DNA from: a virus | Taxonomy: Duplodnaviria > Heunggongvirae > Uroviricota > Caudoviricetes | Reading direction: 5' to 3' (one strand) | Length of the DNA stretch: 64,000 nt | IMG/VR virus record: IMGVR_UViG_3300033076_001232 | Location: 142,435 to 206,434 of that record | Shown here: positions 1 through 64,000 of the stretch, piece after piece | How positions within the stretch are numbered: position 1 is the first letter of the stretch | How the letters are laid out: the number at the start of each line of letters is the position of its first letter | Made by a program: the position numbers and the translations under genes | Notes under the pieces: model-generated | Database searches by the model: none | What the model saw: the letters and a program-made list of their open reading frames with translations, nothing else | What the model was told of the DNA's origin: nothing

Positions 1-1
1 T

Positions 2-1111
2 AGATGGGATGATCTTCTGGTTTTATTTGGAACTCCATTGCAGGAGGATGCTTTCGGTTTAATTAAAACCGCACTAGAATCAGAAAATGGATTATGTGCA
101 AAGTGGATGCCTAGAAAAGGTCCAATTGCGAACGAGTTAAGAAAGTTTATGAACATGACTCCGAAGGAGTATAGAAAATTGCTTGTTTCTCTAACTAATG
201 TGGTTGAGCAAAACATGTGTTTAAATAAATGGGAAGACATTAATTATTCAAATGTTCCATCGGTCGCTGCTGCAAGATACCAAAATGCTTTCTATAGAAA
301 GGATCAGAAAAGATACGCTGAGTACATTCGTCTTTTAAGCATGCCTAGTGAAGAAAGACCAAATGAAATAAAAATCAATGCTCAAGCGGTTTATCCCTAT
401 GATGTTATTAAATCTCTAAACAGAGGTAATAAGGACGTTGCAACCGAACAATGGAAGGCTCTTCCTAATTATATGGAGGGAAATACTGAAATGATTCTAC
501 CTGTAGTTGATGTTTCAGGTTCTATGATGTCCTCAGTATCTGGTGGATCTTCCTTAACTTGTATGGACGTATCAGTGTCTTTAGGACTTTATATCTCGGA
601 AAGAAATAACGGGCCTTTCCAGGATCACTTTATAACATTTAGTGAGAGCCCTAGTCTACAGAAATTATCGGGTAATCTTTATGATAGATATTGTCAATTA
701 TCCGAATCCGATTGGGGAATGTCAACTAATCTAGAATCTGTATTCAATTTGATTCTAAAGCAAGCTACTAAACACAACATCTCTGAATCTGAAATGCCAT
801 CTAAAATATTGATTCTTTCCGATATGGAGTTCGATGAATGTATAATGGACGGTGAAAGTACATCTGCGATGGAGATGATCAGAAAGAAGTACTCTGATGC
901 TGGATATAAGCTTCCTTCGATTATATTCTGGAATATCCAGAGCAGAAGAGGTGGAAATAATATACCTGTTAGATTTGATGAGATGGGAACTGCTTTAGTT
1001 TCTGGATTTTCTCCTTCGATACTTAAATCAATATTAGCTGGTTCTGAAATAAGCCCGATGGAGATAATGAACCAGACGATAAATTCGGAAAGGTATCAAA
1101 AAGTATCATAA
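2..1111 (+). CDS. vWA-domain protein, 5'-truncated at window edge (MIDAS-like VVDVSGSM; possibly Ro60/TROVE-like or DUF2828-like)
   Basis: Reading frame open from nt 2 to stop at 1109-1111; no in-window start (track begins at TTG 38); DxSGS MIDAS-type motif. Confidence 0.6.
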   Translation, partial: RWDDLLVLFGTPLQEDAFGLIKTALESENGLCAKWMPRKGPIANELRKFMNMTPKEYRKLLVSLTNVVEQNMCLNKWEDINYSNVPSVAAARYQNAFYRKDQKRYAEYIRLLSMPSEERPNEIKINAQAVYPYDVIKSLNRGNKDVATEQWKALPNYMEGNTEMILPVVDVSGSMMSSVSGGSSLTCMDVSVSLGLYISERNNGPFQDHFITFSESPSLQKLSGNLYDRYCQLSESDWGMSTNLESVFNLILKQATKHNISESEMPSKILILSDMEFDECIMDGESTSAMEMIRKKYSDAGYKLPSIIFWNIQSRRGGNNIPVRFDEMGTALVSGFSPSILKSILAGSEISPMEIMNQTINSERYQKVS

Positions 1112-1153
1112 ATAATGAAACTTCTTCTGAATAGAAATATATAAATTAAAAAT

Positions 1154-1310
1154 AAGGAATCTTTTCAGCAAAAACAACTTACATTTAACTACGCAATAAG
1201 GATAGGACTCTTCGGAGCCTCCTATCAAAAAAAAGAGATTCCGCTATTATTAAAGGATTGTTACAGCAAATACAACTACAATTGAGATAACAGAAAAAAC
1301 AATCCTGATA
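1154..1310 (+). ncRNA. Candidate structured non-coding RNA / structured 3'UTR (two hairpins incl. UUCG-capped stem) upstream of terminator
   Basis: No ORF; ggaatcttt...aaagagattcc outer stem enclosing gataggac-ttcg-gcctcctatc hairpin; second 9-bp stem aggattgtt/aacaatcct. Confidence 0.2.
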
Positions 1311-1317
1311 CTATTAA

Positions 1318-1348
1318 AGTCCGAGTGAAAGCTCGGACTTTTTTTTTC
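1318..1348 (+). terminator. Rho-independent terminator
   Basis: 8-bp stem agtccgag/ctcggact, loop tgaaag, followed by T9 run. Confidence 0.8.
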
Positions 1349-1399
1349 TTCCGGGATTATTTTTTATCTTTGTTTCATAAACCAATAAAAATCGAGATT

Positions 1400-1747
1400 A
1401 TGTTAACAAATGGAAAATTAGCAAACGAAGGATCGAATCTGGATAAACTCATTTCTAGATTTAGAAAACCAATTCTCCTAGCGGGACGTATCTTACTTGT
1501 TATTATAGCTCTTTCCTCAGGATATGCTATATCGGAGATTCAACATCGATACAAGGAATCCCTGGTAGAGGAGGAATCCCCTATGGTAACTAGACCAGCT
1601 GCTGAAATCTCAGTGGCCATCAACGAAAGAAACGAGTTGATGCTCATAGATCGTAGAAATGGAAAATATGAGATTTACCAAGATTCTACTGGAATGCAGA
1701 TCTTTAATCTTTACGCAAATAAGCTCTATAAGGACAATAATCAATAA
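1400..1747 (+). CDS. Small membrane protein (hypothetical)
   Basis: First ATG after terminator in ORF 1325-1747; one predicted TM helix (ILLAGRILLVIIALSSGYAI). Confidence 0.5.
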   Translation: MLTNGKLANEGSNLDKLISRFRKPILLAGRILLVIIALSSGYAISEIQHRYKESLVEEESPMVTRPAAEISVAINERNELMLIDRRNGKYEIYQDSTGMQIFNLYANKLYKDNNQ

Positions 1748-1750
1748 GCC

Positions 1751-2263
1751 ATGAAGAATACGATGTACATGATCATTATCGGAGTTTTAATGGCTCCTAT
1801 AGCTTTCCTTTTAATCAGTAGTTCAACTGCTAAGGAAGAAACCGTTATGCTTGCTTCTGGTAGTTCAGCTTCTATGAATTTGCCTCCATGTATCGAAATG
1901 CACAACTGCATAGAAAAGTACAGTAAAAAGTACGACATTCCAAAAAGATATGCCTATGGAGTGGCTTTCAAAGAAACCAGATATCAAGGTGCATTTCATT
2001 GGAACTATAACCCAAAACAGACCAGTTGTGTTGGAGCTGTAGGACCGATGCAAATAATGTATCCAACCGCACAGATGATGTGGAAAGACCGGGAATTTAC
2101 CAAGGTGGATCTTAAGGACAATATAGATTTTAATGTTGAGACCAGCATGAAATTACTTAGACATCTCTATGATAGGTATAAAGACTGGAAGATCGTATTT
2201 GGGTGTTATAACACTGGACGTCCGATGGTTAATCAATATGCAATCGACGTGTATAATTTTTAA
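1751..2263 (+). CDS. Lytic transglycosylase (SLT-domain) with N-terminal signal/TM anchor
   Basis: E-T/S catalytic motif (FKETRYQ) and GAVGPMQI (GLMQ-like) SLT signature; hydrophobic N-terminus. Confidence 0.65.
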   Translation: MKNTMYMIIIGVLMAPIAFLLISSSTAKEETVMLASGSSASMNLPPCIEMHNCIEKYSKKYDIPKRYAYGVAFKETRYQGAFHWNYNPKQTSCVGAVGPMQIMYPTAQMMWKDREFTKVDLKDNIDFNVETSMKLLRHLYDRYKDWKIVFGCYNTGRPMVNQYAIDVYNF

Positions 2264-2285
2264 TCCAATTCGGAATAATTTAAAA

Positions 2286-2316
2286 ATGCTCGGCTATAAA
2301 GGTCGAGCATTTTTTT
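2286..2316 (+). terminator. Rho-independent terminator
   Basis: 7-bp stem atgctcg/cgagcat with T-run 2311-2316. Confidence 0.6.
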
Positions 2317-2321
2317 ATGTA

Positions 2322-3242
2322 ATGAGAGCTGTTTATGTTGACTGGCACCTTCCCAGAAAAATGAAGGGTATAGTTTTACCGGTAAAGAAGCACTGGGAAG
2401 TTGCGATGATCATCAGAACAACATTCTTTTCCAGAGAGATAAATGGATTCTCGCCTGTTTTATATTGCGATCAGGAAACATATGATTATTATGAAAGTCT
2501 GGATCTCGTAAAGCACTTCGATGACGTATATCCTATCTTACCTAATGATGAGACAGAGGTAAATTTCGATCCTACTGTTTTCTGGGCAGCTGCTAAGTTT
2601 TTAGCAATACAGAAATGCAACGAGCCATTTATTATGATTGACCTCGATGCAGAAATAAGATTCAAGATTAATCCCGAAGAATATGATGCCTTTTTTGCCC
2701 ATTATGAGCTGGTACTAGATGATGACATTAATTACTATCCGCCACCTCAATACTTAGATCAATCCGATTATCTAGGAAAAAAGTACAATATCGATTGGAG
2801 TGATCTAGCTATGAATACGTCGATCATCTATTTTAAGGATCTCGATTTAGCAAAAGAGTTTGCAGATTCTGCCCTTGATTTTATGGAGAATGTCGATTCG
2901 ATTAATTTAAATTTCGATCCGGTTTCGTACATACTCTTGGTTGAACAGAGATTAGCTTATGAACTGTGTAAGATCAAAGAATCTAATATTGGAACTCTAA
3001 TCTCTGGAATCTACATACCAAGGGAAGCTAGGGATGGAATGGAACCAGAATTTGTCGATTCTGATGTTGATGAGATATCACAAAAGGGCTTTCTTCATAT
3101 TTGGGGATATAAAAAGGCACTAAATGCCAGTCCTGAATTGGAACAGCAGCTTTTAGGAGATCTTATCTCATCGAGAATAAATTTAAAAGATGATATCGTA
3201 GGTTCGATTTCTAAAAATTTCGAACTCTATATGAATAGATAA
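2322..3242 (+). CDS. Hypothetical protein (start set after terminator; in-frame upstream ATG at 2286 and track start 2169 are alternatives)
   Basis: Long ORF, coding-like composition; no recognisable domain. Confidence 0.5.
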   Translation: MRAVYVDWHLPRKMKGIVLPVKKHWEVAMIIRTTFFSREINGFSPVLYCDQETYDYYESLDLVKHFDDVYPILPNDETEVNFDPTVFWAAAKFLAIQKCNEPFIMIDLDAEIRFKINPEEYDAFFAHYELVLDDDINYYPPPQYLDQSDYLGKKYNIDWSDLAMNTSIIYFKDLDLAKEFADSALDFMENVDSINLNFDPVSYILLVEQRLAYELCKIKESNIGTLISGIYIPREARDGMEPEFVDSDVDEISQKGFLHIWGYKKALNASPELEQQLLGDLISSRINLKDDIVGSISKNFELYMNR

Positions 3243-3245
3243 TAG

Positions 3246-3422
3246 ATGAATGAGGGTAAAAGAATAGAAGGTGAATTCTATAACTATCTTAATGATTTTG
3301 CTAAGACTAACGGGATTAGGGTTACCGAGGTTATTAAGATGGATAAATTGGTAGAGGATCTTCGTAATCTTTATCTCTCTAAAAAAGGAAAGGAAAAAGA
3401 TCAGGAAAAAGATCCTGAGTAA
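3246..3422 (+). CDS. Small hypothetical protein (58 aa)
   Basis: Short ORF filling gap between 3242 and tmRNA; below ORF-track cutoff. Confidence 0.3.
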   Translation: MNEGKRIEGEFYNYLNDFAKTNGIRVTEVIKMDKLVEDLRNLYLSKKGKEKDQEKDPE

Positions 3423-3428
3423 TTATAT

Positions 3429-3917
3429 GGGCCCGCTTTGGATTTGACAGGCGGAGGTAGTTCTTTGAGATGCAGGCAGTCTTAGATTGGAAAGACTTTA
3501 ATTACCTATCAAACAATAAACGCAAACGTTTACAATTCTGAGGATATCATGAGTATCCCAACTTCACTTACTCGCTCTGTAGTAGCTGAAGAGGTTGAGC
3601 TAGCTGTTGCAGCCTAACCAATTGGCGGCAACTGCCAATTATAAAAGAAAGTTGCAAGCTGGCAAGAAAAAAGGTTCGTAGTATTGCCTATTTGACATTG
3701 AGTGGAACCTTGAGGATTAGTTCAATACCCATTAAGATCGTCACTATCAATGTCAGTGAAACTTGGTTAGTACCGGGGAGTAAACCAGACCGAGCATTAA
3801 GTCTGAAAGAAAAAAGAAACGCACCAAAAGTTTGTTGATGTCGAAAAATCAACTAAGCCTGTGAATGAGTCCAATGGACATTCGATCTGGACGAGGGTTC
3901 GACTCCCTCCGGGTCCA
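3429..3917 (+). ncRNA. ssrA: tmRNA (transfer-messenger RNA, SsrA)
   Basis: 5' acceptor gggcccg pairs with 3' cgggtcc giving G3:U70; 5' ggatttgacagg matches conserved GGAUUCGACGGG; T-arm gaggg-ttcgact-ccctc; internal tag ORF ending gct gtt gca gcc taa (..LAVAA*) with uagua-GCU resume context; helix after stop codon. Confidence 0.85.
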
Positions 3918-3968
3918 CTTTTTTGAAACATTTTAGATAAATACTAATATAAAAATTAAATTATTATT

Positions 3969-4340
3969 ATGACACTTACTATTACCGCTGTTTTATTAAT
4001 TGCATTAGTTCTAGGATTTTGGTACTTTTACTCAAAGGGAGCTAACAGCAATATGAAGGGATCGATCGATGTTGATCTGGATGTAAATTTGGATATCCCT
4101 TCAGAAGAAGGAGAAGCTGATGCTTCAACCACCGTATCTGTTGGATTCAATGGATCTGTTAACCAGGAGGAAGTAACTGAATCCCCAGAACCTGTTGTTG
4201 AAGAGGAACCAGTTGTAGAAGAAAAAGCACCAGAGGTTAAAAAAGCTAAGGCTGAGAAAAAGAATCAGCCAAAAAAACCAGGAGCTAAACGAGGCAGAAA
4301 ACCTAAAAAAGATAAAGGAAACGATCTACTACTAAGCTAA
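3969..4340 (+). CDS. Small membrane-anchored protein with acidic middle and lysine-rich AT-hook-like tail (KRGRKPKK)
   Basis: N-terminal TM helix; low-complexity E/V-rich and K-rich C-terminus. Confidence 0.5.
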   Translation: MTLTITAVLLIALVLGFWYFYSKGANSNMKGSIDVDLDVNLDIPSEEGEADASTTVSVGFNGSVNQEEVTESPEPVVEEEPVVEEKAPEVKKAKAEKKNQPKKPGAKRGRKPKKDKGNDLLLS

Positions 4341-4347
4341 TAAAAAA

Positions 4348-4369
4348 ATCCCTCTCAGAGGGATTTTTT
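4348..4369 (+). terminator. Rho-independent terminator
   Basis: stem atccctc/gagggat followed by T6. Confidence 0.65.
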
Positions 4370-4435
4370 ATGAGATAAATTTTTTAATCCCGCGACCAAA
4401 ATTTACATTTAGGTCAAATTACTAAAAATAACACT

Positions 4436-4927
4436 ATGCTTTTAAGAACAATTAAAAATTACGCCCTACTCCGAATTTACAAGACCTCTAGGTTTTTCAA
4501 GACTGGAAAATTCAAATCCGTAAAGAGAAGCAAAAAAGAAAGGACTCTTCAGAAGATAATCAAGGGGGTTTTAAATGATCCAAAAAGCCGAGTTTATTAC
4601 TCACCGGAAAGCTACCGAATATTCACTCACAACCAGGATAAGACATACATCATCTCGTTTGATGATCGTGAGATTAGAATCACGAATCACCGTTTCTTTT
4701 CCAGCTTCCAAGTAAATCCAGATTTTGCCCGCTCCATAATAAGAGAAGCATTTGCTCGGATAGAAAGAGATATGCAGGCATTAGAAAGCGAATCTGTTTG
4801 TAACGAGGATTTCTTCCTGAATGAGGTTTATGATAAATTTAGTTCCTCTGGAACTAATGAAGAGATGCCGACGAAGGAAACCGAGAAATACTTCGAGGAT
4901 ATTCTAAATGAGAGCACTCTGTCATAG
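4436..4927 (+). CDS. Hypothetical protein
   Basis: ORF with coding-like composition; abuts mgsA-like gene. Confidence 0.5.
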   Translation: MLLRTIKNYALLRIYKTSRFFKTGKFKSVKRSKKERTLQKIIKGVLNDPKSRVYYSPESYRIFTHNQDKTYIISFDDREIRITNHRFFSSFQVNPDFARSIIREAFARIERDMQALESESVCNEDFFLNEVYDKFSSSGTNEEMPTKETEKYFEDILNESTLS

Positions 4928-4929
4928 TT

Positions 4930-5295
4930 ATGAGAATAGCAGTAATTGCCCATGACAATAAAAAAGCTGACCTTGTAGCTTTTATTCTTAAAAGATTAGA
5001 TTTTTTTAAAGAGCATGAAATCGTAGCTACTGGAACTACAGGAAAACACATCGAGCATGCCGGCATAGAAGTGAACAAGAAGCTATCTGGTCCTAAGGGT
5101 GGAGATGCACAAATAGCAGCAGAGCTTGTAGATGGTAAAATAGATGGTGTTTTATTTTTCATAGATCCTCTAACATCGCATCCTCACGAGGTTGACGTTC
5201 AGATGCTTTTAAGATTATGTAATGTTTGGAACATTCCAATTGCTACAAATTATTCCACAGCAAAACTTTTAGTTGAAGCGATAACAAAAAAATAA
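4930..5295 (+). CDS. mgsA: Methylglyoxal synthase
   Basis: AHDNKK, ATGTTG, SGPKGGD, DPLTSHPHEVDV, LLRLCNVWNIPIATN align with MgsA catalytic/phosphate-binding motifs. Confidence 0.8.
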   Translation: MRIAVIAHDNKKADLVAFILKRLDFFKEHEIVATGTTGKHIEHAGIEVNKKLSGPKGGDAQIAAELVDGKIDGVLFFIDPLTSHPHEVDVQMLLRLCNVWNIPIATNYSTAKLLVEAITKK

Positions 5296-5302
5296 ATATT
5301 CG

Positions 5303-6055
5303 ATGATAGTATGTTTTATATCGGATACTCACTGTCAGCATTCAAGTAGAAAATTAGAATTTTATCTGGACAGAATTCTGGAGAAATATCCAGATTCTAC
5401 TATAGTCCACTGTGGCGATATTTCAAGTCGGGGTAGATTTACAGAAATAGAAGATTTTCTTTCGTGGTATTCAGACCTAGGGTTTAAAAATAAAATAATG
5501 ATCTCAGGTAATCACGATTTCTTCTTCGATTATGATCGTACACCAATAACTGATATGGGTAGATCTAGACACGGAAATCCGATGTATTCGAAGGAAGATG
5601 TTTACGATTTACTTTCAAAATATCCACAGATAATTTATTTGAATGATTCGGGTATCACCTTGGATGGAATAAACTTTTGGGGTAGCCCAGTAACCCCGTG
5701 GTTCCATGACTGGGCTTTTAATAGGACTGAGGAAACGATAATAGATCATTGGAAAATGATTCCTGATAATACGAACATCCTGATAACTCATGGTCCTCCA
5801 AGAGGTATATTAGATCTTACCTACAATGGATACACCAATGTAGGTTGTATAGAACTAGCTGGAAAAACTTTTGATTTAAAAGAACTTATGGTCCATGCTT
5901 TCGGACATATTCACGAGGCATTTGGTATTGAGACTGTCGATGAGGTAACCTATATAAATGCTTCGTTTCTGAATTTCAACTATCAGCCTTTAAATTCACC
6001 GATAATATTTGACACTGAGAGTAAAAAATCTTATATTTTTTCGATTCAGGATTGA
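5303..6055 (+). CDS. Calcineurin-like metallophosphoesterase
   Basis: GD (CGDISS), GNHD, THGPP, GHIHE metallophosphatase motifs in order. Confidence 0.7.
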   Translation: MIVCFISDTHCQHSSRKLEFYLDRILEKYPDSTIVHCGDISSRGRFTEIEDFLSWYSDLGFKNKIMISGNHDFFFDYDRTPITDMGRSRHGNPMYSKEDVYDLLSKYPQIIYLNDSGITLDGINFWGSPVTPWFHDWAFNRTEETIIDHWKMIPDNTNILITHGPPRGILDLTYNGYTNVGCIELAGKTFDLKELMVHAFGHIHEAFGIETVDEVTYINASFLNFNYQPLNSPIIFDTESKKSYIFSIQD

Positions 6056-6100
6056 AATTTTATCGGACATGTTTCATAGAAAGATAAAAGAAAATTATTA

Positions 6101-6877
6101 ATGAGAACATTCCAATACCCTTCCGATGCTATAAAATGGACTAAGGAAAGGTTATCAGATCACGGTTACGTTGTTAAAACAGAGAAATGGCAGGGCATAG
6201 AAGCTCCTGATGACATGTATGAAATAATGAACCATTCTTTTCAAATGGTTATACCGAAATCTATGGAAGAACTTGTTGATGAGGTAAAACCAAATTTACC
6301 TTGGGCTAATGAGCATTTCTTAGAAAGGGTTGGTGGACTTCCGCTCAATCCCCCGCCATCTCATGTTAACTGGCCATTCGCTCAGAAGAATAACGAGCAG
6401 TTTGGTGGCAATGATAGATTTTCCCACACATATCCGGAGAGAATTTGGCCTAAATACGCTTCCGAAGTTCCAAATTCTTCTATGGAAGGTATTAGATTTT
6501 CCTATGGTGATTTTGGTGATGTGCTGGATCTATTAGAGAAGGAGCCTTTTACGAGACAGGCATTCCTCCCGATCTGGTTTCCCGAAGATACCGGGGTAAC
6601 TCACGGAGAAAGAGTACCCTGCACCATTGGTTATCATTTTATGAGAAGAGGTAATTTTTTCCATATCTCCTACTTTATTAGATCTTGTGATTATATAAGA
6701 CACTTTAGAGATGACATATACCTAGCCATCAGAAAGCTAATGTGGATTCTGGATGAGCTTAAAAAAAGAGATCCGGAGAGATGGGGTGATGTTGTTCCGG
6801 GTTATTTTGCAATGCACATAGTTTCGCTTCATTGCTTTAACCGTGAGAAAGGACTTTTAAAACTAAGTAATAAGTAA
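6101..6877 (+). CDS. Divergent thymidylate-synthase-family protein (dCMP/dUMP hydroxymethylase-like)
   Basis: FTRQAFLPIW (cf. DSRRIIxxAWN), catalytic-Cys context VPCTIGYHF, RSCDYIRHFRDDIY (cf. ThyA RSCD / T4 gp42 RSNDVVFGFRNDY) with ThyA-like spacing. Confidence 0.55.
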   Translation: MRTFQYPSDAIKWTKERLSDHGYVVKTEKWQGIEAPDDMYEIMNHSFQMVIPKSMEELVDEVKPNLPWANEHFLERVGGLPLNPPPSHVNWPFAQKNNEQFGGNDRFSHTYPERIWPKYASEVPNSSMEGIRFSYGDFGDVLDLLEKEPFTRQAFLPIWFPEDTGVTHGERVPCTIGYHFMRRGNFFHISYFIRSCDYIRHFRDDIYLAIRKLMWILDELKKRDPERWGDVVPGYFAMHIVSLHCFNREKGLLKLSNK

Positions 6878-6878
6878 T

Positions 6879-7028
6879 ATGGAAAATGAGTTTGTAAAGG
6901 ACGTACTAGATTTAGCTAATCGATATCCAAATGATTCTGAATTGGGAAAAAATGTAAGAATGCTAATCCGAAAATATAAGGAACATTCAGATACTAACAA
7001 AAAAAAGGAGGGTAGTCTCCAGAAATAA
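6879..7028 (+). CDS. Small hypothetical protein (49 aa)
   Basis: ORF exactly filling gap between stops/starts of flanking genes. Confidence 0.3.
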   Translation: MENEFVKDVLDLANRYPNDSELGKNVRMLIRKYKEHSDTNKKKEGSLQK

Positions 7029-7030
7029 TT

Positions 7031-7309
7031 ATGGATCCAAAAGCTAGTTACTTCAAGGAGATCAGAAAACCAACTGACAGTATGATGGTTTTCTACGAGA
7101 AAATGTTTAAAAGAAACCAATCCAAATTTATCAGAAGATCCAGTCTCGAGGTTTCTCATTTGGGATCTGAATTCGATTATGATGATAAAAGGATGAAACT
7201 TTTGGGAGCAATAGATTCTACCCTAATGATATCGGAGGATCTAAATGACGGTAAATGTTATATAGTCCACGGCGACACCGTTACCAATTTAATATTAAAA
7301 AATAATTAA
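7031..7309 (+). CDS. Hypothetical protein
   Basis: ORF track; tight packing. Confidence 0.45.
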   Translation: MDPKASYFKEIRKPTDSMMVFYEKMFKRNQSKFIRRSSLEVSHLGSEFDYDDKRMKLLGAIDSTLMISEDLNDGKCYIVHGDTVTNLILKNN

Positions 7310-7314
7310 TTGCT

Positions 7315-7536
7315 TTGTTAGATTTCTACGTTAAGACATATAGCCCCGAAGTACACATACAAATATGTGAGCTAATATCTTTAACTCTGACCAAGATATT
7401 AGAGGACAAAATGGGTGAAGAATCTGACGATTTTTATGGGATTTTTCTTTTGCGTAGTAGCGACGAAGTTTACGAGCTTTTCTCTGAATTTAGAGAGATA
7501 ACCTTGGAAATGCCTAAGGGGAAAGTTATCAGATAA
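7315..7536 (+). CDS. Hypothetical small protein (TTG start; first in-frame ATG near 7411)
   Basis: ORF track; start uncertain. Confidence 0.3.
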   Translation: MLDFYVKTYSPEVHIQICELISLTLTKILEDKMGEESDDFYGIFLLRSSDEVYELFSEFREITLEMPKGKVIR

Positions 7537-7614
7537 CTCCTTTATCTGATTTCTCGTTGATATATAGTTTGTACTTATGTCTATTTGTAATTGGGCAATA
7601 AAACAAATTGATAT

Positions 7615-7998
7615 ATGGACGAGAATAACATAAACCAAACATTCTTGATGAAGCAAATACTGGATGAGCTAGCTAAGCTTAAATCCAATATGCCTAACGG
7701 TGAACTGAAACACCTCCAGGATAGCATAGAGGATTTAAGGAAGGACCAAAAAGTGCTCAAGGATGACATCTCAGATATCAAAAGAAAATTGCTAGACCCC
7801 GAAACTGGTGTTATAGTTAGGGTTAATGAAAATACAAAATTTAGATTACAGGAGGAAGACCGATATGAAGATTATCTGGAATTCAATGCTGATCTCCGAA
7901 GTCTAAAGAAATGGCAGGGAGGAATAAACAAAGCAATGTGGATAATTTTCACTGCCATTGCAGCCATCGCACTCAAAGTTATTTTTGGAGTGGGGTAG
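7615..7998 (+). CDS. Coiled-coil protein with C-terminal TM helix
   Basis: Heptad-like charged sequence then MWIIFTAIAAIALKVIFGV. Confidence 0.5.
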   Translation: MDENNINQTFLMKQILDELAKLKSNMPNGELKHLQDSIEDLRKDQKVLKDDISDIKRKLLDPETGVIVRVNENTKFRLQEEDRYEDYLEFNADLRSLKKWQGGINKAMWIIFTAIAAIALKVIFGVG

Positions 7999-8021
7999 GC
8001 CACCAAAAAAAATATTGGACC

Positions 8022-8318
8022 ATGGAATCGGGAAGTTTCAAAGAATTCATGGATATGCAGGACAACGAAGGTCCATTTCTGGGGGATTTAATTTACCCGA
8101 AGGTAAAGGAAGCTATCCTAGAAAATTTCGAAGAGGCAAATCTCTTCACTCTAATTCCCACTGACAATGAGGAATATCCAGATGGCATTGTTTTTAGCCT
8201 AGATCGAAATCAATTTTCTATATTTCTTGAGCACTACCTAAAAATGTGTGAAGAGAACGAGCTCTACGAGAGATGTTTAGAAATACTTGATCTCCAGGAA
8301 CTTATTACAGAATGCTAA
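8022..8318 (+). CDS. Small acidic protein, UVR-like C-terminal motif (paralog 1 of 3)
   Basis: Internal ATG after upstream gene; C-terminal ELYERCLEILDL motif. Confidence 0.45.
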   Translation: MESGSFKEFMDMQDNEGPFLGDLIYPKVKEAILENFEEANLFTLIPTDNEEYPDGIVFSLDRNQFSIFLEHYLKMCEENELYERCLEILDLQELITEC

Positions 8319-8505
8319 TGTCATGAATGGGGACGAAAAGAAAATATACGACCGTGCACTCATAAAATATTCTATGATTGTAAGATGCGGTGGAAATTCC
8401 ATAGAGGAAATTAAAGAATGTATCGAGATCTTCGAAGAATTTGAAGATTATGAAAAATGTGCAGATTTACTCGAAATTTTAAAAGCCTATGAGTCTAAAA
8501 AATGA
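8287..8505 (+). CDS. Small acidic protein, UVR-like C-terminal motif (paralog 2; alternative start 8323)
   Basis: FEEFEDYEKCADLLEIL motif. Confidence 0.45.
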   Translation: MISRNLLQNANVMNGDEKKIYDRALIKYSMIVRCGGNSIEEIKECIEIFEEFEDYEKCADLLEILKAYESKK

Positions 8506-8526
8506 GTAGAGAAGAAAGTAAAAATA

Positions 8527-8760
8527 GTGAAGACGATAAATAGGCAAGTTTTTGAGAATGCTTTAAAAAGCATGGAGATATATGGTCTGGATGGAATGAA
8601 ATCCCCTAGAATATTATCTAAAAGAAATCTCATTAGAGAATCACTAATTAAATATTATGAATCCACTGAGGAATTTGAAAAATGCAAATTCATAGTAGGA
8701 TTTTTCGAGGATTTGGAAAAAAATATTTCCGAGACAAAATCCACCAGGAAAAAGCAATAA
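8527..8760 (+). CDS. Small acidic protein, UVR-like motif (paralog 3)
   Basis: TEEFEKCKFIVGFFEDL motif. Confidence 0.45.
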   Translation: MKTINRQVFENALKSMEIYGLDGMKSPRILSKRNLIRESLIKYYESTEEFEKCKFIVGFFEDLEKNISETKSTRKKQ

Positions 8761-8840
8761 TAGGTTCCACGATTTTGGTGTTTTTGAAACCTTTAGTTAC
8801 ATATAAGGTATAATTAACATCAAAAACAAACAAATAATTA

Positions 8841-10415
8841 ATGAAGTTTTCAGAATTATCTCCGGATCAAATTTATGAGATTTCCAGAATATACTGGGAT
8901 CGAAAAATGGGATGGGATGACAGAATGGAAGCTCTCAGTGAATACCTAGGTAAATCAGAAAGAACCGTCCAGAAATGGATATCCAAGTTAGGTATTACCG
9001 AGAAATCTATTCAGGAATCTCCACAGCTAATTAGAGCTAAAGAAAAGAAATTTAATAAAAGAAAAAAGAGATTCATTGTTACATGGGCTCAGAACGATAC
9101 TCCAGTTCACGAGAACTTCATCTGTAACATTGAGGCATATGCGAATCATATCAATGCAGATATTCACGTTATAGCAGGAAGGTACAAGAATCCAACCTCA
9201 GTGTTTACAGACAAGAAATATGAGCAATGGTCAGATCGGATTATAAAGTACTTGGATGCTAACCGTCACGAAATCCACAAGTATATGTGGATAATGTCAG
9301 ACGTAAAAATCCAACCGACGGCAGTTGATCCTATGACAGGATTACAGGGAATGACCGGTATTAATTCCTGTATTTTTGGATCCCCCAAAGTTCAGTTGGA
9401 AACAATCCCAGTACTGGAGGGGAATTTACCGAAAATAATGATGACCACTGGAGCCTGTACGGTCAAGAACTATACAGATTCTAAATCTGGTAAAAAGGGA
9501 GAATTCCATCACACATTAGGTTTTGTCGTAGTAGAAATAAAAGACGATGAAACCTTTTTTGCTAGACAGGTGACCGCAAATGATTCTGGTGATTTTACTG
9601 ATCTTTATTACAAAGTTGAGTATGATCCTGACGAGGATCAAAGTAAAGTAGATAAGATCAACAGAATATCTGCAGCTATCTTAGGAGACGTTCACTATGG
9701 ACAGCATGACGAGGAGGTTTTAAATAAAACCCTAGAGATGTTTAAAAACATCAATCCAGATTATGTTGTTTTACATGATGTTTTCGATGGATTATCTATA
9801 AACCACCACGAGTCCAACGATCCATTTGTTCAATACAAGAGAGAGATGGAGGGAACAAACTCCCTTAGAAATGAGATCGATGCGATGTTAAATGGATTGG
9901 AGGTATTCAAGGATTATAAAACTGTAATAGTTAGAAGTAATCACGATGATTTCTTGGATCGATGGTTAAAGAATACTGATTGGAGAAAAGCTACCACCAT
10001 GAAGAACTCTATTGAATATATGGAGTTCAGTACCCTGCTATTAAAAGGAGAAGCACCGAAAGGGATTATACCTTATCTCATTAATCAGAAATTTCCAGAA
10101 TTTGTTACGCTAGGACGCAGTGATAGCTTTGTAGTTAGAGATTGGGAACTTGGACAACATGGAGATATTGGGTCCAATGGTGCAAGAGGATCTCTGTTAC
10201 AATTTAGAAAGCTTAATAGAAAATTGGTTGTTGGTCATTATCATTCACCGGGTAGGAAAGATGGAGCTTTGGCAGTTGGAACATCAACTAAACTTAGAGT
10301 TAATTATAACCTAGGACCAAGCGGTTGGCTACATTCTCACGTTATTATACATGATGATGGAAAAGCTCAGCATATCAATTTTATAAAAGGTGACTTCACA
10401 ACACTAAAACCATAA
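8841..10415 (+). CDS. HTH-containing protein fused to calcineurin-like metallophosphoesterase domain
   Basis: N-terminal SERTVQKWISKLGI HTH-like; C-terminal GDVHYG, VLHDVFDG, SNHD, GHYH motifs. Confidence 0.55.
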   Translation: MKFSELSPDQIYEISRIYWDRKMGWDDRMEALSEYLGKSERTVQKWISKLGITEKSIQESPQLIRAKEKKFNKRKKRFIVTWAQNDTPVHENFICNIEAYANHINADIHVIAGRYKNPTSVFTDKKYEQWSDRIIKYLDANRHEIHKYMWIMSDVKIQPTAVDPMTGLQGMTGINSCIFGSPKVQLETIPVLEGNLPKIMMTTGACTVKNYTDSKSGKKGEFHHTLGFVVVEIKDDETFFARQVTANDSGDFTDLYYKVEYDPDEDQSKVDKINRISAAILGDVHYGQHDEEVLNKTLEMFKNINPDYVVLHDVFDGLSINHHESNDPFVQYKREMEGTNSLRNEIDAMLNGLEVFKDYKTVIVRSNHDDFLDRWLKNTDWRKATTMKNSIEYMEFSTLLLKGEAPKGIIPYLINQKFPEFVTLGRSDSFVVRDWELGQHGDIGSNGARGSLLQFRKLNRKLVVGHYHSPGRKDGALAVGTSTKLRVNYNLGPSGWLHSHVIIHDDGKAQHINFIKGDFTTLKP

Positions 10416-10421
10416 TCCAAT

Positions 10422-11000
10422 ATGGATCAAAAAATATACAATTTCATTGCAGGTGTAGATGAGGTAGGACGTGGGTGTCTCTCGGGTCCAGTCGTAGCTG
10501 CAGTAGTAATTCTTCCCGAAGGATTCTATGATTCTAGAATAAAAGACAGTAAGTTAATCAAGAGTCAAAAGAAAAGGGAAGAGGCTGAAGCACTTATCAA
10601 ACAGAACGCAATTTCTTGGGGTATAGGAGCAAGTTCCCCACAGGAGATAGATCAGATGAATATTCTGCAAGCAACTTTTTTAGCTATGAGAAGAGCTATT
10701 GATGCTTGTTCAAAAAGACCGGATTTTCTTTATGTTGATGGTGATAAATTCCCTGGCCATAATGGAATACCGTACGAGTGTGTAATAAAAGGAGACTCCA
10801 AAATACACTCTATATCTGCAGCATCTATTTTAGCCAAAGTTCATAGAGACAAGCTAATGAGACAGATTGGACTAGAACACCCATCTTATAAATGGGAGAC
10901 CAATGTTGGTTATGGAACAGCAGATCACATTAACGAGATAAAAAAATCAGGGCTAACCAAGCACCACAGAAAAACTTTTTGTTTAAACTTTATAAAATAA
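10422..11000 (+). CDS. rnhB: Ribonuclease HII
   Basis: GVDEVGRGCLSGPVVAAVV active-site motif and overall RNase HII-like length. Confidence 0.8.
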   Translation: MDQKIYNFIAGVDEVGRGCLSGPVVAAVVILPEGFYDSRIKDSKLIKSQKKREEAEALIKQNAISWGIGASSPQEIDQMNILQATFLAMRRAIDACSKRPDFLYVDGDKFPGHNGIPYECVIKGDSKIHSISAASILAKVHRDKLMRQIGLEHPSYKWETNVGYGTADHINEIKKSGLTKHHRKTFCLNFIK

Positions 11001-11004
11001 TAAA

Positions 11005-11340
11005 ATGGAATCACAAGAATTTGAAAAAGAAAATGTCATGTCTGAAAGCGAAGAATTGAAAATATTAGGTATAGATCAATTCGATAGAGCTGAATGGGTA
11101 TTTCAATTTGATGACGAGGAACCCATAGTTATGGCCTGGAGTACTTCCAAGGATGAAGCTGGCGAACTCTCCTTTATTCTTAAGGCAAACAGTGGAAGTA
11201 ACATAACTTTCAGATCCAAGGACGGTACGAAATCTCTTCAGATATTCGCCAGAAGAATGTCCGACGAGAGAAGAGCTGAATTGGATCAGATCCAAAAAAA
11301 TGAGGAAGAATTAATCGAGAAGATTAATAGTCCCGAATAA
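11005..11340 (+). CDS. Acidic hypothetical protein
   Basis: ORF track. Confidence 0.45.
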   Translation: MESQEFEKENVMSESEELKILGIDQFDRAEWVFQFDDEEPIVMAWSTSKDEAGELSFILKANSGSNITFRSKDGTKSLQIFARRMSDERRAELDQIQKNEEELIEKINSPE

Positions 11341-11353
11341 AAAATAAAACCCC

Positions 11354-12421
11354 ATGCGGAACAACACAAAATTCGACTTTGACGATATTCTAATCCAGCC
11401 TGCTGTAGTTAGTAGCATTTCCTCCAGAAGTGAGATCACTGTTACTTATGAGGATGGACATCTTCCTCTTTTCACAGCTCCTATGGATACTGTTGTTAGC
11501 TCTTCTAATGTTGAGATCTTTCAAAAACACGGGATAAGAGTTGTAAAGCCGAGGACAATGAATAATCAATACGATTACTCTGGATCTAATTTCAATGAAT
11601 TTTTATCGTTGGGATTAGATGATTTCAATACCATATTCTTAGATAAAGACCGATTTGAATCCGAGGATAAGCTATATGTTCTTATAGACATTGCAAATGG
11701 ACATATGCTAAAACTAATCGACTCAGTAAAGAAATCTAAAGAAATATACGGTGACAGATTAATTCTAATGGTTGGTAATGTTGCTAATCCCAAGACTTAT
11801 TCCGATCTATCAGATGCTGGAGCAGATTACGTAAGAGTCGGAATAGGTAATGGAGGTGGATGTCTCACTACGGTACAAACTGGTGTTGGTTATCCGATGG
11901 GATCTTTAATAAAGGAATGTTACATCGAAAGCTGTTTTATCAATAATCCTGCTAAAATAGTAGCTGATGGAGGATTTAAAAGTTACTCTGACATAATAAA
12001 AGCTTTAGCACTTGGAGCTGATTATGTGATGTTGGGTTCGATCCTTAATAAAGCCCTTGAAAGTGCAGGTGGAACTTACATGGAGGAATATACCAGCAGA
12101 TCTGAACCTAGAGAAACGATAGATCAATACTCAGAAAAAGCAAAAGAGCTTTTTGAGAATGGAACTAAGATGATCAAAAGTTTTAGAGGTATGAGTACAA
12201 AAGAGGCTCAGAAAGCTATGGGTAAAACTGTATTCAAAACTAGCGAGGGTGTTAACCGAATGCACCCAGTTGAATACACTCTAGAAGGATGGACTGATAA
12301 TTTCAGAAGTTATCTTTCATCCGCTATGAGTTATTCAAATGCTAGAAATCTAAAGGATTTTATAGGTTTGACTAAGTACAACTTCGTAACAGAGAGTTCA
12401 ATTAACAGGTATAGAAAATGA
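11354..12421 (+). CDS. guaC: GMP reductase / IMP dehydrogenase-family enzyme
   Basis: FTAPMDTV, IDIANGH, GIGNGGGCLTTVQTGVGYP, ADGG, GADYVMLGS align with GuaC motifs incl. catalytic Cys loop. Confidence 0.7.
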   Translation: MRNNTKFDFDDILIQPAVVSSISSRSEITVTYEDGHLPLFTAPMDTVVSSSNVEIFQKHGIRVVKPRTMNNQYDYSGSNFNEFLSLGLDDFNTIFLDKDRFESEDKLYVLIDIANGHMLKLIDSVKKSKEIYGDRLILMVGNVANPKTYSDLSDAGADYVRVGIGNGGGCLTTVQTGVGYPMGSLIKECYIESCFINNPAKIVADGGFKSYSDIIKALALGADYVMLGSILNKALESAGGTYMEEYTSRSEPRETIDQYSEKAKELFENGTKMIKSFRGMSTKEAQKAMGKTVFKTSEGVNRMHPVEYTLEGWTDNFRSYLSSAMSYSNARNLKDFIGLTKYNFVTESSINRYRK

Positions 12422-12726
12422 GAAAGGGTGATTTTTGTTTACTTAATTCTGAAGGGTGTCTTTTATCCTGCACTAGGCATAATGAATACATTAAGGTAAA
12501 TTCAGAAGAGGAAAAATGTAATCACGTTTTTGTTATTTATGATACTGAAGATAGTATTGTCGATATTCTAGAATCAGATAAAATGAAAGAGTTCATACAC
12601 GGGGATCTTGAAATCCACGGTGTTTCCAGAAGCTACCGATATTCAGAATTCCCTGGGAGTATGAAACCCGATCTTAAAACTCTGGATGAATTTATAGGCA
12701 TAGATACTGCTGGAAAAATATACTAG
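12418..12726 (+). CDS. Hypothetical protein
   Basis: ATGA overlap with upstream gene. Confidence 0.45.
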   Translation: MRKGDFCLLNSEGCLLSCTRHNEYIKVNSEEEKCNHVFVIYDTEDSIVDILESDKMKEFIHGDLEIHGVSRSYRYSEFPGSMKPDLKTLDEFIGIDTAGKIY

Positions 12727-12764
12727 ATGTTTTTTGGTATATAGATCAAAAAAGTAGTTTTTAA

Positions 12765-13214
12765 ATGAAGTCCGGTTATTATTTAAGTGCAGATCTAATT
12801 TCTAAGAAGAAATTTACGACCGATGATTTAGAGAGGATAACATCAGAAATGGAAATGAATGAGGATTTCTTTGATCTCTGTTCAGTTCTTTCTGGTTTTA
12901 TATCTATGAATTTTAGCAGTCATGTCGAAATCTATGCAGAGGATATAAAATTTGATTCAGACAAGATAACAGAGGTTGAACAATTTATAGAGATTCTAGA
13001 TTCTTTGATCTCAGGAGGATGGGGAAATGATTCTAAGATAGAGTGGACCTCAGATTATCCAGAGATGACATATCTTTGGTTTAAAAATTCAGACGTTTGG
13101 GAATCTGTAACCAAGGATCACGATAGAGGCATATGGAGAGAAGAGGAGGAGTGGGACAAGGATGATTCAGATTATGACTACCCGGATTATACAGATCCGG
13201 AGGATAATTGGTAA
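12765..13214 (+). CDS. Hypothetical protein with acidic D/Y/E-rich tail
   Basis: ORF track. Confidence 0.45.
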   Translation: MKSGYYLSADLISKKKFTTDDLERITSEMEMNEDFFDLCSVLSGFISMNFSSHVEIYAEDIKFDSDKITEVEQFIEILDSLISGGWGNDSKIEWTSDYPEMTYLWFKNSDVWESVTKDHDRGIWREEEEWDKDDSDYDYPDYTDPEDNW

Positions 13215-13350
13215 TTTTCTGGAACATTTCTATAAAAAGCATATATAAAAAGTAAGGAAGAGCCTTTCAAGCTTATTACTGTCTCGGGTCAAACAGGCCT
13301 TAGAGTTGTTCAAAGAGCATCGAAGAGATATTAAAAAAAGAAAAGGTAAT

Positions 13351-14217
13351 ATGAAAAACAACAAAATCGGTGAAACCAATTCACCAAAGCCACAAGCATG
13401 GATCGCCGTATCCAACAATCGACAAAAACTATACGGCACAAACAATGATCTAGTTTATCTAGATGACGACCAGGAGTTTCAAATTGAACTCTACAATCCA
13501 ACTTCCATTAAATATCTTGCTAAGATCTATGTCAATGGGGAATTAATGTCTTCTGCTGGTTTGGTTCTAAAACCAGGTCAAAGATATTTCCTTGACAGAC
13601 ACATCGATGTCAAGAAAAAATTGGTCTTCTCCACTTATGAGGTTGAAGATACTGAAGAGGTAGCGGAAGCAATCAAAAACAACGGATCGGTGAAGGTTGA
13701 GTTTTATGGGGAGTGCAAAAATTCAAATTGGCTAACTGCCAGTCCCGGAACTAGCACGCTTACAGTTTATCCAACCTGGACTACCAACCACAATCTTACT
13801 GGAAATGGAACTATTACTTTTGGAGGTTCCACCGTTAATACTCTATTCACGAGTACCTCAGGTGTTATTTCAGGATCAATTTCCGGAGGTGTGGATATTT
13901 CAGCCAGTAGGGATTACAGCTCAAGTTTCGTATACGACACCTACTCTAGTGAATACTCTAGTGAAATCAAAATGCAAAATGCTGGTTCTCTAGAAACTGG
14001 ACGTGTTGAAACGGGTAAGGATTCAAATCAGAGTTTCGATCAAGACTATGGGACTTACTCATGGTTTAGCTCATTCAATTCTGAATACAAAATCCTCCCA
14101 AGATCAACTAAACCGGTTGAGGTTAAGGAGATCAGAGAGTACTGCACAGAGTGCGGAACTAGAATAAAGAAAAAAGGCTGGAAATTCTGCCCATCATGTG
14201 GGGAGAAATTAAGCTAA
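13351..14217 (+). CDS. S/T-rich protein with C-terminal zinc-ribbon (CTECG...CPSCG)
   Basis: Start moved to ATG 13351 (MKNNKIG); CxxC-x11-CxxC at C-terminus. Confidence 0.5.
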   Translation: MKNNKIGETNSPKPQAWIAVSNNRQKLYGTNNDLVYLDDDQEFQIELYNPTSIKYLAKIYVNGELMSSAGLVLKPGQRYFLDRHIDVKKKLVFSTYEVEDTEEVAEAIKNNGSVKVEFYGECKNSNWLTASPGTSTLTVYPTWTTNHNLTGNGTITFGGSTVNTLFTSTSGVISGSISGGVDISASRDYSSSFVYDTYSSEYSSEIKMQNAGSLETGRVETGKDSNQSFDQDYGTYSWFSSFNSEYKILPRSTKPVEVKEIREYCTECGTRIKKKGWKFCPSCGEKLS

Positions 14218-14295
14218 ATTAAAAGTTTGGGGCTCTTCCTTTTTTTTAGAGAACTATTTTCTAAATCACCCATATAACTTTAAAATCTTTTATAA

Positions 14296-16233
14296 GTGAA
14301 GGTATTTTTCATAGTCCCGCATTTGTCTACTGGAGGAATGCCGGAATATCTAAAGAATAAGATAGAGAAAATAAAGGACTCCTGTGAAATATGGGTTTTT
14401 GAAAAATCACACGAGAGGACTTATAACACAATCAGGAAAAGAATAGAATCTTTAATAGGACCAGAACGTATAATTACATTGGGTGCTAAGAAAAAGATAC
14501 TATTGGAATCCATAAGATCGATTGGTCCGGATGTTATACATTTCGAAGAACCCTGCGAGCATTTTCTTTCTGACGATATTCTTGAAGAGATATTTTATAG
14601 TGAAAGAAAATATCGTATCCTAGAAACTTTCCATGATTCGTCAATGCAGCCAGAGGAAAAAAAATTCTTGCCTGATAAATTTATAGTGGTTAGTCCATGG
14701 CAGGTTAAGTTGTTGCAGAAGTTAAAAATCCCTATGGAAGTTATTGAACATCAATTAGAGAAAAGGGAATTTAGAAATTCCGATGCAGCCAAGAATAAGC
14801 TAGGGTTAGATACCGGGCATAAACACGTGGTTCAAATTGGAATATTCACGCCAAGAAAAAACCAATCAGAGACAATTAATATAGCCAGATTAACCCCACA
14901 GATACAGTATCACTTCATTGGTACTTTGGCGGATAATTTCAAATGGTACTGGGAACCTTTGCTGAGAGATCTTCCCCCCAACTGTAAAATTTGGGGTGAG
15001 CGTGATGATGTTGATCTTTTTTATGAGGCTGCAGATCTTATCATATTTCCTTCCATAGAAAGATTCAACGATAAGGAAACAAGCCCTCTCGTTTTAAAGG
15101 AAGCTATCTCTTGGAAGACACCTCTTTTGATGAAGAACACCGATGTTTATTCAGACATGTATCAAGAATCAGATACGGTTCATTTCATGGGGGGTTCAAT
15201 AAATTATAATTCTAGAAAAATTTTACAAATATTAGGAGAAATGGAAACAGGAGGACAAAAATTCTCGGCTAGATTTGAAGCCGATGAAAATAAATTAATA
15301 GTGGGTCTTATGGAAAATGAGATAGGCGATGTTACCGTATCTATTAAGGATAGGGATTCTAACACCTGCATATTTTCATTTTCTCTAGATGCACAGTATG
15401 CGGGATCCGAATGGTGGTGTATCCCGATACCTAAGCCATACTTTGATTTTATGGGTGATAGAAACTTTAGTGGTTTCTTAGTCGAGTTTTACAAGTCATT
15501 GAACGAGGATCCAATCGAATCTTTGATTGTAGACCTAGATAAAAAACCCATCATGAAAAAAATGATAAACTCCGGTGGTCCTATTAACTTCGATCCTATT
15601 TTCGTAAATTACACACAGTTCTTTGTTGATGGAATTTATAACCAATTCTTTGCAGGCACCCGAGTGACAACTGCCATCGACATAGGAGCTAATGTTGGTC
15701 TTTTTACCGAATGGGTACTTGATAGATTCGGAAGCGACACGAAAGTAATTTCGGTTGAGCCAAATAGCAAAGCATGCGAATCATTCAGTTACATGCACTC
15801 AGGAAAAGAGAATGTTATTTTAGAAAAGCTTGCAGTCACTTCCACTGATAACGATGTGATCAAACTTTTAGTAAATCCGGAGAATACCCTAATATCTAGT
15901 GTAGAAGGTACTGGAGATGGCTACTCAGATTCAGAGGAGATCGGTACCATATCTCTCCTTAGTTTATTGGAAAAGCATGGTCTCTCTGAGGTTGATCTTC
16001 TTAAGGTTGACGTGGAGGGAGCAGAATATGATATATTTAGCGTTGTTTCACCGGAGGATCTCAGAAGGTTTAAGCACATGCTAATTGAATTTCATAACAA
16101 TAGAGGCAGAGCATCCGATTTGATATCAAAGATAATCTCTGCTGGTTTTGACGTGGATCTTAGAGACGACGATACAAGGTATCAAGTGGATCAGAACAAC
16201 GATAGAGGAACCATATTTGCAACAAGAAAATGA
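14296..16233 (+). CDS. Bifunctional glycosyltransferase (GT-B fold) / FkbM-family methyltransferase
   Basis: GTG start; GT-B C-terminal half motifs (EAADLIIFPS..E..PLVLKEA); C-terminal TAIDIGANVGLFTEWVL FkbM-like SAM motif. Confidence 0.6.
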   Translation: MKVFFIVPHLSTGGMPEYLKNKIEKIKDSCEIWVFEKSHERTYNTIRKRIESLIGPERIITLGAKKKILLESIRSIGPDVIHFEEPCEHFLSDDILEEIFYSERKYRILETFHDSSMQPEEKKFLPDKFIVVSPWQVKLLQKLKIPMEVIEHQLEKREFRNSDAAKNKLGLDTGHKHVVQIGIFTPRKNQSETINIARLTPQIQYHFIGTLADNFKWYWEPLLRDLPPNCKIWGERDDVDLFYEAADLIIFPSIERFNDKETSPLVLKEAISWKTPLLMKNTDVYSDMYQESDTVHFMGGSINYNSRKILQILGEMETGGQKFSARFEADENKLIVGLMENEIGDVTVSIKDRDSNTCIFSFSLDAQYAGSEWWCIPIPKPYFDFMGDRNFSGFLVEFYKSLNEDPIESLIVDLDKKPIMKKMINSGGPINFDPIFVNYTQFFVDGIYNQFFAGTRVTTAIDIGANVGLFTEWVLDRFGSDTKVISVEPNSKACESFSYMHSGKENVILEKLAVTSTDNDVIKLLVNPENTLISSVEGTGDGYSDSEEIGTISLLSLLEKHGLSEVDLLKVDVEGAEYDIFSVVSPEDLRRFKHMLIEFHNNRGRASDLISKIISAGFDVDLRDDDTRYQVDQNNDRGTIFATRK

Positions 16234-18542
16234 GAATAGCACAGATTACCCCTGGTGTAATTCCGATCCCACCAAATGGATGGGGTGCAGTTGAAAAAAT
16301 AATATGGGAATACACTAAAGTACTTAGATCATTAGGACATCATGTAGAGATATTATATTCAAGTGAGGTCAATCCGGACGAATGGGACATAGTACATGTT
16401 CATATGGCAAATCTTGCCCTGGATCTAAAGTCAAGAGGAATACCTTACATCTTCTCACATCATGATCACCATGCCTATCACTTTGGTAAAGAATCTCACA
16501 CTTACAAAGAAAACTTGGAAGCTATCCAGGGATCAATTGTGAGCTTCGTACATGCTAAATATTTAGTTGATTATTTTGGAGGCGGGGATAAATTAAGGTA
16601 CTTGGGTCACGGGGTTAATATCTGGGACTATGAGTTTAATGATAAATCCAGAAGCATTAAAGAGGGAAACATCTCATTGCTAATGTTAGCTAATAACGGC
16701 CTGGGCGGTGATAAGATGTACGATAGAAAGGGATTCAAATACGGAATAGAATCCGCAAGAAGATTGAATCTACCAATAACGATAATATGTCCATCCGATA
16801 ATTCCGATTTGATAGAATCAGTAGATCCCTACGAGAAGCTAACTCTCAAATATAATCTGGGCTATTTGGACACCCTGGAGGAAATAAGAAATCACCACAT
16901 TTTTTTGAATCCTTCGATGTTAGAGGCTGGACACCCAAACCTCACTGTTACTGAGATGTTGTCTCTGGGAATTCCAGTGATCGGTACGTGTGAGTCGGAA
17001 ATCCCAGGATTGGTGAGATTGCCACTAGCATCGGATCTTAGTATAGATTTAGATAATCTATGTGAATCTATAGAGAAAGCAATTAGAACTTATCCGCAGT
17101 TAGTTTTAGAATGTAAGAGAATCAGGGAATCACTTTCATGGGAGGTGGTTGTATCTAAGATGCTAATGGAGTACTCGTCATTCGCTAAGATCGATCAAAA
17201 GGAGCTTATTTTAAGCTCGTATAAGACTCCAATTAGAAAAGACATATTAACAGATGTTCGGGGGTTCGATTGCTCGTTTAATGGCTCTATTTACGCTTAC
17301 AAATCAGCCAATACACCTTCGATAACTTCAGTTTCATTTAAAGATAGAGGAACTAACCAGATAATATATAAATCCAAGTTTTCTAAATCGTCTAAATCCT
17401 GGATTATGTATGGCGATTCACCTAATAGATTCATAGACTGGGAGGTTGTTTTTAAGGTTGGAGACATTGAGGTATTTAAAAAATCGATGGATCTAAGGGA
17501 CAATCATGTTCTTGTTATTGGCGAGATTGGATCTGATAAATCCGAAATGTTATCGGATTTTGAGAAAACTACCGGATGTATACTATCATTAAGAGATTCT
17601 GAAATTAGTGGATTTTTCAAATCCGATGGATCCGATGATCTATACTATAGAAAGCTAAACCCAGAACAAATCTTAGATTTTTTCTCCCCCAAGGATAAGA
17701 TCACTAGCCGAACATTAATTACTCTGGAAACTGGATCTCTGGGTGACAATATAGCTTTCATTCCCTATGCTAATGAATATGGTAAGAAGATAGGTGAAAA
17801 AGTCGATGTTATCATGCCACACAAGGATCTATTTACCGATGTATATGAATGGGTAAACTTTGTAGATTCAGATGGATTGCATCCTTATACTAACTATGTA
17901 GCCATTGATTACATTTTCGAAAAACCCCTACAAGAGGGTGCGGCATACCAGCTAGGATTAGATTATCAAGAGATAAGACCGGAAATAAAACAGAGACAAT
18001 CCTTAGATATACCTTCGGGCAAATATGTGTGTTTCTCCATGCACAGCACAGCACAGGCTAAGCATTGGAATTATGACAAAGGATGGTCAAAACTATGTAA
18101 TGAATTGAAGTTAATGGGTATTACTCCAGTTTGCATAGATCGATACGAATCATTTGGTACAGAGGACAATTGGAATCCTATCCCTAAAAATTGTGTCAAT
18201 ATGACTGGGGGTGACCTAACAAGAATGATAGAAATAATTAGTGGGTGTGAATACTTTATAGGACTTTCTAGCGGTTTATCTTGGTTGGCACATGCACTAG
18301 GAAAGAGAGTGGTGATGATATCGGGGGTCACTTCTCCAGAAAATGAATTCACAATTGATTGCCTAAGAATACACGATTCCAGCGTTTGTAATTCGTGTTT
18401 TAATAAGTGTAAGGATTACGAGTTCGATCCCGGAGATTGGATGTGGTGTCCTGAATTTAGGGGAACCTCTAGACAGTTCGAATGTACTAAAGGTATATCT
18501 GCACATAGAATAATATCAGAAATAAAGAAAATCGGGTGGTAA
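16230..18542 (+). CDS. Multidomain glycosyltransferase: N-terminal GT4-like, C-terminal GT9 (heptosyltransferase-like)
   Basis: GWGAVEKI..HVH N-terminal GT4 features; C-terminal ETGSLGDNIAF and GGDLTRMIEIISGCEYFIGLSSGLSWLAHALG GT9 motifs. Confidence 0.6.
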   Translation: MRIAQITPGVIPIPPNGWGAVEKIIWEYTKVLRSLGHHVEILYSSEVNPDEWDIVHVHMANLALDLKSRGIPYIFSHHDHHAYHFGKESHTYKENLEAIQGSIVSFVHAKYLVDYFGGGDKLRYLGHGVNIWDYEFNDKSRSIKEGNISLLMLANNGLGGDKMYDRKGFKYGIESARRLNLPITIICPSDNSDLIESVDPYEKLTLKYNLGYLDTLEEIRNHHIFLNPSMLEAGHPNLTVTEMLSLGIPVIGTCESEIPGLVRLPLASDLSIDLDNLCESIEKAIRTYPQLVLECKRIRESLSWEVVVSKMLMEYSSFAKIDQKELILSSYKTPIRKDILTDVRGFDCSFNGSIYAYKSANTPSITSVSFKDRGTNQIIYKSKFSKSSKSWIMYGDSPNRFIDWEVVFKVGDIEVFKKSMDLRDNHVLVIGEIGSDKSEMLSDFEKTTGCILSLRDSEISGFFKSDGSDDLYYRKLNPEQILDFFSPKDKITSRTLITLETGSLGDNIAFIPYANEYGKKIGEKVDVIMPHKDLFTDVYEWVNFVDSDGLHPYTNYVAIDYIFEKPLQEGAAYQLGLDYQEIRPEIKQRQSLDIPSGKYVCFSMHSTAQAKHWNYDKGWSKLCNELKLMGITPVCIDRYESFGTEDNWNPIPKNCVNMTGGDLTRMIEIISGCEYFIGLSSGLSWLAHALGKRVVMISGVTSPENEFTIDCLRIHDSSVCNSCFNKCKDYEFDPGDWMWCPEFRGTSRQFECTKGISAHRIISEIKKIGW

Positions 18543-18560
18543 TTGGGGATATATAAAACC

Positions 18561-19157
18561 ATGAGAGGATTTTTATTTTTAGTCACCCTCGTATCTCCCT
18601 TATTCATATTTTCGCAAACTAAATTAAGGGACTCTGTTTTTGTTAAAACCGAGATATATGAGGTTATTTATAGCGAAATTTTGGAACAACCCAGAATGGT
18701 TAAATATACGGTTTTATGTCCGAATGGTAAAGCTTCCAGAAGTGGTATGGATTTTTACGTCAATGACTCCATAAAAACATCAGATAATCTGGATTATGTT
18801 AGTAATGTCTATGACAAAGGGCATTTAGCTCCAGCCGCTGATTTTAATTGCACTAGAGAGATGCTTCTTAAGACTTTTAGTTATCTAAATTGCTCTTTAC
18901 AAAATCAATATCTAAATAGAGGCGTATGGAGAATGTTAGAGGAGCATGAGAGAACTCTTGCATCTAAGGAAAATGTTGTTGTTACCATAGAGATCGTTTT
19001 TAGTAAAGCATCAAAAAAACTTCCCAGTGGAGCTACCGTGCCTGACGGGTATTACAAAACTATTTATTTAGAGAAATCTAAAAAGACTATAAAATATTAT
19101 TTTCCTAACGTTAAACCGGATAAGGCTACATTCTCTAGTTATGAAATAAAGGCATAA
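18561..19157 (+). CDS. Secreted DNA/RNA non-specific endonuclease (NUC / Serratia-nuclease family)
   Basis: Signal peptide MRGFLFLVTLVSPLFIFSQ; DKGHLAPAADF catalytic motif. Confidence 0.65.
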   Translation: MRGFLFLVTLVSPLFIFSQTKLRDSVFVKTEIYEVIYSEILEQPRMVKYTVLCPNGKASRSGMDFYVNDSIKTSDNLDYVSNVYDKGHLAPAADFNCTREMLLKTFSYLNCSLQNQYLNRGVWRMLEEHERTLASKENVVVTIEIVFSKASKKLPSGATVPDGYYKTIYLEKSKKTIKYYFPNVKPDKATFSSYEIKA

Positions 19158-19206
19158 TCCAGGAACAATATTTAAAAATGGATATATAACAAAAAAAAGA
19201 AATAAA

Positions 19207-19767
19207 ATGTCAAGAATAGTTTCATTTGATCAATTCAAAAGTAAGGCTGACAAAATGTCTGAAAAGAATTACAACACTAAAGAATCTCACAACGAAGGGC
19301 ATGAGCATGGCCACGAAGGGAGAGACCACCAACACTACATGTTTTTCCAAAACCTGCTTTCGATTAAACATCATATAGAAGAAATCCTTAATATGGATCC
19401 AAACCAAATTGATGAGTTATTGAAGAATGGTCACGATTGGGCTTGCGATCATATTGCAACCTCTAAGGATGACATTCAGGAAGTAGCTGAATGGGCAAGA
19501 AACGAGATGGAAATGGCAGGAGGTGAATCTCCAGAGCACACCGAAGAAGAGCCAGAAAACGTTATCGTTGATATCGAAGGAGACAACGATGAAGTTGAAG
19601 TAGAAGACGACGAAGAAGGTGAGGAAGACGAGGAAAGCGAAGAAGGTGAGGAAGAGGAAGAAGATAGCGAAGACGAAGAGGAAGAAGAGGAAGAAGAGGA
19701 ACAATATAACGAGGATGATGAGTACAACCTTGGTGAAGATTTCTCTGATGAAAACTACGAAGAATAA
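19207..19767 (+). CDS. His-rich then highly acidic (poly-E/D) protein
   Basis: HNEGHEHGHEGRDHQH then >60-aa E/D-rich low-complexity tail. Confidence 0.5.
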   Translation: MSRIVSFDQFKSKADKMSEKNYNTKESHNEGHEHGHEGRDHQHYMFFQNLLSIKHHIEEILNMDPNQIDELLKNGHDWACDHIATSKDDIQEVAEWARNEMEMAGGESPEHTEEEPENVIVDIEGDNDEVEVEDDEEGEEDEESEEGEEEEEDSEDEEEEEEEEEQYNEDDEYNLGEDFSDENYEE

Positions 19768-19790
19768 TACCTAAAACTAGATAAACTAAA

Positions 19791-19820
19791 AGCTGTCAAT
19801 CTGATTGACAGCTTTTTTTG
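19791..19820 (+). terminator. Rho-independent terminator
   Basis: 10-bp stem agctgtcaat/attgacagct, loop ctg, T7. Confidence 0.8.
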
Positions 19821-19854
19821 TGAAACAAAGTCCAGTAAAGAGTATAGGAGTTAT

Positions 19855-20502
19855 ATGGAAATAAAATTTGCAGATAGCTTCTCAGAAAGTCTAAAAGTAC
19901 TTAGAAGACATAACACGTGGTGGTATAAAACCTATGATTTTTTCCGAAGAGGAATACCCGGGTTTATAAAGAACATAATTAAATATCGTGAAGCATTATG
20001 GAATGATCGATGGTGGGATCACCACTTCTCCCTTAAATTTCTAGAGATTTCTCTTAGGGACATGGCTGACAAGACCGAAAAACACGGACTTGAAGTTGAT
20101 TCCAGCAGACTAAAAAAAGTTTCAGCAATGAGACGAGCAGCTGATCTAATAAGAAACTACAATGAGGATCTATATTTAGAGATGGCTGAAGCAGAGCTTG
20201 GAGAGATTAACTACAAAAAGCCACTGTTTGAAAAGGATGAGAATAATCCAGATTATTATGTAATGGCGGATAACGACACACCTGAAGAGAAGGAGCACAA
20301 AAGGAAAGTCTATGATAGAACCAGAGAGTTAGAGGAATCCGAATGGAATGAACTCTGGACGATCATAAGGGGTCAGGACATGGATGAGTTTAGAACTTTC
20401 TATAAGAAAGTCAAATCCGGAGAAGCAGATGATTTCGAAAAGGAGAATGGTGAATGGGAAAACTGGTTTGATGGATCAGGCATGAGAGGATGGTGGGATT
20501 AA
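19855..20502 (+). CDS. Hypothetical protein (W-rich)
   Basis: ORF track. Confidence 0.45.
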   Translation: MEIKFADSFSESLKVLRRHNTWWYKTYDFFRRGIPGFIKNIIKYREALWNDRWWDHHFSLKFLEISLRDMADKTEKHGLEVDSSRLKKVSAMRRAADLIRNYNEDLYLEMAEAELGEINYKKPLFEKDENNPDYYVMADNDTPEEKEHKRKVYDRTRELEESEWNELWTIIRGQDMDEFRTFYKKVKSGEADDFEKENGEWENWFDGSGMRGWWD

Positions 20503-20589
20503 TCCAATTAGCTATGGGTTTCATTAAAAGAATAAAGAAAGCGATATCCTCATGGATTTCTCGACATATAATAGCAGAACTCTCACCCG

Positions 20590-20943
20590 ATGAGGACGAG
20601 GAGTTTTCTGAAAAATACAGAAATTGATTTTATGGATAAAATTATAATTGTCTACTATCTAAATGTAGATGGACTTTCTCCTGAAGATGTAGCTAGATTT
20701 TGCTCGGAGACTGCCAGATCTTTGGAAAAAAAATTTGGCTCTAATCAGTACACCAATATAATTCTTCCGGTAAGAAATCGGGAAACCAGAGTTGATTGCA
20801 TAAATCCCAAACTTATCTCTGCAGAGGAATATAAAAATGTGGAAGAAATTTTAAAGAGAAACGAGCAAATAGTTAATATGGTTCTAAAGTCTGAATTAGG
20901 AAGACTTGGAGAAGAACTTGAATTTGAACAAATAAACAAATAA
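20590..20943 (+). CDS. Hypothetical protein (alternative start 20632)
   Basis: ORF track. Confidence 0.4.
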   Translation: MRTRSFLKNTEIDFMDKIIIVYYLNVDGLSPEDVARFCSETARSLEKKFGSNQYTNIILPVRNRETRVDCINPKLISAEEYKNVEEILKRNEQIVNMVLKSELGRLGEELEFEQINK

Positions 20944-20945
20944 AA

Positions 20946-21218
20946 ATGAATTACACAAATCCAAACGATCCGGATCACGTAGATGATCCAAAAGACTGGT
21001 TAAACTCGTCTCTTATATTTTCTAATGCACTTTCTCTAATATTAAGAGAGGGAGAAGGTATAGTTGTTGACATTAAGGGAGATATGAATTTCCCAGGAGA
21101 CGAATCTATAGAGAAGGTAATAGTTTTCCATAGAGAGAAAATGGTCAGAGTAATAGAATGTGAGGATGATTTAAAAGAGGGTACATGGGTAATCGTCCAT
21201 GATATAAATCCAAATTAG
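20946..21218 (+). CDS. Hypothetical protein
   Basis: ORF track. Confidence 0.45.
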   Translation: MNYTNPNDPDHVDDPKDWLNSSLIFSNALSLILREGEGIVVDIKGDMNFPGDESIEKVIVFHREKMVRVIECEDDLKEGTWVIVHDINPN

Positions 21219-21252
21219 GATTTTTAATCTCCGTACATCAAGAGTACTTTTG

Positions 21253-21367
21253 TTTCGTTAGAAGTCATTTCTGAATTGCTCTAGTAGATCTACTAGAAAT
21301 TATGGGACAAATCCTAGAAATTCTAGGATTTGTCCTAGAATTCAATCCGATATGAGTTTCTAACGAA
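21253..21367. promoter_or_regulatory. Nested palindromic region upstream of prs-like gene
   Basis: outer tttcgttagaa(21253-63)/ttctaacgaaa(21357-67); perfect 16-bp palindrome ctagtagatctactag (21281-96); 15-bp arms ggacaaatcctagaa / ttctaggatttgtcc (21305-35). Confidence 0.6.
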
Positions 21368-21425
21368 ATTTTTTTTATATCTTTATCTAATACAATGGAA
21401 CTAAAACAATTGTAAAATCAAAAAA

Positions 21426-22391
21426 ATGGCAGAAATACTAAATCTGGTAAATCCGAAAGATAGCTTATCCTTTAAATATGAGATAAGCAGGTTCCCTGAC
21501 GGCCAGCAATCATTAAGACTGATTGAGGATGGTTACAACACATTCAATTCACTAAAGAATGCGGCGATCAAAATAAAGTCAAGACTAAACAATTTCCAGG
21601 ATTTGGAAATTATCATTTGCGCAACACAAGCTCTTAGGGAGGTTGGAGTGAATGATATCAGTCTTTACATTCCTTATTGTGTTGGTGCTAGAAGCGACCG
21701 AAAATTTTCAGAGGGTGGAATCAATTATGTTAAGACGGTGATTGCACCTATTATCAATTCACAGGGCTACTCGAGTGTCACAATACTTGATCCACATTCT
21801 GATGTGCTTGAGGCTTGCATTAACAATTTCAAAAAGATAAACAATTTCAATTTAGTCAATTTTTCTTTGAAAGAAATCCTACTTGAAGATTGGAGAAAAA
21901 CTTCGGACGATATTGGTTTCGAAGGGTGGTACAAATACGACTGGCTAAAGAACCCGGACATTGTCCTAGTTTCACCCGATGCAGGTGCTTATAAGAAAAT
22001 TTTTGATGTTGCAGAAAATTTCAGAATTAAGAGCATAGCAACAGCGGTCAAAGTTCGAGATTTGGAAACTGGAAAGATCCTGAGAACGGAGGTTCCAAAT
22101 TTACCCATTAGCACAACAGGAAAAGAATTTAGGTATGTAATTATCGATGACATTTGTGATGGCGGTAGAACATTCATTGAATTGGCAAAAGCGATCAAAG
22201 CTAGTCGCCCAACTGCTGAGATCTATTTAGTGGTCACTCATGGAATCTTCAGTGCTGGGTATGCTGAATTAGGAAAATATTTTAATGGAATCTATTGTAC
22301 AAACTCGGTAAAGGACATCGTACACGATCCAGAAGACACCGACCTCGAAAGAGAAATGAAGGAAAAAGTAAAACAATTAAACGTATTCTAA
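21426..22391 (+). CDS. Ribose-phosphate pyrophosphokinase-family protein (Prs-like; possibly ADPR-pyrophosphate synthase type)
   Basis: FPDGQ, IPYCVGARSDRK (cf. IPYFGYARQDRR), ILDPHS, VSPDAGA, VIIDDICDGGRTF PRPP-binding loop. Confidence 0.7.
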   Translation: MAEILNLVNPKDSLSFKYEISRFPDGQQSLRLIEDGYNTFNSLKNAAIKIKSRLNNFQDLEIIICATQALREVGVNDISLYIPYCVGARSDRKFSEGGINYVKTVIAPIINSQGYSSVTILDPHSDVLEACINNFKKINNFNLVNFSLKEILLEDWRKTSDDIGFEGWYKYDWLKNPDIVLVSPDAGAYKKIFDVAENFRIKSIATAVKVRDLETGKILRTEVPNLPISTTGKEFRYVIIDDICDGGRTFIELAKAIKASRPTAEIYLVVTHGIFSAGYAELGKYFNGIYCTNSVKDIVHDPEDTDLEREMKEKVKQLNVF

Positions 22392-22747
22392 TGAGTAGCA
22401 TGGAATCGCACGTAGGTAAGCTACGTAAGGTACAAAGAAACGAAGGTCAGTCAGTTGAGGATTGGTGTAGAGAAAAATGTGAAGATAGAGGAGTTCCAAG
22501 TATGTTACCTGAGTTATATGACTCTTGGAAAGAAACCTTGAAGTATCATTTAGATCTATATGAGACTTACTTTTTTATTAACGATGAGATATGGGAGGTT
22601 TTTGATCATAAAGAGTTAGGTGATGATGACATCTATGAGATGACACCAAACCCAGATGGGACCATTTCATTTACGATGAGATTTTACAATGGTGGTACTT
22701 GCTTAAGTGAATGTATTGAGGAAGGTTTAGAACAATTAAATAAATAA
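22391..22747 (+). CDS. Hypothetical protein
   Basis: TAATG overlap with prs-like stop; MSSMESH start. Confidence 0.4.
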   Translation: MSSMESHVGKLRKVQRNEGQSVEDWCREKCEDRGVPSMLPELYDSWKETLKYHLDLYETYFFINDEIWEVFDHKELGDDDIYEMTPNPDGTISFTMRFYNGGTCLSECIEEGLEQLNK

Positions 22748-22753
22748 AAACAT

Positions 22754-23149
22754 ATGACACTTACAGAAATTTTATCGATCATCTTTATCCATTGGGTAGC
22801 TGATTTCATTTTTCAAGCTGAAGTATGGGCAGAGAATAAAAGCAAGAGTCTAAAACCACTTCTAAAACACACCTACACGTACTCTGCAATATGGCTAATC
22901 GTCGGATCACTTGCTAAAGCGACCGGAGCTATCCATTTGGAACCGGGAGTTCTCAGTCTTTTTGTCCTGATAACCTTTGTGCTTCATACAGTCACTGACT
23001 ATTTCACGAGTAAGATCGTTTCCAAAAGATTTGCTAATAAGCACTACGGAAGTCCTATACCAAATTTCGGAGCGTTTACAGTTATTGGATTTGATCAGGT
23101 TCTCCACTACACGCAATTATTTTTAACCTATTATCTTCTAACAAAGTAA
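22754..23149 (+). CDS. Small polytopic membrane protein
   Basis: 3-4 hydrophobic helices. Confidence 0.5.
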   Translation: MTLTEILSIIFIHWVADFIFQAEVWAENKSKSLKPLLKHTYTYSAIWLIVGSLAKATGAIHLEPGVLSLFVLITFVLHTVTDYFTSKIVSKRFANKHYGSPIPNFGAFTVIGFDQVLHYTQLFLTYYLLTK

Positions 23150-23694
23150 TGGAACAAACAGCAATAGAAACAGGATACAACGAGATTGAAGGAGATTTAA
23201 TCGAGTTTGCAAAACAGAGGATGTTTGATGTGATAGCACATGGATGCAATTGCATGAGCACGATGGGAGCTGGTATTGCTCCGCAAATGGCAAAAGCTTT
23301 CGGATGCGACCGATTCGAAATGGAAATGTGGGGGTCAACAATTGAAAAGCTCGGTAACATAGATTACCAGACTTTCGTAATTGGAGAATTTGCAATCTGG
23401 AACCTGGAAGATGCCAAGAATAATCGAAATGAACACGAACTAACTGTGGTTAATGCCTACACCCAATATAATTACGGTAGAAATCACGCAGATGGTCACG
23501 CAGCACCTTTTGATTATGATGCTTTCACTATTTGTGTCAGAAAGATGAACGAGGTGTTTAGAGGAAAGCATATTGGACTTCCGATGATAGGTGCAGGACT
23601 AGGAGGAGGTAATTGGAATAGAATCAAAGAGATCATTCGTTACGGACTCAGAGACTGTAAAATAACAGTTGTAATCTATAAACCTAAACAATAA
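23149..23694 (+). CDS. Macro-domain (ADP-ribose binding/processing) protein
   Basis: VIAHGCNCMSTMGAGIA and IGAGLGGGNW glycine-rich loops typical of macro domains. Confidence 0.55.
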   Translation: MEQTAIETGYNEIEGDLIEFAKQRMFDVIAHGCNCMSTMGAGIAPQMAKAFGCDRFEMEMWGSTIEKLGNIDYQTFVIGEFAIWNLEDAKNNRNEHELTVVNAYTQYNYGRNHADGHAAPFDYDAFTICVRKMNEVFRGKHIGLPMIGAGLGGGNWNRIKEIIRYGLRDCKITVVIYKPKQ

Positions 23695-24209
23695 TGAAAG
23701 TAATCAAACCTACAACCGAAAACCAATCAGTAAGATCCAACGATGTCTCGGTATTTTTAGCTGGCTCGATCGAAATGGGATCTGCTGAGGATTGGCAATC
23801 TAAACTCGAAGCCAAGTTAAAGGAAACTTTAGACCACGAGGATATTGTCCTATTCAACCCTCGGAGGGAATCCTGGGATTCCTCATGGGAGCAAAGAGAA
23901 ACAAATCCTGAATTCAATTACCAGGTTAATTGGGAATTATCAGCATTAGAAATGGCTGATATTATATTCTTGAATTTCTTACCCGACACAAAGTCTCCGA
24001 TATCTCTATTGGAGCTTGGAAAGTTTGCAAATAGCGGAAGAATGATTGTTTGCTGCCCTGATGGATTCTGTAGAAAAGGAAACGTCGAGATTGTCTGCAG
24101 TAGATATAACGTTCCTTTTTACGGATCTCTAGACGAAGCAATAGGATCATTGGTTACACGAATACACAAAACAAGAGTTTCTAAAAATTCTTTTTTTCTT
24201 TTACCCTAA
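23694..24209 (+). CDS. Nucleoside 2-deoxyribosyltransferase / Rcl-family protein
   Basis: VFLAGSIE N-terminal motif and SLLELGKFANSGRMIV catalytic-Glu motif. Confidence 0.55.
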   Translation: MKVIKPTTENQSVRSNDVSVFLAGSIEMGSAEDWQSKLEAKLKETLDHEDIVLFNPRRESWDSSWEQRETNPEFNYQVNWELSALEMADIIFLNFLPDTKSPISLLELGKFANSGRMIVCCPDGFCRKGNVEIVCSRYNVPFYGSLDEAIGSLVTRIHKTRVSKNSFFLLP

Positions 24210-24219
24210 ATACTAAACT

Positions 24220-24771
24220 ATGAAATTAAAATTTAACAGCTTAACAGCACGTTTATACAGATGGTTCTATATGGAATCAGGAATGCCGGAAAATCTATGT
24301 CCATATTTTTGGAAGCTAGTGTTAATGTGGCTATTAATGGTCCCTACCGTTATTCTCACACTCCCTGTTATTGTAACCAAGCAGAAACCAGATCATACTC
24401 TTTCCCGATTAATCTTAGGTTTTGCCTTATGGGTTTTTTTCGGAATTATAATTGTCGCTTTAGCCCCTATTACAATATTCTTTTGGGGATTTCTAGGTGA
24501 AAAATCAGTAATCGGAAACCTTCAATCTTTTGGTATTTTTCTTTGGGTAGTGATTCTGATGATTTCTATAATCTTTGGTGTGGTTCACCTTTTAAAAACG
24601 ATTAAAGATAGAAGAAATCATATAAGGAGAGAGTGGATTTGGGACCATAATGGTGACTATGTTAAAAATCCAGACTATATTCCTTATGAACCACAGACAA
24701 GCATTATAATTGAATTCATCAAGGCAAAGTATAAAAAGTACTGTCCAAAGATAGAATGGTCTAGAGACTAA
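24220..24771 (+). CDS. Polytopic membrane protein
   Basis: Multiple TM helices. Confidence 0.5.
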   Translation: MKLKFNSLTARLYRWFYMESGMPENLCPYFWKLVLMWLLMVPTVILTLPVIVTKQKPDHTLSRLILGFALWVFFGIIIVALAPITIFFWGFLGEKSVIGNLQSFGIFLWVVILMISIIFGVVHLLKTIKDRRNHIRREWIWDHNGDYVKNPDYIPYEPQTSIIIEFIKAKYKKYCPKIEWSRD

Positions 24772-24789
24772 CCTAAAATCAGAATAGAA

Positions 24790-25035
24790 ATGAATACCGA
24801 AAATCAGAAAGTAAACAAGGAATATCAAATGTTAACCGTCCGTGAGCACTTCGCAGCTATGGCAATGCAAGGAATGCTGGCTAATATCGATCAATCATAC
24901 GGTAAACCGAACGTAAATCAATCATCGATGGAGGATTCTTTAAGAAGAGAACAGCAGTTCATTGATGACGTAGCAATTAAAGCAGTTAGATATTCCGATG
25001 CTTTATTAAGAGCATTAGAAACTAAATCAGAATAA
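24790..25035 (+). CDS. Small hypothetical protein
   Basis: ORF track. Confidence 0.4.
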   Translation: MNTENQKVNKEYQMLTVREHFAAMAMQGMLANIDQSYGKPNVNQSSMEDSLRREQQFIDDVAIKAVRYSDALLRALETKSE

Positions 25036-25036
25036 A

Positions 25037-25504
25037 ATGAAAAGGTTAAGTAATAAAATAAAATATTCAGATAAAATTTTAGATAATTTATCTTCATTAA
25101 ATAACAAAGGTGATGGTGAGTTTATGGATGCTGAATGTGTTGACTTGTGTGATGCACTCAACTCAATGAAGGGAGTCACAACAAATGAATCTTGTTGTGG
25201 ACACAATCATCAACCTTATCGTATTTGGTTTAAGTGTGATTCATTAGAACCTTTAACATTTATTCAATCTTGTATTGATAGAAGGTATTGGGAATATGGC
25301 AATGAATGGTACATTGAACCTTCCATTTCAGATACAAAACCATTTCTAAACTTTGCCTTGACTAGCAAGTCTACTGATTTGAAAACCATCGTGTCACAGG
25401 TTGAAAGTATGATTGATATTTTCAATTACTATTTAAACCACGAGAATAGATTTGAAATGCTGGGTCAAAAATATGAGAATTTTATTTTTACCGAAGCTGA
25501 ATAA
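25037..25504 (+). CDS. Cys-rich hypothetical protein
   Basis: ORF preceded by aataaaATGa context. Confidence 0.45.
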   Translation: MKRLSNKIKYSDKILDNLSSLNNKGDGEFMDAECVDLCDALNSMKGVTTNESCCGHNHQPYRIWFKCDSLEPLTFIQSCIDRRYWEYGNEWYIEPSISDTKPFLNFALTSKSTDLKTIVSQVESMIDIFNYYLNHENRFEMLGQKYENFIFTEAE

Positions 25505-25531
25505 AACACTAACTAAATAAATCACAATAAG

Positions 25532-25834
25532 ATGAAAATACCACAGAAGATTAGAGTCAACTATTTTGACCTGGAAGTTCTAATGGCTCAAATGCTGGGA
25601 AAAGCTGAGCAATTCGAAAATGATGATATTGAAAATTTAGAAGAGGAATTCTACGAAAAATTTGATGTTGATTCAGAGCAGTTTCAAAAAATAGTAGAGC
25701 ATCTGATGCCATACACCGTATTATCTAAATCTGATCTTTCTGATGAAATAAGAATAGGATTCGTGAATCACAATGAGGGTGTCTATATAGTAAAAGAAAA
25801 TATCCAGCTAGAGAAGGTCATCAAGGAAGCTTAA
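25532..25834 (+). CDS. Hypothetical protein
   Basis: aataagATGa context. Confidence 0.45.
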   Translation: MKIPQKIRVNYFDLEVLMAQMLGKAEQFENDDIENLEEEFYEKFDVDSEQFQKIVEHLMPYTVLSKSDLSDEIRIGFVNHNEGVYIVKENIQLEKVIKEA

Positions 25835-25877
25835 AAATAGGAACATTGGAAGAAGTTTATAACGAAATCAAAATAAG

Positions 25878-26153
25878 ATGATAAAAACAAGAGAAAAATT
25901 ATTGAATGGAAATAATTGGTGTCATATCTATGTAGATGATGATGGGATAACTAATTATCATAATACTAAAACAAACGAAACCTATAGGGTAATACCTGAT
26001 AAATCGGCTTTTGGTTTTCATTTAGAGTATTTTAAAGATGCTGAATTAAAAGCAAGAAATAGTGTTTCGTTTGATGAGATGAAATGTATTGCTCTGTTAG
26101 CAGGTAGCAACAATCTGCTGAAAAACTTAGTCGGTGGAGAAAAAACTGTTTAA
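25878..26153 (+). CDS. Hypothetical protein
   Basis: aataagATGa context. Confidence 0.45.
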   Translation: MIKTREKLLNGNNWCHIYVDDDGITNYHNTKTNETYRVIPDKSAFGFHLEYFKDAELKARNSVSFDEMKCIALLAGSNNLLKNLVGGEKTV

Positions 26154-26163
26154 TTAGAATAAG

Positions 26164-26337
26164 GTGGAAAAAATACAAGATGTTAAGATTGGTCAAAAAA
26201 TAATCTCTCCGAGAAACGGTAAAGGGATCATAACCTCCAAAACAAAAAGAACAATAACCGTTGTTTTCGAAAATGGAAATACTTCGAAAGTAACTTACAA
26301 ATATAATGATGCGTATTTTTACGCATCAGATTTTTAA
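26164..26337 (+). CDS. Small hypothetical protein (57 aa, GTG start)
   Basis: Gap-filling ORF; contains 8-bp hairpin gatgcgta/tacgcatc near 3' end. Confidence 0.25.
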   Translation: MEKIQDVKIGQKIISPRNGKGIITSKTKRTITVVFENGNTSKVTYKYNDAYFYASDF

Positions 26338-26354
26338 CCTTCGATCGGAATAAA

Positions 26355-26507
26355 ATGGCAGGACTATTTTTATTTACCTTTATTTTTATCATCGCACAAT
26401 TTTTTGAGAAGTCAGATTATGAAAGAATGAAAGATGCTCAAAAGCTAACTTCGTTTACTAAACAAGAAGCAGAAAATTACTACATCAAAACATTTAAATC
26501 AAAATAA
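26355..26507 (+). CDS. Small TM peptide (50 aa)
   Basis: ggaataaaATGg context; hydrophobic N-terminus; stop abuts next start. Confidence 0.35.
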   Translation: MAGLFLFTFIFIIAQFFEKSDYERMKDAQKLTSFTKQEAENYYIKTFKSK

Positions 26508-26508
26508 G

Positions 26509-27180
26509 ATGAAAAATATACACTTATTACCAACAGAAAATTATAAACAAGATTACACTTTACAAAGTGGAGAAGTTGTAGAAGTCGTTAGATTAGGTCA
26601 GTTAATAAAAAATAGTGAAACTAATGAATTATTAATAAATAAAAATTCACATTGGGCAGCTTCATGTGATACTGACGTTCTGGTTCCTCATCATATTTAT
26701 ATTACTTCGGATGAACAAATTAAAGATAGAGATTGGTACATTTATATAAAAGATGGTTTATTAATACAATATAAAAAAGAATTTAATCCGTCTGCCGCAA
26801 GTGCTTCATACAATAAAAAAATTATTCTAACAACAGACCAAGACTTAATTAAAGATGGTGTACAACCTATTGATGATGAGTTTTTGGAATGGTTTGTTAA
26901 AAATCCAAGTTGTGAAAAGGCTGAGATTGAAAATGGCTGGGGTTTAGAAGTCGACATTCAAACTCCTTATTACAAAATAATTGTCCCAAAAGAAGAACAA
27001 TTACCAACAAAGTGGTTCAATACAGAAGAAATTGAAACATGGATTGGTAATTCAGATGAAGGTGGTAGAGGTAAGTTGATTGTACTTCATCAGTGTGGTG
27101 AAAATAAAGAAGAACTTATCAGTCAGTTAACTACAATGATTGATGGTTTAAAAAATGGATTTGAATACTTCGCACAATAA
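26509..27180 (+). CDS. Hypothetical protein
   Basis: ORF track. Confidence 0.5.
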   Translation: MKNIHLLPTENYKQDYTLQSGEVVEVVRLGQLIKNSETNELLINKNSHWAASCDTDVLVPHHIYITSDEQIKDRDWYIYIKDGLLIQYKKEFNPSAASASYNKKIILTTDQDLIKDGVQPIDDEFLEWFVKNPSCEKAEIENGWGLEVDIQTPYYKIIVPKEEQLPTKWFNTEEIETWIGNSDEGGRGKLIVLHQCGENKEELISQLTTMIDGLKNGFEYFAQ

Positions 27181-27191
27181 ATTAAAATAAT

Positions 27192-27638
27192 ATGAAACAA
27201 ATTAGTAAATCAGAATGGTTTGTATTAGACAGACCACTTGCGGAGCCAAATGTAAAATGGAGTGACGAGGATGGTGAATATCACATAGAAAGATACGTTT
27301 ATCAAGATGGTGCTGTCATTTGGTTTGGTTGTGATACTAATTGGAAGAAAGAGACTGGTGGTAATTGGACAGTACTCGCAACAAATACTGATGCTAAACC
27401 ATTAGAAAAATACTTACCCGAAATAGTGTATGGTAATGATAGAACATATTGGAAAGAATGTGAAATGCCGATATACGAGAAACTTTATTTAGGATTAAAA
27501 TCGGAATCTTGTTCTTGTAATAACGGGATAATAGTATGTCCAGGATGCGAGGGTGAGAAAAAATCGGAATTCGGCGTGTGTGCCGGGTGCCTCGGAGAAG
27601 GTAATGTTACGTGCGGTAAGTGCGGCGGAAATAATTAA
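27192..27638 (+). CDS. Protein with DnaJ-type CxxCxGxG zinc-finger repeats at C-terminus
   Basis: CPGCEGEK..CAGCLGEG..CGKCGG. Confidence 0.5.
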   Translation: MKQISKSEWFVLDRPLAEPNVKWSDEDGEYHIERYVYQDGAVIWFGCDTNWKKETGGNWTVLATNTDAKPLEKYLPEIVYGNDRTYWKECEMPIYEKLYLGLKSESCSCNNGIIVCPGCEGEKKSEFGVCAGCLGEGNVTCGKCGGNN

Positions 27639-27649
27639 ATTTGGATAAG

Positions 27650-27769
27650 ATGAGAAAAACATTAATAATAATTTCACTACCATTTAGATGGTTAGCTTAT
27701 CAGTTCCTTCAGTGGCTATTAAGAAGACACGATGACTATAACGAGAACTTTAAAAAGTATAACCTTTAA
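27650..27769 (+). CDS. Micro-ORF (39 aa)
   Basis: ataagATGa context; gap-filling. Confidence 0.25.
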   Translation: MRKTLIIISLPFRWLAYQFLQWLLRRHDDYNENFKKYNL

Positions 27770-27781
27770 AATCGAAATAAT

Positions 27782-27973
27782 ATGAAGATAGTAAGCTTAT
27801 ATCCATATGATGATGTATACCAAGTAGTAAGTGAAGATGAAGAAACAATTTACTATCAAGGTAGCAAAAAGGATTGTGAAAATAGGATTAAAAAAATTGA
27901 GCTAAATGAGCAAATGAGAGATAACTTAAAAGCAAAACTTTTTCTCACATCTATACTACACCGAAACATTTAA
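27782..27973 (+). CDS. Small hypothetical protein
   Basis: aataatATGa context. Confidence 0.4.
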   Translation: MKIVSLYPYDDVYQVVSEDEETIYYQGSKKDCENRIKKIELNEQMRDNLKAKLFLTSILHRNI

Positions 27974-27984
27974 ATCGGAATAAA

Positions 27985-28092
27985 ATGACAATAGATATAA
28001 TTTTGATACCAATATGGTTGTTTTCATCAGGTGTTTTGGTAGGTATATTAATTGCTGAAAGCATTATTAACAAAAAGAAAAACAAATCATAA
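27985..28092 (+). CDS. Micro-ORF TM peptide (35 aa)
   Basis: ggaataaaATGa context; single TM helix. Confidence 0.3.
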   Translation: MTIDIILIPIWLFSSGVLVGILIAESIINKKKNKS

Positions 28093-28096
28093 TAAG

Positions 28097-28225
28097 ATGA
28101 CGGCAATACTTATTAAAGCTGAAATGACCGATGAACAGCTAGAGGCTCTCGTTTCGGAGATCACGAGAATAGCAGAAGGAATAGGAATTAACTTAACAAT
28201 ACAATCGAAGGAAGATGAGCTTTAA
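28097..28225 (+). CDS. Micro-ORF (42 aa)
   Basis: aataagATGa context. Confidence 0.25.
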   Translation: MTAILIKAEMTDEQLEALVSEITRIAEGIGINLTIQSKEDEL

Positions 28226-28373
28226 AGCAATTAAAACCATATTTTGGTTCCGATTTTTTTCAGTATTTGACGTGCTGTTCTCGGAAAGATTCGAACTAAC
28301 TACTTGGGATAAAGAAGGTAGACAAACTTCTAAAACAAAATTCTCCAGAAGGGAGATAAAAGAAAAACTTTAA
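28215..28373 (+). CDS. Micro-ORF (52 aa)
   Basis: Gap-filling ORF overlapping previous by 11 nt. Confidence 0.25.
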   Translation: MSFKAIKTIFWFRFFSVFDVLFSERFELTTWDKEGRQTSKTKFSRREIKEKL

Positions 28374-28387
28374 TTAAAATACAGAAA

Positions 28388-28570
28388 ATGGGATTTTTAT
28401 CAAACTTAGTAAGCGCAACAGTAAAGACAGCACTAACCCCAGTGGCAGTCGTTAAGGATGTTGTTAATGTAGTAAAAGGGGAAGAAGCTGATTCAACTAA
28501 GAATCTTTTAAATAGTGCAGGAGAAGATCTTAAGGATGCAGGAGACGATTTAGTTGACGGCAACGTCTAG
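28388..28570 (+). CDS. Small hypothetical protein (60 aa)
   Basis: ORF track. Confidence 0.35.
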   Translation: MGFLSNLVSATVKTALTPVAVVKDVVNVVKGEEADSTKNLLNSAGEDLKDAGDDLVDGNV

Positions 28571-28641
28571 ATCAATTTTTTTCCCCCGTAAAGCAGTTTT
28601 AATTTTGGGTTCTAAATTAGGAATCCGCTAAAAAATAAAGA

Positions 28642-29046
28642 ATGAAATCTTTCAGTAAATTAGATGTAGATAAAGTCATCAGGATCGAATTAATCGAGCC
28701 GAAGTTATCTAGTTATAAATGGCTACCAAAGAAACAAAAAACATTTCTCTTTGGTCTCATCAAAAGAAACCGATGGAACTCCGAAGGCTTTTATCGTCAT
28801 GGATGCTATCAAGAATGTTACGAAAGCGGTTGCTTTGACGCAACCCCGGACAGCGAGAGGTGGCTTACAGAAAGAGGATACTATGTCTACCCAGATAAGA
28901 GTGTTTGGCATCCTGCTACCGTCCACGTAGATCTTGATCACGGGGTAAGATCTACAATAGCCTTTGGTAATACGGATGAAGCAAAGGAGTGGATTTCAAA
29001 ATTGGAGGAAATGTGTGGCAAAAAGTTTATCAACTACGGAAAATAA
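28642..29046 (+). CDS. Hypothetical protein
   Basis: ORF track. Confidence 0.45.
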   Translation: MKSFSKLDVDKVIRIELIEPKLSSYKWLPKKQKTFLFGLIKRNRWNSEGFYRHGCYQECYESGCFDATPDSERWLTERGYYVYPDKSVWHPATVHVDLDHGVRSTIAFGNTDEAKEWISKLEEMCGKKFINYGK

Positions 29047-29050
29047 AAAA

Positions 29051-29422
29051 ATGGAGATATTATTTAATCACGCCTTTATAAGAGTATTAGTTTACCCTAA
29101 AAAGAGATACAATGGCTCATGTCTCTATATCAAAAAAGGTTATAAAAATCTAGTCGGCCGCAAGTTTTGGATTTTTCCGGAATATGAAAAAATAGACTAT
29201 GCAGTTTTAACAACTTGGCCGGAGAGATTTGTATGTAGTGTTGAAGACTATGAGAGCGATGAAAAATACATTGAGAACAACGTAATCTATTACAAGCCTC
29301 ACTGCACAATAATCATGAATGACAAATCTGCCAGATCTGTAATTTTTGATACCCCCGAGGAACTGGAAAACTATGTGTCCGAACTTAAAGGAGGAATTCC
29401 ACACCTAGTGATAGAAGAATAA
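29051..29422 (+). CDS. Hypothetical protein (start trimmed to ATG 29051)
   Basis: In-frame ATG immediately after upstream stop. Confidence 0.4.
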   Translation: MEILFNHAFIRVLVYPKKRYNGSCLYIKKGYKNLVGRKFWIFPEYEKIDYAVLTTWPERFVCSVEDYESDEKYIENNVIYYKPHCTIIMNDKSARSVIFDTPEELENYVSELKGGIPHLVIEE

Positions 29423-29448
29423 AAAGTAAAATCGTAAATTCAAGTTAT

Positions 29449-31020
29449 ATGAAAGGAATAAACCCAGCCCTTCTAACCGACGGTTATAAAACAGGGCACC
29501 ATCAGCAATACCCGGAGGGAACAACTCTAGTGTATTCTAACTTTACCCCAAGAAGTAACAAGTATGCACCTAAGGGATGCGATCATGTTGTTTCTTTTGG
29601 TCAGCAACTTATCATGAAGCAGATTCACGAGAGCTTCCAAAAAGATTTCTTCGATCAGCCTAAAGATGAGGTGTGCTCGGAAATTAAGAGAGAGCTTTCT
29701 CTTTATCTAGGAGTCGATTACGATGTTAGTCACTTCGAAGCCCTTCACGATCTTGGATATTTACCTATTAAGGTTAAAGCAATCAAAGAGGGAACTTTAG
29801 TGCCAATCAAGGTTCCTGTCTTGACTATCTATAATACGGATCCCAACTTTTACTGGGTAACCAACTATTTGGAAACACTAATCTCAAATCTTCTTTGGAA
29901 GCCAATGACTTCCGCAACAATTGCTTACCAATACAAGAGAGTTCTTACCGATTGGGCTCTTAAAACCGACAAGGAAAACAAAACATTTGTTCAGTGGCAA
30001 GGTCACGATTTCTCTATGAGAGGTATGGATTCAGTGGATGCTGTAATTTCTTCCGGTCTTGGACACCTAACATCTTTTACTGGAACAGATTCCCTTCCTG
30101 CAATTTACGGAGCTCGTAAGTATTACGGAGCGGAAGGATTTGTCGCAGCGTCAGTGCCAGCAACAGAACACTCGGTAATGTGTGCTGGCGGGAAAGAGGA
30201 TGAGATTGAGACATTCCGAAGACTGATTAAGACTTACCCTGCTGGTATCTTGTCAGTAGTATCTGATACTTGGGATTTGTGGAAAGTGTGTACGGAGCAT
30301 GTGGTTACTTTGAAAGAAGAGATTTTGGCTCGTGATGGTAAGTTGGTTATTCGTCCTGATAGTGGTGACCCGGTTGATATCCTTTGCGGTACAGAAGATT
30401 ATACAAAATCTAAATTACCTTATGATGAGGTTAAAGATGTAGAAGTTATGCACCCTAGCCAAAAAGGTGTAATTGAACTTCTTTGGGATGTATTTGGAGG
30501 AACTGTTAACGAACAAGGTTACAAAGTACTTGATCCACATATCGGAGCAATCTATGGCGATAGCATTACTATCGATCGTGCTGAGCAAATCTGCAGCAGA
30601 TTAGCTTCAAAGGGATTTGCATCAACAAACGTAGTGCTTGGGGTAGGATCTTTCACTTACCAGTACAACACCCGCGATACATTTGGTTTTGCAATGAAGG
30701 CAACTTATGTTGAGGTTAAGGTTCCTAAATATGGTGATTTTGCGGACCAAGGGTTGAATACCGAAATTGAAGGTAGAGAAATCTTCAAAGATCCAATCAC
30801 CGATGATGGAACGAAGAAATCTGCAACTGGCTTACTAAGCGTAGTTAGCCGTCCAGGTGAAGGTTTAACCCTAGTTGATAAGTGCGACTGGAAACATGAA
30901 AATGTCGGAGCATTGGAAACAATCTACCACGACGGAAAATCTAGCTCCGAGATCACTCTTTCTGAAATTAGAAACAATCTTGAATTTTCTTTGATTAAAG
31001 AGAGAGAAATTATTTTTTAA
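29449..31020 (+). CDS. Nicotinamide phosphoribosyltransferase-family protein (NAMPT/NadV-like; possibly Namat-type)
   Basis: VPATEHSVM, SFTGTDS, IRPDSGDPV motifs conserved with NAMPT. Confidence 0.7.
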   Translation: MKGINPALLTDGYKTGHHQQYPEGTTLVYSNFTPRSNKYAPKGCDHVVSFGQQLIMKQIHESFQKDFFDQPKDEVCSEIKRELSLYLGVDYDVSHFEALHDLGYLPIKVKAIKEGTLVPIKVPVLTIYNTDPNFYWVTNYLETLISNLLWKPMTSATIAYQYKRVLTDWALKTDKENKTFVQWQGHDFSMRGMDSVDAVISSGLGHLTSFTGTDSLPAIYGARKYYGAEGFVAASVPATEHSVMCAGGKEDEIETFRRLIKTYPAGILSVVSDTWDLWKVCTEHVVTLKEEILARDGKLVIRPDSGDPVDILCGTEDYTKSKLPYDEVKDVEVMHPSQKGVIELLWDVFGGTVNEQGYKVLDPHIGAIYGDSITIDRAEQICSRLASKGFASTNVVLGVGSFTYQYNTRDTFGFAMKATYVEVKVPKYGDFADQGLNTEIEGREIFKDPITDDGTKKSATGLLSVVSRPGEGLTLVDKCDWKHENVGALETIYHDGKSSSEITLSEIRNNLEFSLIKEREIIF

Positions 31021-31067
31021 TTCCGTAAACGGGTTATTAATTTGCATAAATTTTTAAAATATAATAC

Positions 31068-32939
31068 ATGAACACAGCTTTAATTTTTGACTACTGGTGG
31101 ACAATCATACCAGTTTTAGCGTTGATCTTCTATAAGTTCACGCTTCGATTCTTCTTCGGTATGGTAATAGTACCAGAGGACAAAATTGGTTTAGTTACCA
31201 AGAAATTCGTACTCTTCGGAGCTAACAGATCACTTCCCGATGGTAAGATCGTAGCTCTAAATGGTGAACCTGGTTACCAGGCAGACACATTAGCTCCTGG
31301 TCTATATTGGGCTTTCTGGGTTTGGCAATACTCTATAGAGATGCAGAATCTGGTAGTTATCGAGAAGGGAAAACTTGGTTTAGTAACAGCGAAGGACGGT
31401 GTTCCATTACCTACTGGATCAATTTTAGCTAGACACGTAGAGTGTGATAATTTCCAAGATACTCGTGCATTCTTAACCAATGGAGGTCAAAGAGGTAAGC
31501 AGGTTGGATATCTTAACAACGGGGTATATCGTATCAACACTCAACTCTTTGATGTATACCACGCTGATATTACATACATCGAAGATGGTATGGTCGGTGT
31601 TATTACAACTCTAGACGGACGTCCATTAGATCAAGGTAACATCGCAGGTTCTCTGGTAGAAGGACACAATAACTTCCAGGATTTTGATTCATTCTTAGAG
31701 AATGGAGGACAAAGAGGTCTACAGATTCAGGTGATCCAGGCCGGTAGCTATTCATTAAACCCTTGGGCTATTGAGGTAGAGAAAAAAGAAATGACCTCAA
31801 TTCCTATCGGTCACGTTGGTGTTGTTATCTCCTACGTTGGCGATGAAGGTATTGATCAAACCGGTGACACTTTTAAACATGGTAACATTGTTAAGAAAGG
31901 ACAAAAAGGAGTTTGGATCTCTCCGCTAGATCCTGGTAAATATGCAATCAACCCCTACACACAAAAGATCGAAGTTGTCCCAACAACTAACCTTGTTTTG
32001 AACTGGGCAAATGCAAGAACAGAGTCTCACGCATTAGATAAGAACCTAAGCACAATCACGGTTCGTTCTAAAGACGGTTTCCCATTCAATTTGGATGTAT
32101 CCCAGATTATCCACATTCCTTCTACTGAAGCACCTAAGGTAATTGCTCGATTTGGTTCTATGTCAAACCTTGTCTCTCAGGTACTTGAGCCAACTATCGG
32201 TAACTACTTCCGTAACTCTGCACAGGATTCAGATGTTATTGCTTTCTTAAGCACACGTCAAGCCAGACAAAATGCTGCTAAAGATGCAATCAGCAAAGTT
32301 CTTGACGAGTACAACGTACACGCTGTAGATACTCTAATTGGAGACATCACACCTCCTGCAGAACTTATGAAAACTCTAACCGATCGTAAGATCGCTCAGG
32401 AGGAAGAGGTTACATTTGAAACTCAGAAGAAAGCTCAGGATCAACGTAAAACTCTAGAGTCAGCTAAAGCTCTTGCAGATATGCAGGGACAAATGGTACA
32501 AGCTCAACAATCGGTAGAGATCTCACAGAGACAAGCCGAGGCAGAGGTTAAGAAATCAGAAGGTGAAGCCAAAGCGATGGAGCTTAAGGCTGGAGCTCAG
32601 GCAAAAGCTAAAAAGCTGATGGCTGAAGCCGATGCTTCTCAGATTAAACTTACCGGTGAGGCTGAAGCAAGCAAGATCGAGAAAATCGGTAGAGCAACAG
32701 CAGAAGCTTATCAATTACAGGTACAAGCAATGGGCAACGACAACTTTGCTAAGCTTAAAGTTACTGAGGAGATAGGTAAAAATGGAATCAAGATTATTCC
32801 AGAAATCCTAATCTCAGGAAGCGAAGGTGGCAATGGCCCAATAAGCGGATTGCTTGGAATGGAGCTTCTTAATCAAATAAGAAACAGAGAGGCTGACACT
32901 TCCTCCGGACAAGACAAAATCCAAGAGGATAAAAAATAA
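31068..32939 (+). CDS. SPFH/flotillin-like membrane protein with internal repeats and A/E/K-rich coiled-coil tail
   Basis: N-terminal TM helix; repeated NFQD..FL.NGGQRG.Q units; flotillin-like AEAE/KAK-rich C-terminus. Confidence 0.5.
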   Translation: MNTALIFDYWWTIIPVLALIFYKFTLRFFFGMVIVPEDKIGLVTKKFVLFGANRSLPDGKIVALNGEPGYQADTLAPGLYWAFWVWQYSIEMQNLVVIEKGKLGLVTAKDGVPLPTGSILARHVECDNFQDTRAFLTNGGQRGKQVGYLNNGVYRINTQLFDVYHADITYIEDGMVGVITTLDGRPLDQGNIAGSLVEGHNNFQDFDSFLENGGQRGLQIQVIQAGSYSLNPWAIEVEKKEMTSIPIGHVGVVISYVGDEGIDQTGDTFKHGNIVKKGQKGVWISPLDPGKYAINPYTQKIEVVPTTNLVLNWANARTESHALDKNLSTITVRSKDGFPFNLDVSQIIHIPSTEAPKVIARFGSMSNLVSQVLEPTIGNYFRNSAQDSDVIAFLSTRQARQNAAKDAISKVLDEYNVHAVDTLIGDITPPAELMKTLTDRKIAQEEEVTFETQKKAQDQRKTLESAKALADMQGQMVQAQQSVEISQRQAEAEVKKSEGEAKAMELKAGAQAKAKKLMAEADASQIKLTGEAEASKIEKIGRATAEAYQLQVQAMGNDNFAKLKVTEEIGKNGIKIIPEILISGSEGGNGPISGLLGMELLNQIRNREADTSSGQDKIQEDKK

Positions 32940-32954
32940 AAAACACAATTTAAA

Positions 32955-32982
32955 AGATAGGTCTTCGGACCTATCTTTTTTT
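32955..32982 (+). terminator. Rho-independent terminator (UUCG tetraloop)
   Basis: 9-bp stem agataggtc/gacctatct, loop ttcg, T-run. Confidence 0.85.
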
Positions 32983-32995
32983 AATTTAATTCGAT

Positions 32996-33154
32996 ATGGA
33001 GAAGCAGAAAAAAATTGATGCAGCAATCAAGGACACAAAGTTAAGATTGAATCATACAGAGCAAGAGATTATGCTCTTACTTCGTGAGAAGGAAACTCTA
33101 AAGAAACAATTAGATGCTTTAGAGTGTATAAGAGACGACAAAAATCTTGAATAA
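32996..33154 (+). CDS. Small coiled-coil protein (52 aa)
   Basis: Gap-filling ORF; stop abuts next ATG. Confidence 0.3.
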   Translation: MEKQKKIDAAIKDTKLRLNHTEQEIMLLLREKETLKKQLDALECIRDDKNLE

Positions 33155-33538
33155 ATGAACAAGCTTGAAAAGAAAGATATCCAAGCTATGCACGGATTAA
33201 CAGTAGGAGAACTTAGAAGATTTCTGATGGATCATCCCGAAATAGAGGATGATCAACCTGTTTTAATTGAGAGAGTCGAGGATGTCTACTTTGAAAAAAA
33301 TGGTTGGGGTGTTTATCTCAAAGAGGGTGAAGCCTATCATAATGCTCTCTCATTCAGCAGTAAAATGAGGGAGGAAATCGAAAGACGAAAAAGAGGTGAA
33401 GAACCTGAATATGGTATGGAGGATCCATCTCTTTATATCAAGGATCCGACCGAGGAAGACATGAATCAATATGTACGTGCTTGGTGCTGTGTTAAGTATA
33501 AAGACGACAACGCTTTATTTATAGATTTACATTATTAG
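33155..33538 (+). CDS. Hypothetical protein
   Basis: ORF track. Confidence 0.45.
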   Translation: MNKLEKKDIQAMHGLTVGELRRFLMDHPEIEDDQPVLIERVEDVYFEKNGWGVYLKEGEAYHNALSFSSKMREEIERRKRGEEPEYGMEDPSLYIKDPTEEDMNQYVRAWCCVKYKDDNALFIDLHY

Positions 33539-33539
33539 G

Positions 33540-33713
33540 ATGTCTGTCAAAGAAAAAGAAATACCTTGTCATTTCGACCACAACGGTGAATGCCTTATTT
33601 GTGACTGTTGGCCTGACAACTGTGCCTATGATAGATTTCTAAATGAAGACTATAAATGGGAAACGAAAGAGGAACTGGAAGAGATGTTTAAAGATTACAA
33701 AAAAGAAAAATAA
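33540..33713 (+). CDS. Small Cys-rich (zinc-binding-like) protein, 57 aa
   Basis: CHFDHNGECLICDCWPDNC; gap-filling. Confidence 0.35.
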   Translation: MSVKEKEIPCHFDHNGECLICDCWPDNCAYDRFLNEDYKWETKEELEEMFKDYKKEK

Positions 33714-33714
33714 A

Positions 33715-34065
33715 ATGAGCGGAGCAATTACAGAAACACCAGAAAGATGGTCGATTGTTAAAATCACTTCGGAGGGAAAAACATACTACAAGGTTTTCGG
33801 AAGCTGGAGAGGTGGATATCTCAGCGGCGATAGCTGGAGAATGAACAGTGGAATCGTTAAAGTTGAAGAAGACGAAGAGGCATTCTATTTTCTAGGTGAA
33901 TCTGGCTCCAAGTATAAGTGTGGCAAGGATCTCTATGGAACAGCTAGTTCTTACACCGAGGGGATTCTTTACACCATCAAGGATAAAGCACCAAAAGCAA
34001 ATGCTATTCTTGAAATCATGTCAGAGGAAACCGATTGGATCAACCTTCTAAGTGAATCCCAGTGA
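33715..34065 (+). CDS. Hypothetical protein
   Basis: Start trimmed to MSGAIT. Confidence 0.45.
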   Translation: MSGAITETPERWSIVKITSEGKTYYKVFGSWRGGYLSGDSWRMNSGIVKVEEDEEAFYFLGESGSKYKCGKDLYGTASSYTEGILYTIKDKAPKANAILEIMSEETDWINLLSESQ

Positions 34066-34412
34066 AAATAAAAATAGACCAGGAATACATTCTTTGTGCT
34101 GCTATCTGGTACAAGGATCTGCCGTTGAAAAATACGGAGATTCTGGATAGGAGAGGATTTCGACCTGTTAATACTGATCGTGGGGTTGTTATCTCCGGAT
34201 GGAGACACGGTAATTGCATTTATCAGGTGGTGGCAATCACCGGATTAAGAAGTGTACCTGCAGAAGTTGGTGAGTCGGTGCAGGGATTCCTAACCAATAA
34301 GAACCGATTCGTTGATAGGGAGGAGGGTTACGAGATTGCTGAAGCTGCTGAACAACTAAATAGCAGAAGTAGAGGGGGAAGCCGCATACTTTATAGCGAA
34401 GATTTATATTAG
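34062..34412 (+). CDS. Hypothetical protein
   Basis: ORF track; GTGA overlap. Confidence 0.4.
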   Translation: MKIKIDQEYILCAAIWYKDLPLKNTEILDRRGFRPVNTDRGVVISGWRHGNCIYQVVAITGLRSVPAEVGESVQGFLTNKNRFVDREEGYEIAEAAEQLNSRSRGGSRILYSEDLY

Positions 34413-34415
34413 AAG

Positions 34416-34733
34416 ATGGAAGAGGTAAACAAAGAAACGCTAAACATATTAATTGATGCCCTATCTGATTCGGATTGGGAACAATTGAGATTAAAAGCAG
34501 ATGTTAGAAGAGCATTTCAAAAAGCAGAAGTACTCAGAGCTAAACAGCAATCTGCGGAATCTTTTGCTGAGTGGATTCTCGAACATGAGGTGAGACCAGG
34601 ATTTGACGATAATATGAATCCAAGATGGTACACACAATTTGGAGACGACTACACGTATTATACCTCGACAGAACTTTATAGAATCTACATTACAGGAGAA
34701 TGGGAGATCTCAGAAGACGAAGAAGAAATTTAA
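34416..34733 (+). CDS. Hypothetical protein
   Basis: ORF track. Confidence 0.45.
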   Translation: MEEVNKETLNILIDALSDSDWEQLRLKADVRRAFQKAEVLRAKQQSAESFAEWILEHEVRPGFDDNMNPRWYTQFGDDYTYYTSTELYRIYITGEWEISEDEEEI

Positions 34734-34744
34734 ATTTAGAAATC

Positions 34745-35041
34745 ATGATAGAAATTAATTCATCCAATAGCCTTACCGTAAACGCCAAGCCCATCGTCAA
34801 GACAATTACAAGCATTGAAATTGCAGGCACCGGAACAGAATTACCCGTTGAGGTAGTAGCGGATTTTTCAAACGTTCCTACGGATCTCCATGGGGCTTAC
34901 CTGGAGGCTTTTAAGTACAAGTATCTTCCGACCACAAAAGTTTTTGATTGCACACAAGAATCCGAAGAGGAAGTTACTTCTAGGAGCGGGAGATTAAACA
35001 GATTAGCAGACATTTTCCTTTCCGCAATCAAAAAGAGATGA
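34745..35041 (+). CDS. Hypothetical protein
   Basis: Start trimmed to MIEINSS. Confidence 0.4.
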   Translation: MIEINSSNSLTVNAKPIVKTITSIEIAGTGTELPVEVVADFSNVPTDLHGAYLEAFKYKYLPTTKVFDCTQESEEEVTSRSGRLNRLADIFLSAIKKR

Positions 35042-35295
35042 TCTACCAATTTACAAAACTATCAATCAGCGATAAGAAGTTAAGCAATTTTCTGTACGCT
35101 ATCTTCATGACTAAAGCTGAACTTCATTCTTACCACCATTTAAATCTTGAAAGATTTAACAGAAAGCAAAATTCCGGTCACATGGTAAATGTTATCATCA
35201 AGATCAGTGAGGATAAGGTAGAGGAATTTGAGCAGTTGTCTGGTGTTAAACTTCAGACAAGCAAAGATTTTCAAGGTGAAATGAGATTAAATTAG
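35038..35295 (+). CDS. Hypothetical protein
   Basis: ATGA overlap. Confidence 0.4.
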   Translation: MIYQFTKLSISDKKLSNFLYAIFMTKAELHSYHHLNLERFNRKQNSGHMVNVIIKISEDKVEEFEQLSGVKLQTSKDFQGEMRLN

Positions 35296-35301
35296 TAAAC
35301 G

Positions 35302-35745
35302 ATGGCGACGAACCCGAAAATAAAAAGGCTATGGACCAAACAGGAGAAAAGAATAGTCAGACTCTTATATCGAAAAGGACTCTTAAAAGATTTTAAGATT
35401 AAGGATTTATATTGGGCCGAGTATAATTGGCTAGGTAAAAAGAAATATAAATCTAAACGAAGCAAATACTCATATCCCGTTTATATGCCGGAAGTTCATT
35501 ACTTTACTACCGATTATTGGGGTGAATCTGATGAGCACAGTGTTGTTGGAACAATAAAAGAACATTTATGGTGGGATCATGCTGATACTGAAAATTGGGA
35601 CGATACTTCAGGGGAATGGCCAAAATCAAAATTTCCAAGGATGAACAGAGAGCAGTTCATTAAATATCTCGAGAAATTACCAACAAAGATAAGCGACAAT
35701 AAAATCAATCGGGTACTTAAAACTCAAAAAATAGATGAAGAGTAA
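35302..35745 (+). CDS. Hypothetical protein
   Basis: ORF track. Confidence 0.45.
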   Translation: MATNPKIKRLWTKQEKRIVRLLYRKGLLKDFKIKDLYWAEYNWLGKKKYKSKRSKYSYPVYMPEVHYFTTDYWGESDEHSVVGTIKEHLWWDHADTENWDDTSGEWPKSKFPRMNREQFIKYLEKLPTKISDNKINRVLKTQKIDEE

Positions 35746-35850
35746 AAAGAAAAAAACCTACCCCGCCACCCCCAATTCAAATAGGTCCTTTTAGCCCTAG
35801 AATAGCAAAAATCTTTCAAGAAGAACTTAACAAAGAAAAAACTAAAAACA

Positions 35851-36216
35851 ATGAATAAAGAAAAATACAACCAGATTATTGATGAGGCGTATGAGAATTA
35901 TGTTCAAAAATGTAATGAGGATAAGTGGATGAAAGAAATTGTGTTAGATTTACCGTTACCAAATAAAAGTTATGGTTTATTCACACAAGAAGAATTCATC
36001 AACAAAATCAAAACAGATGATGGGTTTTCTAATACATGGGGGTTAAAGATTGAAGAAAGAGATATGACCTGGGAGGAGAGGGTTCAGTGGGTTATGAAGT
36101 ATACCGACGTTGAACTTGAGAATCTATACATTGTAGAGGAAGCACACAAGGAAACATCTCCTACGAGAATCTCTACAATAATTACAGACAAGGAAAGAAT
36201 TTCTATTTACCTATAA
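35851..36216 (+). CDS. Hypothetical protein
   Basis: ORF track. Confidence 0.45.
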   Translation: MNKEKYNQIIDEAYENYVQKCNEDKWMKEIVLDLPLPNKSYGLFTQEEFINKIKTDDGFSNTWGLKIEERDMTWEERVQWVMKYTDVELENLYIVEEAHKETSPTRISTIITDKERISIYL

Positions 36217-36217
36217 C

Positions 36218-36829
36218 ATGGAAGATAAAGAAAAATCGAATTTGAATATTCTAGAACTAACAGACGAGCAACTTTGGATTGTTCAGAGGGCTTTAGATTT
36301 CTATTCCAGAGTTGGAATAGGCCAATTTGATGAGATTAAAAATCATCCAACATTTGAAGAACATTTAGAGGATGTATGTAGACCTAAGAGAGATCCACAG
36401 GTCGGAGATAGAACACCGCAGGGAGAAATCCTTGAGATCAAAGGCAAAAAAGCTTTAATCGATGGCAGTGTAGGAAAGGATGGTCACTGGGTTAAGACTC
36501 AAGCATGGAAACCACTTAAGGATGTGAAGCTAAGCACTGACTATTCGAGATATCATGAAATAAGAGATGCGGTGGATATGATGTTGGTTCAGCCAAGAAA
36601 TATGCTATGTAATGAACCAACACTTACCAGAAACGGTAGCTGGGGAATTTATAACAGCTCAGTCCACGATTCATGTCGGATTGCTTTTGATATTATCCAG
36701 GTGATAAGACACGAAAAATGGAAAAGAGATCATAAGAGATCCTCAGTAACCGTTGATTCGCATATCCATTTTAGCCACACCAAAGATGGATCTTCTTCTA
36801 AGATAAAATGTAAACTAAGAGAAAAATGA
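36218..36829 (+). CDS. Hypothetical protein
   Basis: ORF track. Confidence 0.45.
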   Translation: MEDKEKSNLNILELTDEQLWIVQRALDFYSRVGIGQFDEIKNHPTFEEHLEDVCRPKRDPQVGDRTPQGEILEIKGKKALIDGSVGKDGHWVKTQAWKPLKDVKLSTDYSRYHEIRDAVDMMLVQPRNMLCNEPTLTRNGSWGIYNSSVHDSCRIAFDIIQVIRHEKWKRDHKRSSVTVDSHIHFSHTKDGSSSKIKCKLREK

Positions 36830-37062
36830 GGACTATTAAAATAAGATTTATCGAGACAAAGGGCACCTATTACATTCAGAGAAAAACTTGGTTTGGATGG
36901 AAGGATATAGGATACAGCATCGACATGGGATATGGCGGATTTTGGGAAAGATACTCTGCAAAAAATAAGGAGGATCTTCTGAAAGATGTTTTAGAAAATT
37001 ACTATAGAGTGGATAAGAGATTCGTTCAGATTATCGAGCACTCTACTGTTAAAATCTATTAA
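36826..37062 (+). CDS. Hypothetical protein
   Basis: ATGA overlap. Confidence 0.4.
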   Translation: MRTIKIRFIETKGTYYIQRKTWFGWKDIGYSIDMGYGGFWERYSAKNKEDLLKDVLENYYRVDKRFVQIIEHSTVKIY

Positions 37063-37065
37063 AGC

Positions 37066-37371
37066 ATGGACAAAGAAAGTCGCAGAATAAAAATTAAAGG
37101 CTCCGAGGGAACACCAGTGGATATGTCTAACTGGTACGAGAATCAAAAAAAGAGAGAGAATGCAGAGAGGGAGAGGAAAATAAGGGAAAGAGAAGACGAG
37201 AAGAAAAGAATTGAATCTATAGAGTGTCCGTTCTGCAAATCAACAGACAAGATACATCACATCAAAAGACAAAGCAATGGAATCTATGGTCCAGGTCACA
37301 GTAGCAGGGTAACCGAAGATTATTTGATTTGCAAGGGATGTGGGATTCACTATAGCGATATAAACAAATAA
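37066..37371 (+). CDS. Zinc-ribbon protein (CPFCKS...CKGCG)
   Basis: Two CxxC pairs. Confidence 0.45.
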   Translation: MDKESRRIKIKGSEGTPVDMSNWYENQKKRENAERERKIREREDEKKRIESIECPFCKSTDKIHHIKRQSNGIYGPGHSSRVTEDYLICKGCGIHYSDINK

Positions 37372-37383
37372 AAACAGAATAAC

Positions 37384-37932
37384 ATGGAAACAAAAATTGA
37401 TCCTAGAGAGATTGAAAAAATCGAAAAATTAACAGGGGGTAAAATCGGAACTCATACCTTTGGTCCAAACCAAGAACACACTTTGGAGAATTCCTTTCTA
37501 TCTCAGGATGGAACATATATTGGAGACTTCGAAAGAGCTCAATGGTACGTTGAACAAAAATTGATGGTCGACGAGGAATACCCACATGGAGTTGCTGCCG
37601 TTATTAAGGACGAAACCTACGGAACAGAAATTCCGGAAATAGAAGGCATGTATGGTTACACTCACAGAGGGGGTCAAATGTTTAAAATCGGTGATCGATT
37701 ATTTGACGAAAGTTACAAACCACAGAAGGAGGACTATCCCGAGGATGAATGGTCGAAGTATGAGGAGAGCTTTAAAAAATCTTACGATGAGGCAGACGAC
37801 CTAAATAAAAAATGGATGGATAACGACGGAATCTCTTATGTTATCCCATTTAAAATGAGAGGGAGAAAGAATATCGAAACTATGAGGGAGGCTTTCGAAG
37901 CAGCTAGAAACATGTCAAAGTATTTAAGTTAA
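37384..37932 (+). CDS. Hypothetical protein
   Basis: ORF track. Confidence 0.45.
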   Translation: METKIDPREIEKIEKLTGGKIGTHTFGPNQEHTLENSFLSQDGTYIGDFERAQWYVEQKLMVDEEYPHGVAAVIKDETYGTEIPEIEGMYGYTHRGGQMFKIGDRLFDESYKPQKEDYPEDEWSKYEESFKKSYDEADDLNKKWMDNDGISYVIPFKMRGRKNIETMREAFEAARNMSKYLS

Positions 37933-38108
37933 TGAGGAATCTTCTAGAAAAACTATATTGCTTCTTTGGATGGCATAAATTCACTTCGTCAATCCAAGAT
38001 TACATAGATGAATTCGGCTACGTTCCGCTGGACAATAGGATTGCTAAAAATGCAAGATGCTCCAGATGTAATTCTAAATATGGAGCCGAATAATTTAAAA
38101 CACAAAGA

Positions 38109-39044
38109 ATGAAAAAAAATTTATTATCGACCTCATACAATATGAAGTCTGACCTTGTTTCTATCACCATACCTTATTTAGATTTAGATCTGACTGATCT
38201 AACCCCGGAGATTTTGAATGAGCCTGAAATTTTCTCACAACCTAGAAATTTATCGGCTTATAGTAAATTTGTTCAGCTAGAGAGGTACCAGATTTCAACC
38301 AAATTTTCGAATGACCTAGTTTCGGATCTCCAGCATTTCCACGGGGTCGATGCGGGATCGATGATTAATAATGTCATCTCAGAGGAATTCTTAGTCAAGA
38401 AAGAATCTTTGCTTTATTCTCTCTATCTTGAAAATGCAAAGATAAAATTAGAACCTCGTGAATCTAAATTTGGAGGATGGATTAGGAAAAAACTATTTTC
38501 AGGAAGGGATTTCCCACATTATATTAATATTGAAACCCAAACGGGATCTTCTAAGGTGGTTGATTTGATTTATGAAGCATCCTTCAGGATCAATGACTCC
38601 TGTGTGTTTGGTCCTGGTAATTTTGTTGTCTGCTCACCTCGAATATGTTCTCTAATTAGTAACGATAGAAGATTTGTTTCGGACAATGATCACTCTTTCT
38701 CTCCAATAAATACTGAACTGCTGGGACATTTAAATTCGAATAACAGAATAGATGTGTACGTCAATCCAAAATTAACTTGGGAAGACACTACAATAATAGT
38801 TGGCAGATCCAATTGGGAATCATTAGAAAATGGAACCTATATTGTTGAGAAGAATGATTCACCAACGATCGAGACAATGGAATCGTTACATCAAGGTTTA
38901 GAGAAAGTCACAAGGGGTGTTCATTATATGACAGTGGGTAACCTTTCAAGAGAATCTACATATTCGAGATTTGTAAGGATAGACATAGCGACTGGAAAAA
39001 AACCTTTCTGGAGGAAACTATTGTACTTGTTTGGAGTTGAATAA
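38109..39044 (+). CDS. Hypothetical protein
   Basis: ORF track. Confidence 0.45.
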   Translation: MKKNLLSTSYNMKSDLVSITIPYLDLDLTDLTPEILNEPEIFSQPRNLSAYSKFVQLERYQISTKFSNDLVSDLQHFHGVDAGSMINNVISEEFLVKKESLLYSLYLENAKIKLEPRESKFGGWIRKKLFSGRDFPHYINIETQTGSSKVVDLIYEASFRINDSCVFGPGNFVVCSPRICSLISNDRRFVSDNDHSFSPINTELLGHLNSNNRIDVYVNPKLTWEDTTIIVGRSNWESLENGTYIVEKNDSPTIETMESLHQGLEKVTRGVHYMTVGNLSRESTYSRFVRIDIATGKKPFWRKLLYLFGVE

Positions 39045-39055
39045 GAAAAAATAAG

Positions 39056-39316
39056 ATGAAAAACATAGAGGGAAAAAAGGAACTTATTATCAAATGTGTA
39101 GATAACTGCTGTTGTCTTTCAGTCGACAAATATGATGACTGTGGAGACCACTACATAACCCTATATAAAAGCTACGGGAGAAAGAGCTTTTGGTTTAGAC
39201 TAAAAGATATCTGGAAGATATTGACAGGAGATCAGATCTCCTCATTTGATATAGTCTTATCCGAGGAGGATTTCAATAAAATAAAAAGATTCAACAGTGA
39301 GAAGGAGAATTTATAA
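39056..39316 (+). CDS. Small Cys-rich protein
   Basis: CVDNCCCLSVDKYDDCGDH. Confidence 0.4.
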   Translation: MKNIEGKKELIIKCVDNCCCLSVDKYDDCGDHYITLYKSYGRKSFWFRLKDIWKILTGDQISSFDIVLSEEDFNKIKRFNSEKENL

Positions 39317-39393
39317 GATTCTCTTCTTACTATCTGAACTTTTTAAACGTAGGAGGAAAAGAAAAACAATTTGGGAACTGGAAGATTAGGTTT

Positions 39394-39939
39394 ATGACTT
39401 GTATAGTTGGATATTTAGATAAGAAAAACAAGAAAGCATTTGTTGGCGGGGATTCTGCGGGAGTCGCAGGATTAGATATCACCATTCGTAAGGATGTAAA
39501 GGTCTTTAAGGTTGATGATTTTGTCATAGGATGCACTTCTTCCTTCCGCATGATACAACTATTGAGATTTTCATTTAGTCCTCCTAAACTTAAAAAAAAG
39601 GATGTCTACGAGTATATGTGCACCGACTTTATAGATGCTGTAAGAGAATGCTTTAAAAAGGGTGGATTTTTACAGAAGTATACCGAAGGTGACGAGAAGG
39701 GTGGAACATTTATAGTAGCTTACAAGGACCGATTGTTTGAAATAGACGATGATTTTCAGGTTGGTGAAAATCTGAACGGCGTTTCTGCAGTTGGCTGCGG
39801 TAAGAACTATGCTCTTGGCGCTCTTCATGCTCTTCGGGAAAAGGAGGGGGATCCAGAAAAGATAGTATTAGCTGCATTGTCAGCAGCAGAGTTTTATTCA
39901 GGAGGTGTCTCATCTCCTTTTATAATAGAAAAAACATGA
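39394..39939 (+). CDS. HslV/proteasome-beta-like Ntn-hydrolase peptidase
   Basis: N-terminal M-TCIVG (Thr nucleophile after Met removal), GGDSAG, KDVKVFKVDDFVIG, AVGCGKNYALGALHAL align with HslV TTIVS..GDGQAT..KKVRRLYNDKVIAG..IGSGG. Confidence 0.55.
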   Translation: MTCIVGYLDKKNKKAFVGGDSAGVAGLDITIRKDVKVFKVDDFVIGCTSSFRMIQLLRFSFSPPKLKKKDVYEYMCTDFIDAVRECFKKGGFLQKYTEGDEKGGTFIVAYKDRLFEIDDDFQVGENLNGVSAVGCGKNYALGALHALREKEGDPEKIVLAALSAAEFYSGGVSSPFIIEKT

Positions 39940-40280
39940 GTAAATTAGTTTACATAGCATCTCCATATTCTAGTCCGGATGATAGAGTAAGACATGAGAA
40001 TTATTTGATTGTTACCAAGATAGCAGCGGATCTTGTTTCGCGTGGTCAGGTTGCAATCTCACCGATCACTTATGGTCACATGTTATTAGAGCATGCGTCG
40101 ATGCCAACCGACTGGGAATTCTGGGAGAACTTTTGTATCACACTCCTACGGAAGTGCGAGAAAATGATAGTCTGCAACAATATGGTCGGTTGGGATAAAT
40201 CCCGAGGTGTTGCCGCAGAGATTGAGTTCGCAAAACAGAACGGGATCGAAATAGAATATCTGATTAAACCAAAAGAATAA
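39936..40280 (+). CDS. Nucleoside 2-deoxyribosyltransferase-like (DUF1937-type) protein
   Basis: VYIASPYS and SRGVAAEIEFAKQNGIEI catalytic-Glu motif. Confidence 0.5.
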   Translation: MSKLVYIASPYSSPDDRVRHENYLIVTKIAADLVSRGQVAISPITYGHMLLEHASMPTDWEFWENFCITLLRKCEKMIVCNNMVGWDKSRGVAAEIEFAKQNGIEIEYLIKPKE

Positions 40281-40283
40281 AAA

Positions 40284-40991
40284 ATGGACGGTAGATTTTC
40301 TTGGTGTGGACATGAATGGATAACTTCAGAGAGATGGGGTTTAATCCACCAGAATAAACCCTACTGCTGGTATGACAACTCAGCTGTTCATATGAACTCC
40401 GATAAGTCAATAACTTTAAAGACTCATAAGAACCCAAGATACTTTGAGAATTTGAAAATCTCATCTCCTGTTGGTGTGGGTCTAATTTCATGTACAACAA
40501 AATTTGGGCACGGTAGATTTTCTTTAGAAGCTAAACTTCCATCTGGTCCTAATCTATGGCCAGCATTTTGGATGTGGAGCTGGGATTCTTGGCCTCCGGA
40601 AATAGATGTGTTTGAGGGGTATACCAATTCTAAGGGAAGTTATTTTAAAATGAGATTTCCGGAGATATTGGGATTTTGGAATCTACAGAGCAATGTGCAT
40701 TACATCGAAGACGGGAAGGGAAAAATGGCAGGTCCTAAGAATCATTGGATAGGATTAAAGAGTCCGCACAAAGATTTTATTAAATATGAGGTTGAATGGA
40801 GACCCGATCGGATAGATTTTTTCTGGAACGGTAAAAAGGTAAGATCTATCAAGGATAAGATGATACTGGACCAAATGAATTCAACCACTATGAATGTTGT
40901 TATAAACAACAGTATCACAGCGGAAACCGACACTGATAATCCTCCGGTATCTGAGTTTGTTGTTAGAAATTTCGAGTATTATAAATTATAG
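40284..40991 (+). CDS. Glycoside hydrolase family 16-like (beta-glucanase/laminarinase fold)
   Basis: WPAFWMW and EIDVFEG (ExDxxE catalytic motif); no signal peptide. Confidence 0.55.
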   Translation: MDGRFSWCGHEWITSERWGLIHQNKPYCWYDNSAVHMNSDKSITLKTHKNPRYFENLKISSPVGVGLISCTTKFGHGRFSLEAKLPSGPNLWPAFWMWSWDSWPPEIDVFEGYTNSKGSYFKMRFPEILGFWNLQSNVHYIEDGKGKMAGPKNHWIGLKSPHKDFIKYEVEWRPDRIDFFWNGKKVRSIKDKMILDQMNSTTMNVVINNSITAETDTDNPPVSEFVVRNFEYYKL

Positions 40992-40996
40992 CATAT

Positions 40997-41584
40997 ATGT
41001 CATTCGCTAACGATACAAAATTACAAGAATATCTTTCCCCTGTATTTTTCGAAACTGGTACATTTTTAGGTGAAGGCACAAAAAAAGCTTTAAGTAGCGG
41101 ATTCGAGAAAGTTATAACAATCGAACTCCAGGAATATCTATATAACCAATGCGTAAACGGGGATCTTTCCGGAGAAAATAAGGATTTAGTCGAAGAGATA
41201 AAAAGTGGGAGGGTTGATATTCACTTAGGAGATTCTAAGGATCTTATGTGGAGACTAATTGAAAATATAGATGAGAGGATAACATTCTGGTTAGATGCAC
41301 ATATAGATGGTGGGAATTATATCCAGGAGGTAACCCCCGACATTCCAATGTGTCCACTTTATGAGGAACTTAGAATAATCAAGAAGCATAAGAGAAATGA
41401 TCATATCATATTGATTGACGACATAAGAATAATGGGAAATTTCGAGAAGAGTGGTCACGGTTGGGGAACTTATGTCAGTCTGGATATGATTAAAGATCTG
41501 ATAATAGATATTAATCCGAATTATGTGTTTAAATTTGAGGATGGGGTTGAGCCTGATGATATATTAGTCGCTTACCTGCCTTAA
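40997..41584 (+). CDS. Hypothetical protein, possible SAM-dependent methyltransferase-like N-terminus
   Basis: FETGTFLGEGT glycine-rich motif. Confidence 0.35.
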   Translation: MSFANDTKLQEYLSPVFFETGTFLGEGTKKALSSGFEKVITIELQEYLYNQCVNGDLSGENKDLVEEIKSGRVDIHLGDSKDLMWRLIENIDERITFWLDAHIDGGNYIQEVTPDIPMCPLYEELRIIKKHKRNDHIILIDDIRIMGNFEKSGHGWGTYVSLDMIKDLIIDINPNYVFKFEDGVEPDDILVAYLP

Positions 41585-41600
41585 AATATATTAATAAAAT

Positions 41601-41921
41601 ATGGCGAGAAAAGTAACGTGGAAATGTGATATTTGTGAATCTGTACAGGAATCATACTCAAATAAAAGATGGGATATGGATGTTTGCGAATGTGGCAAAT
41701 CTGGATATGACCTGGAAGAATGGTATTCCCGAACTATGGGTAAAATATCGATAATATCGGAGGAAGTAATTCCCGCGGAGGGTGAGATTAAATTATCTGA
41801 GGATGATTCTAAAATTTTTATAGATTCGATTTTAAATCCGGCGGAGCCGAATGAAAAATTGAAAAAAGCTTTCGAAGATTACAAAAATAATTCAAATGAG
41901 ACAGACGGGGAGAACATCTAG
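41601..41921 (+). CDS. Zinc-ribbon protein
   Basis: CDICES...CECGKSG. Confidence 0.45.
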   Translation: MARKVTWKCDICESVQESYSNKRWDMDVCECGKSGYDLEEWYSRTMGKISIISEEVIPAEGEIKLSEDDSKIFIDSILNPAEPNEKLKKAFEDYKNNSNETDGENI

Positions 41922-42186
41922 AATAGTTGATTTTGTAATAGATCAGCTGCATCAGAACCTAGAATGCGTTGCCACAGATCATACTGCTTATGAATTCGGG
42001 GCTAGAGCTGACGGGACACTTAGAAATTTCATAGATAGAGTTAAGAGGAGGTTGCATGAAACTTCGAATGGAAGAATGACATGTGAGGGTGAAATAATTT
42101 CTCTCGGAAGAGGGTCTAGACTTTCAGTAGTTCACTTTACAGCTAAGATGAAAGAAAAAGAAGTTGAATTTTTTCAAATTAAATAA
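41896..42186 (+). CDS. Hypothetical protein
   Basis: ORF track; overlaps previous by 26 nt. Confidence 0.35.
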   Translation: MRQTGRTSRIVDFVIDQLHQNLECVATDHTAYEFGARADGTLRNFIDRVKRRLHETSNGRMTCEGEIISLGRGSRLSVVHFTAKMKEKEVEFFQIK

Positions 42187-42355
42187 AAATAGATTATGAA
42201 AAGAAGTACAATAGAAGATGAGATCAGATGGAGATCTTTCCTACATGGTAGCATAGTTGGCATTCTGGCAGGAATAGGAATATGCGGGATTCTCTTTATC
42301 TTAGGATTGGTCTAATTTTTAGGTTATATACCATAAAATTAGAAGATAGAGGAGA

Positions 42356-42688
42356 ATGAAAGCTCAAATGTTTAATCACTCGGAATGGGTGTCGGAGACA
42401 GATCCGTTTAAATTAAGAACCACGTATAATGAACTTCTGAAAGACAGTGGATTTGGAATCCTAAGTTTTATGGAATATTCTTTCGAACCGCAGGGTTACA
42501 CTGCAATATGGTTGCTATCAGAAAGTCATTTTGCTATACACACCTTTCCAGAGGAGGGTAAATCATACATAGAATTATCTTCCTGTATTGAGGATCAATA
42601 TAGAAAGTTTATGCAGATTTCGGATCAATCTCTGAATGCTGAAATAGCTGTCATTAAATCTGATCTAGAGTCAAGCATCGATATATAG
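42356..42688 (+). CDS. speH: S-adenosylmethionine decarboxylase proenzyme (small pyruvoyl-dependent class)
   Basis: GYTAIWLLSESHFAIHTFPEEG contains the E-S self-cleavage site and HTFPE motif. Confidence 0.65.
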   Translation: MKAQMFNHSEWVSETDPFKLRTTYNELLKDSGFGILSFMEYSFEPQGYTAIWLLSESHFAIHTFPEEGKSYIELSSCIEDQYRKFMQISDQSLNAEIAVIKSDLESSIDI

Positions 42689-42691
42689 GGT

Positions 42692-43597
42692 ATGAAAAAT
42701 CTTATAAATTTCGAATCCTGGATTTCTTTGAATGAAGCTATAGTGATGCCTCCGGAAATATACGGAGTAGATCCAGACAAATATGGGGAAACTATAGGAA
42801 TTATTGACAAGACAGCCAAAAATTATAAGATAAATGATCTGAATTTACCACCAGAGAAACCAATTGGTGATATAGCTAAGTCTGCATGGGCTAATTTAAA
42901 TGTACCAACTCGAGCAATTTCAAATACGGAAGGGGGAAATTTAGGTTGCGCTGCAGCAACTTCCATTATGTTCTATAGAGCAACTGGTCTTCCGATCGTT
43001 AAGGAGTACTCAAAAAATCCAATAGTTCTTGGAACCTCTGCACTTTGGAGCGCATTTACAGGGAAGGATAAGGATAGATGGGAAATTATTAAAAATTGGA
43101 GAACTGACTATAAGCCGGGTGACATAATATTAACAAGTAGAGGTCCAGGTGGAGCCGGACACGTTGGTGTGGTTGTTGAAGACGGGAAGATAATATCAAA
43201 TTCGTCAGGAGGATTTAACGGAGATAAGAAGGGCCAAATTGAGCTAAATTATGATATAAAATCCTGGGAAAGTATTGCCAAGAAAAATCCAACACAAACA
43301 GCTTGTTTCAGATACAAAGGGGACTATTTGGACAAATGGGGAGGATCTCCTATTATGACCCCAATAGGGACCAATGATTCCGATGCTAATAAGAAATCAG
43401 AGGAACTTCCTAATTCTGTAATTAAATACAATGAAATTCTATATCTAAAACCACTGGATGCAAAAGAAATGTATTCAGTTCTAGGCGATCAGAGAACCAT
43501 GGATAAGTTAATTATCAAATCCGTTGAGAATGAGGAACCTGCTAAAAAGAAAAGAATTCTAGGATTAATCAAATCCAAAAAATATAGCGATAAATAA
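42692..43597 (+). CDS. CHAP/NlpC-P60-like cysteine peptidase domain protein (cell-wall hydrolase candidate)
   Basis: Cys in GNLGCAAATS and His in GAGHVGVVVEDG with CHAP-like spacing. Confidence 0.5.
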   Translation: MKNLINFESWISLNEAIVMPPEIYGVDPDKYGETIGIIDKTAKNYKINDLNLPPEKPIGDIAKSAWANLNVPTRAISNTEGGNLGCAAATSIMFYRATGLPIVKEYSKNPIVLGTSALWSAFTGKDKDRWEIIKNWRTDYKPGDIILTSRGPGGAGHVGVVVEDGKIISNSSGGFNGDKKGQIELNYDIKSWESIAKKNPTQTACFRYKGDYLDKWGGSPIMTPIGTNDSDANKKSEELPNSVIKYNEILYLKPLDAKEMYSVLGDQRTMDKLIIKSVENEEPAKKKRILGLIKSKKYSDK

Positions 43598-43653
43598 TTT
43601 TAAGATCGGAGAGAACATTCCATATCTAATGGAATAGAATCATAAAAGTCCGA

Positions 43654-44016
43654 ATGAGAAAAATTAAGATTCTTTACGATTTTCTTAGATTGTGGATTAT
43701 GTGGGGAGATAGGAAGGAAGCATGGCAAGACGCAAATTCTATAAACGATCCTAATTTCCAGAAAGAACTGGAAGAGATATCCAATAAGTTAGATCAGGTT
43801 CTCTTAGAAAAGAATCCAAATTTTAAAGAAGTCTGTCTTGAGATATCTCAAAGACTTTCCAATTTACCTTACGATAATGGAGACATATCAGACATCGGTA
43901 ACGAGATAGGTATTGTTCTGGGTAAACATATCCAGGATGGGTCTTTCGGATGGGAAAGAGGAGATTTAAATTCTGGACTAAATCATGGTATATCAATAGC
44001 TAATGGAACACACTAA
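43654..44016 (+). CDS. Hypothetical protein
   Basis: ORF track. Confidence 0.4.
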   Translation: MRKIKILYDFLRLWIMWGDRKEAWQDANSINDPNFQKELEEISNKLDQVLLEKNPNFKEVCLEISQRLSNLPYDNGDISDIGNEIGIVLGKHIQDGSFGWERGDLNSGLNHGISIANGTH

Positions 44017-45163
44017 GAATATGAATAACATAGACAAGCAGTACTTAGATCTACTCCAGGATATATTGGACAATGGAGTAGAAAAAAGAGATAGAACCGG
44101 AACGGGGACTATCTCAGTTTTTGGTAGACAGATAAGACATAAGATGTCGGAAGGATTTCCTTTGCTTACGACGAAGAAGATGTACTGGAAAGGAATCGTA
44201 ACCGAGCTACTTTGGTTTTTAAGAGGTGATACCAATATTAAATTCTTGGTCGATAACAACTGCCACATCTGGGACGGCGACGCATACAAGAACTATCAGA
44301 GCAAACAAAAGAAACCTAAGGTCGGAGACTGGGAAAATTACATAGATTGCTACTGTGGACATACCGATACATGTTCTTGCGGAATTATGTCAAAGACAGA
44401 ATTTATAGAAAAAATTAAATCAAGCAAAGTGTTCTCAGATAAATGGGGAGAGCTCGGTCCTATTTATGGAAAGCAGTGGAGATCATTCGGTCCATCTGAC
44501 GAATACTATAATGGAACAGAGTGGGTTTATATAAGCCCAATAGATCAGATAGCTAAAGCTATAGAAATGATAAAGGAGGATCCAGATTCTAGAAGAATTA
44601 TGGTTACCGCATGGAATCCCTCAGATTTGCCTAAATCTGTACTCCCACCTTGCCATTATGGATTTCAATTTTATACAAGAGAGTTGAGCGATGAAGAAAG
44701 AGTAAAGTTATATGAACAAAAAACAAACACAGATACTTCATTCTTTCCAGTACTTACAGAAACCTTAGCTTTCCATAATATACCAACCAGAGCAATCTCT
44801 TTAATGTATAATGCCAGAAGTCAAGATGTTCCTCTAGGAACACCGTTTAATATAGCTTCATATGCTCTTCTTCTTTCGATAATTGCAGAAATAACTAACA
44901 CTGTACCGGAAGAAGTTATAGCTAACATGGGGGATTGTCACATCTATCTAAATCAGATAGATGGCATAAAGGAACAGATAAGCAGGTCTCCAAAAGAGTT
45001 GCCTCAATTGCAGATCAACAAGGAACCATTTGACAATTATCTTTTCGCCTCACATTCAGAAAAAACGTCAATCAATCATTTAATTAACGATTTGAAGCCG
45101 GAACACTTTAATATTTCGGGATATGATCCACATCCAACGATAAAGATTCCATTGAGTAATTAA
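44003..45163 (+). CDS. thyA: Thymidylate synthase (ThyA) with two internal insertions
   Basis: DRTGTGT, LLWFLRGDTN, DLGPIYGKQWR, DPDSRRIMVTAWN, PPCHYGFQFY, PFNIASYALL, GDCHIYLNQ, YDPHP all in ThyA order; ~45-aa Cys-rich insert and ~30-aa insert. Confidence 0.85.
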   Translation: MEHTKNMNNIDKQYLDLLQDILDNGVEKRDRTGTGTISVFGRQIRHKMSEGFPLLTTKKMYWKGIVTELLWFLRGDTNIKFLVDNNCHIWDGDAYKNYQSKQKKPKVGDWENYIDCYCGHTDTCSCGIMSKTEFIEKIKSSKVFSDKWGELGPIYGKQWRSFGPSDEYYNGTEWVYISPIDQIAKAIEMIKEDPDSRRIMVTAWNPSDLPKSVLPPCHYGFQFYTRELSDEERVKLYEQKTNTDTSFFPVLTETLAFHNIPTRAISLMYNARSQDVPLGTPFNIASYALLLSIIAEITNTVPEEVIANMGDCHIYLNQIDGIKEQISRSPKELPQLQINKEPFDNYLFASHSEKTSINHLINDLKPEHFNISGYDPHPTIKIPLSN

Positions 45164-45180
45164 TTTTTAAACTTAAGAAA

Positions 45181-45669
45181 ATGCCAGTAATGATAAAGGA
45201 TTCACGTTTCTATAATAACGGATCATCAAATAGAGCCTTTGGAACTTCCGGAATGGCTGGAATACCAGGAATTCCCGGGGTTTCTGGATTTGTCTCAATC
45301 ACGGAAGGTCTCCCAGTTTCATATGAAGAAATTCCCAGAACTGCCAAATTAGAAAGCAGATTTGTAGATTTGTACGACGATTACGATTTCTCACTATATT
45401 CCGCCGAATTAAAGAATCAATCCAGTATAATTGATGTGGTAAGCAGGGTGTCTTCTGAAGTAAGCGATTCAAATCCAGTAGGGAGCAAAGGAAATGTCGG
45501 AAAGGTAAAAAATGAAGTTGTCGGTATTAACACACAGATCTCTAAGAAATCTAAAAATCTTAAAGGAAGTAGTATTAAGAAAGAAAAAAATCAAATTTTA
45601 AAAACTGTTCTGCAGAACTTTTTCCCAGTAAGCGCATTTACTTCTATTTACGAAAAAATTAGAAGATGA
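45181..45669 (+). CDS. Hypothetical protein
   Basis: ORF track. Confidence 0.45.
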   Translation: MPVMIKDSRFYNNGSSNRAFGTSGMAGIPGIPGVSGFVSITEGLPVSYEEIPRTAKLESRFVDLYDDYDFSLYSAELKNQSSIIDVVSRVSSEVSDSNPVGSKGNVGKVKNEVVGINTQISKKSKNLKGSSIKKEKNQILKTVLQNFFPVSAFTSIYEKIRR

Positions 45670-46091
45670 AGACCGGTATAATAGCAGGTAATTTTGATGT
45701 AATCCATCCAGGCTACATTGAGATGTTTAATGAGTGTAAGGAGCATTGTGAATCCCTAGTAGTTTTATTGCATGAAGATCCTAGTCTGGAACGTCCGGAA
45801 AAAATGAAGCCAATTCTATCTTTGGATGATCGTATTAAGATTTTGAATTCTCTAAAACAAGTGGATGGTGTTATGACATATAAAACGGAGAGAGATCTTT
45901 ATAAGATAATAAGCTCCGGGATAAGATTAGAATTCTTTACTGTCAGGTTTCTTGGAGATGATTATAAGGGGAAATCATTTACCGGCGATGATCTTAATAT
46001 CCCGATCCACTATCTGAATAGGGATCATGGCTGGTCTACAACAAAATATAAAAAATTGATAGCGGAATCGATAACTGCTAAATATAATTAA
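45666..46091 (+). CDS. Cytidylyltransferase-like nucleotidyltransferase (HxGH-superfamily; NMNAT- or RfaE-domain-II-like)
   Basis: GNFDVIHPGY motif near N-terminus; ~140 aa. Confidence 0.45.
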   Translation: MKTGIIAGNFDVIHPGYIEMFNECKEHCESLVVLLHEDPSLERPEKMKPILSLDDRIKILNSLKQVDGVMTYKTERDLYKIISSGIRLEFFTVRFLGDDYKGKSFTGDDLNIPIHYLNRDHGWSTTKYKKLIAESITAKYN

Positions 46092-46303
46092 TAGTTCCTA
46101 TCCGGAAAAAGAGGATCCGGTTCTATGACTGTTTCTTTCTTATTCTTCAAATAATGTAAAGCTGTTTGCCCCATCTGATCCATGATTGAGGGCATCTGAA
46201 AAGGCTCGTTACATTCCACACCTCTCGATCCAGTTAAATGTGGATTCATTGCTTCTAATCTTTTGGAAATCTGATCTAGATATTCTTTACTAGGCATTGA
46301 CAT
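46088..46303 (-). CDS. Hypothetical protein, lone minus-strand gene
   Basis: Only ORF in a ~280-nt stretch lacking + strand ORFs; divergent from 46371 gene. Confidence 0.35.
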   Translation of the reverse strand: MSMPSKEYLDQISKRLEAMNPHLTGSRGVECNEPFQMPSIMDQMGQTALHYLKNKKETVIEPDPLFPDRNY

Positions 46304-46370
46304 ATTTTATATATCGCAGATTTTTTTTTGTCGATTCTTTTGATTATCTTTAGGTTCAAACCAAGCTAAA

Positions 46371-46856
46371 ATGACATTTGATAAATTTTCTAAAATCATA
46401 GAGAGATTGAAGAACCACTCTGAAAGGGTTCATACCGCTTACTCTCTTAAGATTGACCTTATAGATTTCGACGACGATCTAAATAGAATTATAGACGACC
46501 TCATTAAGGAGATATACGGAGAAACTGGGTATGATTGGTTTTCCTGGTTCTGCTTTGAAAATGATTACGGAAATAAAGATTGGAAATCCCTTCCTATATT
46601 AGGGACATCTAGGAAAATAGACGGTAAGGTAGCAAACATCGGCAGAATCAAAAACGGAAAGATCGGTATAGGAGCATGGGACGAGAACGGTAATCCCATT
46701 TGCTATGATGTAAGATCAACCTGGGAGTTCTTGGAAAAAAACTACTCCAGGGTACAAAAAAATGAAGGAGTAGATCCTCAGATTTGGGAAACAATCAAGG
46801 AAAGCGGGGATAAGATAAATCAGAAAACAAATAAAAACAATAAAAAAGAGGAATGA
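46371..46856 (+). CDS. Hypothetical protein
   Basis: ORF track. Confidence 0.45.
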   Translation: MTFDKFSKIIERLKNHSERVHTAYSLKIDLIDFDDDLNRIIDDLIKEIYGETGYDWFSWFCFENDYGNKDWKSLPILGTSRKIDGKVANIGRIKNGKIGIGAWDENGNPICYDVRSTWEFLEKNYSRVQKNEGVDPQIWETIKESGDKINQKTNKNNKKEE

Positions 46857-47155
46857 AAAAGTTTTACTTAACCGTCGGAATTGCTTTTTTGACAACAAGT
46901 CTTTTTTCTCAGAAATCAAAAAATCCAGAGGAAAGAAAAGTAGTTTATGCCGACTTCGCTTATGCAACCCCGAGCAGAGACACGCTATTTTTATCCAAGG
47001 ATGACACCATCTCTATGAATACCTATCGAACATGGGAGATGGATCCCACATGGAAGGGAGTCAATCCAGTTATCCTTTTTGTACCTCAAGAATTTATCAA
47101 TTCTAGAAAATCACAGGGAGTAATAACTTCGGGTGATACCGGATCTAGAAATTAA
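46853..47155 (+). CDS. Small secreted/lipoprotein-like protein
   Basis: MKKFYLTVGIAFLTTSLFSQ signal peptide. Confidence 0.45.
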   Translation: MKKFYLTVGIAFLTTSLFSQKSKNPEERKVVYADFAYATPSRDTLFLSKDDTISMNTYRTWEMDPTWKGVNPVILFVPQEFINSRKSQGVITSGDTGSRN

Positions 47156-47158
47156 AGG

Positions 47159-48115
47159 ATGAGAAAGATAAGAAAGATAATTATAATGAGGAACGAGAGA
47201 ATTTTAGAAAGAACAGAAGAACCTATGGAAGAGGATAAGAACAATTGTGACTTCGTACAGTGGACGATTATAGGAGACGGCAGTTTTGCACCATCCAACA
47301 AAACACTAGAAATTTTAGATCCAGGTTTATATGAACCCGCCTACAATAATAGGATGGGTGAATGGACACTTATGAAGATGAAGGTTAATACCGATGAATT
47401 GTTCGAGTTACCAACTCCAGAGATTGCTGAGATCCTAAATGATCTTAAGAAATTCTGGGAAAGAAAGGATGAGTATAAGAAATTTAAGATTCTTCATAAG
47501 AGAGGCATTCTTCTATACGGAGATCCTGGATGTGGTAAATCTGGAATTCTCCAGCTTTGTATGAAGCACATCATAAAAGATCTTAATGGTCTGGTTATAA
47601 ACCTTAAGGACGAGGAAACAGTAAGAGGTTACATAGGTATGGTTGATCGTCTAAGACAGATAGAGCCAAACAGACCAATTATAGTTATCCTTGAGGATAT
47701 AGATTCTATAGCATCGGAGGGCAATTTCGTAACTTCTCAACTTCTAAATATGCTGGATGGTATAAAGCAAACTGAAAATGTTGCTTATATAGCCACAACC
47801 AACTATCCAGAAAAATTGGAAGAGCGTATTACAAATAGACCTTCCCGTTTCGATAGAAGATATTACGTTTCACCTCCATGTGATCAGGTTAGAAGATCTT
47901 ACCTTGAGAGAAAAACTAATGGAGAAATGGGAGAAGAAGAAATTGAAATGTGGATCAAAGACACTGAAGGTATGTCTCTATCGCATCTGAAGGAGCTTCT
48001 TATTTCAGTGAAGGTTTTAGAAAATCCTTATGATCAGGCGATAGATCATCTAAAAGGTATGAAATCAAAGCCAAGAGGTAAAGGACAAAAACAAGTAGGA
48101 TTTGGTAGCAATTAA
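47159..48115 (+). CDS. AAA+ ATPase (classic AAA clade)
   Basis: Walker A GDPGCGKS, Walker B IVILEDID, second region of homology NRPSRFDRR. Confidence 0.75.
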   Translation: MRKIRKIIIMRNERILERTEEPMEEDKNNCDFVQWTIIGDGSFAPSNKTLEILDPGLYEPAYNNRMGEWTLMKMKVNTDELFELPTPEIAEILNDLKKFWERKDEYKKFKILHKRGILLYGDPGCGKSGILQLCMKHIIKDLNGLVINLKDEETVRGYIGMVDRLRQIEPNRPIIVILEDIDSIASEGNFVTSQLLNMLDGIKQTENVAYIATTNYPEKLEERITNRPSRFDRRYYVSPPCDQVRRSYLERKTNGEMGEEEIEMWIKDTEGMSLSHLKELLISVKVLENPYDQAIDHLKGMKSKPRGKGQKQVGFGSN

Positions 48116-48118
48116 TTT

Positions 48119-48334
48119 ATGGAACTCACAAAGGATCAAATAAAGCACATAGACGAAGCTTTAGACTTCTACCCAGATCTAACCATGGATACCATTGACG
48201 AAATCCACGAGGAGATACTAGACAACATGATAGACGATTTTATAATCGATCTATCAGACGACGAGGAAGGGGATTTGCACATGACATACTCTAATTTGGT
48301 TTACGAAAACCTGGAGTCAAGAATATCTCAATGA
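48119..48334 (+). CDS. Small acidic protein
   Basis: ORF track. Confidence 0.4.
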   Translation: MELTKDQIKHIDEALDFYPDLTMDTIDEIHEEILDNMIDDFIIDLSDDEEGDLHMTYSNLVYENLESRISQ

Positions 48335-48355
48335 TACCGGATCTAAACTTTTAAA

Positions 48356-48565
48356 GTGGGAACAAGAGACCATTTAATTGGATGTAAGGTAACTACTGAT
48401 TATTACGAGAACGAGGTTTTTAAAATAGTCGATGTCCGAGTAGGAGAATTCCTGCTAAGAGGAGATTGGAGCGGAGGTACTCACAGTGTTTGCCAGGAGA
48501 GCTGGTATCCAGAAGAAAAATGTAAATTTCTATTAGTAGAGGTTGAATGGCTAAAAATAAAATAA
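48356..48565 (+). CDS. Small hypothetical protein
   Basis: ORF track. Confidence 0.4.
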   Translation: MGTRDHLIGCKVTTDYYENEVFKIVDVRVGEFLLRGDWSGGTHSVCQESWYPEEKCKFLLVEVEWLKIK

Positions 48566-48575
48566 AAAGTATAAA

Positions 48576-49445
48576 ATGAAAGATGCACTAGGCGACAGAA
48601 TGAAGGACTTTTACGAAGACCGAACACGTTACAAGTTGGCACGTCGCACCAACACGATTATCCGCATTGACGGAAAAGCTTTCCACACTTACACAAAGGG
48701 TTTAAAGAGACCTTTTGATGAAGGTTTAATGGAGGACATGAATAAGACAACTGAGTTTCTATGTCAGAATATTCAAGGAGCAAAATTTGGATACGTTCAA
48801 TCAGATGAGATTTCTATTCTCATCACTGATTACGATGATATGAGTACACACGCTTGGTTTGATGGTAACCTACAAAAGATGTCATCCATTGCTGCATCAT
48901 TGACAACTGCAAAGTTTAACCAATTAAGAATGGCAAGATTCTGTAGGAATGAAGGAATCGAGCCAAAGTATAGAGAAGATTCTTACATCAGTAACTCTCA
49001 AATCGGGGATTTCAAACTTGCAATGTTTGATGCACGTGTTTTTCAGATTCCTTACCAAGAAGAAGTGATTAACTACTTTATCTGGAGACAGCAAGATGCT
49101 ACAAGGAATTCTATCTCTTCTGTTGCCCAATCTTACTTCTCACCAAAAGAACTCCATGGTAAGAAAACAAGTGAAATGCAGGACCTGTTAATGTTACAAA
49201 AGAATATTAACTGGAACGATTTTACCCCAAGGGAGAAGAGAGGATCATTGATTAGAAAAGTTGAGAAAAAATTTGTTAGAACTAATCCTATCGACGACGG
49301 TAAGACCTATCCAATTGACACGAACCAAACTTATACAAGAAATGTTTGGGAAGCTGATGTAGAGACTCCAATCTTTTCCCAAGAAAAGGGATATCTTCGT
49401 TGGCTAATGCCACAAACACAGGACGACAAAACTCCAATCTTGTAA
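48576..49445 (+). CDS. Thg1-like protein (tRNA-His guanylyltransferase family, 3'-5' nucleotidyl transferase)
   Basis: IIRIDGKAFHTY, GYVQSDEISILI, WRQQDA align with Thg1 VVRLDGRNFHRF / GQSDEYS / WRQAD. Confidence 0.7.
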   Translation: MKDALGDRMKDFYEDRTRYKLARRTNTIIRIDGKAFHTYTKGLKRPFDEGLMEDMNKTTEFLCQNIQGAKFGYVQSDEISILITDYDDMSTHAWFDGNLQKMSSIAASLTTAKFNQLRMARFCRNEGIEPKYREDSYISNSQIGDFKLAMFDARVFQIPYQEEVINYFIWRQQDATRNSISSVAQSYFSPKELHGKKTSEMQDLLMLQKNINWNDFTPREKRGSLIRKVEKKFVRTNPIDDGKTYPIDTNQTYTRNVWEADVETPIFSQEKGYLRWLMPQTQDDKTPIL

Positions 49446-49447
49446 TT

Positions 49448-50083
49448 GTGAAAGTTATATTTTTAGATATCGATGGAGTAATGAACTCCCAAGTTTTCTA
49501 TAAAGAAAGATACGATCGAAGATGGAGGAAACCAATAACTTATTGGTTCGAGTTGAGAAGATTGTTTAGAAAGGCTTTTGGAATAAAACCGAAAGCCACT
49601 TCTATGGCCGATTATGTTATCCCCGATTCACACTTTGAATTTGATTATCAATTTGAAAGATTGAAAGAGGAAACCTGCAAAGAAAAATGGGGATGGCTTA
49701 GTGAATGGTGTAACGAAACTGGAACTAAGATATGTGTTTCATCAACATGGAAAAATCACTTCGGAACTAAAGAATATGTTTCGACCCCTGAAAAATGGGA
49801 AGATGCTCTTCAACTTTTAGGATTTCTACCAGGAACATTTGTCGGAGTTACTGGAAATAGAAGGAACATAAGGGGCGAAGAAATTGCCGAATGGTTAGAA
49901 CAAAATCCCAACGTGGAAGATTATGCAATTTTAGATGATGACTCAGATATGTTACCCGAGCAATTTAAGAAATTCCACCATTGCGACAGCTGGTTTGGAC
50001 TATCTCCAAATCATCTCTACCGAATAGATAGACAGTTTGAAGGTAAGTCTAACTACGAAAAACTAACAAAAACAATAATATGA
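49448..50083 (+). CDS. HAD-superfamily phosphatase (RNA-repair-associated HAD type), paralog A; GTG start
   Basis: MKVIFLDIDGV motif I; start chosen by identity with paralog B 5' end. Confidence 0.55.
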   Translation: MKVIFLDIDGVMNSQVFYKERYDRRWRKPITYWFELRRLFRKAFGIKPKATSMADYVIPDSHFEFDYQFERLKEETCKEKWGWLSEWCNETGTKICVSSTWKNHFGTKEYVSTPEKWEDALQLLGFLPGTFVGVTGNRRNIRGEEIAEWLEQNPNVEDYAILDDDSDMLPEQFKKFHHCDSWFGLSPNHLYRIDRQFEGKSNYEKLTKTII

Positions 50084-50301
50084 GAGCGGAAGAAGCAAGA
50101 AAAATAGCGGAACAATTCACACCAGATGTAAAGGAAGTTCTTGAAATAGTAAAGAAAGAAGCAACGAATGGTGGATTATCCACTTCAGGAGCCTCAAGGT
50201 TTCTTTTTAACGAGAGGGTAAGAAAATATCTCGAAAAATTAGGTTACCGGATAAAATTTGTGGAGGCTCAGAGAGACGGATACTGGGAAATTAGCTGGTA
50301 A
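50080..50301 (+). CDS. Small hypothetical protein
   Basis: ATGA overlap. Confidence 0.4.
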   Translation: MRAEEARKIAEQFTPDVKEVLEIVKKEATNGGLSTSGASRFLFNERVRKYLEKLGYRIKFVEAQRDGYWEISW

Positions 50302-50302
50302 G

Positions 50303-50848
50303 ATGAAAGTTATATTTTTAGATCACGATGGCGTGATATGTCTTGCCGACCAATGGGGAGGAAGATACAAGAAGAAGGGATACGATAGTAATCCAGAAAC
50401 ACCCATGGATATCAGAATGGATAGCTTTGATAAAAAAGCTGTTAATGTACTAAACAAGATCATAGATAAAAGTGGGTGCGAGATAGTTATCTCGTCGGAC
50501 TGGAAAAGATGGGGAACTTTGGAGCAGATTCAGGAAATGTATCGAACCAGGGGAATAAAAGAACCCATTGGACTAACCCCATTTTTCTCGGATCTTCTAA
50601 AAGAAAGAAAGGTTCCTATGGCAGCAGAGTTTACCATGAGGGATTCTTTAGAAATTGAGAGGCACTATGAAATATTAGATTGGCTGAAGAATCACCCTGA
50701 GGTAACCCATTGGGTCTCGGTAGATGATCTTGATATGTCTAAGAGAGATTGGTGGGGGTTAGAAAATTTTGTTCTGTGTAAAAGACCACATAGAGAAGGG
50801 ATAAAACAGTGTGGACTTAAGGATAAAATACTAGAGTATCTACTCTGA
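50303..50848 (+). CDS. HAD-superfamily phosphatase, paralog B
   Basis: MKVIFLDHDGV motif I, ISSDWK motif II-like. Confidence 0.55.
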   Translation: MKVIFLDHDGVICLADQWGGRYKKKGYDSNPETPMDIRMDSFDKKAVNVLNKIIDKSGCEIVISSDWKRWGTLEQIQEMYRTRGIKEPIGLTPFFSDLLKERKVPMAAEFTMRDSLEIERHYEILDWLKNHPEVTHWVSVDDLDMSKRDWWGLENFVLCKRPHREGIKQCGLKDKILEYLL

Positions 50849-50887
50849 TATCATATATGAATAGTATCAGGGGAGATATATAATAGT

Positions 50888-52408
50888 ATGGAAAATATCA
50901 TACCTTTTAGCACATACTCATCTTTAAACGAGTCAGTAGATCCAAATGCTACTAATATCATTATAGGTGATTCTCAATCACCTCTGATGGCTTTAAATAT
51001 CAAGAACGCAAGTCTTATTTCTAAACAACAGGGGGAATCTTCTCTATGGAAAGGAGGAATGGGCGTAAAATGGTTAAAGGATGCGGTTTCAAAGTATCCA
51101 GTTTCACCAAGAATACAAAACGTTGTGATCAACATTGGTACAAATGGAGGATTTAACAAGAGAGATGATATTAAAGGTCTATACGATCAACTAAAAAGAG
51201 CATTTCCTAACGCTAGATTTTTACAATTACAAGGAACATGGGGATGGGGTGGTAATAAAAACGTAACCGAATCCCAGGTTAAAGATTATTACAAGGAGTT
51301 CGAAAAACAGGGAGCAATAATAGTTTATCCTGCTAAGGGATACGTAGCAACAGATAGAGAAGCACATACAAATAGACCGATTCTAGCCAAACTTGGTGCT
51401 GAGGTTGATAGATTGATAAATACCCCAGGCAAATCTGTATCTTCTGCGGTTTCATATTCATCAACATCGAGCAGTCAATCAACAAACACACAGCAATATT
51501 CAGCTGGGTCATCTAATGTTATTGGAGGTATAATTTCTAGACCCGGTGATCCCTACAAATACAAGGTAGAGAATGATCACTGGATGGCTAAAAGGGACGA
51601 TCACACCCGATGGTACGAAATTACAGGTAAGGACTTCAAACCTGGATACCAGGTGTCTATAGATATTTTAGATACCGAGAACCCAAATGCAAGGACAGAA
51701 AAAGCTCCAAAAAGAACCGTTAAGAATAACGGAGGTAATGTTAACAATGGTGGTAATGTTAACAATGGTGGTAATATTAATAATGGAGGTGGTAGCGAAG
51801 AGGATAACATAGATCAGGTTCTTCTTCCTTTTGGAAAGGGTGCGGATCCAGAAAAATTAGATCCTAAAATATCTAAAGAATTTAATTTTCATCTTATCCC
51901 GGATGGGAAAGATACCAACTATAGAAGTGCTCAGCTCCCTATGAAACACCTGAAAGACATGTACATCAAATACGGAGTTAAGAGAGTAATTAGATTAAAC
52001 GGGGACGGGAAAGATGCTAAGCATCATCTACTTAATAAGCCAGTAACTATCCAACAAGAAAGAGATCTATGTAAAGAGATCGGATGTGAATTTCATAAGT
52101 TATCAGCAACTAAGGATCAGGAAAAAATAAATCAGTTACTTGCACAGGGAAATACTCTCATCCACTGTGCTCACGGAGCAGACAGAACAGGAGGAACAGT
52201 TGGTGGGTATTTCTATGATACGAAGGTTAATCCGAGTCTAACTACAACTGATGCAATATGGAAGTACACTACCCAATATAATAACTGGAACTCTATGGCT
52301 AAGAATAGACCAAAGAAATTTGCAGATGGTGGTTACTTAACATTGGCTCAAAAATTTGGAGTGGCCGATCTAGAAACAGCAAACAAATTAGCAAAAAAAT
52401 ACAAATAA
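50888..52408 (+). CDS. Fusion protein: N-terminal SGNH/GDSL-like hydrolase, G/N-rich repeat linker, C-terminal cysteine phosphatase (HCxxGxxR; RNA 5'-phosphatase/PTP-like)
   Basis: IIIGDSQS block I; NNGGNVNNGGNVNNGGNINNGGG linker; LIHCAHGADRTGG P-loop. Confidence 0.55.
   Translation: MENIIPFSTYSSLNESVDPNATNIIIGDSQSPLMALNIKNASLISKQQGESSLWKGGMGVKWLKDAVSKYPVSPRIQNVVINIGTNGGFNKRDDIKGLYDQLKRAFPNARFLQLQGTWGWGGNKNVTESQVKDYYKEFEKQGAIIVYPAKGYVATDREAHTNRPILAKLGAEVDRLINTPGKSVSSAVSYSSTSSSQSTNTQQYSAGSSNVIGGIISRPGDPYKYKVENDHWMAKRDDHTRWYEITGKDFKPGYQVSIDILDTENPNARTEKAPKRTVKNNGGNVNNGGNVNNGGNINNGGGSEEDNIDQVLLPFGKGADPEKLDPKISKEFNFHLIPDGKDTNYRSAQLPMKHLKDMYIKYGVKRVIRLNGDGKDAKHHLLNKPVTIQQERDLCKEIGCEFHKLSATKDQEKINQLLAQGNTLIHCAHGADRTGGTVGGYFYDTKVNPSLTTTDAIWKYTTQYNNWNSMAKNRPKKFADGGYLTLAQKFGVADLETANKLAKKYK
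51731..51793 (+). repeat. 18-nt tandem repeat (ggtggtaatgttaacaat x ~3.5) encoding GGNVNN units
   Basis: Direct reading of sequence. Confidence 0.9.
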
Positions 52409-52409
52409 A

Positions 52410-52697
52410 ATGAAAGTAGAAGTTATCGATTTTTACGCCGATTGGTGTAATCCTTGCAAGGCTATGAGTCCTGCAATTCAAGCACTCCAAGAAGAGTTTC
52501 CGGAAGGAAATGAATCGGGTGTTACAATCACAAAAATTAATGTGGATTCAAATCCAGAAGAAGCAAAGAAATACAATATTAGATCTATCCCAACACTAGT
52601 TTTTTTAAAGGAGGGAATAGAGAGCGAGAGAGCATCTGGTGCTAAAACTAAAGATTTTATCAAGGAAAGAATCAATGAGATTATTTTAAACAACTAA
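52410..52697 (+). CDS. Thioredoxin
   Basis: YADWCNPCK (CxxC) active site; ~95 aa. Confidence 0.8.
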   Translation: MKVEVIDFYADWCNPCKAMSPAIQALQEEFPEGNESGVTITKINVDSNPEEAKKYNIRSIPTLVFLKEGIESERASGAKTKDFIKERINEIILNN

Positions 52698-52717
52698 GAG
52701 ATATTTCACAATATTAT

Positions 52718-52756
52718 AATCCCGGAGTTATTAACAACTTCGGGATTTTTTTTTGG
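52718..52756 (+). terminator. Rho-independent terminator
   Basis: 10-bp stem aatcccggag/cttcgggatt (one G-U), T9. Confidence 0.7.
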
Positions 52757-52838
52757 TTTTTTTCTTAAATTCTTAAACTTTTCCAAAACCTTTGCATATA
52801 AACTAGTATAAAATAAAAACAAAAAAAAAACAAAAATT

Positions 52839-53312
52839 ATGGAAAACTTAAAAGCTATTGCAGAACTGGCTAACGCCTTAAAAAATGACATTCGTGTAAA
52901 ATCGTGGATTGCTCCAAACCAGCCTCTTTTCGTGAATAGCGAGGAGAACAGCGATATGTTCTTAACAACTTATCGAATAAGAAACTCATATGAGATACTT
53001 TTAAATAAGCTGGATCTATATGAGGAGATTACTGATGAGAAAGATATGGTTCTTATAAATCGATTATTCGAAATGGATTTTTATCCTCCTAGAAAAATGA
53101 GTCTTAGCGATTGGAAGAACGGAAGAGATCCAATCGTCAGAGTTACAAAGGCATATAAGGATTTAAGATGGAAGGGAAACCGAAGAAGGAGATATGAAAT
53201 TACTTTAGAATTAGATAACGGAAAAAAACATCAGATAAATCCAAATAATGTTTTAAATAAGTTCTTATCCATTAGAAAATCGTTACCTGCATTAGCAGAT
53301 TCAAACCTATAA
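52839..53312 (+). CDS. Hypothetical protein
   Basis: ORF track. Confidence 0.45.
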   Translation: MENLKAIAELANALKNDIRVKSWIAPNQPLFVNSEENSDMFLTTYRIRNSYEILLNKLDLYEEITDEKDMVLINRLFEMDFYPPRKMSLSDWKNGRDPIVRVTKAYKDLRWKGNRRRRYEITLELDNGKKHQINPNNVLNKFLSIRKSLPALADSNL

Positions 53313-53316
53313 AAAA

Positions 53317-53342
53317 GGAGACCTTTGGGTCTCCTTTTTTTT
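53317..53342. terminator. Bidirectional rho-independent terminator between convergent genes
   Basis: stem ggagacc/ggtctcc, loop tttg, A-run before and T-run after. Confidence 0.8.
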
Positions 53343-53481
53343 ATTTACCTTGTCCTCTATATCCTTTTACATACTTCTTAGACCTCTTATTGCTAGAGGT
53401 CTTACTTTTAGCGTGACGATCACATGAATTTCTGTTTTTCTTAACGAAATTGTTAGATGCTTGTACTTTTGCCTTTGCCAT
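53341..53481 (-). CDS. Very basic 46-aa protein (MAKAKVQASNNFVKKNRNS...)
   Basis: Gap-filling minus-strand ORF downstream of 53498 gene; K/R-rich. Confidence 0.3.
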   Translation of the reverse strand: MAKAKVQASNNFVKKNRNSCDRHAKSKTSSNKRSKKYVKGYRGQGK

Positions 53482-53497
53482 TGTTATTAAGGTTATT

Positions 53498-54106
53498 TTA
53501 GATTATATCTGTTGACTCCAACAGAGTGTACGAGAAAGCATTCCCGTGTATTTTAGCAGCCTTCTTACAGATAGCCATAAATTGATCGAAATCTTTGACT
53601 CTTTTAAAGACCTGACATCCTTCGCTCCAATTTTCTACCCATGCTGAATCGGTTCCAGCCTTATGAATATTAATACCAAACATTCCTGTGTCTGTTACCT
53701 TTTCTTCGAAAAGTAGGTCTCTGTTCTTGTCTCTCCATACCGTTACGTTTCCGTTTCTTTGACATAGAGCTTCATACTTACCCTGGTGTTTGTCAATCTT
53801 CCAAACTCCTCTATATTGTCCTGGCACCAATCTAGCTACACCTTTATTGTTATGGAACTCCATAACACCTTTTTTACCCGGATCGCAAGTACCAGCCCAA
53901 CAAAAGAATTGCCAGTTACCAGATTCATCTTTGTATGATATAGTTAAGTGATCGTCGAAAACGTTTGTAACTTTGTCTGCGACACTAGGAGCATTATTTC
54001 TTACCCCAACAATGTTTACATCATAGGTTTTATTAGAAGAATCGTCAAACCATTTGTAACCTTTACTTGTAACAGCCTTTTCAATCTGTTCTCTTGTGTA
54101 ACTCAT
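53498..54106 (-). CDS. YkuD-like (L,D-transpeptidase fold) protein; cell-wall peptidase candidate
   Basis: H(x16)SEGCQV resembling YkuD H..S.GC.R catalytic arrangement. Confidence 0.35.
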   Translation of the reverse strand: MSYTREQIEKAVTSKGYKWFDDSSNKTYDVNIVGVRNNAPSVADKVTNVFDDHLTISYKDESGNWQFFCWAGTCDPGKKGVMEFHNNKGVARLVPGQYRGVWKIDKHQGKYEALCQRNGNVTVWRDKNRDLLFEEKVTDTGMFGINIHKAGTDSAWVENWSEGCQVFKRVKDFDQFMAICKKAAKIHGNAFSYTLLESTDII

Positions 54107-54155
54107 AATTTATTTATTTTTTTTCCTGCTAGGGTTTTTCAAACCCCCGTTTTAT

Positions 54156-54632
54156 TTATCGTTTTTCGTCCCTGATTTTTGCTCTATAATAGAGAAGTTT
54201 ATTGACAGTGCTCATGAACAACCAGTCTTCAACATAAGGCAATTTGCATATAAAATTATATTCTCTAAGATAACACATATACTCTTCCTTATTTGGATCT
54301 TTAATGTAATACATGTTATTGCTTAAATATAAGTGATATGATTCATGAACTAATACGCAAGCTATATTGTTGATTGATCCAATCTTCATATCACTCACGT
54401 TAATAGCTATAGTGTGTGGTAATTTGGTGGACGAGTGATCAGATACTATAAATTCTATCTCCTTGCAATTCTCCATAAGAATCCTGTATGATAATGTATC
54501 AGTATCTTTTATTAACCTGATTGCGGAGTCTACTGAATATTTCCATCCATCTCCAACATCAGGTATTTTTATTTGAGCTCTTAAATGAAATATGGATAAG
54601 ATGAATATGATCAGGGTAGCTGCAATACGCAT
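54156..54632 (-). CDS. Secreted small protein with HExxH motif
   Basis: Signal peptide MRIAATLIIFILSIFHLRAQ; VHESYH. Confidence 0.4.
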   Translation of the reverse strand: MRIAATLIIFILSIFHLRAQIKIPDVGDGWKYSVDSAIRLIKDTDTLSYRILMENCKEIEFIVSDHSSTKLPHTIAINVSDMKIGSINNIACVLVHESYHLYLSNNMYYIKDPNKEEYMCYLREYNFICKLPYVEDWLFMSTVNKLLYYRAKIRDEKR

Positions 54633-55060
54633 TGTTCAATTGCTTTTTTTAATGCTGACGATACAGTCATTTTTTGGAAAGGTATTGATCCCTCGACAAC
54701 TTCTAGCATGATGGTTTTTATCTCAGTATCAGATTCACCATAAGCTTCGTACTTATTTCCTTTATAATATAGTCTAACCCCTACCTGTGTTATTTGATTT
54801 GTCTTTTCTATACCTACCACTCTTATAGTGGTTTTAGGTAACCCAAAGAAAAATATCTCAACATCTATTTTTTCGCCGGATTCTGATATACAATATTTTT
54901 CAGAAAGCATATCTTCGGTCATTTGTTTAACGCCAAATCTTATATCTCTCTTTCCTAAATCCTTAAATTTAGCTGTAGAATAAACTGAATCCACAGTCAA
55001 ACATGTTTGACCAAGAGAGATGGCCGGAATAATCAGTAGGAAAAATAATAATCTTTTCAT
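54611..55060 (-). CDS. Secreted hypothetical protein
   Basis: Signal peptide MKRLLFFLLIIPAISLGQ. Confidence 0.45.
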   Translation of the reverse strand: MKRLLFFLLIIPAISLGQTCLTVDSVYSTAKFKDLGKRDIRFGVKQMTEDMLSEKYCISESGEKIDVEIFFFGLPKTTIRVVGIEKTNQITQVGVRLYYKGNKYEAYGESDTEIKTIMLEVVEGSIPFQKMTVSSALKKAIEQCVLQLP

Positions 55061-55065
55061 GTCTA

Positions 55066-56745
55066 TTAATAATTTACTTGTCCAGCATATCCAGGAGCTA
55101 TTAAATATAAGTTTAATGAACCCCCACTTACTGGTGAATTTATTGTATATGAACTTAAACCTGGGTACGTGGACTTGAGATTCGTTGTACCGTTATTTAA
55201 TGCAGTATACTGGGATGACGTATAAAAAGCAGAAGGAGGAGTAGATACCCAGGAGTTAAATCTTCCTTGCTTTTTAGCACTTACATAATATTTGTCAGTA
55301 ACAGTAAGTCGTCCGTCATTATTTACATCATACATATTCCAGTGTAAACTCTTACGAGGAGTAAGCCCAAGAACTACACTTCCTATCGAAGTTAGATCAG
55401 ACTGCTGGATGGAAGTTATTGGGGTAGGCGCATCAAATTGGATATACCATTCGGTTGCCGGATTGGTAGATTGTGAGACACTCCAATAACCAGATGAATT
55501 AGTATAAACTGTTTGTTGTAAAACCCAAGGGGTAAATCCCATGATATAATCAAACTCTATCACATATGGTAGCGAAGTGTTAGGTAAATCGTTCCATTTA
55601 CCACCTCCTACAAATTGTGTATAATCCTCTCCTCCTGCATCGTTTGGTTCTCCACCGTTCCAATTGGTGTATTGATTTAATTTATATCTGTACGCATATA
55701 GATTATATGTTCTATCTATTTCATCCGCAGTTAGAGCTCTATTGAAAACCTGAAAGTCACCCAATCTAAATGAGCCATATCCTCCATGACCCATATTAGT
55801 AAGATCAGATAAACCTAAAGCAAAATATTCACCGTTTCCTGCGTATAAATGAGCAGCTTCTCTCTGAAAGTTAGCGGATCCAAAGTTAACATTATTTAGA
55901 TATCCCCTCATGGTAGTACCATCGTAGGTAATTGCAACTAAGTGCCATGAATTCAAAGTAATTAATGTACTTAATTGAGCAATTCCAGACCCGGTCCAAA
56001 AACCTATCCGTAGAGTGTTATTTCCAGTAATTTCCATAACCGATTCATGCCATCCTGAGGAAGGCGAGGGTGCACCTAGTTCGCTAGCAATAACCCCATT
56101 GCCCGTCGGGTAAACCCACGCAAGAAGAGTAATAACATTTGTGCTTCCAATCTTGGTGGCTAAGTTTCCAGTGATTGCATATGTGCTGGATCCATTGAAT
56201 GTTAAGTATTTACCTCCGGTGCTTGTATATGTAGGGGAGTTATATAAAGTAGCGTTAGTAGGAGAAGCTGTGATGTCAGGTAGAGTTGTTCCTCCAACGT
56301 AAGAAGAAACATCATAATCAGCTTGGAGGTTCGTTGTTACTTTACTTTCAGTCCATCTATAACCTCCTGATGGTTCCGAATATGTGTAACCTGCAATTCT
56401 GTCCTGATAATAACCAATCCATCCGGAAGGCCAAGTATTAAAAAGGAAGTTATTTTCAGCTAGATTGGAAACAGTAGCAAGGTGACCTCCCATGTTTTCA
56501 CAAGCAGCTTTTGCTGCAGTCCATGTCATAGATCCGGTTGATCTATAATAAGAATGACCATTGTAATTAGTTTGTGATGTGAATCCTGTTAGTGTTGGTG
56601 TTGTTCTCTTATAAAGTTTAACCGGAACGTTTACAGCACCAGTTCCATTTGCATTGTAAACGTAACCTGAATATGTAAAAGTCTGACCCAAGACTACGTC
56701 AGCAAAAAAAATCAATAAAGTCCATATAACCGATCTTAATCTCAT
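55066..56745 (-). CDS. Secreted C-type-lectin-like protein with LamG/concanavalin-like domain inserted
   Basis: Signal peptide; WTAAKAACENMGGHLATVSNLAENNFL ... GGEPNDAGGEDYTQFVGGGKWND (EPN/WND CTLD motifs) flanking LamG-like LNSWHLVAITYDG segment. Confidence 0.5.
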   Translation of the reverse strand: MRLRSVIWTLLIFFADVVLGQTFTYSGYVYNANGTGAVNVPVKLYKRTTPTLTGFTSQTNYNGHSYYRSTGSMTWTAAKAACENMGGHLATVSNLAENNFLFNTWPSGWIGYYQDRIAGYTYSEPSGGYRWTESKVTTNLQADYDVSSYVGGTTLPDITASPTNATLYNSPTYTSTGGKYLTFNGSSTYAITGNLATKIGSTNVITLLAWVYPTGNGVIASELGAPSPSSGWHESVMEITGNNTLRIGFWTGSGIAQLSTLITLNSWHLVAITYDGTTMRGYLNNVNFGSANFQREAAHLYAGNGEYFALGLSDLTNMGHGGYGSFRLGDFQVFNRALTADEIDRTYNLYAYRYKLNQYTNWNGGEPNDAGGEDYTQFVGGGKWNDLPNTSLPYVIEFDYIMGFTPWVLQQTVYTNSSGYWSVSQSTNPATEWYIQFDAPTPITSIQQSDLTSIGSVVLGLTPRKSLHWNMYDVNNDGRLTVTDKYYVSAKKQGRFNSWVSTPPSAFYTSSQYTALNNGTTNLKSTYPGLSSYTINSPVSGGSLNLYLIAPGYAGQVNY

Positions 56746-58427
56746 AATAAAAATCTTGTTCCCATCATAACGGTGTAGTTCAAAGCATTTTCTTTAATTG
56801 CCCATGCCCCACCTCCGTTGATGTTTAGTTTAAATTTTTTAGTGATCCCAATGTTGGTACCTAAGATAGGTAAAACAACATGTGGGGATTTTAGAAGTAT
56901 ATCGTTATAGTAGCTCACGTAAGGAGCATAAACATAAAGCCCCATAAGTTTAACTTCTATTCTTTTACCGATCTTCATATCATACATAGTACCAGCAATA
57001 GCTGCAGTCCCTATGAATGGAGCACCATAAACAGAACCAGCTGAAGCGGTTAACATATAAAGAGCTTTAGCTTTTTTATCTTTACCTAAGTTCCACATTT
57101 GTCCAGCTGTGAATGTTCCATATATGGACATCCTCTGATCGAATCCGATAGTTACTGCGGTAGATATTAGATCTATTCTTCTCTTGTGTATGAAGGCATA
57201 AAATCCACTAATATTGGGTCCTTTAATTGCCGTTGTGTAATCAATAAGAAACCCATAAGATCTTGCGCCATCCCATCTCAAAGCTGTATATCCTCCTGTG
57301 AATTTTCCACCATATGAAACATCAGAGTTTTTAAAATTGAACCCTACAAAATCGCTACTCGCTATAACTGAAGGTCTGTTTCCATTCTTATTTGTGGAAT
57401 TTTGAGCTGATGTAACCGATGATCCAACTATATTTGTTTTCCCGCCTCCTTCTGTTTTATCTGGATCTGTCTGTTCGTTGGCATTAGTAGTCTCATTTCC
57501 CTGAGATCCATTAGAAGATCCTCCCTGATTGTTTCCTTGTGAACCTGATGCAGAGGTCTCGTTTGTTTGAGTACTTCCTGTTGTTCCAGATTCGGTAGGC
57601 TGACCTGCGGTTTGTGAACCTTCAGATCCAGTAGATCCAGTAGTTGCTCCTACTGTTTGGTTGTTACTCTGTTCGTTTGATGATCCAGTGGATTGGTTAC
57701 CGCTAGAAGAGCCAGATTCACCGGATTGTCCTGCAGTTTGAGAAGTCGATGAAGATGATTTGATCTCTGATGTGGTTGTTTGACTATTACCCCCCGATGT
57801 AGACTGACCTGTGGTTTGTGAACTCTGACCCCCCGATTCAGTACTTGATCCAGTGTTTGTGGATGTTTGGTTCTGAGAATTCCCTGATCCGCCGGTCTGA
57901 GAAGTTGAATTGTTCTGCTGACTATTATTAGGTGAAGAACCGGAAGAATTGTTCTGTGCAGGATCATTATTGTTCGTATTAGAAGCATTAGAATTTTTCC
58001 CCTTACTGTTACCCTTCTTTTCGCTATTACTTGCATTAGAAGCGCTATTTACGCCCGATAACATATTAGTTGATCCACCTCCGAAGCTTTGTATTGCATC
58101 CAATGAGTTTATGATGCTCACGAAATTTAGAGATGCACTTTGAGCTATATTTATACTGGTCGGAAGACCTACTATAGATGCACATGGATTATTTCCTCCG
58201 AATGACCCGTAAACCCCCTGTGCCCACGTTTCAAAATTTCCATTATAAAAGTCAGTTGATTGGAAAGTATTGACTTGACCGTAATAGGTTACTGTAATAC
58301 CGTTAGAAGGGACGTTTATTGTCTTTAAATCCCCGGTACAAGGATCGGTATAAGAATATGCAATCTGCCCATACACGGAAGAAGAAAATAAAAGTGATAT
58401 GAGTATGAGCAGATGCTTAACATTCAT
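56742..58427 (-). CDS. Secreted protein: N-domain, ~250-aa S/T/G/N/Q mucin-like low-complexity region, C-terminal beta-barrel-like domain
   Basis: Signal peptide; extreme low complexity; alternating hydrophobic C-terminus ending ..GTRFLL. Confidence 0.5.
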   Translation of the reverse strand: MNVKHLLILISLLFSSSVYGQIAYSYTDPCTGDLKTINVPSNGITVTYYGQVNTFQSTDFYNGNFETWAQGVYGSFGGNNPCASIVGLPTSINIAQSASLNFVSIINSLDAIQSFGGGSTNMLSGVNSASNASNSEKKGNSKGKNSNASNTNNNDPAQNNSSGSSPNNSQQNNSTSQTGGSGNSQNQTSTNTGSSTESGGQSSQTTGQSTSGGNSQTTTSEIKSSSSTSQTAGQSGESGSSSGNQSTGSSNEQSNNQTVGATTGSTGSEGSQTAGQPTESGTTGSTQTNETSASGSQGNNQGGSSNGSQGNETTNANEQTDPDKTEGGGKTNIVGSSVTSAQNSTNKNGNRPSVIASSDFVGFNFKNSDVSYGGKFTGGYTALRWDGARSYGFLIDYTTAIKGPNISGFYAFIHKRRIDLISTAVTIGFDQRMSIYGTFTAGQMWNLGKDKKAKALYMLTASAGSVYGAPFIGTAAIAGTMYDMKIGKRIEVKLMGLYVYAPYVSYYNDILLKSPHVVLPILGTNIGITKKFKLNINGGGAWAIKENALNYTVMMGTRFLL

Positions 58428-58428
58428 T

Positions 58429-59151
58429 TTAGTTTTTAAATATTCCTTTTTTAATCATTCTTTGAACTATCCTAGCAGATGCTGTTTCTAATGATTTTTT
58501 AGTTGTTATTCCTATATGGGATTGATTGAATTTAATCTCAGATTCATCTATACCATCTAAGATGGAAACTGTTTTAACTGTATTAGCTTCGCCGAGACCA
58601 GATCCCATTATAATTTCTCCGGTTTCAGCATCTACAAATTTTATCTGTAGACCAAGACGGGTAATCTGGGTTGTCTGGGATTTACCGTCTATCTTTACAA
58701 CTTCGTCATCTGAAACTGAGAAATCATAAACCTCAATATAGACAAAATATTTAGCTAGCATAACCTTGCCTCTCCCGTCCATCGTATTAGCTGTGAATCC
58801 CTTATCCGAAGCTTTAAATTGTTGAACCATTCTTTCTTTGATCTCCAACTTATCCTCAGTAAATACAAAACGGTTAGTGTATTCCAGATACTCTAGAACG
58901 ATGTTTGTTACCCCGAGTCCAACTCTCTTATCTTTTAACTCCGGATACATCTCATATAAATCCTCATTGATTCCTATTTTAAGAATCTGTATAGGGATCT
59001 TGATAGTATCCATATACTCGGGTACTGAATCAAGAGACATTTTCTTTTCGAATCCAGCCTGATATTGCTCAGTCTTAATTGATCCGACAGGCTGAGCAAT
59101 AGATTTAGCTGATATTAGGATAAAAATAATTATTGATAAAAACCTTTTCAT
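58429..59151 (-). CDS. Secreted hypothetical protein (start MKRFLS)
   Basis: Start set at ATG in taagATGa context immediately after upstream stop; signal peptide. Confidence 0.45.
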   Translation of the reverse strand: MKRFLSIIIFILISAKSIAQPVGSIKTEQYQAGFEKKMSLDSVPEYMDTIKIPIQILKIGINEDLYEMYPELKDKRVGLGVTNIVLEYLEYTNRFVFTEDKLEIKERMVQQFKASDKGFTANTMDGRGKVMLAKYFVYIEVYDFSVSDDEVVKIDGKSQTTQITRLGLQIKFVDAETGEIIMGSGLGEANTVKTVSILDGIDESEIKFNQSHIGITTKKSLETASARIVQRMIKKGIFKN

Positions 59152-59152
59152 C

Positions 59153-59551
59153 TTATTCTTCATTAGGTTCTTGAGGAGTTGCTGTGTAGTCGTTATTAGC
59201 AACATTAGATAAAGAAACACCATCTTCCTCGTCTACCTTTTGGATAAGCATCTTATCTCTATCCTCAGAGTTAAACCAATAGTCAACAACTTTATTAAGG
59301 TTACCAACAAATGCTCCTAATAGAATCAATAGCATTTCTTTCCAATCTTCTTTAATTTCTACACCAAAGAAAACTGCGGAGTTTATTCCTGCGATGATGA
59401 AGAAAAATAATCCCAATACGATCGCTGTAATTCTCCATCTGTTTGCCTGCATTTGTTGAAGCATATAGTAGAAACGATTTTTGCTTTCTACCTTTACGAA
59501 ATCTTCTTTACCGAATCCCATAAATTTTTTAAAAGTATTTTTTACTGACAT
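59153..59551 (-). CDS. Small membrane protein
   Basis: Two TM helices. Confidence 0.45.
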   Translation of the reverse strand: MSVKNTFKKFMGFGKEDFVKVESKNRFYYMLQQMQANRWRITAIVLGLFFFIIAGINSAVFFGVEIKEDWKEMLLILLGAFVGNLNKVVDYWFNSEDRDKMLIQKVDEEDGVSLSNVANNDYTATPQEPNEE

Positions 59552-59571
59552 TTTATTTTAATTTATTTTGT

Positions 59572-59916
59572 TTACCATGGAGCATCTGTGCTCTCACTTT
59601 TTTCTTCTTTTTTCTTCTCATCTTTAGCTGGTTTTTCAACAACTCTTTCTTTAATTACAGTTGTACTTCCACCATTAGCATTAGATGAATTGCTCTCAGA
59701 TGAATTATCTACATTAAGATTGATAACCGGTTGTTGAGCTGGTGCAGCTTGTTCGGTTTTCGTTTCTTCCTCGTGTTCACCTCCTCCATTAAATAGAGCA
59801 ACACCTAGCCAAGTTCCACCACCAGCGATAAGTGTGGTTATTGTGCCGATAATGGTCTTTCTTAATCCTGACCAAGTTCCGTCGTTGTGATCTGTGCTTG
59901 TTGTTTCTTCAGACAT
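59572..59916 (-). CDS. Small membrane protein
   Basis: TM helix; K/E-rich tail. Confidence 0.45.
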   Translation of the reverse strand: MSEETTSTDHNDGTWSGLRKTIIGTITTLIAGGGTWLGVALFNGGGEHEEETKTEQAAPAQQPVINLNVDNSSESNSSNANGGSTTVIKERVVEKPAKDEKKKEEKSESTDAPW

Positions 59917-59926
59917 AATTATTAAT

Positions 59927-61849
59927 TTATTTTTGTTTTATTATTCTCAATCCCTCCGATTGATTCTGTGATTGAAGCGTTGCAATATAAATTCCCGATG
60001 CAAGATTTTGTATGTTAGAATAGTAAGTGTAATTTCCAGCTGGCATATTCTTTTCTAATATGATATGTTCAATAGAACCTTGAGAGTTCATAACGTATAT
60101 TTTTACGTTACCTGATTCTTTAACCGTAAAGTTGATGTAAAATTCTCCGGTTGTTGGGTTAGGATAAACTAAAGCCTTATCTGTACCATTCTCTATGGTT
60201 GCCATCTTGGCTACTATAAGTATACCATTCGTTGGAGTTATTGACATATCCTTGGATGCTAAATCCCCCGAGAATTTCCTCGTAGTGTATAGAGGAGAAG
60301 TTTCCCATTCTCCCTGTGGTTTCTTGGCAACGAATTTTAGAGTAAATACGTTATAGTTATCGGGTATCATATATTTCTTATCTGCAGATGGATCATATCC
60401 TGTCCATTCCACTATCCCATCCATTGGATTGATTGAAGAAATCCAAAACATAGATTTATCTGAATTCTGTAATTCCTTGAATTCAAGAAGATCTTCATCG
60501 TAAATCATACCCAGTTGGAGGGATGAGAGCATCTCACCGTTTGTTTTAACTGTAATAGGAAGTTCAACTAGATTGCCCTCGTTTACTTTTATAGTTGGCA
60601 TATTAACCTCCATAGTTTTTGTAGGAAAGTCGTATTCGACGTTCATATCGATTACATTTTCCATTGCTGATGGATAATTGGGATCAGGGTTAGGTAATAT
60701 GGTGATTGGTGTCATACGTGCCATATGATAACCAGTTGCGTTAGCGTCACCAGGAACAAGTACATAGAAAGTAACCGAATCTGGTTGGCCAGGTAGGATG
60801 TTATAGTAGAAGTTTGTTGTTCCTGCTATGGTAGAAGTGTAGTTAGTAGATGGAGATCCTGTAATTGTGTTATATTCTGATACGGTAAAGAATTTAACAT
60901 CTTTAACGTTGTTTGGCCAGAATGAGAATCTCCCCGATATTCTACCGAAAACTCCATAAGCGTCAGTGATAGTTAGATTGTTTGATCCATTAACGTCACC
61001 AGTATAAAAGTCCCATCCAGTAGGAGTAGCACCTCCTAGAATCCATTGATTTATTAATTGAGCATCTGCTGACGAAATAACGTTACCCACTCCCATTGTA
61101 TCACCTTTAATAGCTAAGCGTACATCATAGTATGTGGTATCAATTATTTCACTGAATGAGAAATCTCCATTTATGTCAGTAAGATAAGTTGCATGTTGAG
61201 ACCAAACTGAACCAGTTTTAACTTTTTTCTCTAAAGCGAGAGGTAAGTTTTTTGCTGGTGATCCTGTTACGTTGGTAAACGTACCATGGAAATCTAAATT
61301 AGGCTGATCCCATGCACCGCCGTAGCTGTATAGTGTTAAAGTGGTATCTGTTCCTGGTTGTGATGCAGCGTACTGATTATAAACCTGTGCACCCGTCCAT
61401 TTTAAAGAATCGATTGATGGTAGGGCGTAGAAAGATGCAGCTTGAACGTGGTTAAATGTTACCAAGAATCTTTCGCCGTCTGGTATAGTATATGTTGCGC
61501 TACTCCCGGTATAAACAAGAGTAATTGTTACATTTCCATTCACGTTGTTGTCTAAGAATTGTAAATCCAAATTGGAAGGAGATCCAATTAGAGAGACAGA
61601 TGCCGAAGAGAAAGCGTTTTTATCATAGAAAACTCTAAATTGGACACCAGTATACTTAGTAGCAGTGGTGTTCTTTAAAGTTATTCTAGCCTGAGATTGG
61701 TTTTGGGTAAAAGTACCTAATTGATAAGTGGTATCAATTAGGGCATAAATTCCATTTCCTGGTGCAGGCGGACCTGACTGCGCGAAGATGGTATTCACCG
61801 AAATTGAAAGCAAGCTTAGTAGCAATGCTAAGATAAAATTGTTTTTCAT
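59927..61849 (-). CDS. Secreted protein with type IX secretion system (T9SS) type-A C-terminal sorting domain
   Basis: Signal peptide; C-terminal LVYPNPTTGEFYINF..VKIYVMNSQG..GNYTYYSNIQNLASGIYIATLQS..RIIKQK matches Por_Secre_tail pattern. Confidence 0.7.
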   Translation of the reverse strand: MKNNFILALLLSLLSISVNTIFAQSGPPAPGNGIYALIDTTYQLGTFTQNQSQARITLKNTTATKYTGVQFRVFYDKNAFSSASVSLIGSPSNLDLQFLDNNVNGNVTITLVYTGSSATYTIPDGERFLVTFNHVQAASFYALPSIDSLKWTGAQVYNQYAASQPGTDTTLTLYSYGGAWDQPNLDFHGTFTNVTGSPAKNLPLALEKKVKTGSVWSQHATYLTDINGDFSFSEIIDTTYYDVRLAIKGDTMGVGNVISSADAQLINQWILGGATPTGWDFYTGDVNGSNNLTITDAYGVFGRISGRFSFWPNNVKDVKFFTVSEYNTITGSPSTNYTSTIAGTTNFYYNILPGQPDSVTFYVLVPGDANATGYHMARMTPITILPNPDPNYPSAMENVIDMNVEYDFPTKTMEVNMPTIKVNEGNLVELPITVKTNGEMLSSLQLGMIYDEDLLEFKELQNSDKSMFWISSINPMDGIVEWTGYDPSADKKYMIPDNYNVFTLKFVAKKPQGEWETSPLYTTRKFSGDLASKDMSITPTNGILIVAKMATIENGTDKALVYPNPTTGEFYINFTVKESGNVKIYVMNSQGSIEHIILEKNMPAGNYTYYSNIQNLASGIYIATLQSQNQSEGLRIIKQK

Positions 61850-61896
61850 GATGTAAGATGTTTGTTTTGGTTTTGGTTCTGGTTCTTTTTTAAGTC

Positions 61897-62727
61897 CTAC
61901 ACGGAGGTAAGAGCTTTATAGTATTCTTTGAAGTGTTTGATTCTATCAGCTAGACCTATAGTTCCTCCATTTACTCTTTTAGTAACTGCGGTAACAGTAG
62001 CATCATCTGCACCTCTATCGCATATTGACCACAATTTGTTTGAATCGAAGAAAAATGCTGCAGAAGCCAGAGGATATTTCGTTGCAACTAAATCCGGATT
62101 TGCCACACAATCTTCTCCAATGAACTTAGTAAAGTTAGTGTAGTTTGATTTTCCAGTTAATTGAATATAACCTCTACCTCTAAATTTGAAACCTTCTTTA
62201 GAAGCTTCGTCTCCATTACCCATTCTTGATGCGTAAACCCTGGATGCAATCTTCTCAGGTTGACGAGCATAAGATTCATTTAGATTTCCAGGAAAGTACT
62301 TACCGAATATCTTTTTCAAACCATCAGCAGAATAATTTAGGTTTTCTGTAACTGCCTTAAATCCTCCTGATTCGTGACCGCACTGCGCTAAAAAGTGGGC
62401 TAGTCTTAGGTTATTAGTGATGTTGAATTTTTTTGCAGTGTCTGGGATTTGTGCTAAAACTGCATCAGGAACGTGTCCTCTCAGACCTTCTAAATTTAAA
62501 TTTTCCATCTTAGGTACTGCTACCGGAGCTGATGCAGGCGCAGATTCACCAAACATTTTACTCCAGGTTCCAGGTCCTACAACACCGTCGGCTGTTAAAC
62601 CATTAGCTGCCTGCCACTCTTTTACCTTAGCCTCCGTTCCCGCTCCAAATACTCCGTCTGCACTTAATCCTAGTTTTTGTTGAAGCTTTTTCACTTCTTC
62701 TCCATTGGATCCTTTCTTTAGTAACAT
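61897..62727 (-). CDS. Endolysin: two PG_binding_1 repeats + GH19 (chitinase-like lysozyme) catalytic domain
   Basis: LQQKLGLSADGVFGAGT / LTADGVVGPGT repeats; HFLAQCGHESGG and FRGRGYIQLTGKSNY GH19 motifs. Confidence 0.75.
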   Translation of the reverse strand: MLLKKGSNGEEVKKLQQKLGLSADGVFGAGTEAKVKEWQAANGLTADGVVGPGTWSKMFGESAPASAPVAVPKMENLNLEGLRGHVPDAVLAQIPDTAKKFNITNNLRLAHFLAQCGHESGGFKAVTENLNYSADGLKKIFGKYFPGNLNESYARQPEKIASRVYASRMGNGDEASKEGFKFRGRGYIQLTGKSNYTNFTKFIGEDCVANPDLVATKYPLASAAFFFDSNKLWSICDRGADDATVTAVTKRVNGGTIGLADRIKHFKEYYKALTSV

Positions 62728-62832
62728 ATTTTTGATTTTTTTATTTATATATCCCCCCTTAAATTAAAAATCTCCCCTTAATTTTTTAATAACCGAATCT
62801 TTTTGATAACTTTAGGTATATAAAAATAAAGT

Positions 62833-63114
62833 ATGCACGAAAAACCACTTCTCCAAGATTTTAAAGCAGAGGCTGAAGGAGAAAATTGCATAAAGGTAAC
62901 AGTAGATCCGGACCTCAATCTCGAAGGAGCACATCTTAGAATACTAGGTCCATCCAGGAATTTACTCGTCACAATAAAACCCGTCAATATCGTCAACGAG
63001 ATCTGTCTTTCGACAGATAATCCGATGTTTGTTGAGCTTATAACTCCAAGCGGGGTTTCGGTCCATTATGTTTTTGGATCGGGTAAGGATTTTTACATTA
63101 AAAACTTAAACTAA
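62833..63114 (+). CDS. Hypothetical protein
   Basis: ORF track. Confidence 0.45.
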   Translation: MHEKPLLQDFKAEAEGENCIKVTVDPDLNLEGAHLRILGPSRNLLVTIKPVNIVNEICLSTDNPMFVELITPSGVSVHYVFGSGKDFYIKNLN

Positions 63115-63488
63115 TGGCAGGATACGATTTATTCCCTGATGAATTCGTTGCTCGATACAATGGATTCAAAGAGGGACAGTCCGGATTTTTCTATGATCCA
63201 TATTTGAAAACTCTTATCATCGGAAAAATAGTCGATCATAAATTGAAAGGCCGTGTTATACACAACGGGGTAACTCAAAAAGACATTGACCAGGGAAGAT
63301 ACCTCGCTGCTTGGAGAAACGGATATACCTACGGTGACTGGGATAAGCACGGTATGTTCTATGTGGGAAGACTCAGAAATTACACTAGTTTATCCGGGTA
63401 CATGGAGATACTAGAAACATTCGACGTAGAATCCGCAAAAAATTACTTTAAGACCAAGGAACTACTTCTTGATAATAAGCTCATTTAA
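63114..63488 (+). CDS. Hypothetical protein
   Basis: ORF track. Confidence 0.45.
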   Translation: MAGYDLFPDEFVARYNGFKEGQSGFFYDPYLKTLIIGKIVDHKLKGRVIHNGVTQKDIDQGRYLAAWRNGYTYGDWDKHGMFYVGRLRNYTSLSGYMEILETFDVESAKNYFKTKELLLDNKLI

Positions 63489-63540
63489 TTTTTTTATCCC
63501 GTAGTCAATAGTTATCTTTGTAATTATAAAATCAAAGAGA

Positions 63541-64000
63541 TGGGAAACAGAGAAAAAATAGATTGGGTCATAGCTCAGCACAGAGATACCAATCACATGT
63601 ACGATCAGTATCTTCCGTATGAATTTCATTTAAGAATGGTCGTAAATGCTGCTGGTCAATTCGAGCGTCTGCTATCCTCACAGGAACCAGAATTCATAGA
63701 GAGTATTAAACTTGCATGTTGGGGTCACGATCTAATTGAGGATACGAGAGTTTCCTACAACGACGTTAAGAATATTCTCGGATACAAGGCGGCGGATATG
63801 ATCTATGCTGTTACCAACGAGAAGGGAAGAAATCGAGAGCAGAGGGCAAACCCAAAATACTATGAGGGTATCAGAAATACCAAAGGAGCGGTTTTTGTTA
63901 AACTCTGCGACCGTATAGCAAACGTTCAGTACTCAAAGATGACAGGATCTAGAATGTTTGAAATGTACAAGAAGGAGAACGAGTCCTTCGGGAAATCCCT
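63541..64000 (+). CDS. HD-domain phosphohydrolase-like protein, 3'-truncated at window edge
   Basis: ACWGHDLIEDT HD motif; ORF runs off end of window. Confidence 0.5.

Follow-up and report, generated by a model that had tools for sequence, protein, structure and literature searches.

A recurrent stop-start junction between small genes of a variable island in an uncultivated phage

The window analysed here is a stretch of 64,000 nt from an uncultivated phage with a genome of about 222-250 kb. It contains an NAD+-reconstitution (NARP1-like) locus, in which the NDT-like and NAMPT-like genes are split by an island of small genes. The features of the locus are as follows.

21426-22391 (+): PRPS/Adps-like gene, forming the left half of the split pair (matches to PF00156 and PF14572, each under the Pfam cut-off).
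24210-29448 (+): lineage-specific insertion between the NDT-like gene (ending at 24209) and the NAMPT/Namat-like gene (starting at 29449), comprising the gene for a 183-aa membrane protein, then the 14-ORF block, and another two ORFs (28642, 29051).
24769-25035 (+): junction TAACCTAAAATCAGAATAGAA+ATG, its TAA being the stop codon of the 183-aa gene, then ORF1 (81 aa, 24790-25035), whose C-terminal ...ETKSE and stop fall within the next junction.
25023-25521 (+): cassette of junction AAATCAGAATAAA+ATG and ORF2 (155 aa, 25037-25504, 6 Cys).
25514-25834 (+): junction TAAATAAATCACAATAAG+ATG and ORF3 (100 aa, 25532-25834, acidic).
25860-26153 (+): junction GAAATCAAAATAAG+ATG, a motif match, and ORF4 (91 aa, 25878-26153).
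26146-26337 (+): junction TTTAATTAGAATAAG+GTG and ORF5 (57 aa, GTG start, 26164-26337), with a hairpin and T run at 26307-26328.
26335-26507 (+): junction TAACCTTCGATCGGAATAAA+ATG and ORF6 (50 aa, 26355-26507), whose C-terminal ...AENYYIKTFKSK and stop fall within the next junction.
26491-27180 (+): junction CATTTAAATCAAAATAAG+ATGA, the best motif copy of the window (2/18 mismatches), and ORF7 (223 aa, 26509-27180).
27178-27638 (+): junction TAAATTAAAATAAT+ATG, its TAA at -14 being the stop codon of ORF7, and ORF8 (148 aa, 27192-27638).
27636-27769 (+): junction TAAATTTGGATAAG+ATG, its TAA at -14 being the stop codon of ORF8, and ORF9 (39 aa, 27650-27769).
27767-27973 (+): junction TAAAATCGAAATAAT+ATG and ORF10 (63 aa, 27782-27973).
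27971-28092 (+): junction TAAATCGGAATAAA+ATG (3/18 mismatches), its TAA at -14 being the stop codon of ORF10, and ORF11 (35 aa, 27985-28092, single transmembrane peptide).
28079-28225 (+): junction AAATCATAATAAG+ATG with two tandem TAA, and ORF12 (42 aa, 28097-28225).
28215-28373 (+): ORF13 (52 aa), overlapping ORF12 by 11 nt and starting at AATCGAAGGAAG+ATG without the junction motif.
28374-28570 (+): ORF14 (60 aa, 28388-28570), without the junction motif.
29449-31020 (+): NAMPT/Namat-like gene, right partner (PF04095, PF18127).

The block at 24790-28570 is an unbroken run of tightly packed + strand ORFs, as the preliminary description had stated, with a count of 14 rather than at least 15; the number rises to 16 with the addition of the two ORFs that precede the NAMPT-like gene. 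Sizes range from 35 to 223 aa, and a recount agrees with the six ORFs below 60 aa reported earlier. Stops do abut the next starts, with gaps of 1, 27, 43, 10, 17, 1, 11, 11, 12, 11, 4, -11 and 14 nt (median 11). The GC content is 32% (30% at 25000-27200) vs 36.8% in the whole window, and the block stands apart from its flanks, as had been noticed, as small accessory genes amid metabolic or anti-defence genes. No paralogy was detected among the block ORFs, all pairwise comparisons giving E > 0.1. Among the several single-TM peptides described earlier, a clear transmembrane segment is present in two, ORF6 (N-terminal, Kyte-Doolittle score 2.28) and ORF11 (2.36), and two others are marginal.

The micro-ORFs look coding, judging from codon usage, strain variation and homology. 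Their codon-usage scores lie between 0.11 and 0.32 bits per codon (0.26 for ORF1, 0.24 for ORF9, 0.18 for both ORF4 and ORF13), against 0.26 +/- 0.09 for true gene pieces and 0.01 +/- 0.14 for decoy ORFs. Three of the four strain-level SNPs in the block are synonymous, including the one at 26229 in ORF5. Homologues elsewhere were found for 10 of the 14 ORFs, counting ORF9 on a single weak partial match in locus L111. ORF1 and ORF3 match phrog_2201 (E = 7.7e-12) and phrog_10957 (E = 9.4e-11), and ORF5 is 54% identical to a homologue in L055 (E = 2e-16). Of the at least 7,978 homologues of ORF7, not one carries a Pfam domain; the ORF occurs at 305 IMG/VR places, and its AlphaFold model is poor (pLDDT 55). 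Homologues of ORF14 with 72-77% amino-acid identity are encoded immediately 3' of NAMPT in L235, L269 and L282. No homologue of ORF4 was found in the fetched loci, and none of ORF11 or ORF13 in the homology searches. ORF11 has the weakest coding evidence of the block, and one antisense frame outscores it. ORF5 and ORF11 were not called by the gene caller of the source record.

ORF8 is a two-module mosaic, in which an N-terminal domain is fused to a C-terminal Cys-rich CxxCxGxG tail, and it is the only block protein that is clearly Cys-rich with this motif. The N-terminal domain resembles a stand-alone protein family of about 105 aa (66 matches, 54-82% identity), and the tail also occurs separately; segment 27525-27631 of the gene is 79% identical to L135 in nucleotides. 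The protein had been called DnaJ-type. No DnaJ match was found in Pfam, the tail gave no Pfam match even at E <= 10, and the best PDB match of the protein is anti-TRAP (E = 0.43); membership in the DnaJ family is unsupported.

Among 23 relatives that share the gene order, the gap between the NDT- and NAMPT-like genes measures 7-400 nt in 22 and 2,433 nt in the other (L284); it is 5,240 nt in this phage. The NAMPT/Namat-like gene has 80 relatives with 66-77% identity, and its best cultured-phage match is a gene of Bacillus phage SPbetaL1 (54% identity), whose homologue is the characterised Namat. The PRPS/Adps-like gene is present in 69 of the 80 related loci, adjoining or near NAMPT. Conservation at this position in relatives was not observed: 11 of the 14 block ORFs are absent from 80 related loci, so the block is a variable island specific to this phage rather than a conserved module.

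The special start context of the block was borne out. The string AATAARATG occurs 14 times in the window vs 4.4 expected, a number reached in none of 100 shuffles. AATCNNAATAANATG (<= 1 mismatch) has 12 copies in the 64 kb vs 1.6 expected, and nine of them fall within the 3.1 kb at 25025-28099 (binomial P for clustering 2.6e-10). The near-duplicate strings named in the preliminary description are present at the positions given there. When starts were scored with an 18-nt consensus allowing up to 6 mismatches, 11 of the 14 block starts matched vs about 2 of the 84 other gene starts in the window; the motif is missing at the final two block ORFs (28215, 28388). It is not equally frequent before all genes, being special to the block within the window, and the copies in the window are degenerate, with 2-6 mismatches of 18.

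The block start contexts are degenerate copies of a junction of about 24 nt, M1 ([T/A]AACCTTTAAATCAGAATAAG+ATGA). A sister junction, M2 (TTTAAACAACAAGAACA+ATGA), has one half in common with M1 and the other half different. A total of 257 unique instances of M1 were found in 149 fetched IMG/VR loci, and 99 instances of M2 in 35 loci. The ORFs downstream have median sizes of 66 aa (M1) and 64 aa (M2), and 89-93% of them reach at least 30 aa, while 70% of random ATGs taken for comparison open ORFs below 30 aa. A 17-mer of the junction has at least 120 matches in IMG/VR, and a 20-mer is found at only 22 places in 596 Gb of prokaryote genomes, for the most part isolated, sporadic gene starts along with a few mis-binned phage contigs. 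The spread of the motif is partly due to one abundant protein tail (...EQYYNETFKSE and stop) encoded across it. The host may be of the Bacteroidia type, on the basis of start-region statistics and of the 11 of these 22 genome matches that lie in Bacteroidota MAGs.

Each of the three frames of M1 contains a TAA stop, and each of these stops is in use. Of 243 instances, 53% have an upstream ORF that terminates at the -4 stop, 21% one that terminates at the TAA at -14 and 9% one that terminates at the TAA at -21. The retention of CCTTTAAA in these three classes is 65%, 57% and 95%, respectively, but only 17% among the instances without an upstream ORF. Because CCTTTAAA is retained across the upstream stop classes, the conservation is at the nucleotide level and independent of the upstream reading frame, and the upstream half of the junction accompanies a terminating upstream ORF. 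Both M1 and M2 have A at -3, -6, -12 and -13, the positive initiation determinants measured in F. johnsoniae (PMC6847099). The other genes of the window show a generic form of the same A-rich pattern, without a Shine-Dalgarno (SD) sequence. The junction is unstructured, with predicted MFE values (-25 to +25) of -1.5 kcal/mol at block starts, -3.1 at other gene starts and -6.1 in gene interiors. The preliminary description had overlooked the built-in stops and the spread of the junction through the phage pool.

Nucleotide homology to other phages covers single genes at a time and breaks at the junctions. The ORF2 cassette is 87.6% identical (89% in amino acids) to L306 over exactly 25023-25521; the homology begins at the motif and the neighbouring genes are unrelated. 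Segment 27769-27988 (ORF10) is 76% identical to L307 and L308 from junction to junction, and 28374-28560 (ORF14) is homologous to L235. Segment 27192-27488 (ORF8) is 84.5% identical to L452-455, with the homology beginning right at the ATG, and the L452 homologue has a junction of the other type; therefore, the junction is not always inherited with its ORF. Among 27 ORF10 homologues in viral contigs, M1 precedes ten and M2 most of the others, and M1 with one mismatch precedes the L122 homologue of ORF12 (62.5% identical, E = 5e-10). Homology is also found at the junctions themselves: 25492-25543, before ORF3, is 86-90% identical to six other loci; 26458-26516, at the end of ORF6, is 82-91% identical to more than 35 loci and corresponds to the widespread tail plus junction; and in L121 and L116 the C-terminal homologues of ORF1 terminate beside a copy of the motif.

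We propose, with a probability of about 0.6, that the junction is an SD-independent stop-restart translation junction which also marks the boundaries of single-gene cassettes. In this reading, the block is a variable island inserted into the NAD+-reconstitution locus, its small genes are real and unrelated to one another, and the phage has A-rich, SD-less start regions, a pattern typical of Bacteroidia hosts. Successive genes are linked by somewhat degraded copies of M1, and M1 and M2 are common to hundreds of uncultivated phage contigs, where they precede arrays of ORFs of about 65 aa. The junction would terminate the incoming upstream ORF in any frame through the TAA at -21, -14 or -4. The next AUG would follow 1-18 nt on, unstructured, with the adenines preferred in Bacteroidia and ATGA/AAA after it, and this context would let ribosomes restart, or load afresh, efficiently at each cistron of a polycistronic mRNA without SD. 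Since one sequence bounds many unrelated genes in many phages, the junction may also serve as a homology patch for the exchange of single-gene cassettes, through which the island would have been assembled.

The block had been read as an early host-takeover region of membrane-active and zinc-finger peptides. An early takeover or counter-defence module of membrane-active and zinc-binding peptides would be compatible with the junction model, and its small, packed, fast-evolving ORFs do resemble known takeover and hyperplastic regions. The membrane label fits two to four hydrophobic peptides and the zinc-finger label one Cys-rich tail. The island splits the NARP1-like anti-defence pair, and the ORF8 homologue in L452 belongs to a small-ORF array with matches to Acb2/Tad1-hairpin (weak), Lockin and ART-PolyVal nearby; these two, the only pointers, are guilt by association and support a takeover role weakly. 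However, comparisons with known takeover and anti-defence families gave no match, searches for sigma-70-type and Bacteroidetes-type promoter patterns gave no sign of early expression, and the ORFs are not conserved in relatives. Such a role for the encoded proteins is possible but doubtful. The earlier observation is confirmed, and its interpretation is partly supported.

T-10, C-9 and the CC of CCTTT are strongly conserved and are explained neither by stop codons nor by the known adenine determinants, and the motif may be recognized by something more specific. These bases overlap the ribosome-binding window, ribosome preferences do not account for them, the motif is restricted to a subset of genes in each genome, and the SAS elements of Cluster K phages have been read similarly (PMC3203893). 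The junction could then be the target of a sequence-specific RNA-binding regulator or endoribonuclease in the manner of T4 RegA/RegB, switching the small-gene messages jointly, with start function secondary. No candidate factor was found, however, and the contigs bearing the motif differ widely in size and gene content. We regard this regulatory reading as improbable; it is compatible with the stop-restart junction and not exclusive of it.

Slightly less probable still is a promoter for a phage-encoded RNA polymerase or a phage sigma factor, lying so near the AUG that each small gene would be transcribed on its own into an mRNA with little or no leader; the genes might then form a single temporal class. 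An asymmetric, strongly conserved element of about 20-24 nt, in two half-shared types and absent from host genomes, would suit phage RNA-polymerase promoters. However, the spacing to the ATG is invariably zero, the motif often constitutes the final codons of the upstream gene, and its upstream half falls to the 17% given above at genes without an upstream ORF, where a promoter is most needed. No terminators were found between the cistrons, and matches to sigma-70-type and Bacteroidetes-type promoter patterns are not above chance, which also counts against a promoter. A passive relic without function of its own, copied as C-terminal ...YYNETFKSE plus start region during tandem duplication of one small-gene family, is already disfavoured and very improbable: many 17-mer matches include the coding tail GAACAATACTACAACGAAACCTTTAAA and arrays of TAVEWL...YYNETFKSE paralogues exist (e.g. 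L162), but the window ORFs are not paralogues, ...FKSE and stop end unrelated proteins (L119, L158), the motif is conserved equally in another frame or in non-coding sequence, and junctions are far better conserved than the flanking ORFs.

The proposed stop-restart junction may reveal how ribosomes that ignore SD resume translation along polycistronic messages and how single genes are exchanged between phages. The SPO1 host-takeover module and the early small-gene clusters of T4 share with the block dense one-strand arrays, genes of 40-200 aa and uniform strong translation signals. They differ in that their early promoters and SD sites have been mapped and their role in host shutoff has been demonstrated.

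The SAS of Cluster K mycobacteriophages is a 13-bp element with an SD core, GGGATAGGAGCCC, located 3-7 bp before the start; it is confined to one phage cluster, and in about half of its copies an inverted repeat extends it upstream (Pope et al. 2011, PMC3203893). SAS and junction are both short, asymmetric, one-orientation repeats just upstream of the starts of a subset of non-structural genes of different families; both are all but missing from the host genome, sometimes contain the stop of the upstream gene and are suspected of a role in translation initiation. Unlike SAS, the junction is about 24 nt long, A/T-rich and SD-less, abuts the ATG, carries stops in three frames and occurs on hundreds of contigs in at least two sequence types.

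The PeSL of T4-type phages combine a terminator stem-loop with a sigma-70 early promoter (Arbiol 2010, PMC2839356; Comeau 2014, PMC4122927). Like the junction, they are short conserved intergenic motifs beside small variable ORFs in hyperplastic regions, and exchange points between otherwise unrelated sequences with gene-by-gene indels and swaps. However, the junction has no stem-loop (MFE about -1.5 kcal/mol) and no promoter match, and is a stop/start element at the ATG. Start regions in Bacteroidia are Kozak-like and SD-independent (Baez et al. 2019, PMC6847099). A study of termination-reinitiation coupling found no use of SD in Bacteroidetes, whether for initiation or for reinitiation, and named no substitute (Huber et al. 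2019, PMC6728339). These host start regions are degenerate statistical preferences, whereas the junction is a near-exact sequence of at least 20 nt with extra invariant bases (T-10, C-9, CCTTT), and this sequence is rare in host genomes.

A total of 14 ORFs of 35-223 aa are arrayed back to back on the + strand between 24790 and 28570 of the window, with a median of 11 nt from a stop to the next start. The features of this region are as follows.

Features of the region (window positions)
21426-22391, + strand: PRPS/Adps-like gene
24210-29448: island between the NDT-like and NAMPT/Namat-like genes
24790-28570, + strand: block of ORF1 to ORF14 (81, 155, 100, 91, 57, 50, 223, 148, 39, 63, 35, 42, 52 and 60 aa)
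26164-26337, + strand: 57-aa ORF with a GTG start, overlooked by the source assembly's gene caller
27192-27638, + strand: ORF8, 148 aa
27985-28092, + strand: 35-aa transmembrane ORF, also overlooked by that gene caller
29449-31020, + strand: NAMPT/Namat-like gene

The string AATAARATG occurs 14 times in the window against 4.4 expected, and AATCNNAATAANATG, with at most one mismatch, 12 times against 1.6 expected. Nine of these 12 copies fall within 25025-28099 (clustering P = 2.6e-10), and all motif copies in the window lie on the coding strand and at starts. In the position profile, the block is set apart from the generic A-rich context by T-14, AAA(-13..-11), T-10, C-9, AA(-6,-5), T-4 and AA(-3,-2), each present at 64-100%; the last two ORFs are without the motif. 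TAA stops built into the motif close ORFs 1, 6, 7, 8 and 10, with near variants at others. The preliminary description of an array of small ORFs with a recurring start context therefore holds, its counts being slightly corrected.

Most of these micro-ORFs are probably genes, as judged from codon usage, substitutions, homologues and non-paralogy. Under a codon-usage model trained on 26 long genes of the window, all 14 reach log-odds of 0.11-0.32 bits per codon, with controls of 0.26 +/- 0.09 for true 50-codon gene pieces and 0.01 +/- 0.14 for wrong-frame decoy ORFs. The window was compared with contig NODE_15 of ENA metagenome ERZ4212978 (221,881 bp, 99.93% identity); three of the four substitutions inside the block are synonymous in the predicted frames and the other one changes N to D. 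Homologues were found for ten of the 14 ORFs, namely in PHROGs for the 81-aa and 100-aa ORFs, in the fetched viral locus L306 (89%) for the 155-aa ORF, in at least 7,978 proteins for the 223-aa ORF, in 77 proteins for the 148-aa ORF and in 27 loci for the 63-aa ORF, together with a clear homologue of the 57-aa ORF, one each for the 42-aa and 60-aa ORFs, and a weak match for the 39-aa ORF. None was found among the fetched sequences for the 91-aa, 50-aa and 52-aa ORFs, and the weakest coding support in the block belongs to the 35-aa transmembrane peptide. Paralogy as the source of the repeats was rejected, the block ORFs being mutually non-paralogous. The 57-aa ORF contains, within its 3' end, a terminator-like hairpin with a T run (26307-26328).

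When the block ORFs were scanned against Pfam and PHROG, only two PHROGs of unassigned function came up, besides sub-threshold noise. Of the membrane-active and zinc-finger peptides proposed earlier, the former description would suit two to four ORFs, with a clear single membrane pass in the 50-aa and 35-aa peptides and hydrophobic character in two more; the latter would suit one ORF. ORF8 carries a Cys-rich tail of CxxCxGxG type with one exact repeat and two partial ones, where the DnaJ domain model PF00684 expects four and found no match; the DnaJ-type assignment at 27192 is not supported. No Pfam domain was detected in ORF8 at E <= 0.1, in its 47-aa tail at E <= 10, or in its 77 homologues (0/77), and its best PDB match is anti-TRAP (E = 0.43). 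The protein is a two-module mosaic, with an N-terminal domain that is usually a stand-alone protein of ~105 aa and a Cys-rich tail of ~45 aa that occurs on other proteins. ORF7 (223 aa), additionally recorded on a 250-kb contig, comes from an uncharacterised phage family of very large size, and an AlphaFold2 model of it from a 34-sequence alignment (pLDDT 55, pTM 0.43) was too poor for a fold search. Three or four paralogues of this family stand in tandem in two fetched loci (L061 4400-7700 and L054 4262-7386), and the coding sequence of the tail they have in common, ...WFEQFKKK*, runs across a further recurring junction, TTGAACAATTTAAAAAGAAATAA..ATGAAA. Inside the 223-aa gene, ~100 nt at 26814-26915, encoding KKIILTTDQDLIKDGVQPIDDEFLEWFVKNPSCE, are 85-95% identical at the nucleotide level across >100 homologues whose protein identity is otherwise just ~40%. 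Third codon positions in this stretch are 0.67-0.82 identical versus 0.43 in another conserved stretch, which could denote nucleotide-level constraint or a recombination hot spot.

On comparison with related loci, the block is evidently an insertion. Homologues of the NAMPT-like protein at 66-77% identity were found in 80 IMG/VR loci, where PRPS-like, macro-like, NDT-like and NAMPT genes are grouped together. In loci with NDT ahead of NAMPT, the two genes are separated by 7-400 nt in 22 cases and by 2,433 nt in one, versus 5,240 nt in the window. For eleven of the 14 block ORFs the 80 loci yielded no counterpart, and the GC content of the block (0.30-0.32) lies below that of the window (36.8%). 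In the window, 7 kb separates the PRPS-like gene from the NAMPT-like gene; in the 80 relatives the two are adjacent or almost so. Both domain types of the NARP1 Pfam signature (PF14572; PF18127 + PF04095) are present at the locus, the PRPS match lying below Pfam's cut-off, and the best cultured match of the NAMPT-like protein (54% identity) is the characterised Namat of SPbetaL1. NARP1, consisting of Adps and Namat, is a phage NAD+-reconstitution pathway of counter-defence; based on the gene pair, its signature and the Namat match, the island probably splits an anti-defence operon. This location, together with an ORF8 homologue near anti-defence-like genes in locus L452, hints by association at a role of the block in counter-defence or host takeover.

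The junction between the block ORFs recurs in the viral pool. It was first seen in the homologue-bearing locus L076, where five near-perfect copies of TTTAAATCAGAATAAKATGA stand ahead of small ORFs. The exact 17-mer has at least 120 matches in IMG/VR, and their flanks gave the consensus M1, [T/A]AACCTTTAAATCAGAATAAG abutting ATGA. With a threshold of at most 2 mismatches of 16, a total of 257 unique M1 instances were identified in 149 loci (3.4 Mb of fetched viral loci), many of them arrayed at ~200-nt spacing. ORFs following M1 have a median of 66 aa (IQR 46-85) and 89% are of at least 30 aa; as a control, the ORFs that start at random ATGs fall below 30 aa in 70% of cases. A sister form, M2, TTTAAACAACAAGAACA abutting ATGA, was met unsought in 99 instances from 35 loci, with a downstream ORF median of 64 aa. 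M2 occurs seven times consecutively before small ORFs in L452 (4735-6321), and there, as in L096, L120 and L136, the upstream stop overlaps the start as ATGA. The possibility that the two forms are phage-specific dialects was ruled out by 16 loci that have both, interleaved in the same arrays, and a third junction candidate, GAGGAGCTATGA from L162, was dropped at 3 occurrences in all. In 596 Gb of prokaryote genomes, the 20-mer matched only 22 stretches, 11 of them in Bacteroidota MAGs, which are mostly single starts of unrelated host genes and in a few cases evidently phage contigs. A general host start signal was rejected on this rarity and on host matches that precede unrelated genes without shared flanks. 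A literature search with the motif string and related descriptions returned nothing relevant: no earlier description of the junction motif was found, and kindred elements (SAS, PeSL and Bacteroidia start regions) are already known.

Comparison of the island with all fetched loci by blastn revealed a separate partner for each gene, with edges at the junctions.

Pieces of the block and their partners among the fetched loci
25023-25521, + strand: junction and 155-aa ORF, 87.6% identical to L306, whose neighbours are unrelated and also have M1-like junctions
27192-27488, + strand: 84.5% identical to L452-455, homology beginning exactly at the ATG, the junction there being M2
27525-27631, + strand: Cys-rich tail of the 148-aa ORF, matching a different locus, L135
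27769-27988, + strand: matching L307/308 from junction to junction
28374-28560, + strand: matching three NAMPT relatives, where the gene is on the other side of NAMPT

Dozens of loci match the regions around the junctions at 25492-25543 and 26458-26516, with 82-91% identity.

The window is occupied nearly throughout to ~53 kb by + strand non-structural genes, including those for glycosyltransferases, thymidylate synthase, the PRPS-like and NAMPT-like proteins and an SPFH protein, and then by virion-type genes on the - strand. No close cultured phage relative emerged when cultured phages were searched with the nucleotide sequence of the block or, by tblastn, with the 770-aa glycosyltransferase and NAMPT, and a 67-nt junction query returned nothing significant. 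The large glycosyltransferase/FkbM-methyltransferase genes at 14338-18542 have their best deposited-phage match, at 36% identity, in a 735-kb 'uncultured phage' record (LR756501/LR756503). A tmRNA gene is located at 3429-3920 (+), with the ARAGORN-predicted tag peptide EEVELAVAA* (Rfam RF00023, 87.3 bits, E = 1.7e-32), and a strong hairpin of 12 bp, which can be read either way, at 32952-32979, 3' of the SPFH gene. The 84 gene starts outside the block are A-rich and without SD (A-12 70%, A-11 62%, A-3 58%, A-6 54%), a pattern known from Flavobacterium johnsoniae and other Bacteroidia (PMC6847099). These start-region statistics, the 11 of 22 genome matches in Bacteroidota MAGs and one homologue named from a Bacteroidota MAG hint indirectly at a possible Bacteroidia host.

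Adenine is found in the block start regions at -3 (93%), -6 (86%), -12 (93%) and -13 (71%), and at all four positions in the M1 and M2 consensus; A at these positions raises initiation in F. johnsoniae according to ribosome profiling and reporters (PMC6847099). The block starts have no SD, since G is at most 36% at each position from -25 to -2 and reaches 50% only at -1, the R of AATAAR. The mean MFE of the -25..+25 region is -1.5 kcal/mol in the block, versus -3.1 at other starts and -6.1 in gene interiors (Mann-Whitney P = 0.046 and 3e-7), and the block start regions are predicted to be essentially unstructured. The block starts thus display the Bacteroidia-type features of SD absence, determinant adenines and reduced mRNA structure, and the stops of the upstream ORFs lie near them or overlap them, as in termination-reinitiation junctions.

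The TAA codons of the M1 consensus, at -21, -14 and -4, cover the three reading frames. Of 243 instances, 53% have an upstream ORF closed by the -4 stop, 21% by the one at -14 and 9% by the one at -21, or 83% by these three. In the -4 frame the motif translates as ...(T)FKSE*, which explains why a ...FKSE*-type tail is common to unrelated proteins, including ORF1 (...ETKSE*) and ORF6 (...TFKSK*) of the window. CCTTTAAA is retained in 65%, 57% and 95% of the -4, -14 and -21 frame classes, also where it is non-coding, and the conservation is thus at the nucleotide level. Retention falls to 17% where no upstream ORF ends nearby, which appears to tie the upstream half of the junction to termination by the upstream ribosome, or to the gene-gene joint. 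T-10, C-9 and the CC of the junction are unaccounted for by the stops or the adenine determinants.

We propose, with a probability of about 0.6, that the junction is a stop-restart translation element which also serves as a cassette boundary. A ribosome ending any upstream ORF would terminate within the junction and would meet the next AUG at a distance of 1-18 nt, in a context that is optimal, open and free of SD, and the identical 20-24-nt joints between genes and between phages would provide a foothold for recombination. The anatomy of the junction, its statistics, its conservation irrespective of frame, the insertion and the mosaic edges were observed directly; we infer co-transcription of the ORFs, reinitiation or efficient fresh loading at their starts, and recombination at the junctions. 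A RegA/RegB-like regulatory target is compatible with such an element, and we regard it as unlikely. A leaderless promoter for a phage polymerase at each junction seems quite unlikely; it is disfavoured by the drop in CCTTTAAA retention away from upstream ORF ends, by promoter-like sites at 42 against 40.8 expected and by a Bacteroidetes -33/-7 pattern at chance level. A terminator scan also gave chance level.

A more specific form of the stop-restart element can be drawn, a dedicated SD-independent one for termination-reinitiation, in which pairing of the conserved upstream half, CCUUUAAA(U/C), to the Bacteroidota-specific 16S segment GUUUAAAGG would retain the terminating ribosome for a restart at an AUG 11-13 nt downstream, as a phage/bacterial counterpart of the calicivirus TURBS, doubling as a universal three-frame-stop adaptor for single-gene swaps between phages. 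We give it little credence. CCTTTAAA in M1 and CCTTTAAAC in M2 are complementary to 16S GTTTAAAGG / GGGTTTAAAGGG, a stretch that does not vary among 46 Bacteroidota 16S genes taken from metagenomes. However, shuffled motifs reach pairings of at least 8 nt in 7-11% and at least 9 nt in 1-2% of trials, and the junction-16S duplex energy is no higher than that of shuffles; the complementarity, at one consistent site and not beyond the shuffle controls, is therefore a lead only. That the junctions are a passive relic is very improbable, given the non-paralogous block ORFs.

Bacteroidia ribosomes use SD for neither fresh initiation nor reinitiation (Huber et al. 2019, PMC6728339), and for this reason it is a puzzle how the internal cistrons of their operons start. 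The junction, with its three-frame stops and all known positive adenines, resembles a natural, optimised solution to SD-less internal starts that phages copied hundreds of times ahead of tiny genes, and is a candidate for the handling of polycistronic messages by SD-blind ribosomes. It may provide a sequence handle for finding and correctly starting micro-ORFs missed by gene callers, here the 35-aa and 57-aa ORFs, and a marker for where single-gene cassettes begin and end in the accessory islands of phages, among them this one, inserted into a probable NAD+-reconstitution anti-defence locus. Compact SD-free polycistronic constructs for Bacteroidota are a possible use.

Among known systems, the host-takeover modules of SPO1 and T4 have early promoters, early expression and host shutoff, whereas promoter scans of the block are at chance level. 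The Kozak-like start regions of Bacteroidia are degenerate, while the junction is near-invariant over ~24 nt. The SAS of Cluster K mycobacteriophages has its own 13-bp consensus, GGGATAGGAGCCC, with an SD core, to which the junction sequence is unrelated, lacking GGAG. Both are asymmetric, keep one orientation, lie just 5' of the starts of some genes only and are seldom found in the host; the junction is not a SAS but an element of the same kind, the SAS being confined to one phage cluster. The T4-type PeSL is a promoter-terminator composite of a stem-loop and a sigma-70 early promoter, whereas the junctions are without hairpins and have promoter sites at chance. PeSLs are located, like the junctions, at the breakpoints of gene-scale indels and swaps in modular shuffling (PMC4122927), and the two would play the same evolutionary role with different kinds of linker.

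Follow-up and report, generated by a model that had tools for sequence, protein, structure and literature searches.

An Adps and Namat gene pair, 7 kb apart, probably encodes the NARP1 pathway in a large environmental phage

The window analysed here is a 64-kb stretch out of a 250-kb contig, and the host of the source phage is probably a Bacteroidota. It contains a single NAMPT-family gene and a single Prs-like gene, as determined by tblastn. The features considered in this study are as follows.

21426..22391, plus strand: PRPS-like protein of 321 aa, putative Adps (ADP-ribose pyrophosphokinase), the first NARP1 enzyme; from PHROG, Adps likeness, residues and linkage
22044-22061, plus strand: AVKVRD with K209, the predicted catalytic-hairpin lysine of Adps; aligned with ICP1 K185
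22146..22175, plus strand: predicted PP loop of Adps, D241-DICDGGRT-F250; from identity with wV8 Adps
23149..23694, plus strand: macro-domain protein of 181 aa, candidate Adpp-like ADPR-1''-phosphate phosphatase; from PHROG 335 and an orthologue profile
23694..24209, plus strand: protein of 171 aa resembling nucleoside 2-deoxyribosyltransferases (PF15891), which recurs near NARP1 genes; from Pfam, PDB and a predicted model
29449..31020, plus strand: NAMPT-family protein of 523 aa, putative Namat (nicotinamide ADP-ribose transferase); from the ORF, profile matches, 9W5X likeness, residues and tree
29548..29580, plus strand: predicted selectivity-clamp loop (SCL) of Namat, P34-RSNKYAPKG-C44; from the published rule and alignment
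30154..30180, plus strand: core motif VPATEHSVM of Namat with H241; from alignment to SPbetaL1 Namat and Nampts
30646..30678, plus strand: predicted selectivity-clamp helix (SCH) of Namat, G400-S-F-T-Y-Q-Y-N-T-R-D410; from alignment and the published consensus
45666-46091, plus strand: small nucleotidyltransferase of 141 aa with GNFDVIHPGY, RfaE-II/TagD-like; from Pfam CTP_transf_like, NCBIfam and PHROG

A gene for a Tad6-family Thoeris inhibitor is also present in the window.

The open reading frame at 29449-31020 is intact from ATG to stop, exactly as the first-pass annotation had delimited its NAMPT-family gene. Its product matched Pfam NAPRTase (E 3.6e-36) and NAMPT_N (E 7.7e-08), NCBIfam NF006629 (548 bits, cut-off 405) and PHROG 448 (638 bits). 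Judged by these matches, its assignment to the NAMPT family is well past chance. In the PDB, the top match was the Namat of SPbetaL1 (9W5X/9W5W, 546 bits), described by Osterman et al. 2024 and by Lan et al. (NAR 2026, PMC12774641), while the human and Xanthomonas NAMPTs scored about 210-222 bits. The alignment to 9W5X is full-length (residues 7-509) and thus spans the two-domain NAMPT-like fold. SPbetaL1 was also the best match among 50,697 phage records, with 54.4% identity over 97% of the length (E 2e-162). The window protein differs from SPbetaL1 Namat in two loop insertions (aa 315-338 and aa 424-442), and the host of SPbetaL1 is Bacillus rather than a probable Bacteroidota.

Every residue in contact with NAM/NMN and the AMP phosphate is conserved (D11, Y13, F188, S189, R191, D214, A238, H241, R302, D304, G370 and D371). 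Of these, D11, Y13, F188, R191, D214, H241, R302 and D304 correspond to D13, Y15, F189, R192, D215, the catalytic His, R306 and D308 of SPbetaL1, whose NAM/NMN-binding core is identical. NadV of KVP40, a member of the NAMPT superfamily, shares this catalytic core (D, Y, F, R, D, H, R, D). H241 aligns with the conserved His of the (A/S)-x-E-H-S core, and we take it to be the catalytic, phosphorylatable residue; this role of the His is described in PMC12774641, where the residue is marked in a figure only. SFTGTDS (aa 209-215), VPATEHSVM (aa 236-244) and IRPDSGDPV (aa 301-309) had been read as NAMPT active-site signatures. All three are indeed present, but they belong to the shared core, and among the sequences compared the PATEHSV form is confined to Adps-linked proteins, while the six phage Nampts carry PAREHST in five cases and MASEHSI in one.

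Outside the core, the residues of the published adenine clamp are conserved. The SCH, GSFTYQYNTRD, is identical to residues 390-400 of SPbetaL1 Namat and fits the Namat consensus GSX-phi-X-phi-X-phi-TRD (PMC12774641), with F402 and Y406 as the predicted adenine-stacking aromatics. By contrast, GGGL(L/M) replaces the SCH in all six of the compared proteins without an adjacent Adps gene, two of which adjoin an NMNAT. The SCL exceeds the Nampt loop in length and does not vary among 15 environmental relatives. Under the published rule, the third residue of this loop is R, K or Y, and if it is Lys or Tyr, the fourth residue stacks, as in Bas63. In the window protein the order is S36-N37-K38-Y39, so that the third residue is K38 and Y39 is the predicted stacking residue. 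This is the Bas63 type, a third-position Lys followed by an aromatic, whereas the SPbetaL1 loop is two residues shorter and of the Arg40 type.

A neighbour-joining tree separated the Adps-linked Namats from the NARP2-type Nampts in 200/200 bootstraps, and the window protein fell on the Namat side. However, clade membership alone is insufficient for calling a Namat, because NadV of Haemophilus ducreyi (9KE8) branches within the Namat clade and gives 443 bits against the window protein. The 9KE8 sequence is a 100% tblastn match to the H. ducreyi plasmid pNAD1 (5.6 kb), and we take its gene to be a nicotinamide-salvage, NMN-forming one; a literature search on 9KE8/9KEO returned nothing relevant. 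Unlike that of the window protein, the clamp of H. ducreyi NadV is degenerate, with GAQTYQRNTRD in the helix and PRSNEQAPY in the loop.

This placement bears on a NARP2-like reading, in which the enzyme would act as a NadV/Nampt that converts PRPP and nicotinamide to NMN, and an NMNAT encoded by 45666-46091, by a gene outside the window, or by the host (NadR/NadD) would complete the route. We regard this reading as improbable. The window protein shares about 30% identity with the KVP40-like Nampt as compared to 54% with SPbetaL1 Namat, and its F402, Y406 and K38-Y39 clamp is intact, in contrast to the GGGLLQ and short clamp loop of the NARP2 Nampts. These Nampts are paired with a NadM/Nudix NMNAT (NatV in KVP40) of about 340-390 aa. 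The one cytidylyltransferase-superfamily gene in the window, which is in favour of the NMN route as far as its superfamily goes and had been suggested as the possible NMNAT partner, classified by HMM as RfaE-II/TagD-like: with the NCBIfam models, it scored 52.9 bits for RfaE domain II and 50 bits for TagD, but about 18 bits for the NadD/NadR NMNATs, and with PHROG it scored 111.7 bits for heptose-1-phosphate adenylyltransferase (PHROG 7878) and 23.7 bits for the NMNAT family. When compared directly with two phage NadM-type NMNATs, its product matched over a 46-residue HxGH region only, and it is devoid of the Nudix half of the NatV-type enzymes. On these scores and this comparison, 45666-46091 was rejected as an NMNAT. 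When every window ORF of at least 110 aa was scanned with Pfam, none of the NMNAT, Nudix, NadR and PnuC families appeared, and tblastn of the window with the two phage NadM-type NMNATs gave no match. Neither the PnuC transporter nor the NadR-like kinase/adenylyltransferase of NARP3 was found among these ORFs, and by these searches NARP2 is represented in the window neither by a KVP40-type Nampt, in terms of identity, clade and clamp, nor by a NadM/Nudix NMNAT.

On the other hand, the view is limited to 64 kb of the 250-kb contig, and the position of H. ducreyi NadV inside the Namat clade is compatible with an NMN-forming enzyme. Namat enzymes also retain PRPP-dependent NMN synthesis in vitro, at about half the level of human Nampt (PMC12774641), so some NadV-like activity is to be expected of the window Namat. 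The presence of a conserved Adps partner again speaks against the NMN route, as does the fact that no phage with both NARP1 and NARP2 has been found. The first-pass annotation had considered both NadV and Namat conceivable, with nothing in the window to settle the route. Of these two options the NARP1 one, with Namat, stands and NadV is not favoured; the adenine clamp, the clade, and the linked Adps gene in well-flanked relatives settle the choice at the sequence level.

The Prs-like gene, 21426-22391, gave only weak matches to Pfam Pribosyltran and Pribosyl_synth, under the cut-off, and its product fell under every NCBIfam Prs cut-off (best, TIGR01251 with 82.4 bits against 113), with the equivalog models far below. 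PHROG 619 matched it with 211 bits. In pairwise comparisons it scored 120 bits against an ICP1-like Adps (36.6% identity) and 55.8 bits against E. coli Prs (24.7%), and an Adps HMM built here gave 178 bits, as compared to 114.7 bits for Prs. By the pairwise bits, the Adps HMM and the failed NCBIfam cut-offs, the product is thus Adps-like rather than Prs-like. The equivalents of ICP1 F18, R87, F92, H121, D161, K185, D212, D213, D216 and F221 are all conserved. K209 aligns with K185 of ICP1 Adps, which is essential, and F250, the equivalent of ICP1 F221, is a Leu in E. coli Prs. In the alignment, the C-terminus ends without the terminal helix segment of PRPS, in line with the Adps-type loss of the alpha11-alpha12 region. 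The PP loop and the next two residues (DDICDGGRTFIE) are identical to those of the Adps of wV8, a Felixounavirus that we take to be Bas63-like. The window pair also shares the two-enzyme logic of the Bas63/Felixounavirus NARP1 operon (genes 79-80), for which wV8 stands in here, although its Namat is only about 35% identical.

According to the textbook reading, this gene would instead encode a true PRPP synthetase that feeds a Nampt and nucleotide synthesis, raising the NMN and PRPP pools with no recycling of ADP-ribose. The residues R89, H124, D185, K209, D241, D242 and D245, which align with ICP1 R87, H121, D161, K185, D212, D213 and D216, would suit a PRPP synthetase equally well; these catalytic and acceptor residues are necessary but not discriminating, because they are common to PRPS and Adps. 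The product also matches PRPS structures, albeit weakly (for example, 4TWB with E 7.6e-13). Nevertheless, the failure at all of the PRPP-synthetase cut-offs, the absent C-terminal helix region, a score for ICP1-like Adps about twice that for E. coli Prs, and the PP loop shared with wV8 make a true PRPP synthetase very improbable. For this pair of genes the textbook PRPP-synthetase prediction was found to be wrong by Osterman et al., and deletion of the Bas63 operon abolished counter-defence in the same work.

In the window, Adps lies upstream of Namat, and the two genes are 7,058 bp and approximately 16-18 ORFs apart, unlike the adjacent pairs of SPbetaL1 and the Bas63-like phages. Osterman et al. 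define a NARP1 operon by Adps and Namat within ten genes, and the window pair lies beyond this distance. Among the IMG/VR relatives, 43 are well flanked, having no less than 9 kb upstream and 3 kb downstream. All 43 encode an Adps on the Namat strand, at a distance of 3 bp to 9.4 kb; it is of the window type in 41 of them, and in the other two a divergent Adps is located directly downstream. The 7-kb gap of the window is therefore normal variation, and since the relatives span such a range, the ten-gene criterion is operational rather than mechanistic. The proposal that the NAMPT-family gene is the distal functional partner of the Prs-like gene is thus borne out by the linkage in the relatives, despite the distance here.

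The distance could alternatively mean that the two genes are uncoupled remnants, which a rearrangement separated and which no longer cooperate, one of them perhaps being inactive or repurposed. Apart from the gap and the intervening ORFs, a terminator-like hairpin between Adps and Namat (26307-26328) would be consistent with this; a second hairpin was located at 32952-32979 in the scan of 20500-33200. Within 20500-33200, 45 sigma-70 promoter-like sites were counted against 41.8 expected, which is uninformative, and the host probably relies on promoters of other types. Both ORFs, however, are intact and keep every catalytic residue, all genes of the region are on one strand, and gaps of more than 4 kb occur in 8 of the 66 relatives that retain both genes. 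Furthermore, Adps and Namat need no complex to cooperate, since their intermediate, ADPR-PP, can diffuse and no stable complex of the two was seen in pull-downs (PMC12774641). Taken with these observations, a loss of cooperation is extremely unlikely.

We conclude that the product of 29449-31020 is very likely a Namat, the second NARP1 enzyme, paired with the Adps at 21426-22391. The NARP1 pathway is already known, having been described recently and characterised at the structural level, and the Namat gene described here is an ordinary case of it with a split layout; like the SPbetaL1 system, it combines a NAMPT-like enzyme with a PRPS-like Adps. From the characterised homologues, we infer the reactions, the preferred substrate and the role against host defence as follows. 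A host NADase defence (Thoeris, SIR2-HerA, DSR, SEFIR or similar) would split NAD+ into ADP-ribose and nicotinamide. Adps would then pyrophosphorylate ADP-ribose at C1'', with ATP as the donor of the beta-gamma pyrophosphate, yielding ADPR-PP and AMP. In Namat, which would work as a head-to-tail dimer and has a catalytic core of the NAMPT type, nicotinamide would displace the pyrophosphate to form NAD+ directly. At the entrance of the pocket, both protomers would contribute to the adenine clamp, one with F402 and Y406 and the other with K38-Y39, and we propose that ADPR-PP is preferred over PRPP because this clamp stacks on the adenine.

A macro-domain gene and a PF15891 gene lie close to Adps. 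The macro protein (23149-23694) matched PHROG 335, annotated as phosphatase, with 151 bits, and the profile of its orthologues matched BT1257, Poa1p (6LFU) and TARG1, confirming a macro domain of the Poa1p/TARG1/BT1257 class. The PHROG 335 family (T4 Tk.4-like) is also common in T4-like genera, which we assume to be without NARP1. In 18 of the 43 relatives a macro orthologue is found next to Adps and Namat or between the two, including one locus (L042) in which the orthologue lies exactly between them, in an Adps-macro-Namat operon. This order resembles the NARP1-AP system of Vibrio phage Gary (Adps-Adpp-Namat; Osterman et al. bioRxiv 2026), which likewise has a macro gene of the Poa1p/TARG1 class near Adps. 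In the window, however, the macro gene is the third after Adps, as compared to the NARP1-AP definition of a Poa1p-like macro gene within two genes of NARP1 whose product has ADPR-1''P phosphatase activity. The macro protein may extend the input of the pathway to ADPR-1''-phosphate, that is, to the NARP1-AP form.

The adjoining gene, 23694-24209, encodes a PF15891 protein (116.5 bits), which matched the uncharacterised protein in PDB 4MCJ with 113 bits. Its fold, as predicted, is the one of nucleotide N-glycosidases and transglycosylases, matching the CMP N-glycosidases MilB/BcmB, the NDTs and DNPH1. Of 80 related loci, 55 have a PF15891 gene along with Namat, and at 50 of the 55 it lies at most 1.2 kb from Adps or Namat. 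The gene orders vary, and include an intra-operon Adps-NDT-Namat arrangement, and the linkage is kept where the Namat is only 46% identical to that of the window. In cultured phages the picture is mixed: in an Erythrobacter phage, 11 kb separate the PF15891 gene from a NARP2 operon, whereas in Ralstonia RsoM2USA and an Alishewanella phage no Namat or Nampt was found within 20 kb of it. A literature search returned nothing linking PF15891 to NARP1, and this recurrent linkage is the one element of the locus that may be new. Tentatively, and with considerable doubt, the PF15891 protein might be an undescribed NARP1 accessory, a third feeder enzyme beside the Adpp macro phosphatase and the RyDEP glycosidase. 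In such a role it could act on immune molecules or by-products derived from NAD, for example His-ADPR, N-linked cADPR isomers or NMN, breaking their C1''-N bond and so supplying Adps and Namat with ADP-ribose or nicotinamide.

These results indicate that the published clamp residues and a linked Adps gene separate Namat from NadV by sequence alone. They also imply that NARP1 genes may be many genes apart, and that screens confined to ten genes miss such loci. NARP1 is probably extended hereby to large environmental phages whose hosts are probably Bacteroidota, where the pathway would travel with the macro and PF15891 genes, and the PF15891 gene merits biochemical attention as a companion of NARP1.

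The gene at 29449–31020 (plus strand) is very probably the Namat of NARP1, the pathway that makes NAD+ from nicotinamide and ADPR-PP, the product of Adps. It is an exact ATG-to-stop reading frame of 523 aa, and the three NAMPT-type motifs quoted in the first-pass annotation were all located in its translation: SFTGTDS at aa 209–215, VPATEHSVM at aa 236–244 and IRPDSGDPV at aa 301–309. The protein matches the Pfam families NAPRTase (E 3.6e-36) and NAMPT_N (E 7.7e-08), NCBIfam NF006629 (548 bits, cut-off 405) and PHROG 448, ‘nicotinamide phosphoribosyl transferase’ (638 bits). Its top match among all PDB sequences is the SPbetaL1 Namat (9W5X/9W5W; 546 bits, E 5e-163), and the human and Xanthomonas NAMPTs scored 210–222 bits in the same search. 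SPbetaL1 was also the top match among 50,697 phage records, with 54.4% identity. By tblastn, the 64-kb window holds a single NAMPT-family gene and a single Prs-like gene.

As described from the SPbetaL1 structures 9W5X/9W5W, Namat retains the NAMPT catalytic core and bears an adenine ‘selectivity clamp’, which has two elements, the variable loop SCL (with Arg40 in SPbetaL1) and the conserved helix SCH (Lan et al., NAR 2026, PMC12774641). The window protein was compared by alignment to seven Namat-type proteins and six Nampts. An annotated ribose-phosphate pyrophosphokinase (Adps-type) gene adjoins six of the seven Namat-type genes and lies two genes off in the other, while all six Nampt genes lack an adjacent Adps and two of them adjoin an NMNAT. 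In the alignment, the core residues D11, Y13, F188, S189, R191, D214, A238, H241, R302, D304, G370 and D371 are all kept in the window protein, and its SCH, G400-SFTYQYNTRD-410, shows no differences from that of SPbetaL1. At the SCH position, GS[FY][TS]YQx-x-TRD is present in all seven Adps-linked proteins and GGGL(L/M) in all six Nampts. The SCL, S36-N37-K38-Y39, has the same published form as that of Bas63, a Lys followed by a stacking residue, and is strictly conserved across 15 environmental relatives.

In a neighbor-joining tree, the Adps-linked proteins split from the Nampts in 200/200 bootstraps, with the window protein on the Adps-linked side. The third-best PDB match (9KE8/9KEO, 443 bits), labeled in the PDB only as ‘nicotinamide phosphoribosyltransferase’, is 100% identical in sequence to a gene on the Haemophilus ducreyi plasmid pNAD1 (NC_005329.1, 3870–5297), which we take to be NadV, conferring NAD independence via nicotinamide salvage. 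Given that this NadV nests within the Namat clade, again in 200/200 bootstraps, clade placement alone is no proof of ADPR-PP use. This NadV has a degenerate clamp (helix GAQTYQRNTRD, where Gln and Arg occupy the two aromatic positions; loop PRSNEQAPY), and it looks like a Namat-lineage protein functioning as a plain Nampt. What sets Namat apart is an intact clamp combined with a linked Adps. Both hold for the window protein, and at the level of sequence the choice between the NadV and Namat routes, which the first-pass annotation had considered undecided by the window, falls on the Namat side.

The Prs-like gene named as its partner is present at the following position:

21426–22391, plus strand: Prs-like gene (Adps), 321 aa, Pfam matches sub-threshold

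The encoded protein reaches none of the NCBIfam PRPP-synthetase cut-offs (82.4 bits at best, where 113 is required), and its score on the phage family PHROG 619 is 211 bits. It matches the ICP1-like Adps of Vibrio phage VRU with 120 bits and 36.6% identity, as compared to 55.8 bits and 24.7% for E. coli Prs, and an HMM built from six Namat-adjacent Adps gave 178 bits for the window protein and 114.7 bits for E. coli Prs. Residues highlighted from the structures of ICP1 Adps (PMC13586617) have their counterparts in F23, R89, F94, H124, D185, K209, D241, D242, D245 and F250, where K209 is the equivalent of K185, the essential lysine of ICP1. The PP loop and the two following residues, DDICDGGRTFIE, are identical in the Adps of Felixounavirus wV8, taken here as Bas63-like, and by alignment the window Adps lacks the PRPS C-terminal helix region. 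Since most of the mapped residues are common to PRPS, they speak for competence and not for specificity; the argument for specificity rests on the similarity, the failed Prs thresholds and the genomic linkage. The 208-bp gap before Adps holds two palindromes (21291–21340), CTAGTAGATCTACTAG and the 14-bp-stem hairpin GGACAAATCCTAGAAATTCTAGGATTTGTCC, which could be a putative operator or terminator.

An IMG/VR scan yielded 458 relatives, and the best 80 of the 458 loci (66–77% identity) were kept; 43 of these 80 are well flanked (9 kb or more upstream, 3 kb or more downstream). A window-type Adps lies on the strand of Namat in 41 of the 43, at gaps of 3 bp to 9.4 kb, which supports the proposal that Namat is the distal partner of the Prs-like gene. 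In the remaining two, the Adps is more divergent and lies directly downstream. In the window, the two genes are 7,058 bp apart, with about 16–18 ORFs between them. This spacing is outside the operational NARP1 criterion of ‘within ten genes’ (Osterman et al.) and inside the range of this clade, where the gap exceeds 4 kb in 8/66 relatives, and there is no obvious mechanistic cost to the separation. The 547-aa profile phrog_12872 is matched by the window Adps at positions 13–223 and by the window Namat at positions 376–534, which points to naturally occurring fusions of Adps with Namat.

A NARP2 reading (Nampt/NadV with an NMNAT) was considered with a small nucleotidyltransferase, raised in the first-pass annotation as a possible NMNAT partner; it is listed here with two further genes from elsewhere in the window:

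45666–46091, plus strand: small HxGH-type nucleotidyltransferase, RfaE-II/TagD-like
16230–18542, plus strand: GT9 heptosyltransferase-like protein
14296–16233: GT1+FkbM protein

HMM classification of the nucleotidyltransferase came out as RfaE-II/TagD-like: among the NCBIfam models, RfaE domain II scored 52.9 bits, TagD 50 and the NMNAT models ~18, all under the family cut-offs, while the PHROG heptose-1-phosphate adenylyltransferase family scored 111.7 bits and the NMNAT PHROG 23.7 bits. Its alignment with the NadM-type NMNAT of Colwellia phage 9A covers 46 N-terminal residues only. With this short overlap, and with the RfaE-II/TagD and heptose scores above the NMNAT scores, it was ruled out as an NMNAT. 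Homologues occur near Namat in only two of the best 80 of 458 loci (L022 and L036). At the HxGH superfamily motif it carries HPGY, the second His being replaced by Tyr. The GT9 gene in the window fits a sugar-nucleotide role for the nucleotidyltransferase, and the three genes suggest a sugar-nucleotide or glycosylation module. In a Pfam scan of all ORFs of at least 110 aa in the 64-kb window, which is part of a metagenomic contig of 250,353 bp, no NMNAT, Nudix, NadR or PnuC came up, and the NARP2 and NARP3 (PnuC with NadR) readings are therefore unsupported within the window.

Downstream of Adps, a small ORF is followed by three genes:

22754–23149, plus strand: DUF3307 membrane protein (PHROG 2470), between Adps and the macro-domain gene
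23149–23694, plus strand: macro-domain protein of the Poa1p/TARG1/BT1257 class, third gene after Adps
23694–24209, plus strand: PF15891 nucleoside-2-deoxyribosyltransferase-like protein, nucleotide N-glycosidase fold

The macro protein scores 151 bits on PHROG 335, ‘phosphatase’, and a profile built from its orthologues matches BT1257, TARG1 and yeast Poa1p, an ADPR-1''-phosphate phosphatase. Of the 43 well-flanked relatives, 18 encode an orthologue, which in some of them, L042 for instance, falls precisely between Adps and Namat. With Adpp, a Poa1p-like macro protein, NARP1 also handles ADPR-1''P and overcomes aRES defence, a form named NARP1-AP (Osterman et al., bioRxiv 2026). On sequence grounds, the window gene is a plausible but inconclusive candidate for Adpp. 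DUF3307 homologues adjoin Adps or Namat in several relatives (L007, L010, L034 and L084), and the protein could be a putative small-molecule transporter.

The PF15891 gene is found in 55 of the best 80 of 458 Namat loci, within 1.2 kb of Adps or Namat in 50 of the 55, and in many gene orders, Adps-NDT-Namat among them (NDT, the deoxyribosyltransferase-like gene). Such genes also adjoin Namats only 46% identical to that of the window. The AlphaFold model (pLDDT 85.9) matches 4MCJ, an uncharacterised Parabacteroides protein, as well as YtoQ, the CMP N-glycosidases MilB and BcmB, NDTs and DNPH1. The association has exceptions: no Namat or Nampt lies inside 20 kb of the gene in two cultured phages, and in a third a NARP2 operon is 11 kb away. 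A second NDT-superfamily member (39936–40280, plus strand, 114 aa; DUF1937/DUF7768/DUF4406) is unlinked to the NARP1 genes. In L096, a more distant relative on a 192.9-kb ENA contig, the Adps-Namat interval holds NADAR-domain and AAA_28 (NadR-kinase-like) genes (4257–4754 and 6018–6569) along with macro and PF15891 genes, which suggests a larger NAD/ADPR-handling island.

Every gene between position 38 and about 53.3 kb is on the plus strand. Other features of the window are:

3429–3918, plus strand: phage-encoded tmRNA, tag EEVELAVAA
31068–32939, plus strand: SPFH/Band_7 protein, 623 aa, directly 3' of Namat
37384–37932, plus strand: Tad6-family type I Thoeris inhibitor, 182 aa (Pfam PF25188, 52.4 bits, cut-off 27)
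44003–45163, plus strand: thymidylate synthase, 386 aa
48576–49445, 49400–50083 and 50258–50848: Thg1-like tRNA-His guanylyltransferase and two HAD_SAK_2 ‘Swiss Army Knife RNA repair’ proteins
59927–61849, minus strand: Cohesin-domain protein with the T9SS sorting domain Por_Secre_tail at its C-terminus

The Namat-SPFH adjacency recurs in L032, L036 and L051 (76–81% identity); an SPFH gene lies just 5' of Adps in L084 and a Band_7 gene two genes 5' of Namat in L095. In the window, a terminator-like hairpin with a 12-bp stem (32952–32979) follows the SPFH/Band_7 gene. The tmRNA, Thg1 and HAD_SAK_2 genes together look like a set of tools for RNA repair or translation rescue. The thymidylate synthase spans a 266-position Pfam profile, implying roughly 120 extra residues as insertions, and the Por_Secre_tail protein points to a Bacteroidota host.

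The window Namat would work with the distal Adps, and possibly also with the macro phosphatase. The Tad6-family gene, as judged from its sequence, would be a second, independent counter to NAD-based defence in the same window. NARP1 is already known, and the locus is a further member with a split gene layout. We found no link between NARP1 and the PF15891 family in the literature searched, and this recurrent neighbour is the only element that may be new.

Follow-up and report, generated by a model that had tools for sequence, protein, structure and literature searches.

Is the stretch between positions 47159 and 52697 a dedicated RNA-repair system, or a mosaic of genes that includes RNA-repair enzymes? 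It lies in a 64-kb window (the whole stretch of 64,000 nucleotides that was analysed) from a jumbo, T4-like phage with a genome of at least 221 kb, and the initial annotation described it as seven co-oriented, tightly packed genes forming a cassette for the repair of RNA 5' ends. ORF calling gives nine + strand ORFs rather than seven, each at the coordinates given for it here; the earlier count missed a 73-aa ORF (50080–50301) between the two HAD phosphatase genes. We favour, with moderate confidence, the view that the region holds an intact Thg1-like protein (TLP) and a loosely partnered HAD pair, and that the other genes are bystanders. The region would then form the 3'-terminal part of a long block of co-oriented accessory genes, a gene mosaic and not a single machine.

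The gene from 48576 to 49445 (+ strand) encodes the TLP, a predicted 3'-5' nucleotidyltransferase. The protein matches PF04446 (Thg1) with 95.8 bits (E = 2.5e-27; profile positions 2–130 of 130) against a curated cutoff of 29.2 bits, and phrog_4717 at 2e-88. The closest relative of known structure is the B. thuringiensis TLP (BtTLP; 4kgk), with both domains aligned (E = 2.3e-63). The match to PF14413 (Thg1C) scores 19.8 bits against a cutoff of 26.3, and residues 145–270 align with BtTLP residues 122–229 at 83 bits. The metal-site carboxylates are D30, D75 and E76 in BtTLP and D29, D76 and E77 in the human enzyme (PMC3701042). In the phage protein D32, D77 and E78 align with the BtTLP residues, and an alignment of 19 phage TLPs shows these three to be invariant. 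The original identification of the gene as Thg1-like is therefore borne out by both the PF04446 score and the three carboxylates, all of which are kept, and the protein is predicted from its sequence to be catalytically intact. Human, yeast and Candida Thg1 match it at just 4e-8 to 4e-9, as against 2.3e-63 for BtTLP, which places it by sequence similarity in the TLP (repair) clade and not in the eukaryotic Thg1 (G-1 addition) clade.

Over the aligned core the phage protein and BtTLP (PDB 4KGK/4KGM) are identical at about half of the positions. The two have the same three carboxylates and appear to share the two-domain layout. Unlike BtTLP, the protein studied here is phage-encoded, and it has both a longer C-terminal segment and an insertion of approximately 24 aa that follows residue 121. 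Given this similarity and the shared carboxylates, templated 3'-5' repair of 5'-truncated tRNAs is the activity expected. By homology to BtTLP, the enzyme would use ATP or GTP to activate the 5'-phosphate of a 5'-truncated tRNA and would then restore the lost 5' nucleotides in the 3'-5' direction, templated by the 3' strand of the acceptor stem. The TLP is thus plausibly the core of an RNA-repair function in this region.

Two HAD genes follow on the + strand: HAD1 (49448–50083, 211 aa), which has a GTG start 3 nt past the TLP stop codon, and HAD2 (50303–50848, 181 aa). Both match PF18143 (HAD_SAK_2; curated cutoff 27.5 bits), HAD1 with 71.1 bits (1.6e-19) and HAD2 with 86.0 bits (3.9e-24), so that they are indeed two paralogous HAD phosphatases, as first proposed; HAD1 also matches phrog_1818 (1.6e-25). 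The pair carries the motifs DHDG/DIDG (the DxDG nucleophile), SSD/SST (motif II) and DD/DDD (acidic motif IV), with DIDG, SST and DDD seen in HAD1. Across 34 sequences D7, D9, D141 and D142 never vary, and S64/S65 are kept in at least 90%. The structure model has a HAD Rossmannoid fold (pLDDT 94), and a structure search with this model did not separate HAD_SAK_2 from small-molecule HADs. In five loci (L048, L053, L064, L083 and L085) a HAD1 orthologue with 68–78% identity immediately precedes a HAD2 orthologue, and the 120 closest HAD homologues are all standalone proteins. The two genes appear to be an old paralogue pair that has been conserved separately with its catalytic motifs intact. The 73-aa ORF between them has a 4-nt overlap with HAD1 at its stop codon, and gene calling picks this ORF up on four independent contigs. 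Its sole family match is a weak one to phrog_9673, and it is missing from the other loci with a HAD1–HAD2 pair.

TLPs require a 5'-phosphate or 5'-triphosphate end, so the expected 5'-end partner is a kinase and not a phosphatase. The logic of 5'-end repair by way of phosphatases is therefore weak, and the 64-kb window, out of a genome of at least 221 kb, encodes no polynucleotide kinase, RNA ligase, RtcB or RlaP; the TLP is the sole repair-type neighbour of the HADs within it. The proposal that the phosphatases are end-healing partners stands for the HADs in so far as their family has been computationally assigned to RNA-end healing, but not for the Cys phosphatase, which is linked to the cell wall (see below). 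The HADs are most plausibly phosphomonoesterases, predicted to act on the 3'- or 2'-phosphates of damaged RNA ends.

How closely are the TLP and the HADs tied? A HAD_SAK gene lies within 6–8 kb in approximately 4 of 111 TLP-anchored loci and a TLP within 6 kb in 3 of 79 HAD2-anchored loci, and TLPs of 72–79% identity (L003 and L005–L008) have none of the neighbour genes seen in this region. The two are also close together in L121 and in L075/L077/L085. At ±8 kb in a 200-kb phage this co-occurrence does not clearly exceed what chance would give. A partnership is suggested only by the loci in which the two genes are direct neighbours, in either of two orders: TLP then HAD (the window and L004) or HAD overlapping the TLP start (L009/L010). 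The genes within two positions of phage TLPs include HAD_SAK_2 (3), RtcB (2), RlaP (2), RF-1 and PTH2, and those immediately beside TLPs in 80 genome loci include Metallophos (6), RNA_ligase (4), RlaP (3) and RtcB (2). These RNA ligase, RlaP, RtcB and phosphoesterase neighbours support a tie between the TLP clade and RNA repair elsewhere. Metallophos, a non-homologous phosphoesterase, fills the place of the HADs beside TLPs in other genomes, and the HADs and the TLP of this phage would form a loose, facultative partnership.

A serious though doubtful alternative is that the HADs are small-molecule phosphatases of nucleotide/NAD+ metabolism (acting on, e.g., NMN, NaMN or dNMP) and that their position beside the TLP is incidental. 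HAD2 has heterogeneous neighbours across loci. Among genes of the window, those most often found near it in the 79 loci are the HIGH-type nucleotidyltransferase w45666 (16), the AAA ATPase (10, within 6 kb) and HAD1, o46371 and NAMPT (6 each), so that the HIGH-type enzyme and NAMPT are found there more often than the TLP (3). In L075/L077/L085 the HADs come right after NAMPT and a Nuc_deoxyri_tr2-like gene. Genes for NAMPT, a Prs-like protein, Nuc_deoxyri_tr2, ThyA and the HIGH-type nucleotidyltransferase are all present in the window as well. However, both HADs score well over the cutoff of PF18143, a family defined from multidomain RNA-repair proteins; the basic insertion after motif I of HAD1 suits a polyanionic substrate; and a HAD is directly beside a TLP in two gene orders. 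In genomes, the gene seen most often right beside a TLP is Metallophos, which suggests a real TLP–phosphatase partnership. Additionally, TLPs too co-locate with the NAMPT/Prs cluster, so the association of the HADs with NAMPT may merely reflect a shared accessory island.

It is also possible, but in our view unlikely, that the TLP works in the routine maturation or quality control of tRNAs during infection (G-1 on tRNAHis, 5'-editing of phage tRNAs) and not in counter-defence. No particular host nuclease is known to us that trims tRNAs at the 5' end, which would fit such a housekeeping role, as would the fact that G-1 addition is the founding activity of the family. A part in tRNA quality control has been proposed for TLPs (PMC3701042), and jumbo phages often carry many tRNAs (PMC7824862). 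Against this, the 64-kb window has no tRNA gene, the G-1 of bacterial tRNAHis is genome-encoded (PMC2904730), and TLPs elsewhere adjoin damage-repair enzymes (RNA ligase, RtcB, RlaP). Counter-defence genes are, moreover, abundant in the window. The tmRNA noted at the outset is real (3429–3920) and the gene reported as vWA (38–1111) is DUF2828+DUF7788. With this DUF2828/TROVE-like gene, the tmRNA and Tad6-like, TacA1-like and NAMPT genes, which relate to counter-defence or translation, all in the window, an accessory island is the natural setting for the TLP and its HAD neighbours, and a counter-defence purpose may be suggested for them.

Several elements of the favoured reading, an intact TLP with a loosely partnered HAD pair, have precedents. 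Work by Burroughs and Aravind from 2016 reportedly belongs with the inventory of RNA-repair genes in jumbo phages. That inventory already catalogues sporadic phage Thg1, standalone Swiss-Army-Knife (SAK) HADs and ROT/TROVE proteins (Iyer, Anantharaman, Krishnan, Burroughs, Aravind 2021, PMC7824862), and the window has its Thg1, standalone SAK-HAD and TROVE-like components. The initial annotation's statement that the combination is undescribed is consequently true only in a narrow sense: we found no description of direct TLP–HAD–HAD adjacency in the accessible RNA-repair literature. In the inventory, SAK-HADs are found alongside ATP-grasp RNA ligases and polynucleotide kinases (PMC7824862), neither of which is present in the 64-kb window. 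The bacterial Thg1–PNK–Macro–RNA ligase neighbourhoods (Anantharaman, Iyer, Aravind 2010, PMC2904730) likewise place a TLP among RNA end-processing enzymes, as do the RNA ligase, RlaP, RtcB and Metallophos genes found beside same-clade TLPs in our survey. Unlike those neighbourhoods, the window partners its TLP with a phosphatase pair and not a 5'-kinase, and has no ligase or Macro domain nearby. The T4 Pnkp–Rnl1 system, which acts on PrrC-cleaved tRNALys, uses a kinase and a ligase to seal a break in the anticodon loop, whereas the system of the window lacks both enzymes within its 64 kb, would carry out 5' fill-in, and has a HAD of a different family.

The first gene of the region (47159–48115, + strand) encodes a classical-clade AAA ATPase of 318 aa (309 aa from the start at 47186 used by gene callers). 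The domain call made earlier is confirmed by PF00004 (5e-17, 63 bits), and the sequence has the Walker motifs GDPGCGKS and ILEDID. Its best solved relatives are the D2 domain of VCP/Cdc48, Afg2 and B. subtilis YjoB, with E values from 7.5e-24 (YjoB) to 6e-28 (a VCP-like ATPase). All 2816 homologues are standalone proteins of approximately 320–335 aa with at least 60% identity, on large phage contigs, and among 31 TLP-anchored viral loci one is present only in L004. This ATPase is probably an unfoldase-type enzyme that is conserved lineage-wide and lies outside the RNA-repair set; its role here would be that of a bystander.

Two small + strand ORFs separate the AAA and TLP genes and neither has a Pfam or PHROG match. 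The first (48119–48334) encodes a strongly acidic protein of 71 aa (net charge −19, pI 4.05) that is conserved, with 81% identity, right after the AAA gene in L004/L034 only. The second (48356–48565, GTG start) encodes 69 aa. It has homologues in L027, 2.5 kb upstream of the TLP, and in L121, between the TLP and a HAD_SAK gene, and none in L004; it is possibly a TLP accessory. At the other end of the region, the gene from 52410 to 52697 (+ strand) encodes a 95-aa thioredoxin, as first called, with a PF00085 match (5e-24, 84.7 bits) and its CxxC motif as WCNPC. A homologue lies near HAD2 in just 2 of 80 loci; this is a generic redox protein and probably a bystander.

The gene from 50888 to 52408 (+ strand) encodes a protein of 506 aa with three modules: an SGNH esterase (aa 1–177), a small beta domain (aa ~210–280) and, after a low-complexity N/G linker, a dual-specificity (Cys) phosphatase (DSP; aa ~320–506). 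An invariant GDS/G/GTN/H pattern marks the N-terminal part of the protein and an invariant P-loop of the HCX5R(S/T) type, HCAHGADRTG, the C-terminal part. The structure model contains both an SGNH and a DSP fold, in agreement with the original description of an SGNH-hydrolase/Cys-phosphatase fusion. In the family the modules are also found joined to amidase, PG-binding, SleB-type, GDPD and beta-lactamase-like domains, and the SGNH domain is closest to the peptidoglycan O-acetyl enzymes OatA and PatB. One family member is on a phage contig without RNA-repair genes, and the gene is near a TLP or HAD2 only in L004 (1 of 31 TLP-anchored viral loci, 1 of 80 HAD2-anchored loci). The cell envelope is therefore the most likely target of the protein, which would stand outside RNA repair as a bystander with esterase/phosphatase action on the envelope. 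Compared with the OatA C-terminal domain, PatB, Ape-type esterases and modular phage cell-wall hydrolases, it adds the dual-specificity phosphatase and the small beta domain, and it lacks a signal peptide. To our knowledge, no characterised enzyme has the SGNH, beta domain and DSP architecture.

The region as a whole is co-oriented and tightly packed, as was claimed, but so is the entire + strand block from 1 to 53.3 kb (76 ORFs; median gap 12 nt, about two-thirds of gaps ≤50 nt), so packing alone is merely the local background. The left border at 47159 is arbitrary, because the ORFs 46371–46856 and 46853–47155 abut upstream with equally tight gaps of −4 and 3 nt. The right border is real, because a strong terminator-like hairpin (52718–52747, + strand; a 12-pair stem and then TTTTTTT) comes 3' of the thioredoxin gene, with no comparable hairpin/T-run site anywhere in 46371–52697. 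This hairpin is probably the end of the transcription unit. The translationally coupled spacing of the genes and the single terminator past the thioredoxin gene suggest that the region is probably co-transcribed.

Such co-transcription would suit a single RNA 5'-end repair cassette of all seven to nine genes. In it, substrate remodelling would fall to the AAA ATPase, rebuilding of the 5' end to the TLP, and healing of the ends to the HADs together with the Cys phosphatase, whose catalytic Cys the thioredoxin would keep reduced. Pfam has a PTP-SAK family (PF22784), and Cys phosphatases are therefore known among Swiss-Army-Knife repair proteins. The C-terminal module of the 506-aa protein has homologues that match PTP-SAK faintly (E 0.014–0.047), but these matches are below the cutoff and weaker than those to DSPc or Y_phosphatase3, and the only Pfam match of the module in the 506-aa protein itself is to Y_phosphatase3 (E = 0.0066). 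With the full gene set syntenic in just one close relative, L004, TLP–HAD linkage rare, close spacing a background feature, and the AAA and 506-aa proteins pointing to protein unfolding and the cell wall, a single cassette is highly improbable. Three observations do run counter to a bystander role for the remaining genes: L004 keeps the order AAA, acidic ORF, TLP, HAD2, 506-aa gene, thioredoxin; L085 groups a TLP, an AAA-like gene, HAD1, HAD2 and a thioredoxin within 8 kb; and four genome loci have AAA-family genes no more than 5 kb away from a TLP.

The gene at 48576-49445 (+) encodes a Thg1-like protein (TLP) of the 3'-5' nucleotidyltransferase family. It matches the Pfam Thg1 model with 95.8 bits (cutoff 29.2) and PHROG 4717 with 2e-88. 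The closest solved structure is the Bacillus thuringiensis Thg1-like protein (BtTLP; 4KGK, E 2.3e-63), with both domains covered, whereas eukaryotic Thg1 enzymes match with E values of only about 1e-8. The essential metal-site carboxylates of BtTLP are D30, D75 and E76 (PMC3701042); these align with D32, D77 and E78 of the TLP, which are invariant in 19 phage TLPs. The initial annotation had taken this product to be a Thg1-like enzyme, and that assignment stands because the catalytic carboxylates are kept on alignment. Judged from its sequence, the TLP looks enzymatically active. BtTLP prefers 5'-truncated tRNAs; once ATP or GTP has activated the 5'-monophosphate, it repairs them by adding nucleotides 3'-5' in a templated manner (PMC3701042). 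By analogy, we infer that the TLP carries out the same templated 3'-5' repair of 5'-truncated tRNA. Thg1-like genes are no rarity in phages; by tblastn, 164 GenBank phage records contain one, in most cases under the annotation tRNA-His guanylyltransferase.

The two phosphatases downstream of the TLP, HAD1 (49448-50083, +) and HAD2 (50303-50848, +), both score far above the PF18143 (HAD_SAK_2) cutoff and both retain the DxDG, Ser and DD motifs. Sequence identity between the two is only about 25-29%, and orthologues of each follow one another head to tail in five further viral loci (68-78% identity for HAD1), which argues for an old paralogue pair and against a recent duplication. We also looked for Rosetta-stone fusions of HAD2, and all of the 120 homologues listed are standalone. 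In six further viral loci (L045, L048, L053, L071, L097 and L106) a HAD2 orthologue is followed directly by a homologue of the 161-aa protein encoded at 46371-46856, a steadier pairing than that of HAD2 with the TLP.

These genes had been assigned to a cassette of seven co-oriented, tightly packed genes. The co-orientation and the packing are correct but the count is not, as there are nine ORFs between 47159 and 52697 and the 73-aa ORF had been overlooked. According to the ORF calls and Pfam/PHROG matches, the order on the plus strand is AAA ATPase, a very acidic 71-aa ORF, a 69-aa ORF, the TLP, HAD1, the 73-aa ORF, HAD2, a 506-aa protein and thioredoxin. The gaps range from -4 to 39 nt, and there is a strong terminator-like hairpin (52718-52747, +) after thioredoxin. 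The ORFs at 46371 and 46853, upstream of the AAA gene, are packed equally tightly, so the left border at 47159 is arbitrary. The first 53.3 kb or so of the window hold 76 plus-strand ORFs with a median spacing of 12 nt, and the dense packing is the background state of the whole block and nothing more. A sigma-70 promoter scan gave fewer sites than shuffled controls, and the sigma-70 model is inapplicable to the probable Bacteroidota host, which is hinted at by a T9SS sorting domain in the product of a minus-strand gene. The window is phage DNA and carries a Gp23-like capsid gene; metagenomic contigs as long as 221,881 bp contain its sequence.

Gene neighbourhoods were surveyed using the TLP as anchor in 31 viral and 80 genome loci and HAD2 as anchor in 80 viral loci. 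The seven-gene cassette as a conserved unit is rejected, since among these loci one close relative alone has the set. Full synteny is limited to this relative (L004), a contig of 290 kb that encodes proteins mostly 70-85% identical to those of the window and has neither HAD1 nor two of the small ORFs. Viral TLPs at 72-79% identity (L003 and L005-L008) have none of the window's neighbours alongside. A HAD_SAK gene lies 6-8 kb or less from the TLP in L004, L009/L010 and L121; in L009/L010 the HAD overlaps the TLP start, the reverse of the order in the window. With the close relative left out, a TLP is within 6 kb of HAD2 in 3 of 79 loci, compared with 16 for a HIGH-type nucleotidyltransferase, 10 for AAA and 6 for NAMPT. 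Phage TLPs elsewhere adjoin a NAMPT/Prs-like/Nuc_deoxyri_tr2 cluster (L005/L006, L008, L011, L014, L033, L075/L077 and L085) more often than they adjoin a HAD. The cluster is of the NAD+ salvage or reconstitution type, and the corresponding genes of the window (21426-22391, 23694-24209 and 29449-31020) are 17-27 kb from the TLP. As a rough estimate, two genes would fall within 8 kb of each other in a 200-kb phage by chance about one time in ten, and only the direct TLP-HAD adjacency in two orders suggests a true link.

The neighbour families of TLPs lend independent support: within two positions of phage TLPs they include HAD_SAK_2, RtcB, RlaP, RF-1 and PTH2, and the immediate neighbours of TLPs in genomes include Metallophos (6), RNA ligase (4), RlaP (3) and RtcB (2). 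A TLP-adjacent phosphoesterase thus recurs through non-homologous enzymes, and for this reason a loose partnership of TLP and phosphatase remains our favoured reading. Taken together, the domain-level observations of the initial annotation largely hold, but its RNA-repair interpretation survives only for the TLP and the two adjacent phosphatases of an RNA-repair family; the remaining genes probably drop out. The stretch from 47159 to 52697 is probably a mosaic accessory block around the TLP and two HADs, with other members unrelated to these.

The AAA protein (47159-48115, +) has VCP/Cdc48 D2 and YjoB as its closest solved relatives (E 1e-24 to 6e-28), which by sequence places it in the classical clade. 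Its standalone homologues number in the thousands, the best 120 at about 60% identity or more and on large phage contigs, and the gene is predicted to be a lineage-wide one of protein-remodelling type. In several related phages (L037, L042, L049 and L050) the AAA homologue has, at most one or two genes downstream, a gene for another kind of small HAD-like protein, whose motif I reads DLDDT. The 71-aa protein directly after AAA (48119-48334), kept together with it in L004, has a net charge of -19 and a pI of 4.05, and its composition resembles that of small acidic phage inhibitors or DNA mimics. The 69-aa ORF (48356-48565) has homologues close to Thg1-like genes in L027 (5448-5612) and L121 (8395-8505), loci with no other relationship; in the second of these it sits between the TLP and the HAD_SAK gene. 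It may encode a small TLP accessory protein. The thioredoxin (52410-52697, +) is ordinary. Its candidacy as reductant of the Cys phosphatase has no comparative support, as a thioredoxin is near HAD2 in 2 of 80 loci, one of which (L085) is without a homologue of the 506-aa protein.

The 506-aa protein (50888-52408, +) consists, on the basis of motifs and homologues, of an SGNH domain, a small beta domain and a dual-specificity phosphatase. The GDS, Gly, GTN and His elements of the SGNH domain are invariant, as is HCAHGADRTG in the phosphatase module. Among homologues the SGNH module is fused to Amidase_2 plus PG_binding_1, to PG_binding_1 alone (1e-12), to a SleB-type Hydrolase_2 and to Beta-lactamase2, and the phosphatase module to GDPD and, by a weak match, PG_binding_1; the two modules also occur in reverse order. 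The C-terminal phosphatase was considered as a PTP-SAK RNA-repair type and rejected, the PTP-SAK matches being faint and sub-threshold. Given these matches, the cell-wall fusions and a family member on one phage contig without RNA-repair genes, the fusion is probably not an RNA-repair part, and its target is probably the cell envelope. The SGNH esterase is nearest to the peptidoglycan O-acetyl enzymes OatA and PatB. Homologues (P0035-P0045, P0083, P0087 and P0112-P0116) commonly share a conserved N-terminal helix, and this modular family may represent phage enzymes of an unstudied class, removing O-acetyl or phosphate substituents from the cell wall. The pairing of a peptidoglycan O-acetyl type esterase with a dual-specificity phosphatase is the more original by-product of the analysis. 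Cell-wall enzymes are scattered nearby, at 53498-54106 (-), 61897-62727 (-) and 42692-43597 (+). Among them are a GH19 plus PG_binding_1 protein, one with a CHAP domain and one of 202 aa. The 202-aa protein has no Pfam match; its HxG...SxGC pattern, in our reading, recalls the YkuD/L,D-transpeptidase fold.

For jumbo phages, the RNA-repair parts already on record (Iyer et al., 2021; PMC7824862) include sporadic Thg1, ROT/TROVE proteins and Swiss-Army-Knife HADs of the standalone kind. Bacterial Thg1 has been reported with PNK, Macro and RNA ligase, and Thg1 in large DNA viruses was noted in the same study (Anantharaman et al., 2010; PMC2904730). In contrast with the bacterial neighbourhoods, neither polynucleotide kinase nor RNA ligase was found in the 64-kb window, nor were RtcB and RlaP. 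It is conceivable, though we think it unlikely, that a dedicated phage module, made up of the TLP, the two HAD_SAK_2 paralogues and perhaps the 69-aa ORF, restores tRNA acceptor ends after host attack. The attack would be of a kind so far unlinked to phage counter-measures, for example trimming of the acceptor-stem 5' strand or phosphorylation or pyrophosphorylation of the 3'-CCA end. In such a scheme, clearing of blocking phosphates would fall to the two HADs and refilling of the 5' strand to the TLP, with no need for a ligase or kinase. If functional, the TLP-HAD pairing would be a concrete, testable case of ligase-independent tRNA-end repair by a phage and a hint of defence systems that damage tRNA acceptor ends. 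For now, the window mainly adds one more jumbo phage to a known list of those with Thg1-like and Swiss-Army-Knife HAD genes.

The accessory or counter-defence genes of the window include a tmRNA and genes for DUF2828/DUF7788 (TROVE-vWA-like), Metallophos, NAMPT, Prs-like, HIGH-type nucleotidyltransferase, Tad6-like and TacA1-like proteins. Another cluster related to RNA or translation is found at the window's left end, where the tmRNA (3429-3920; tag EEVELAVAA), the DUF2828+DUF7788 gene (38-1111) and a calcineurin-like phosphoesterase gene (5303-6055) lie near each other. In genomes, Metallophos is the family most often seen immediately beside TLPs. The gene pair 37384-37932 and 37066-37371 contains a Tad6-like Type I Thoeris inhibitor (PF25188, E 7.7e-14) and, beside it, a weak, sub-threshold Lar-like restriction-alleviation match. 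A protein with a TacA1-like antitoxin domain (41601-41921; PF08681, E 3e-7) could counteract host toxins of the TacT type, which acetylate aminoacyl-tRNA. Finally, the 386-aa thymidylate synthase (44003-45163) matches a 266-position Pfam profile over residues 12-384 and so has large insertions relative to canonical ThyA.
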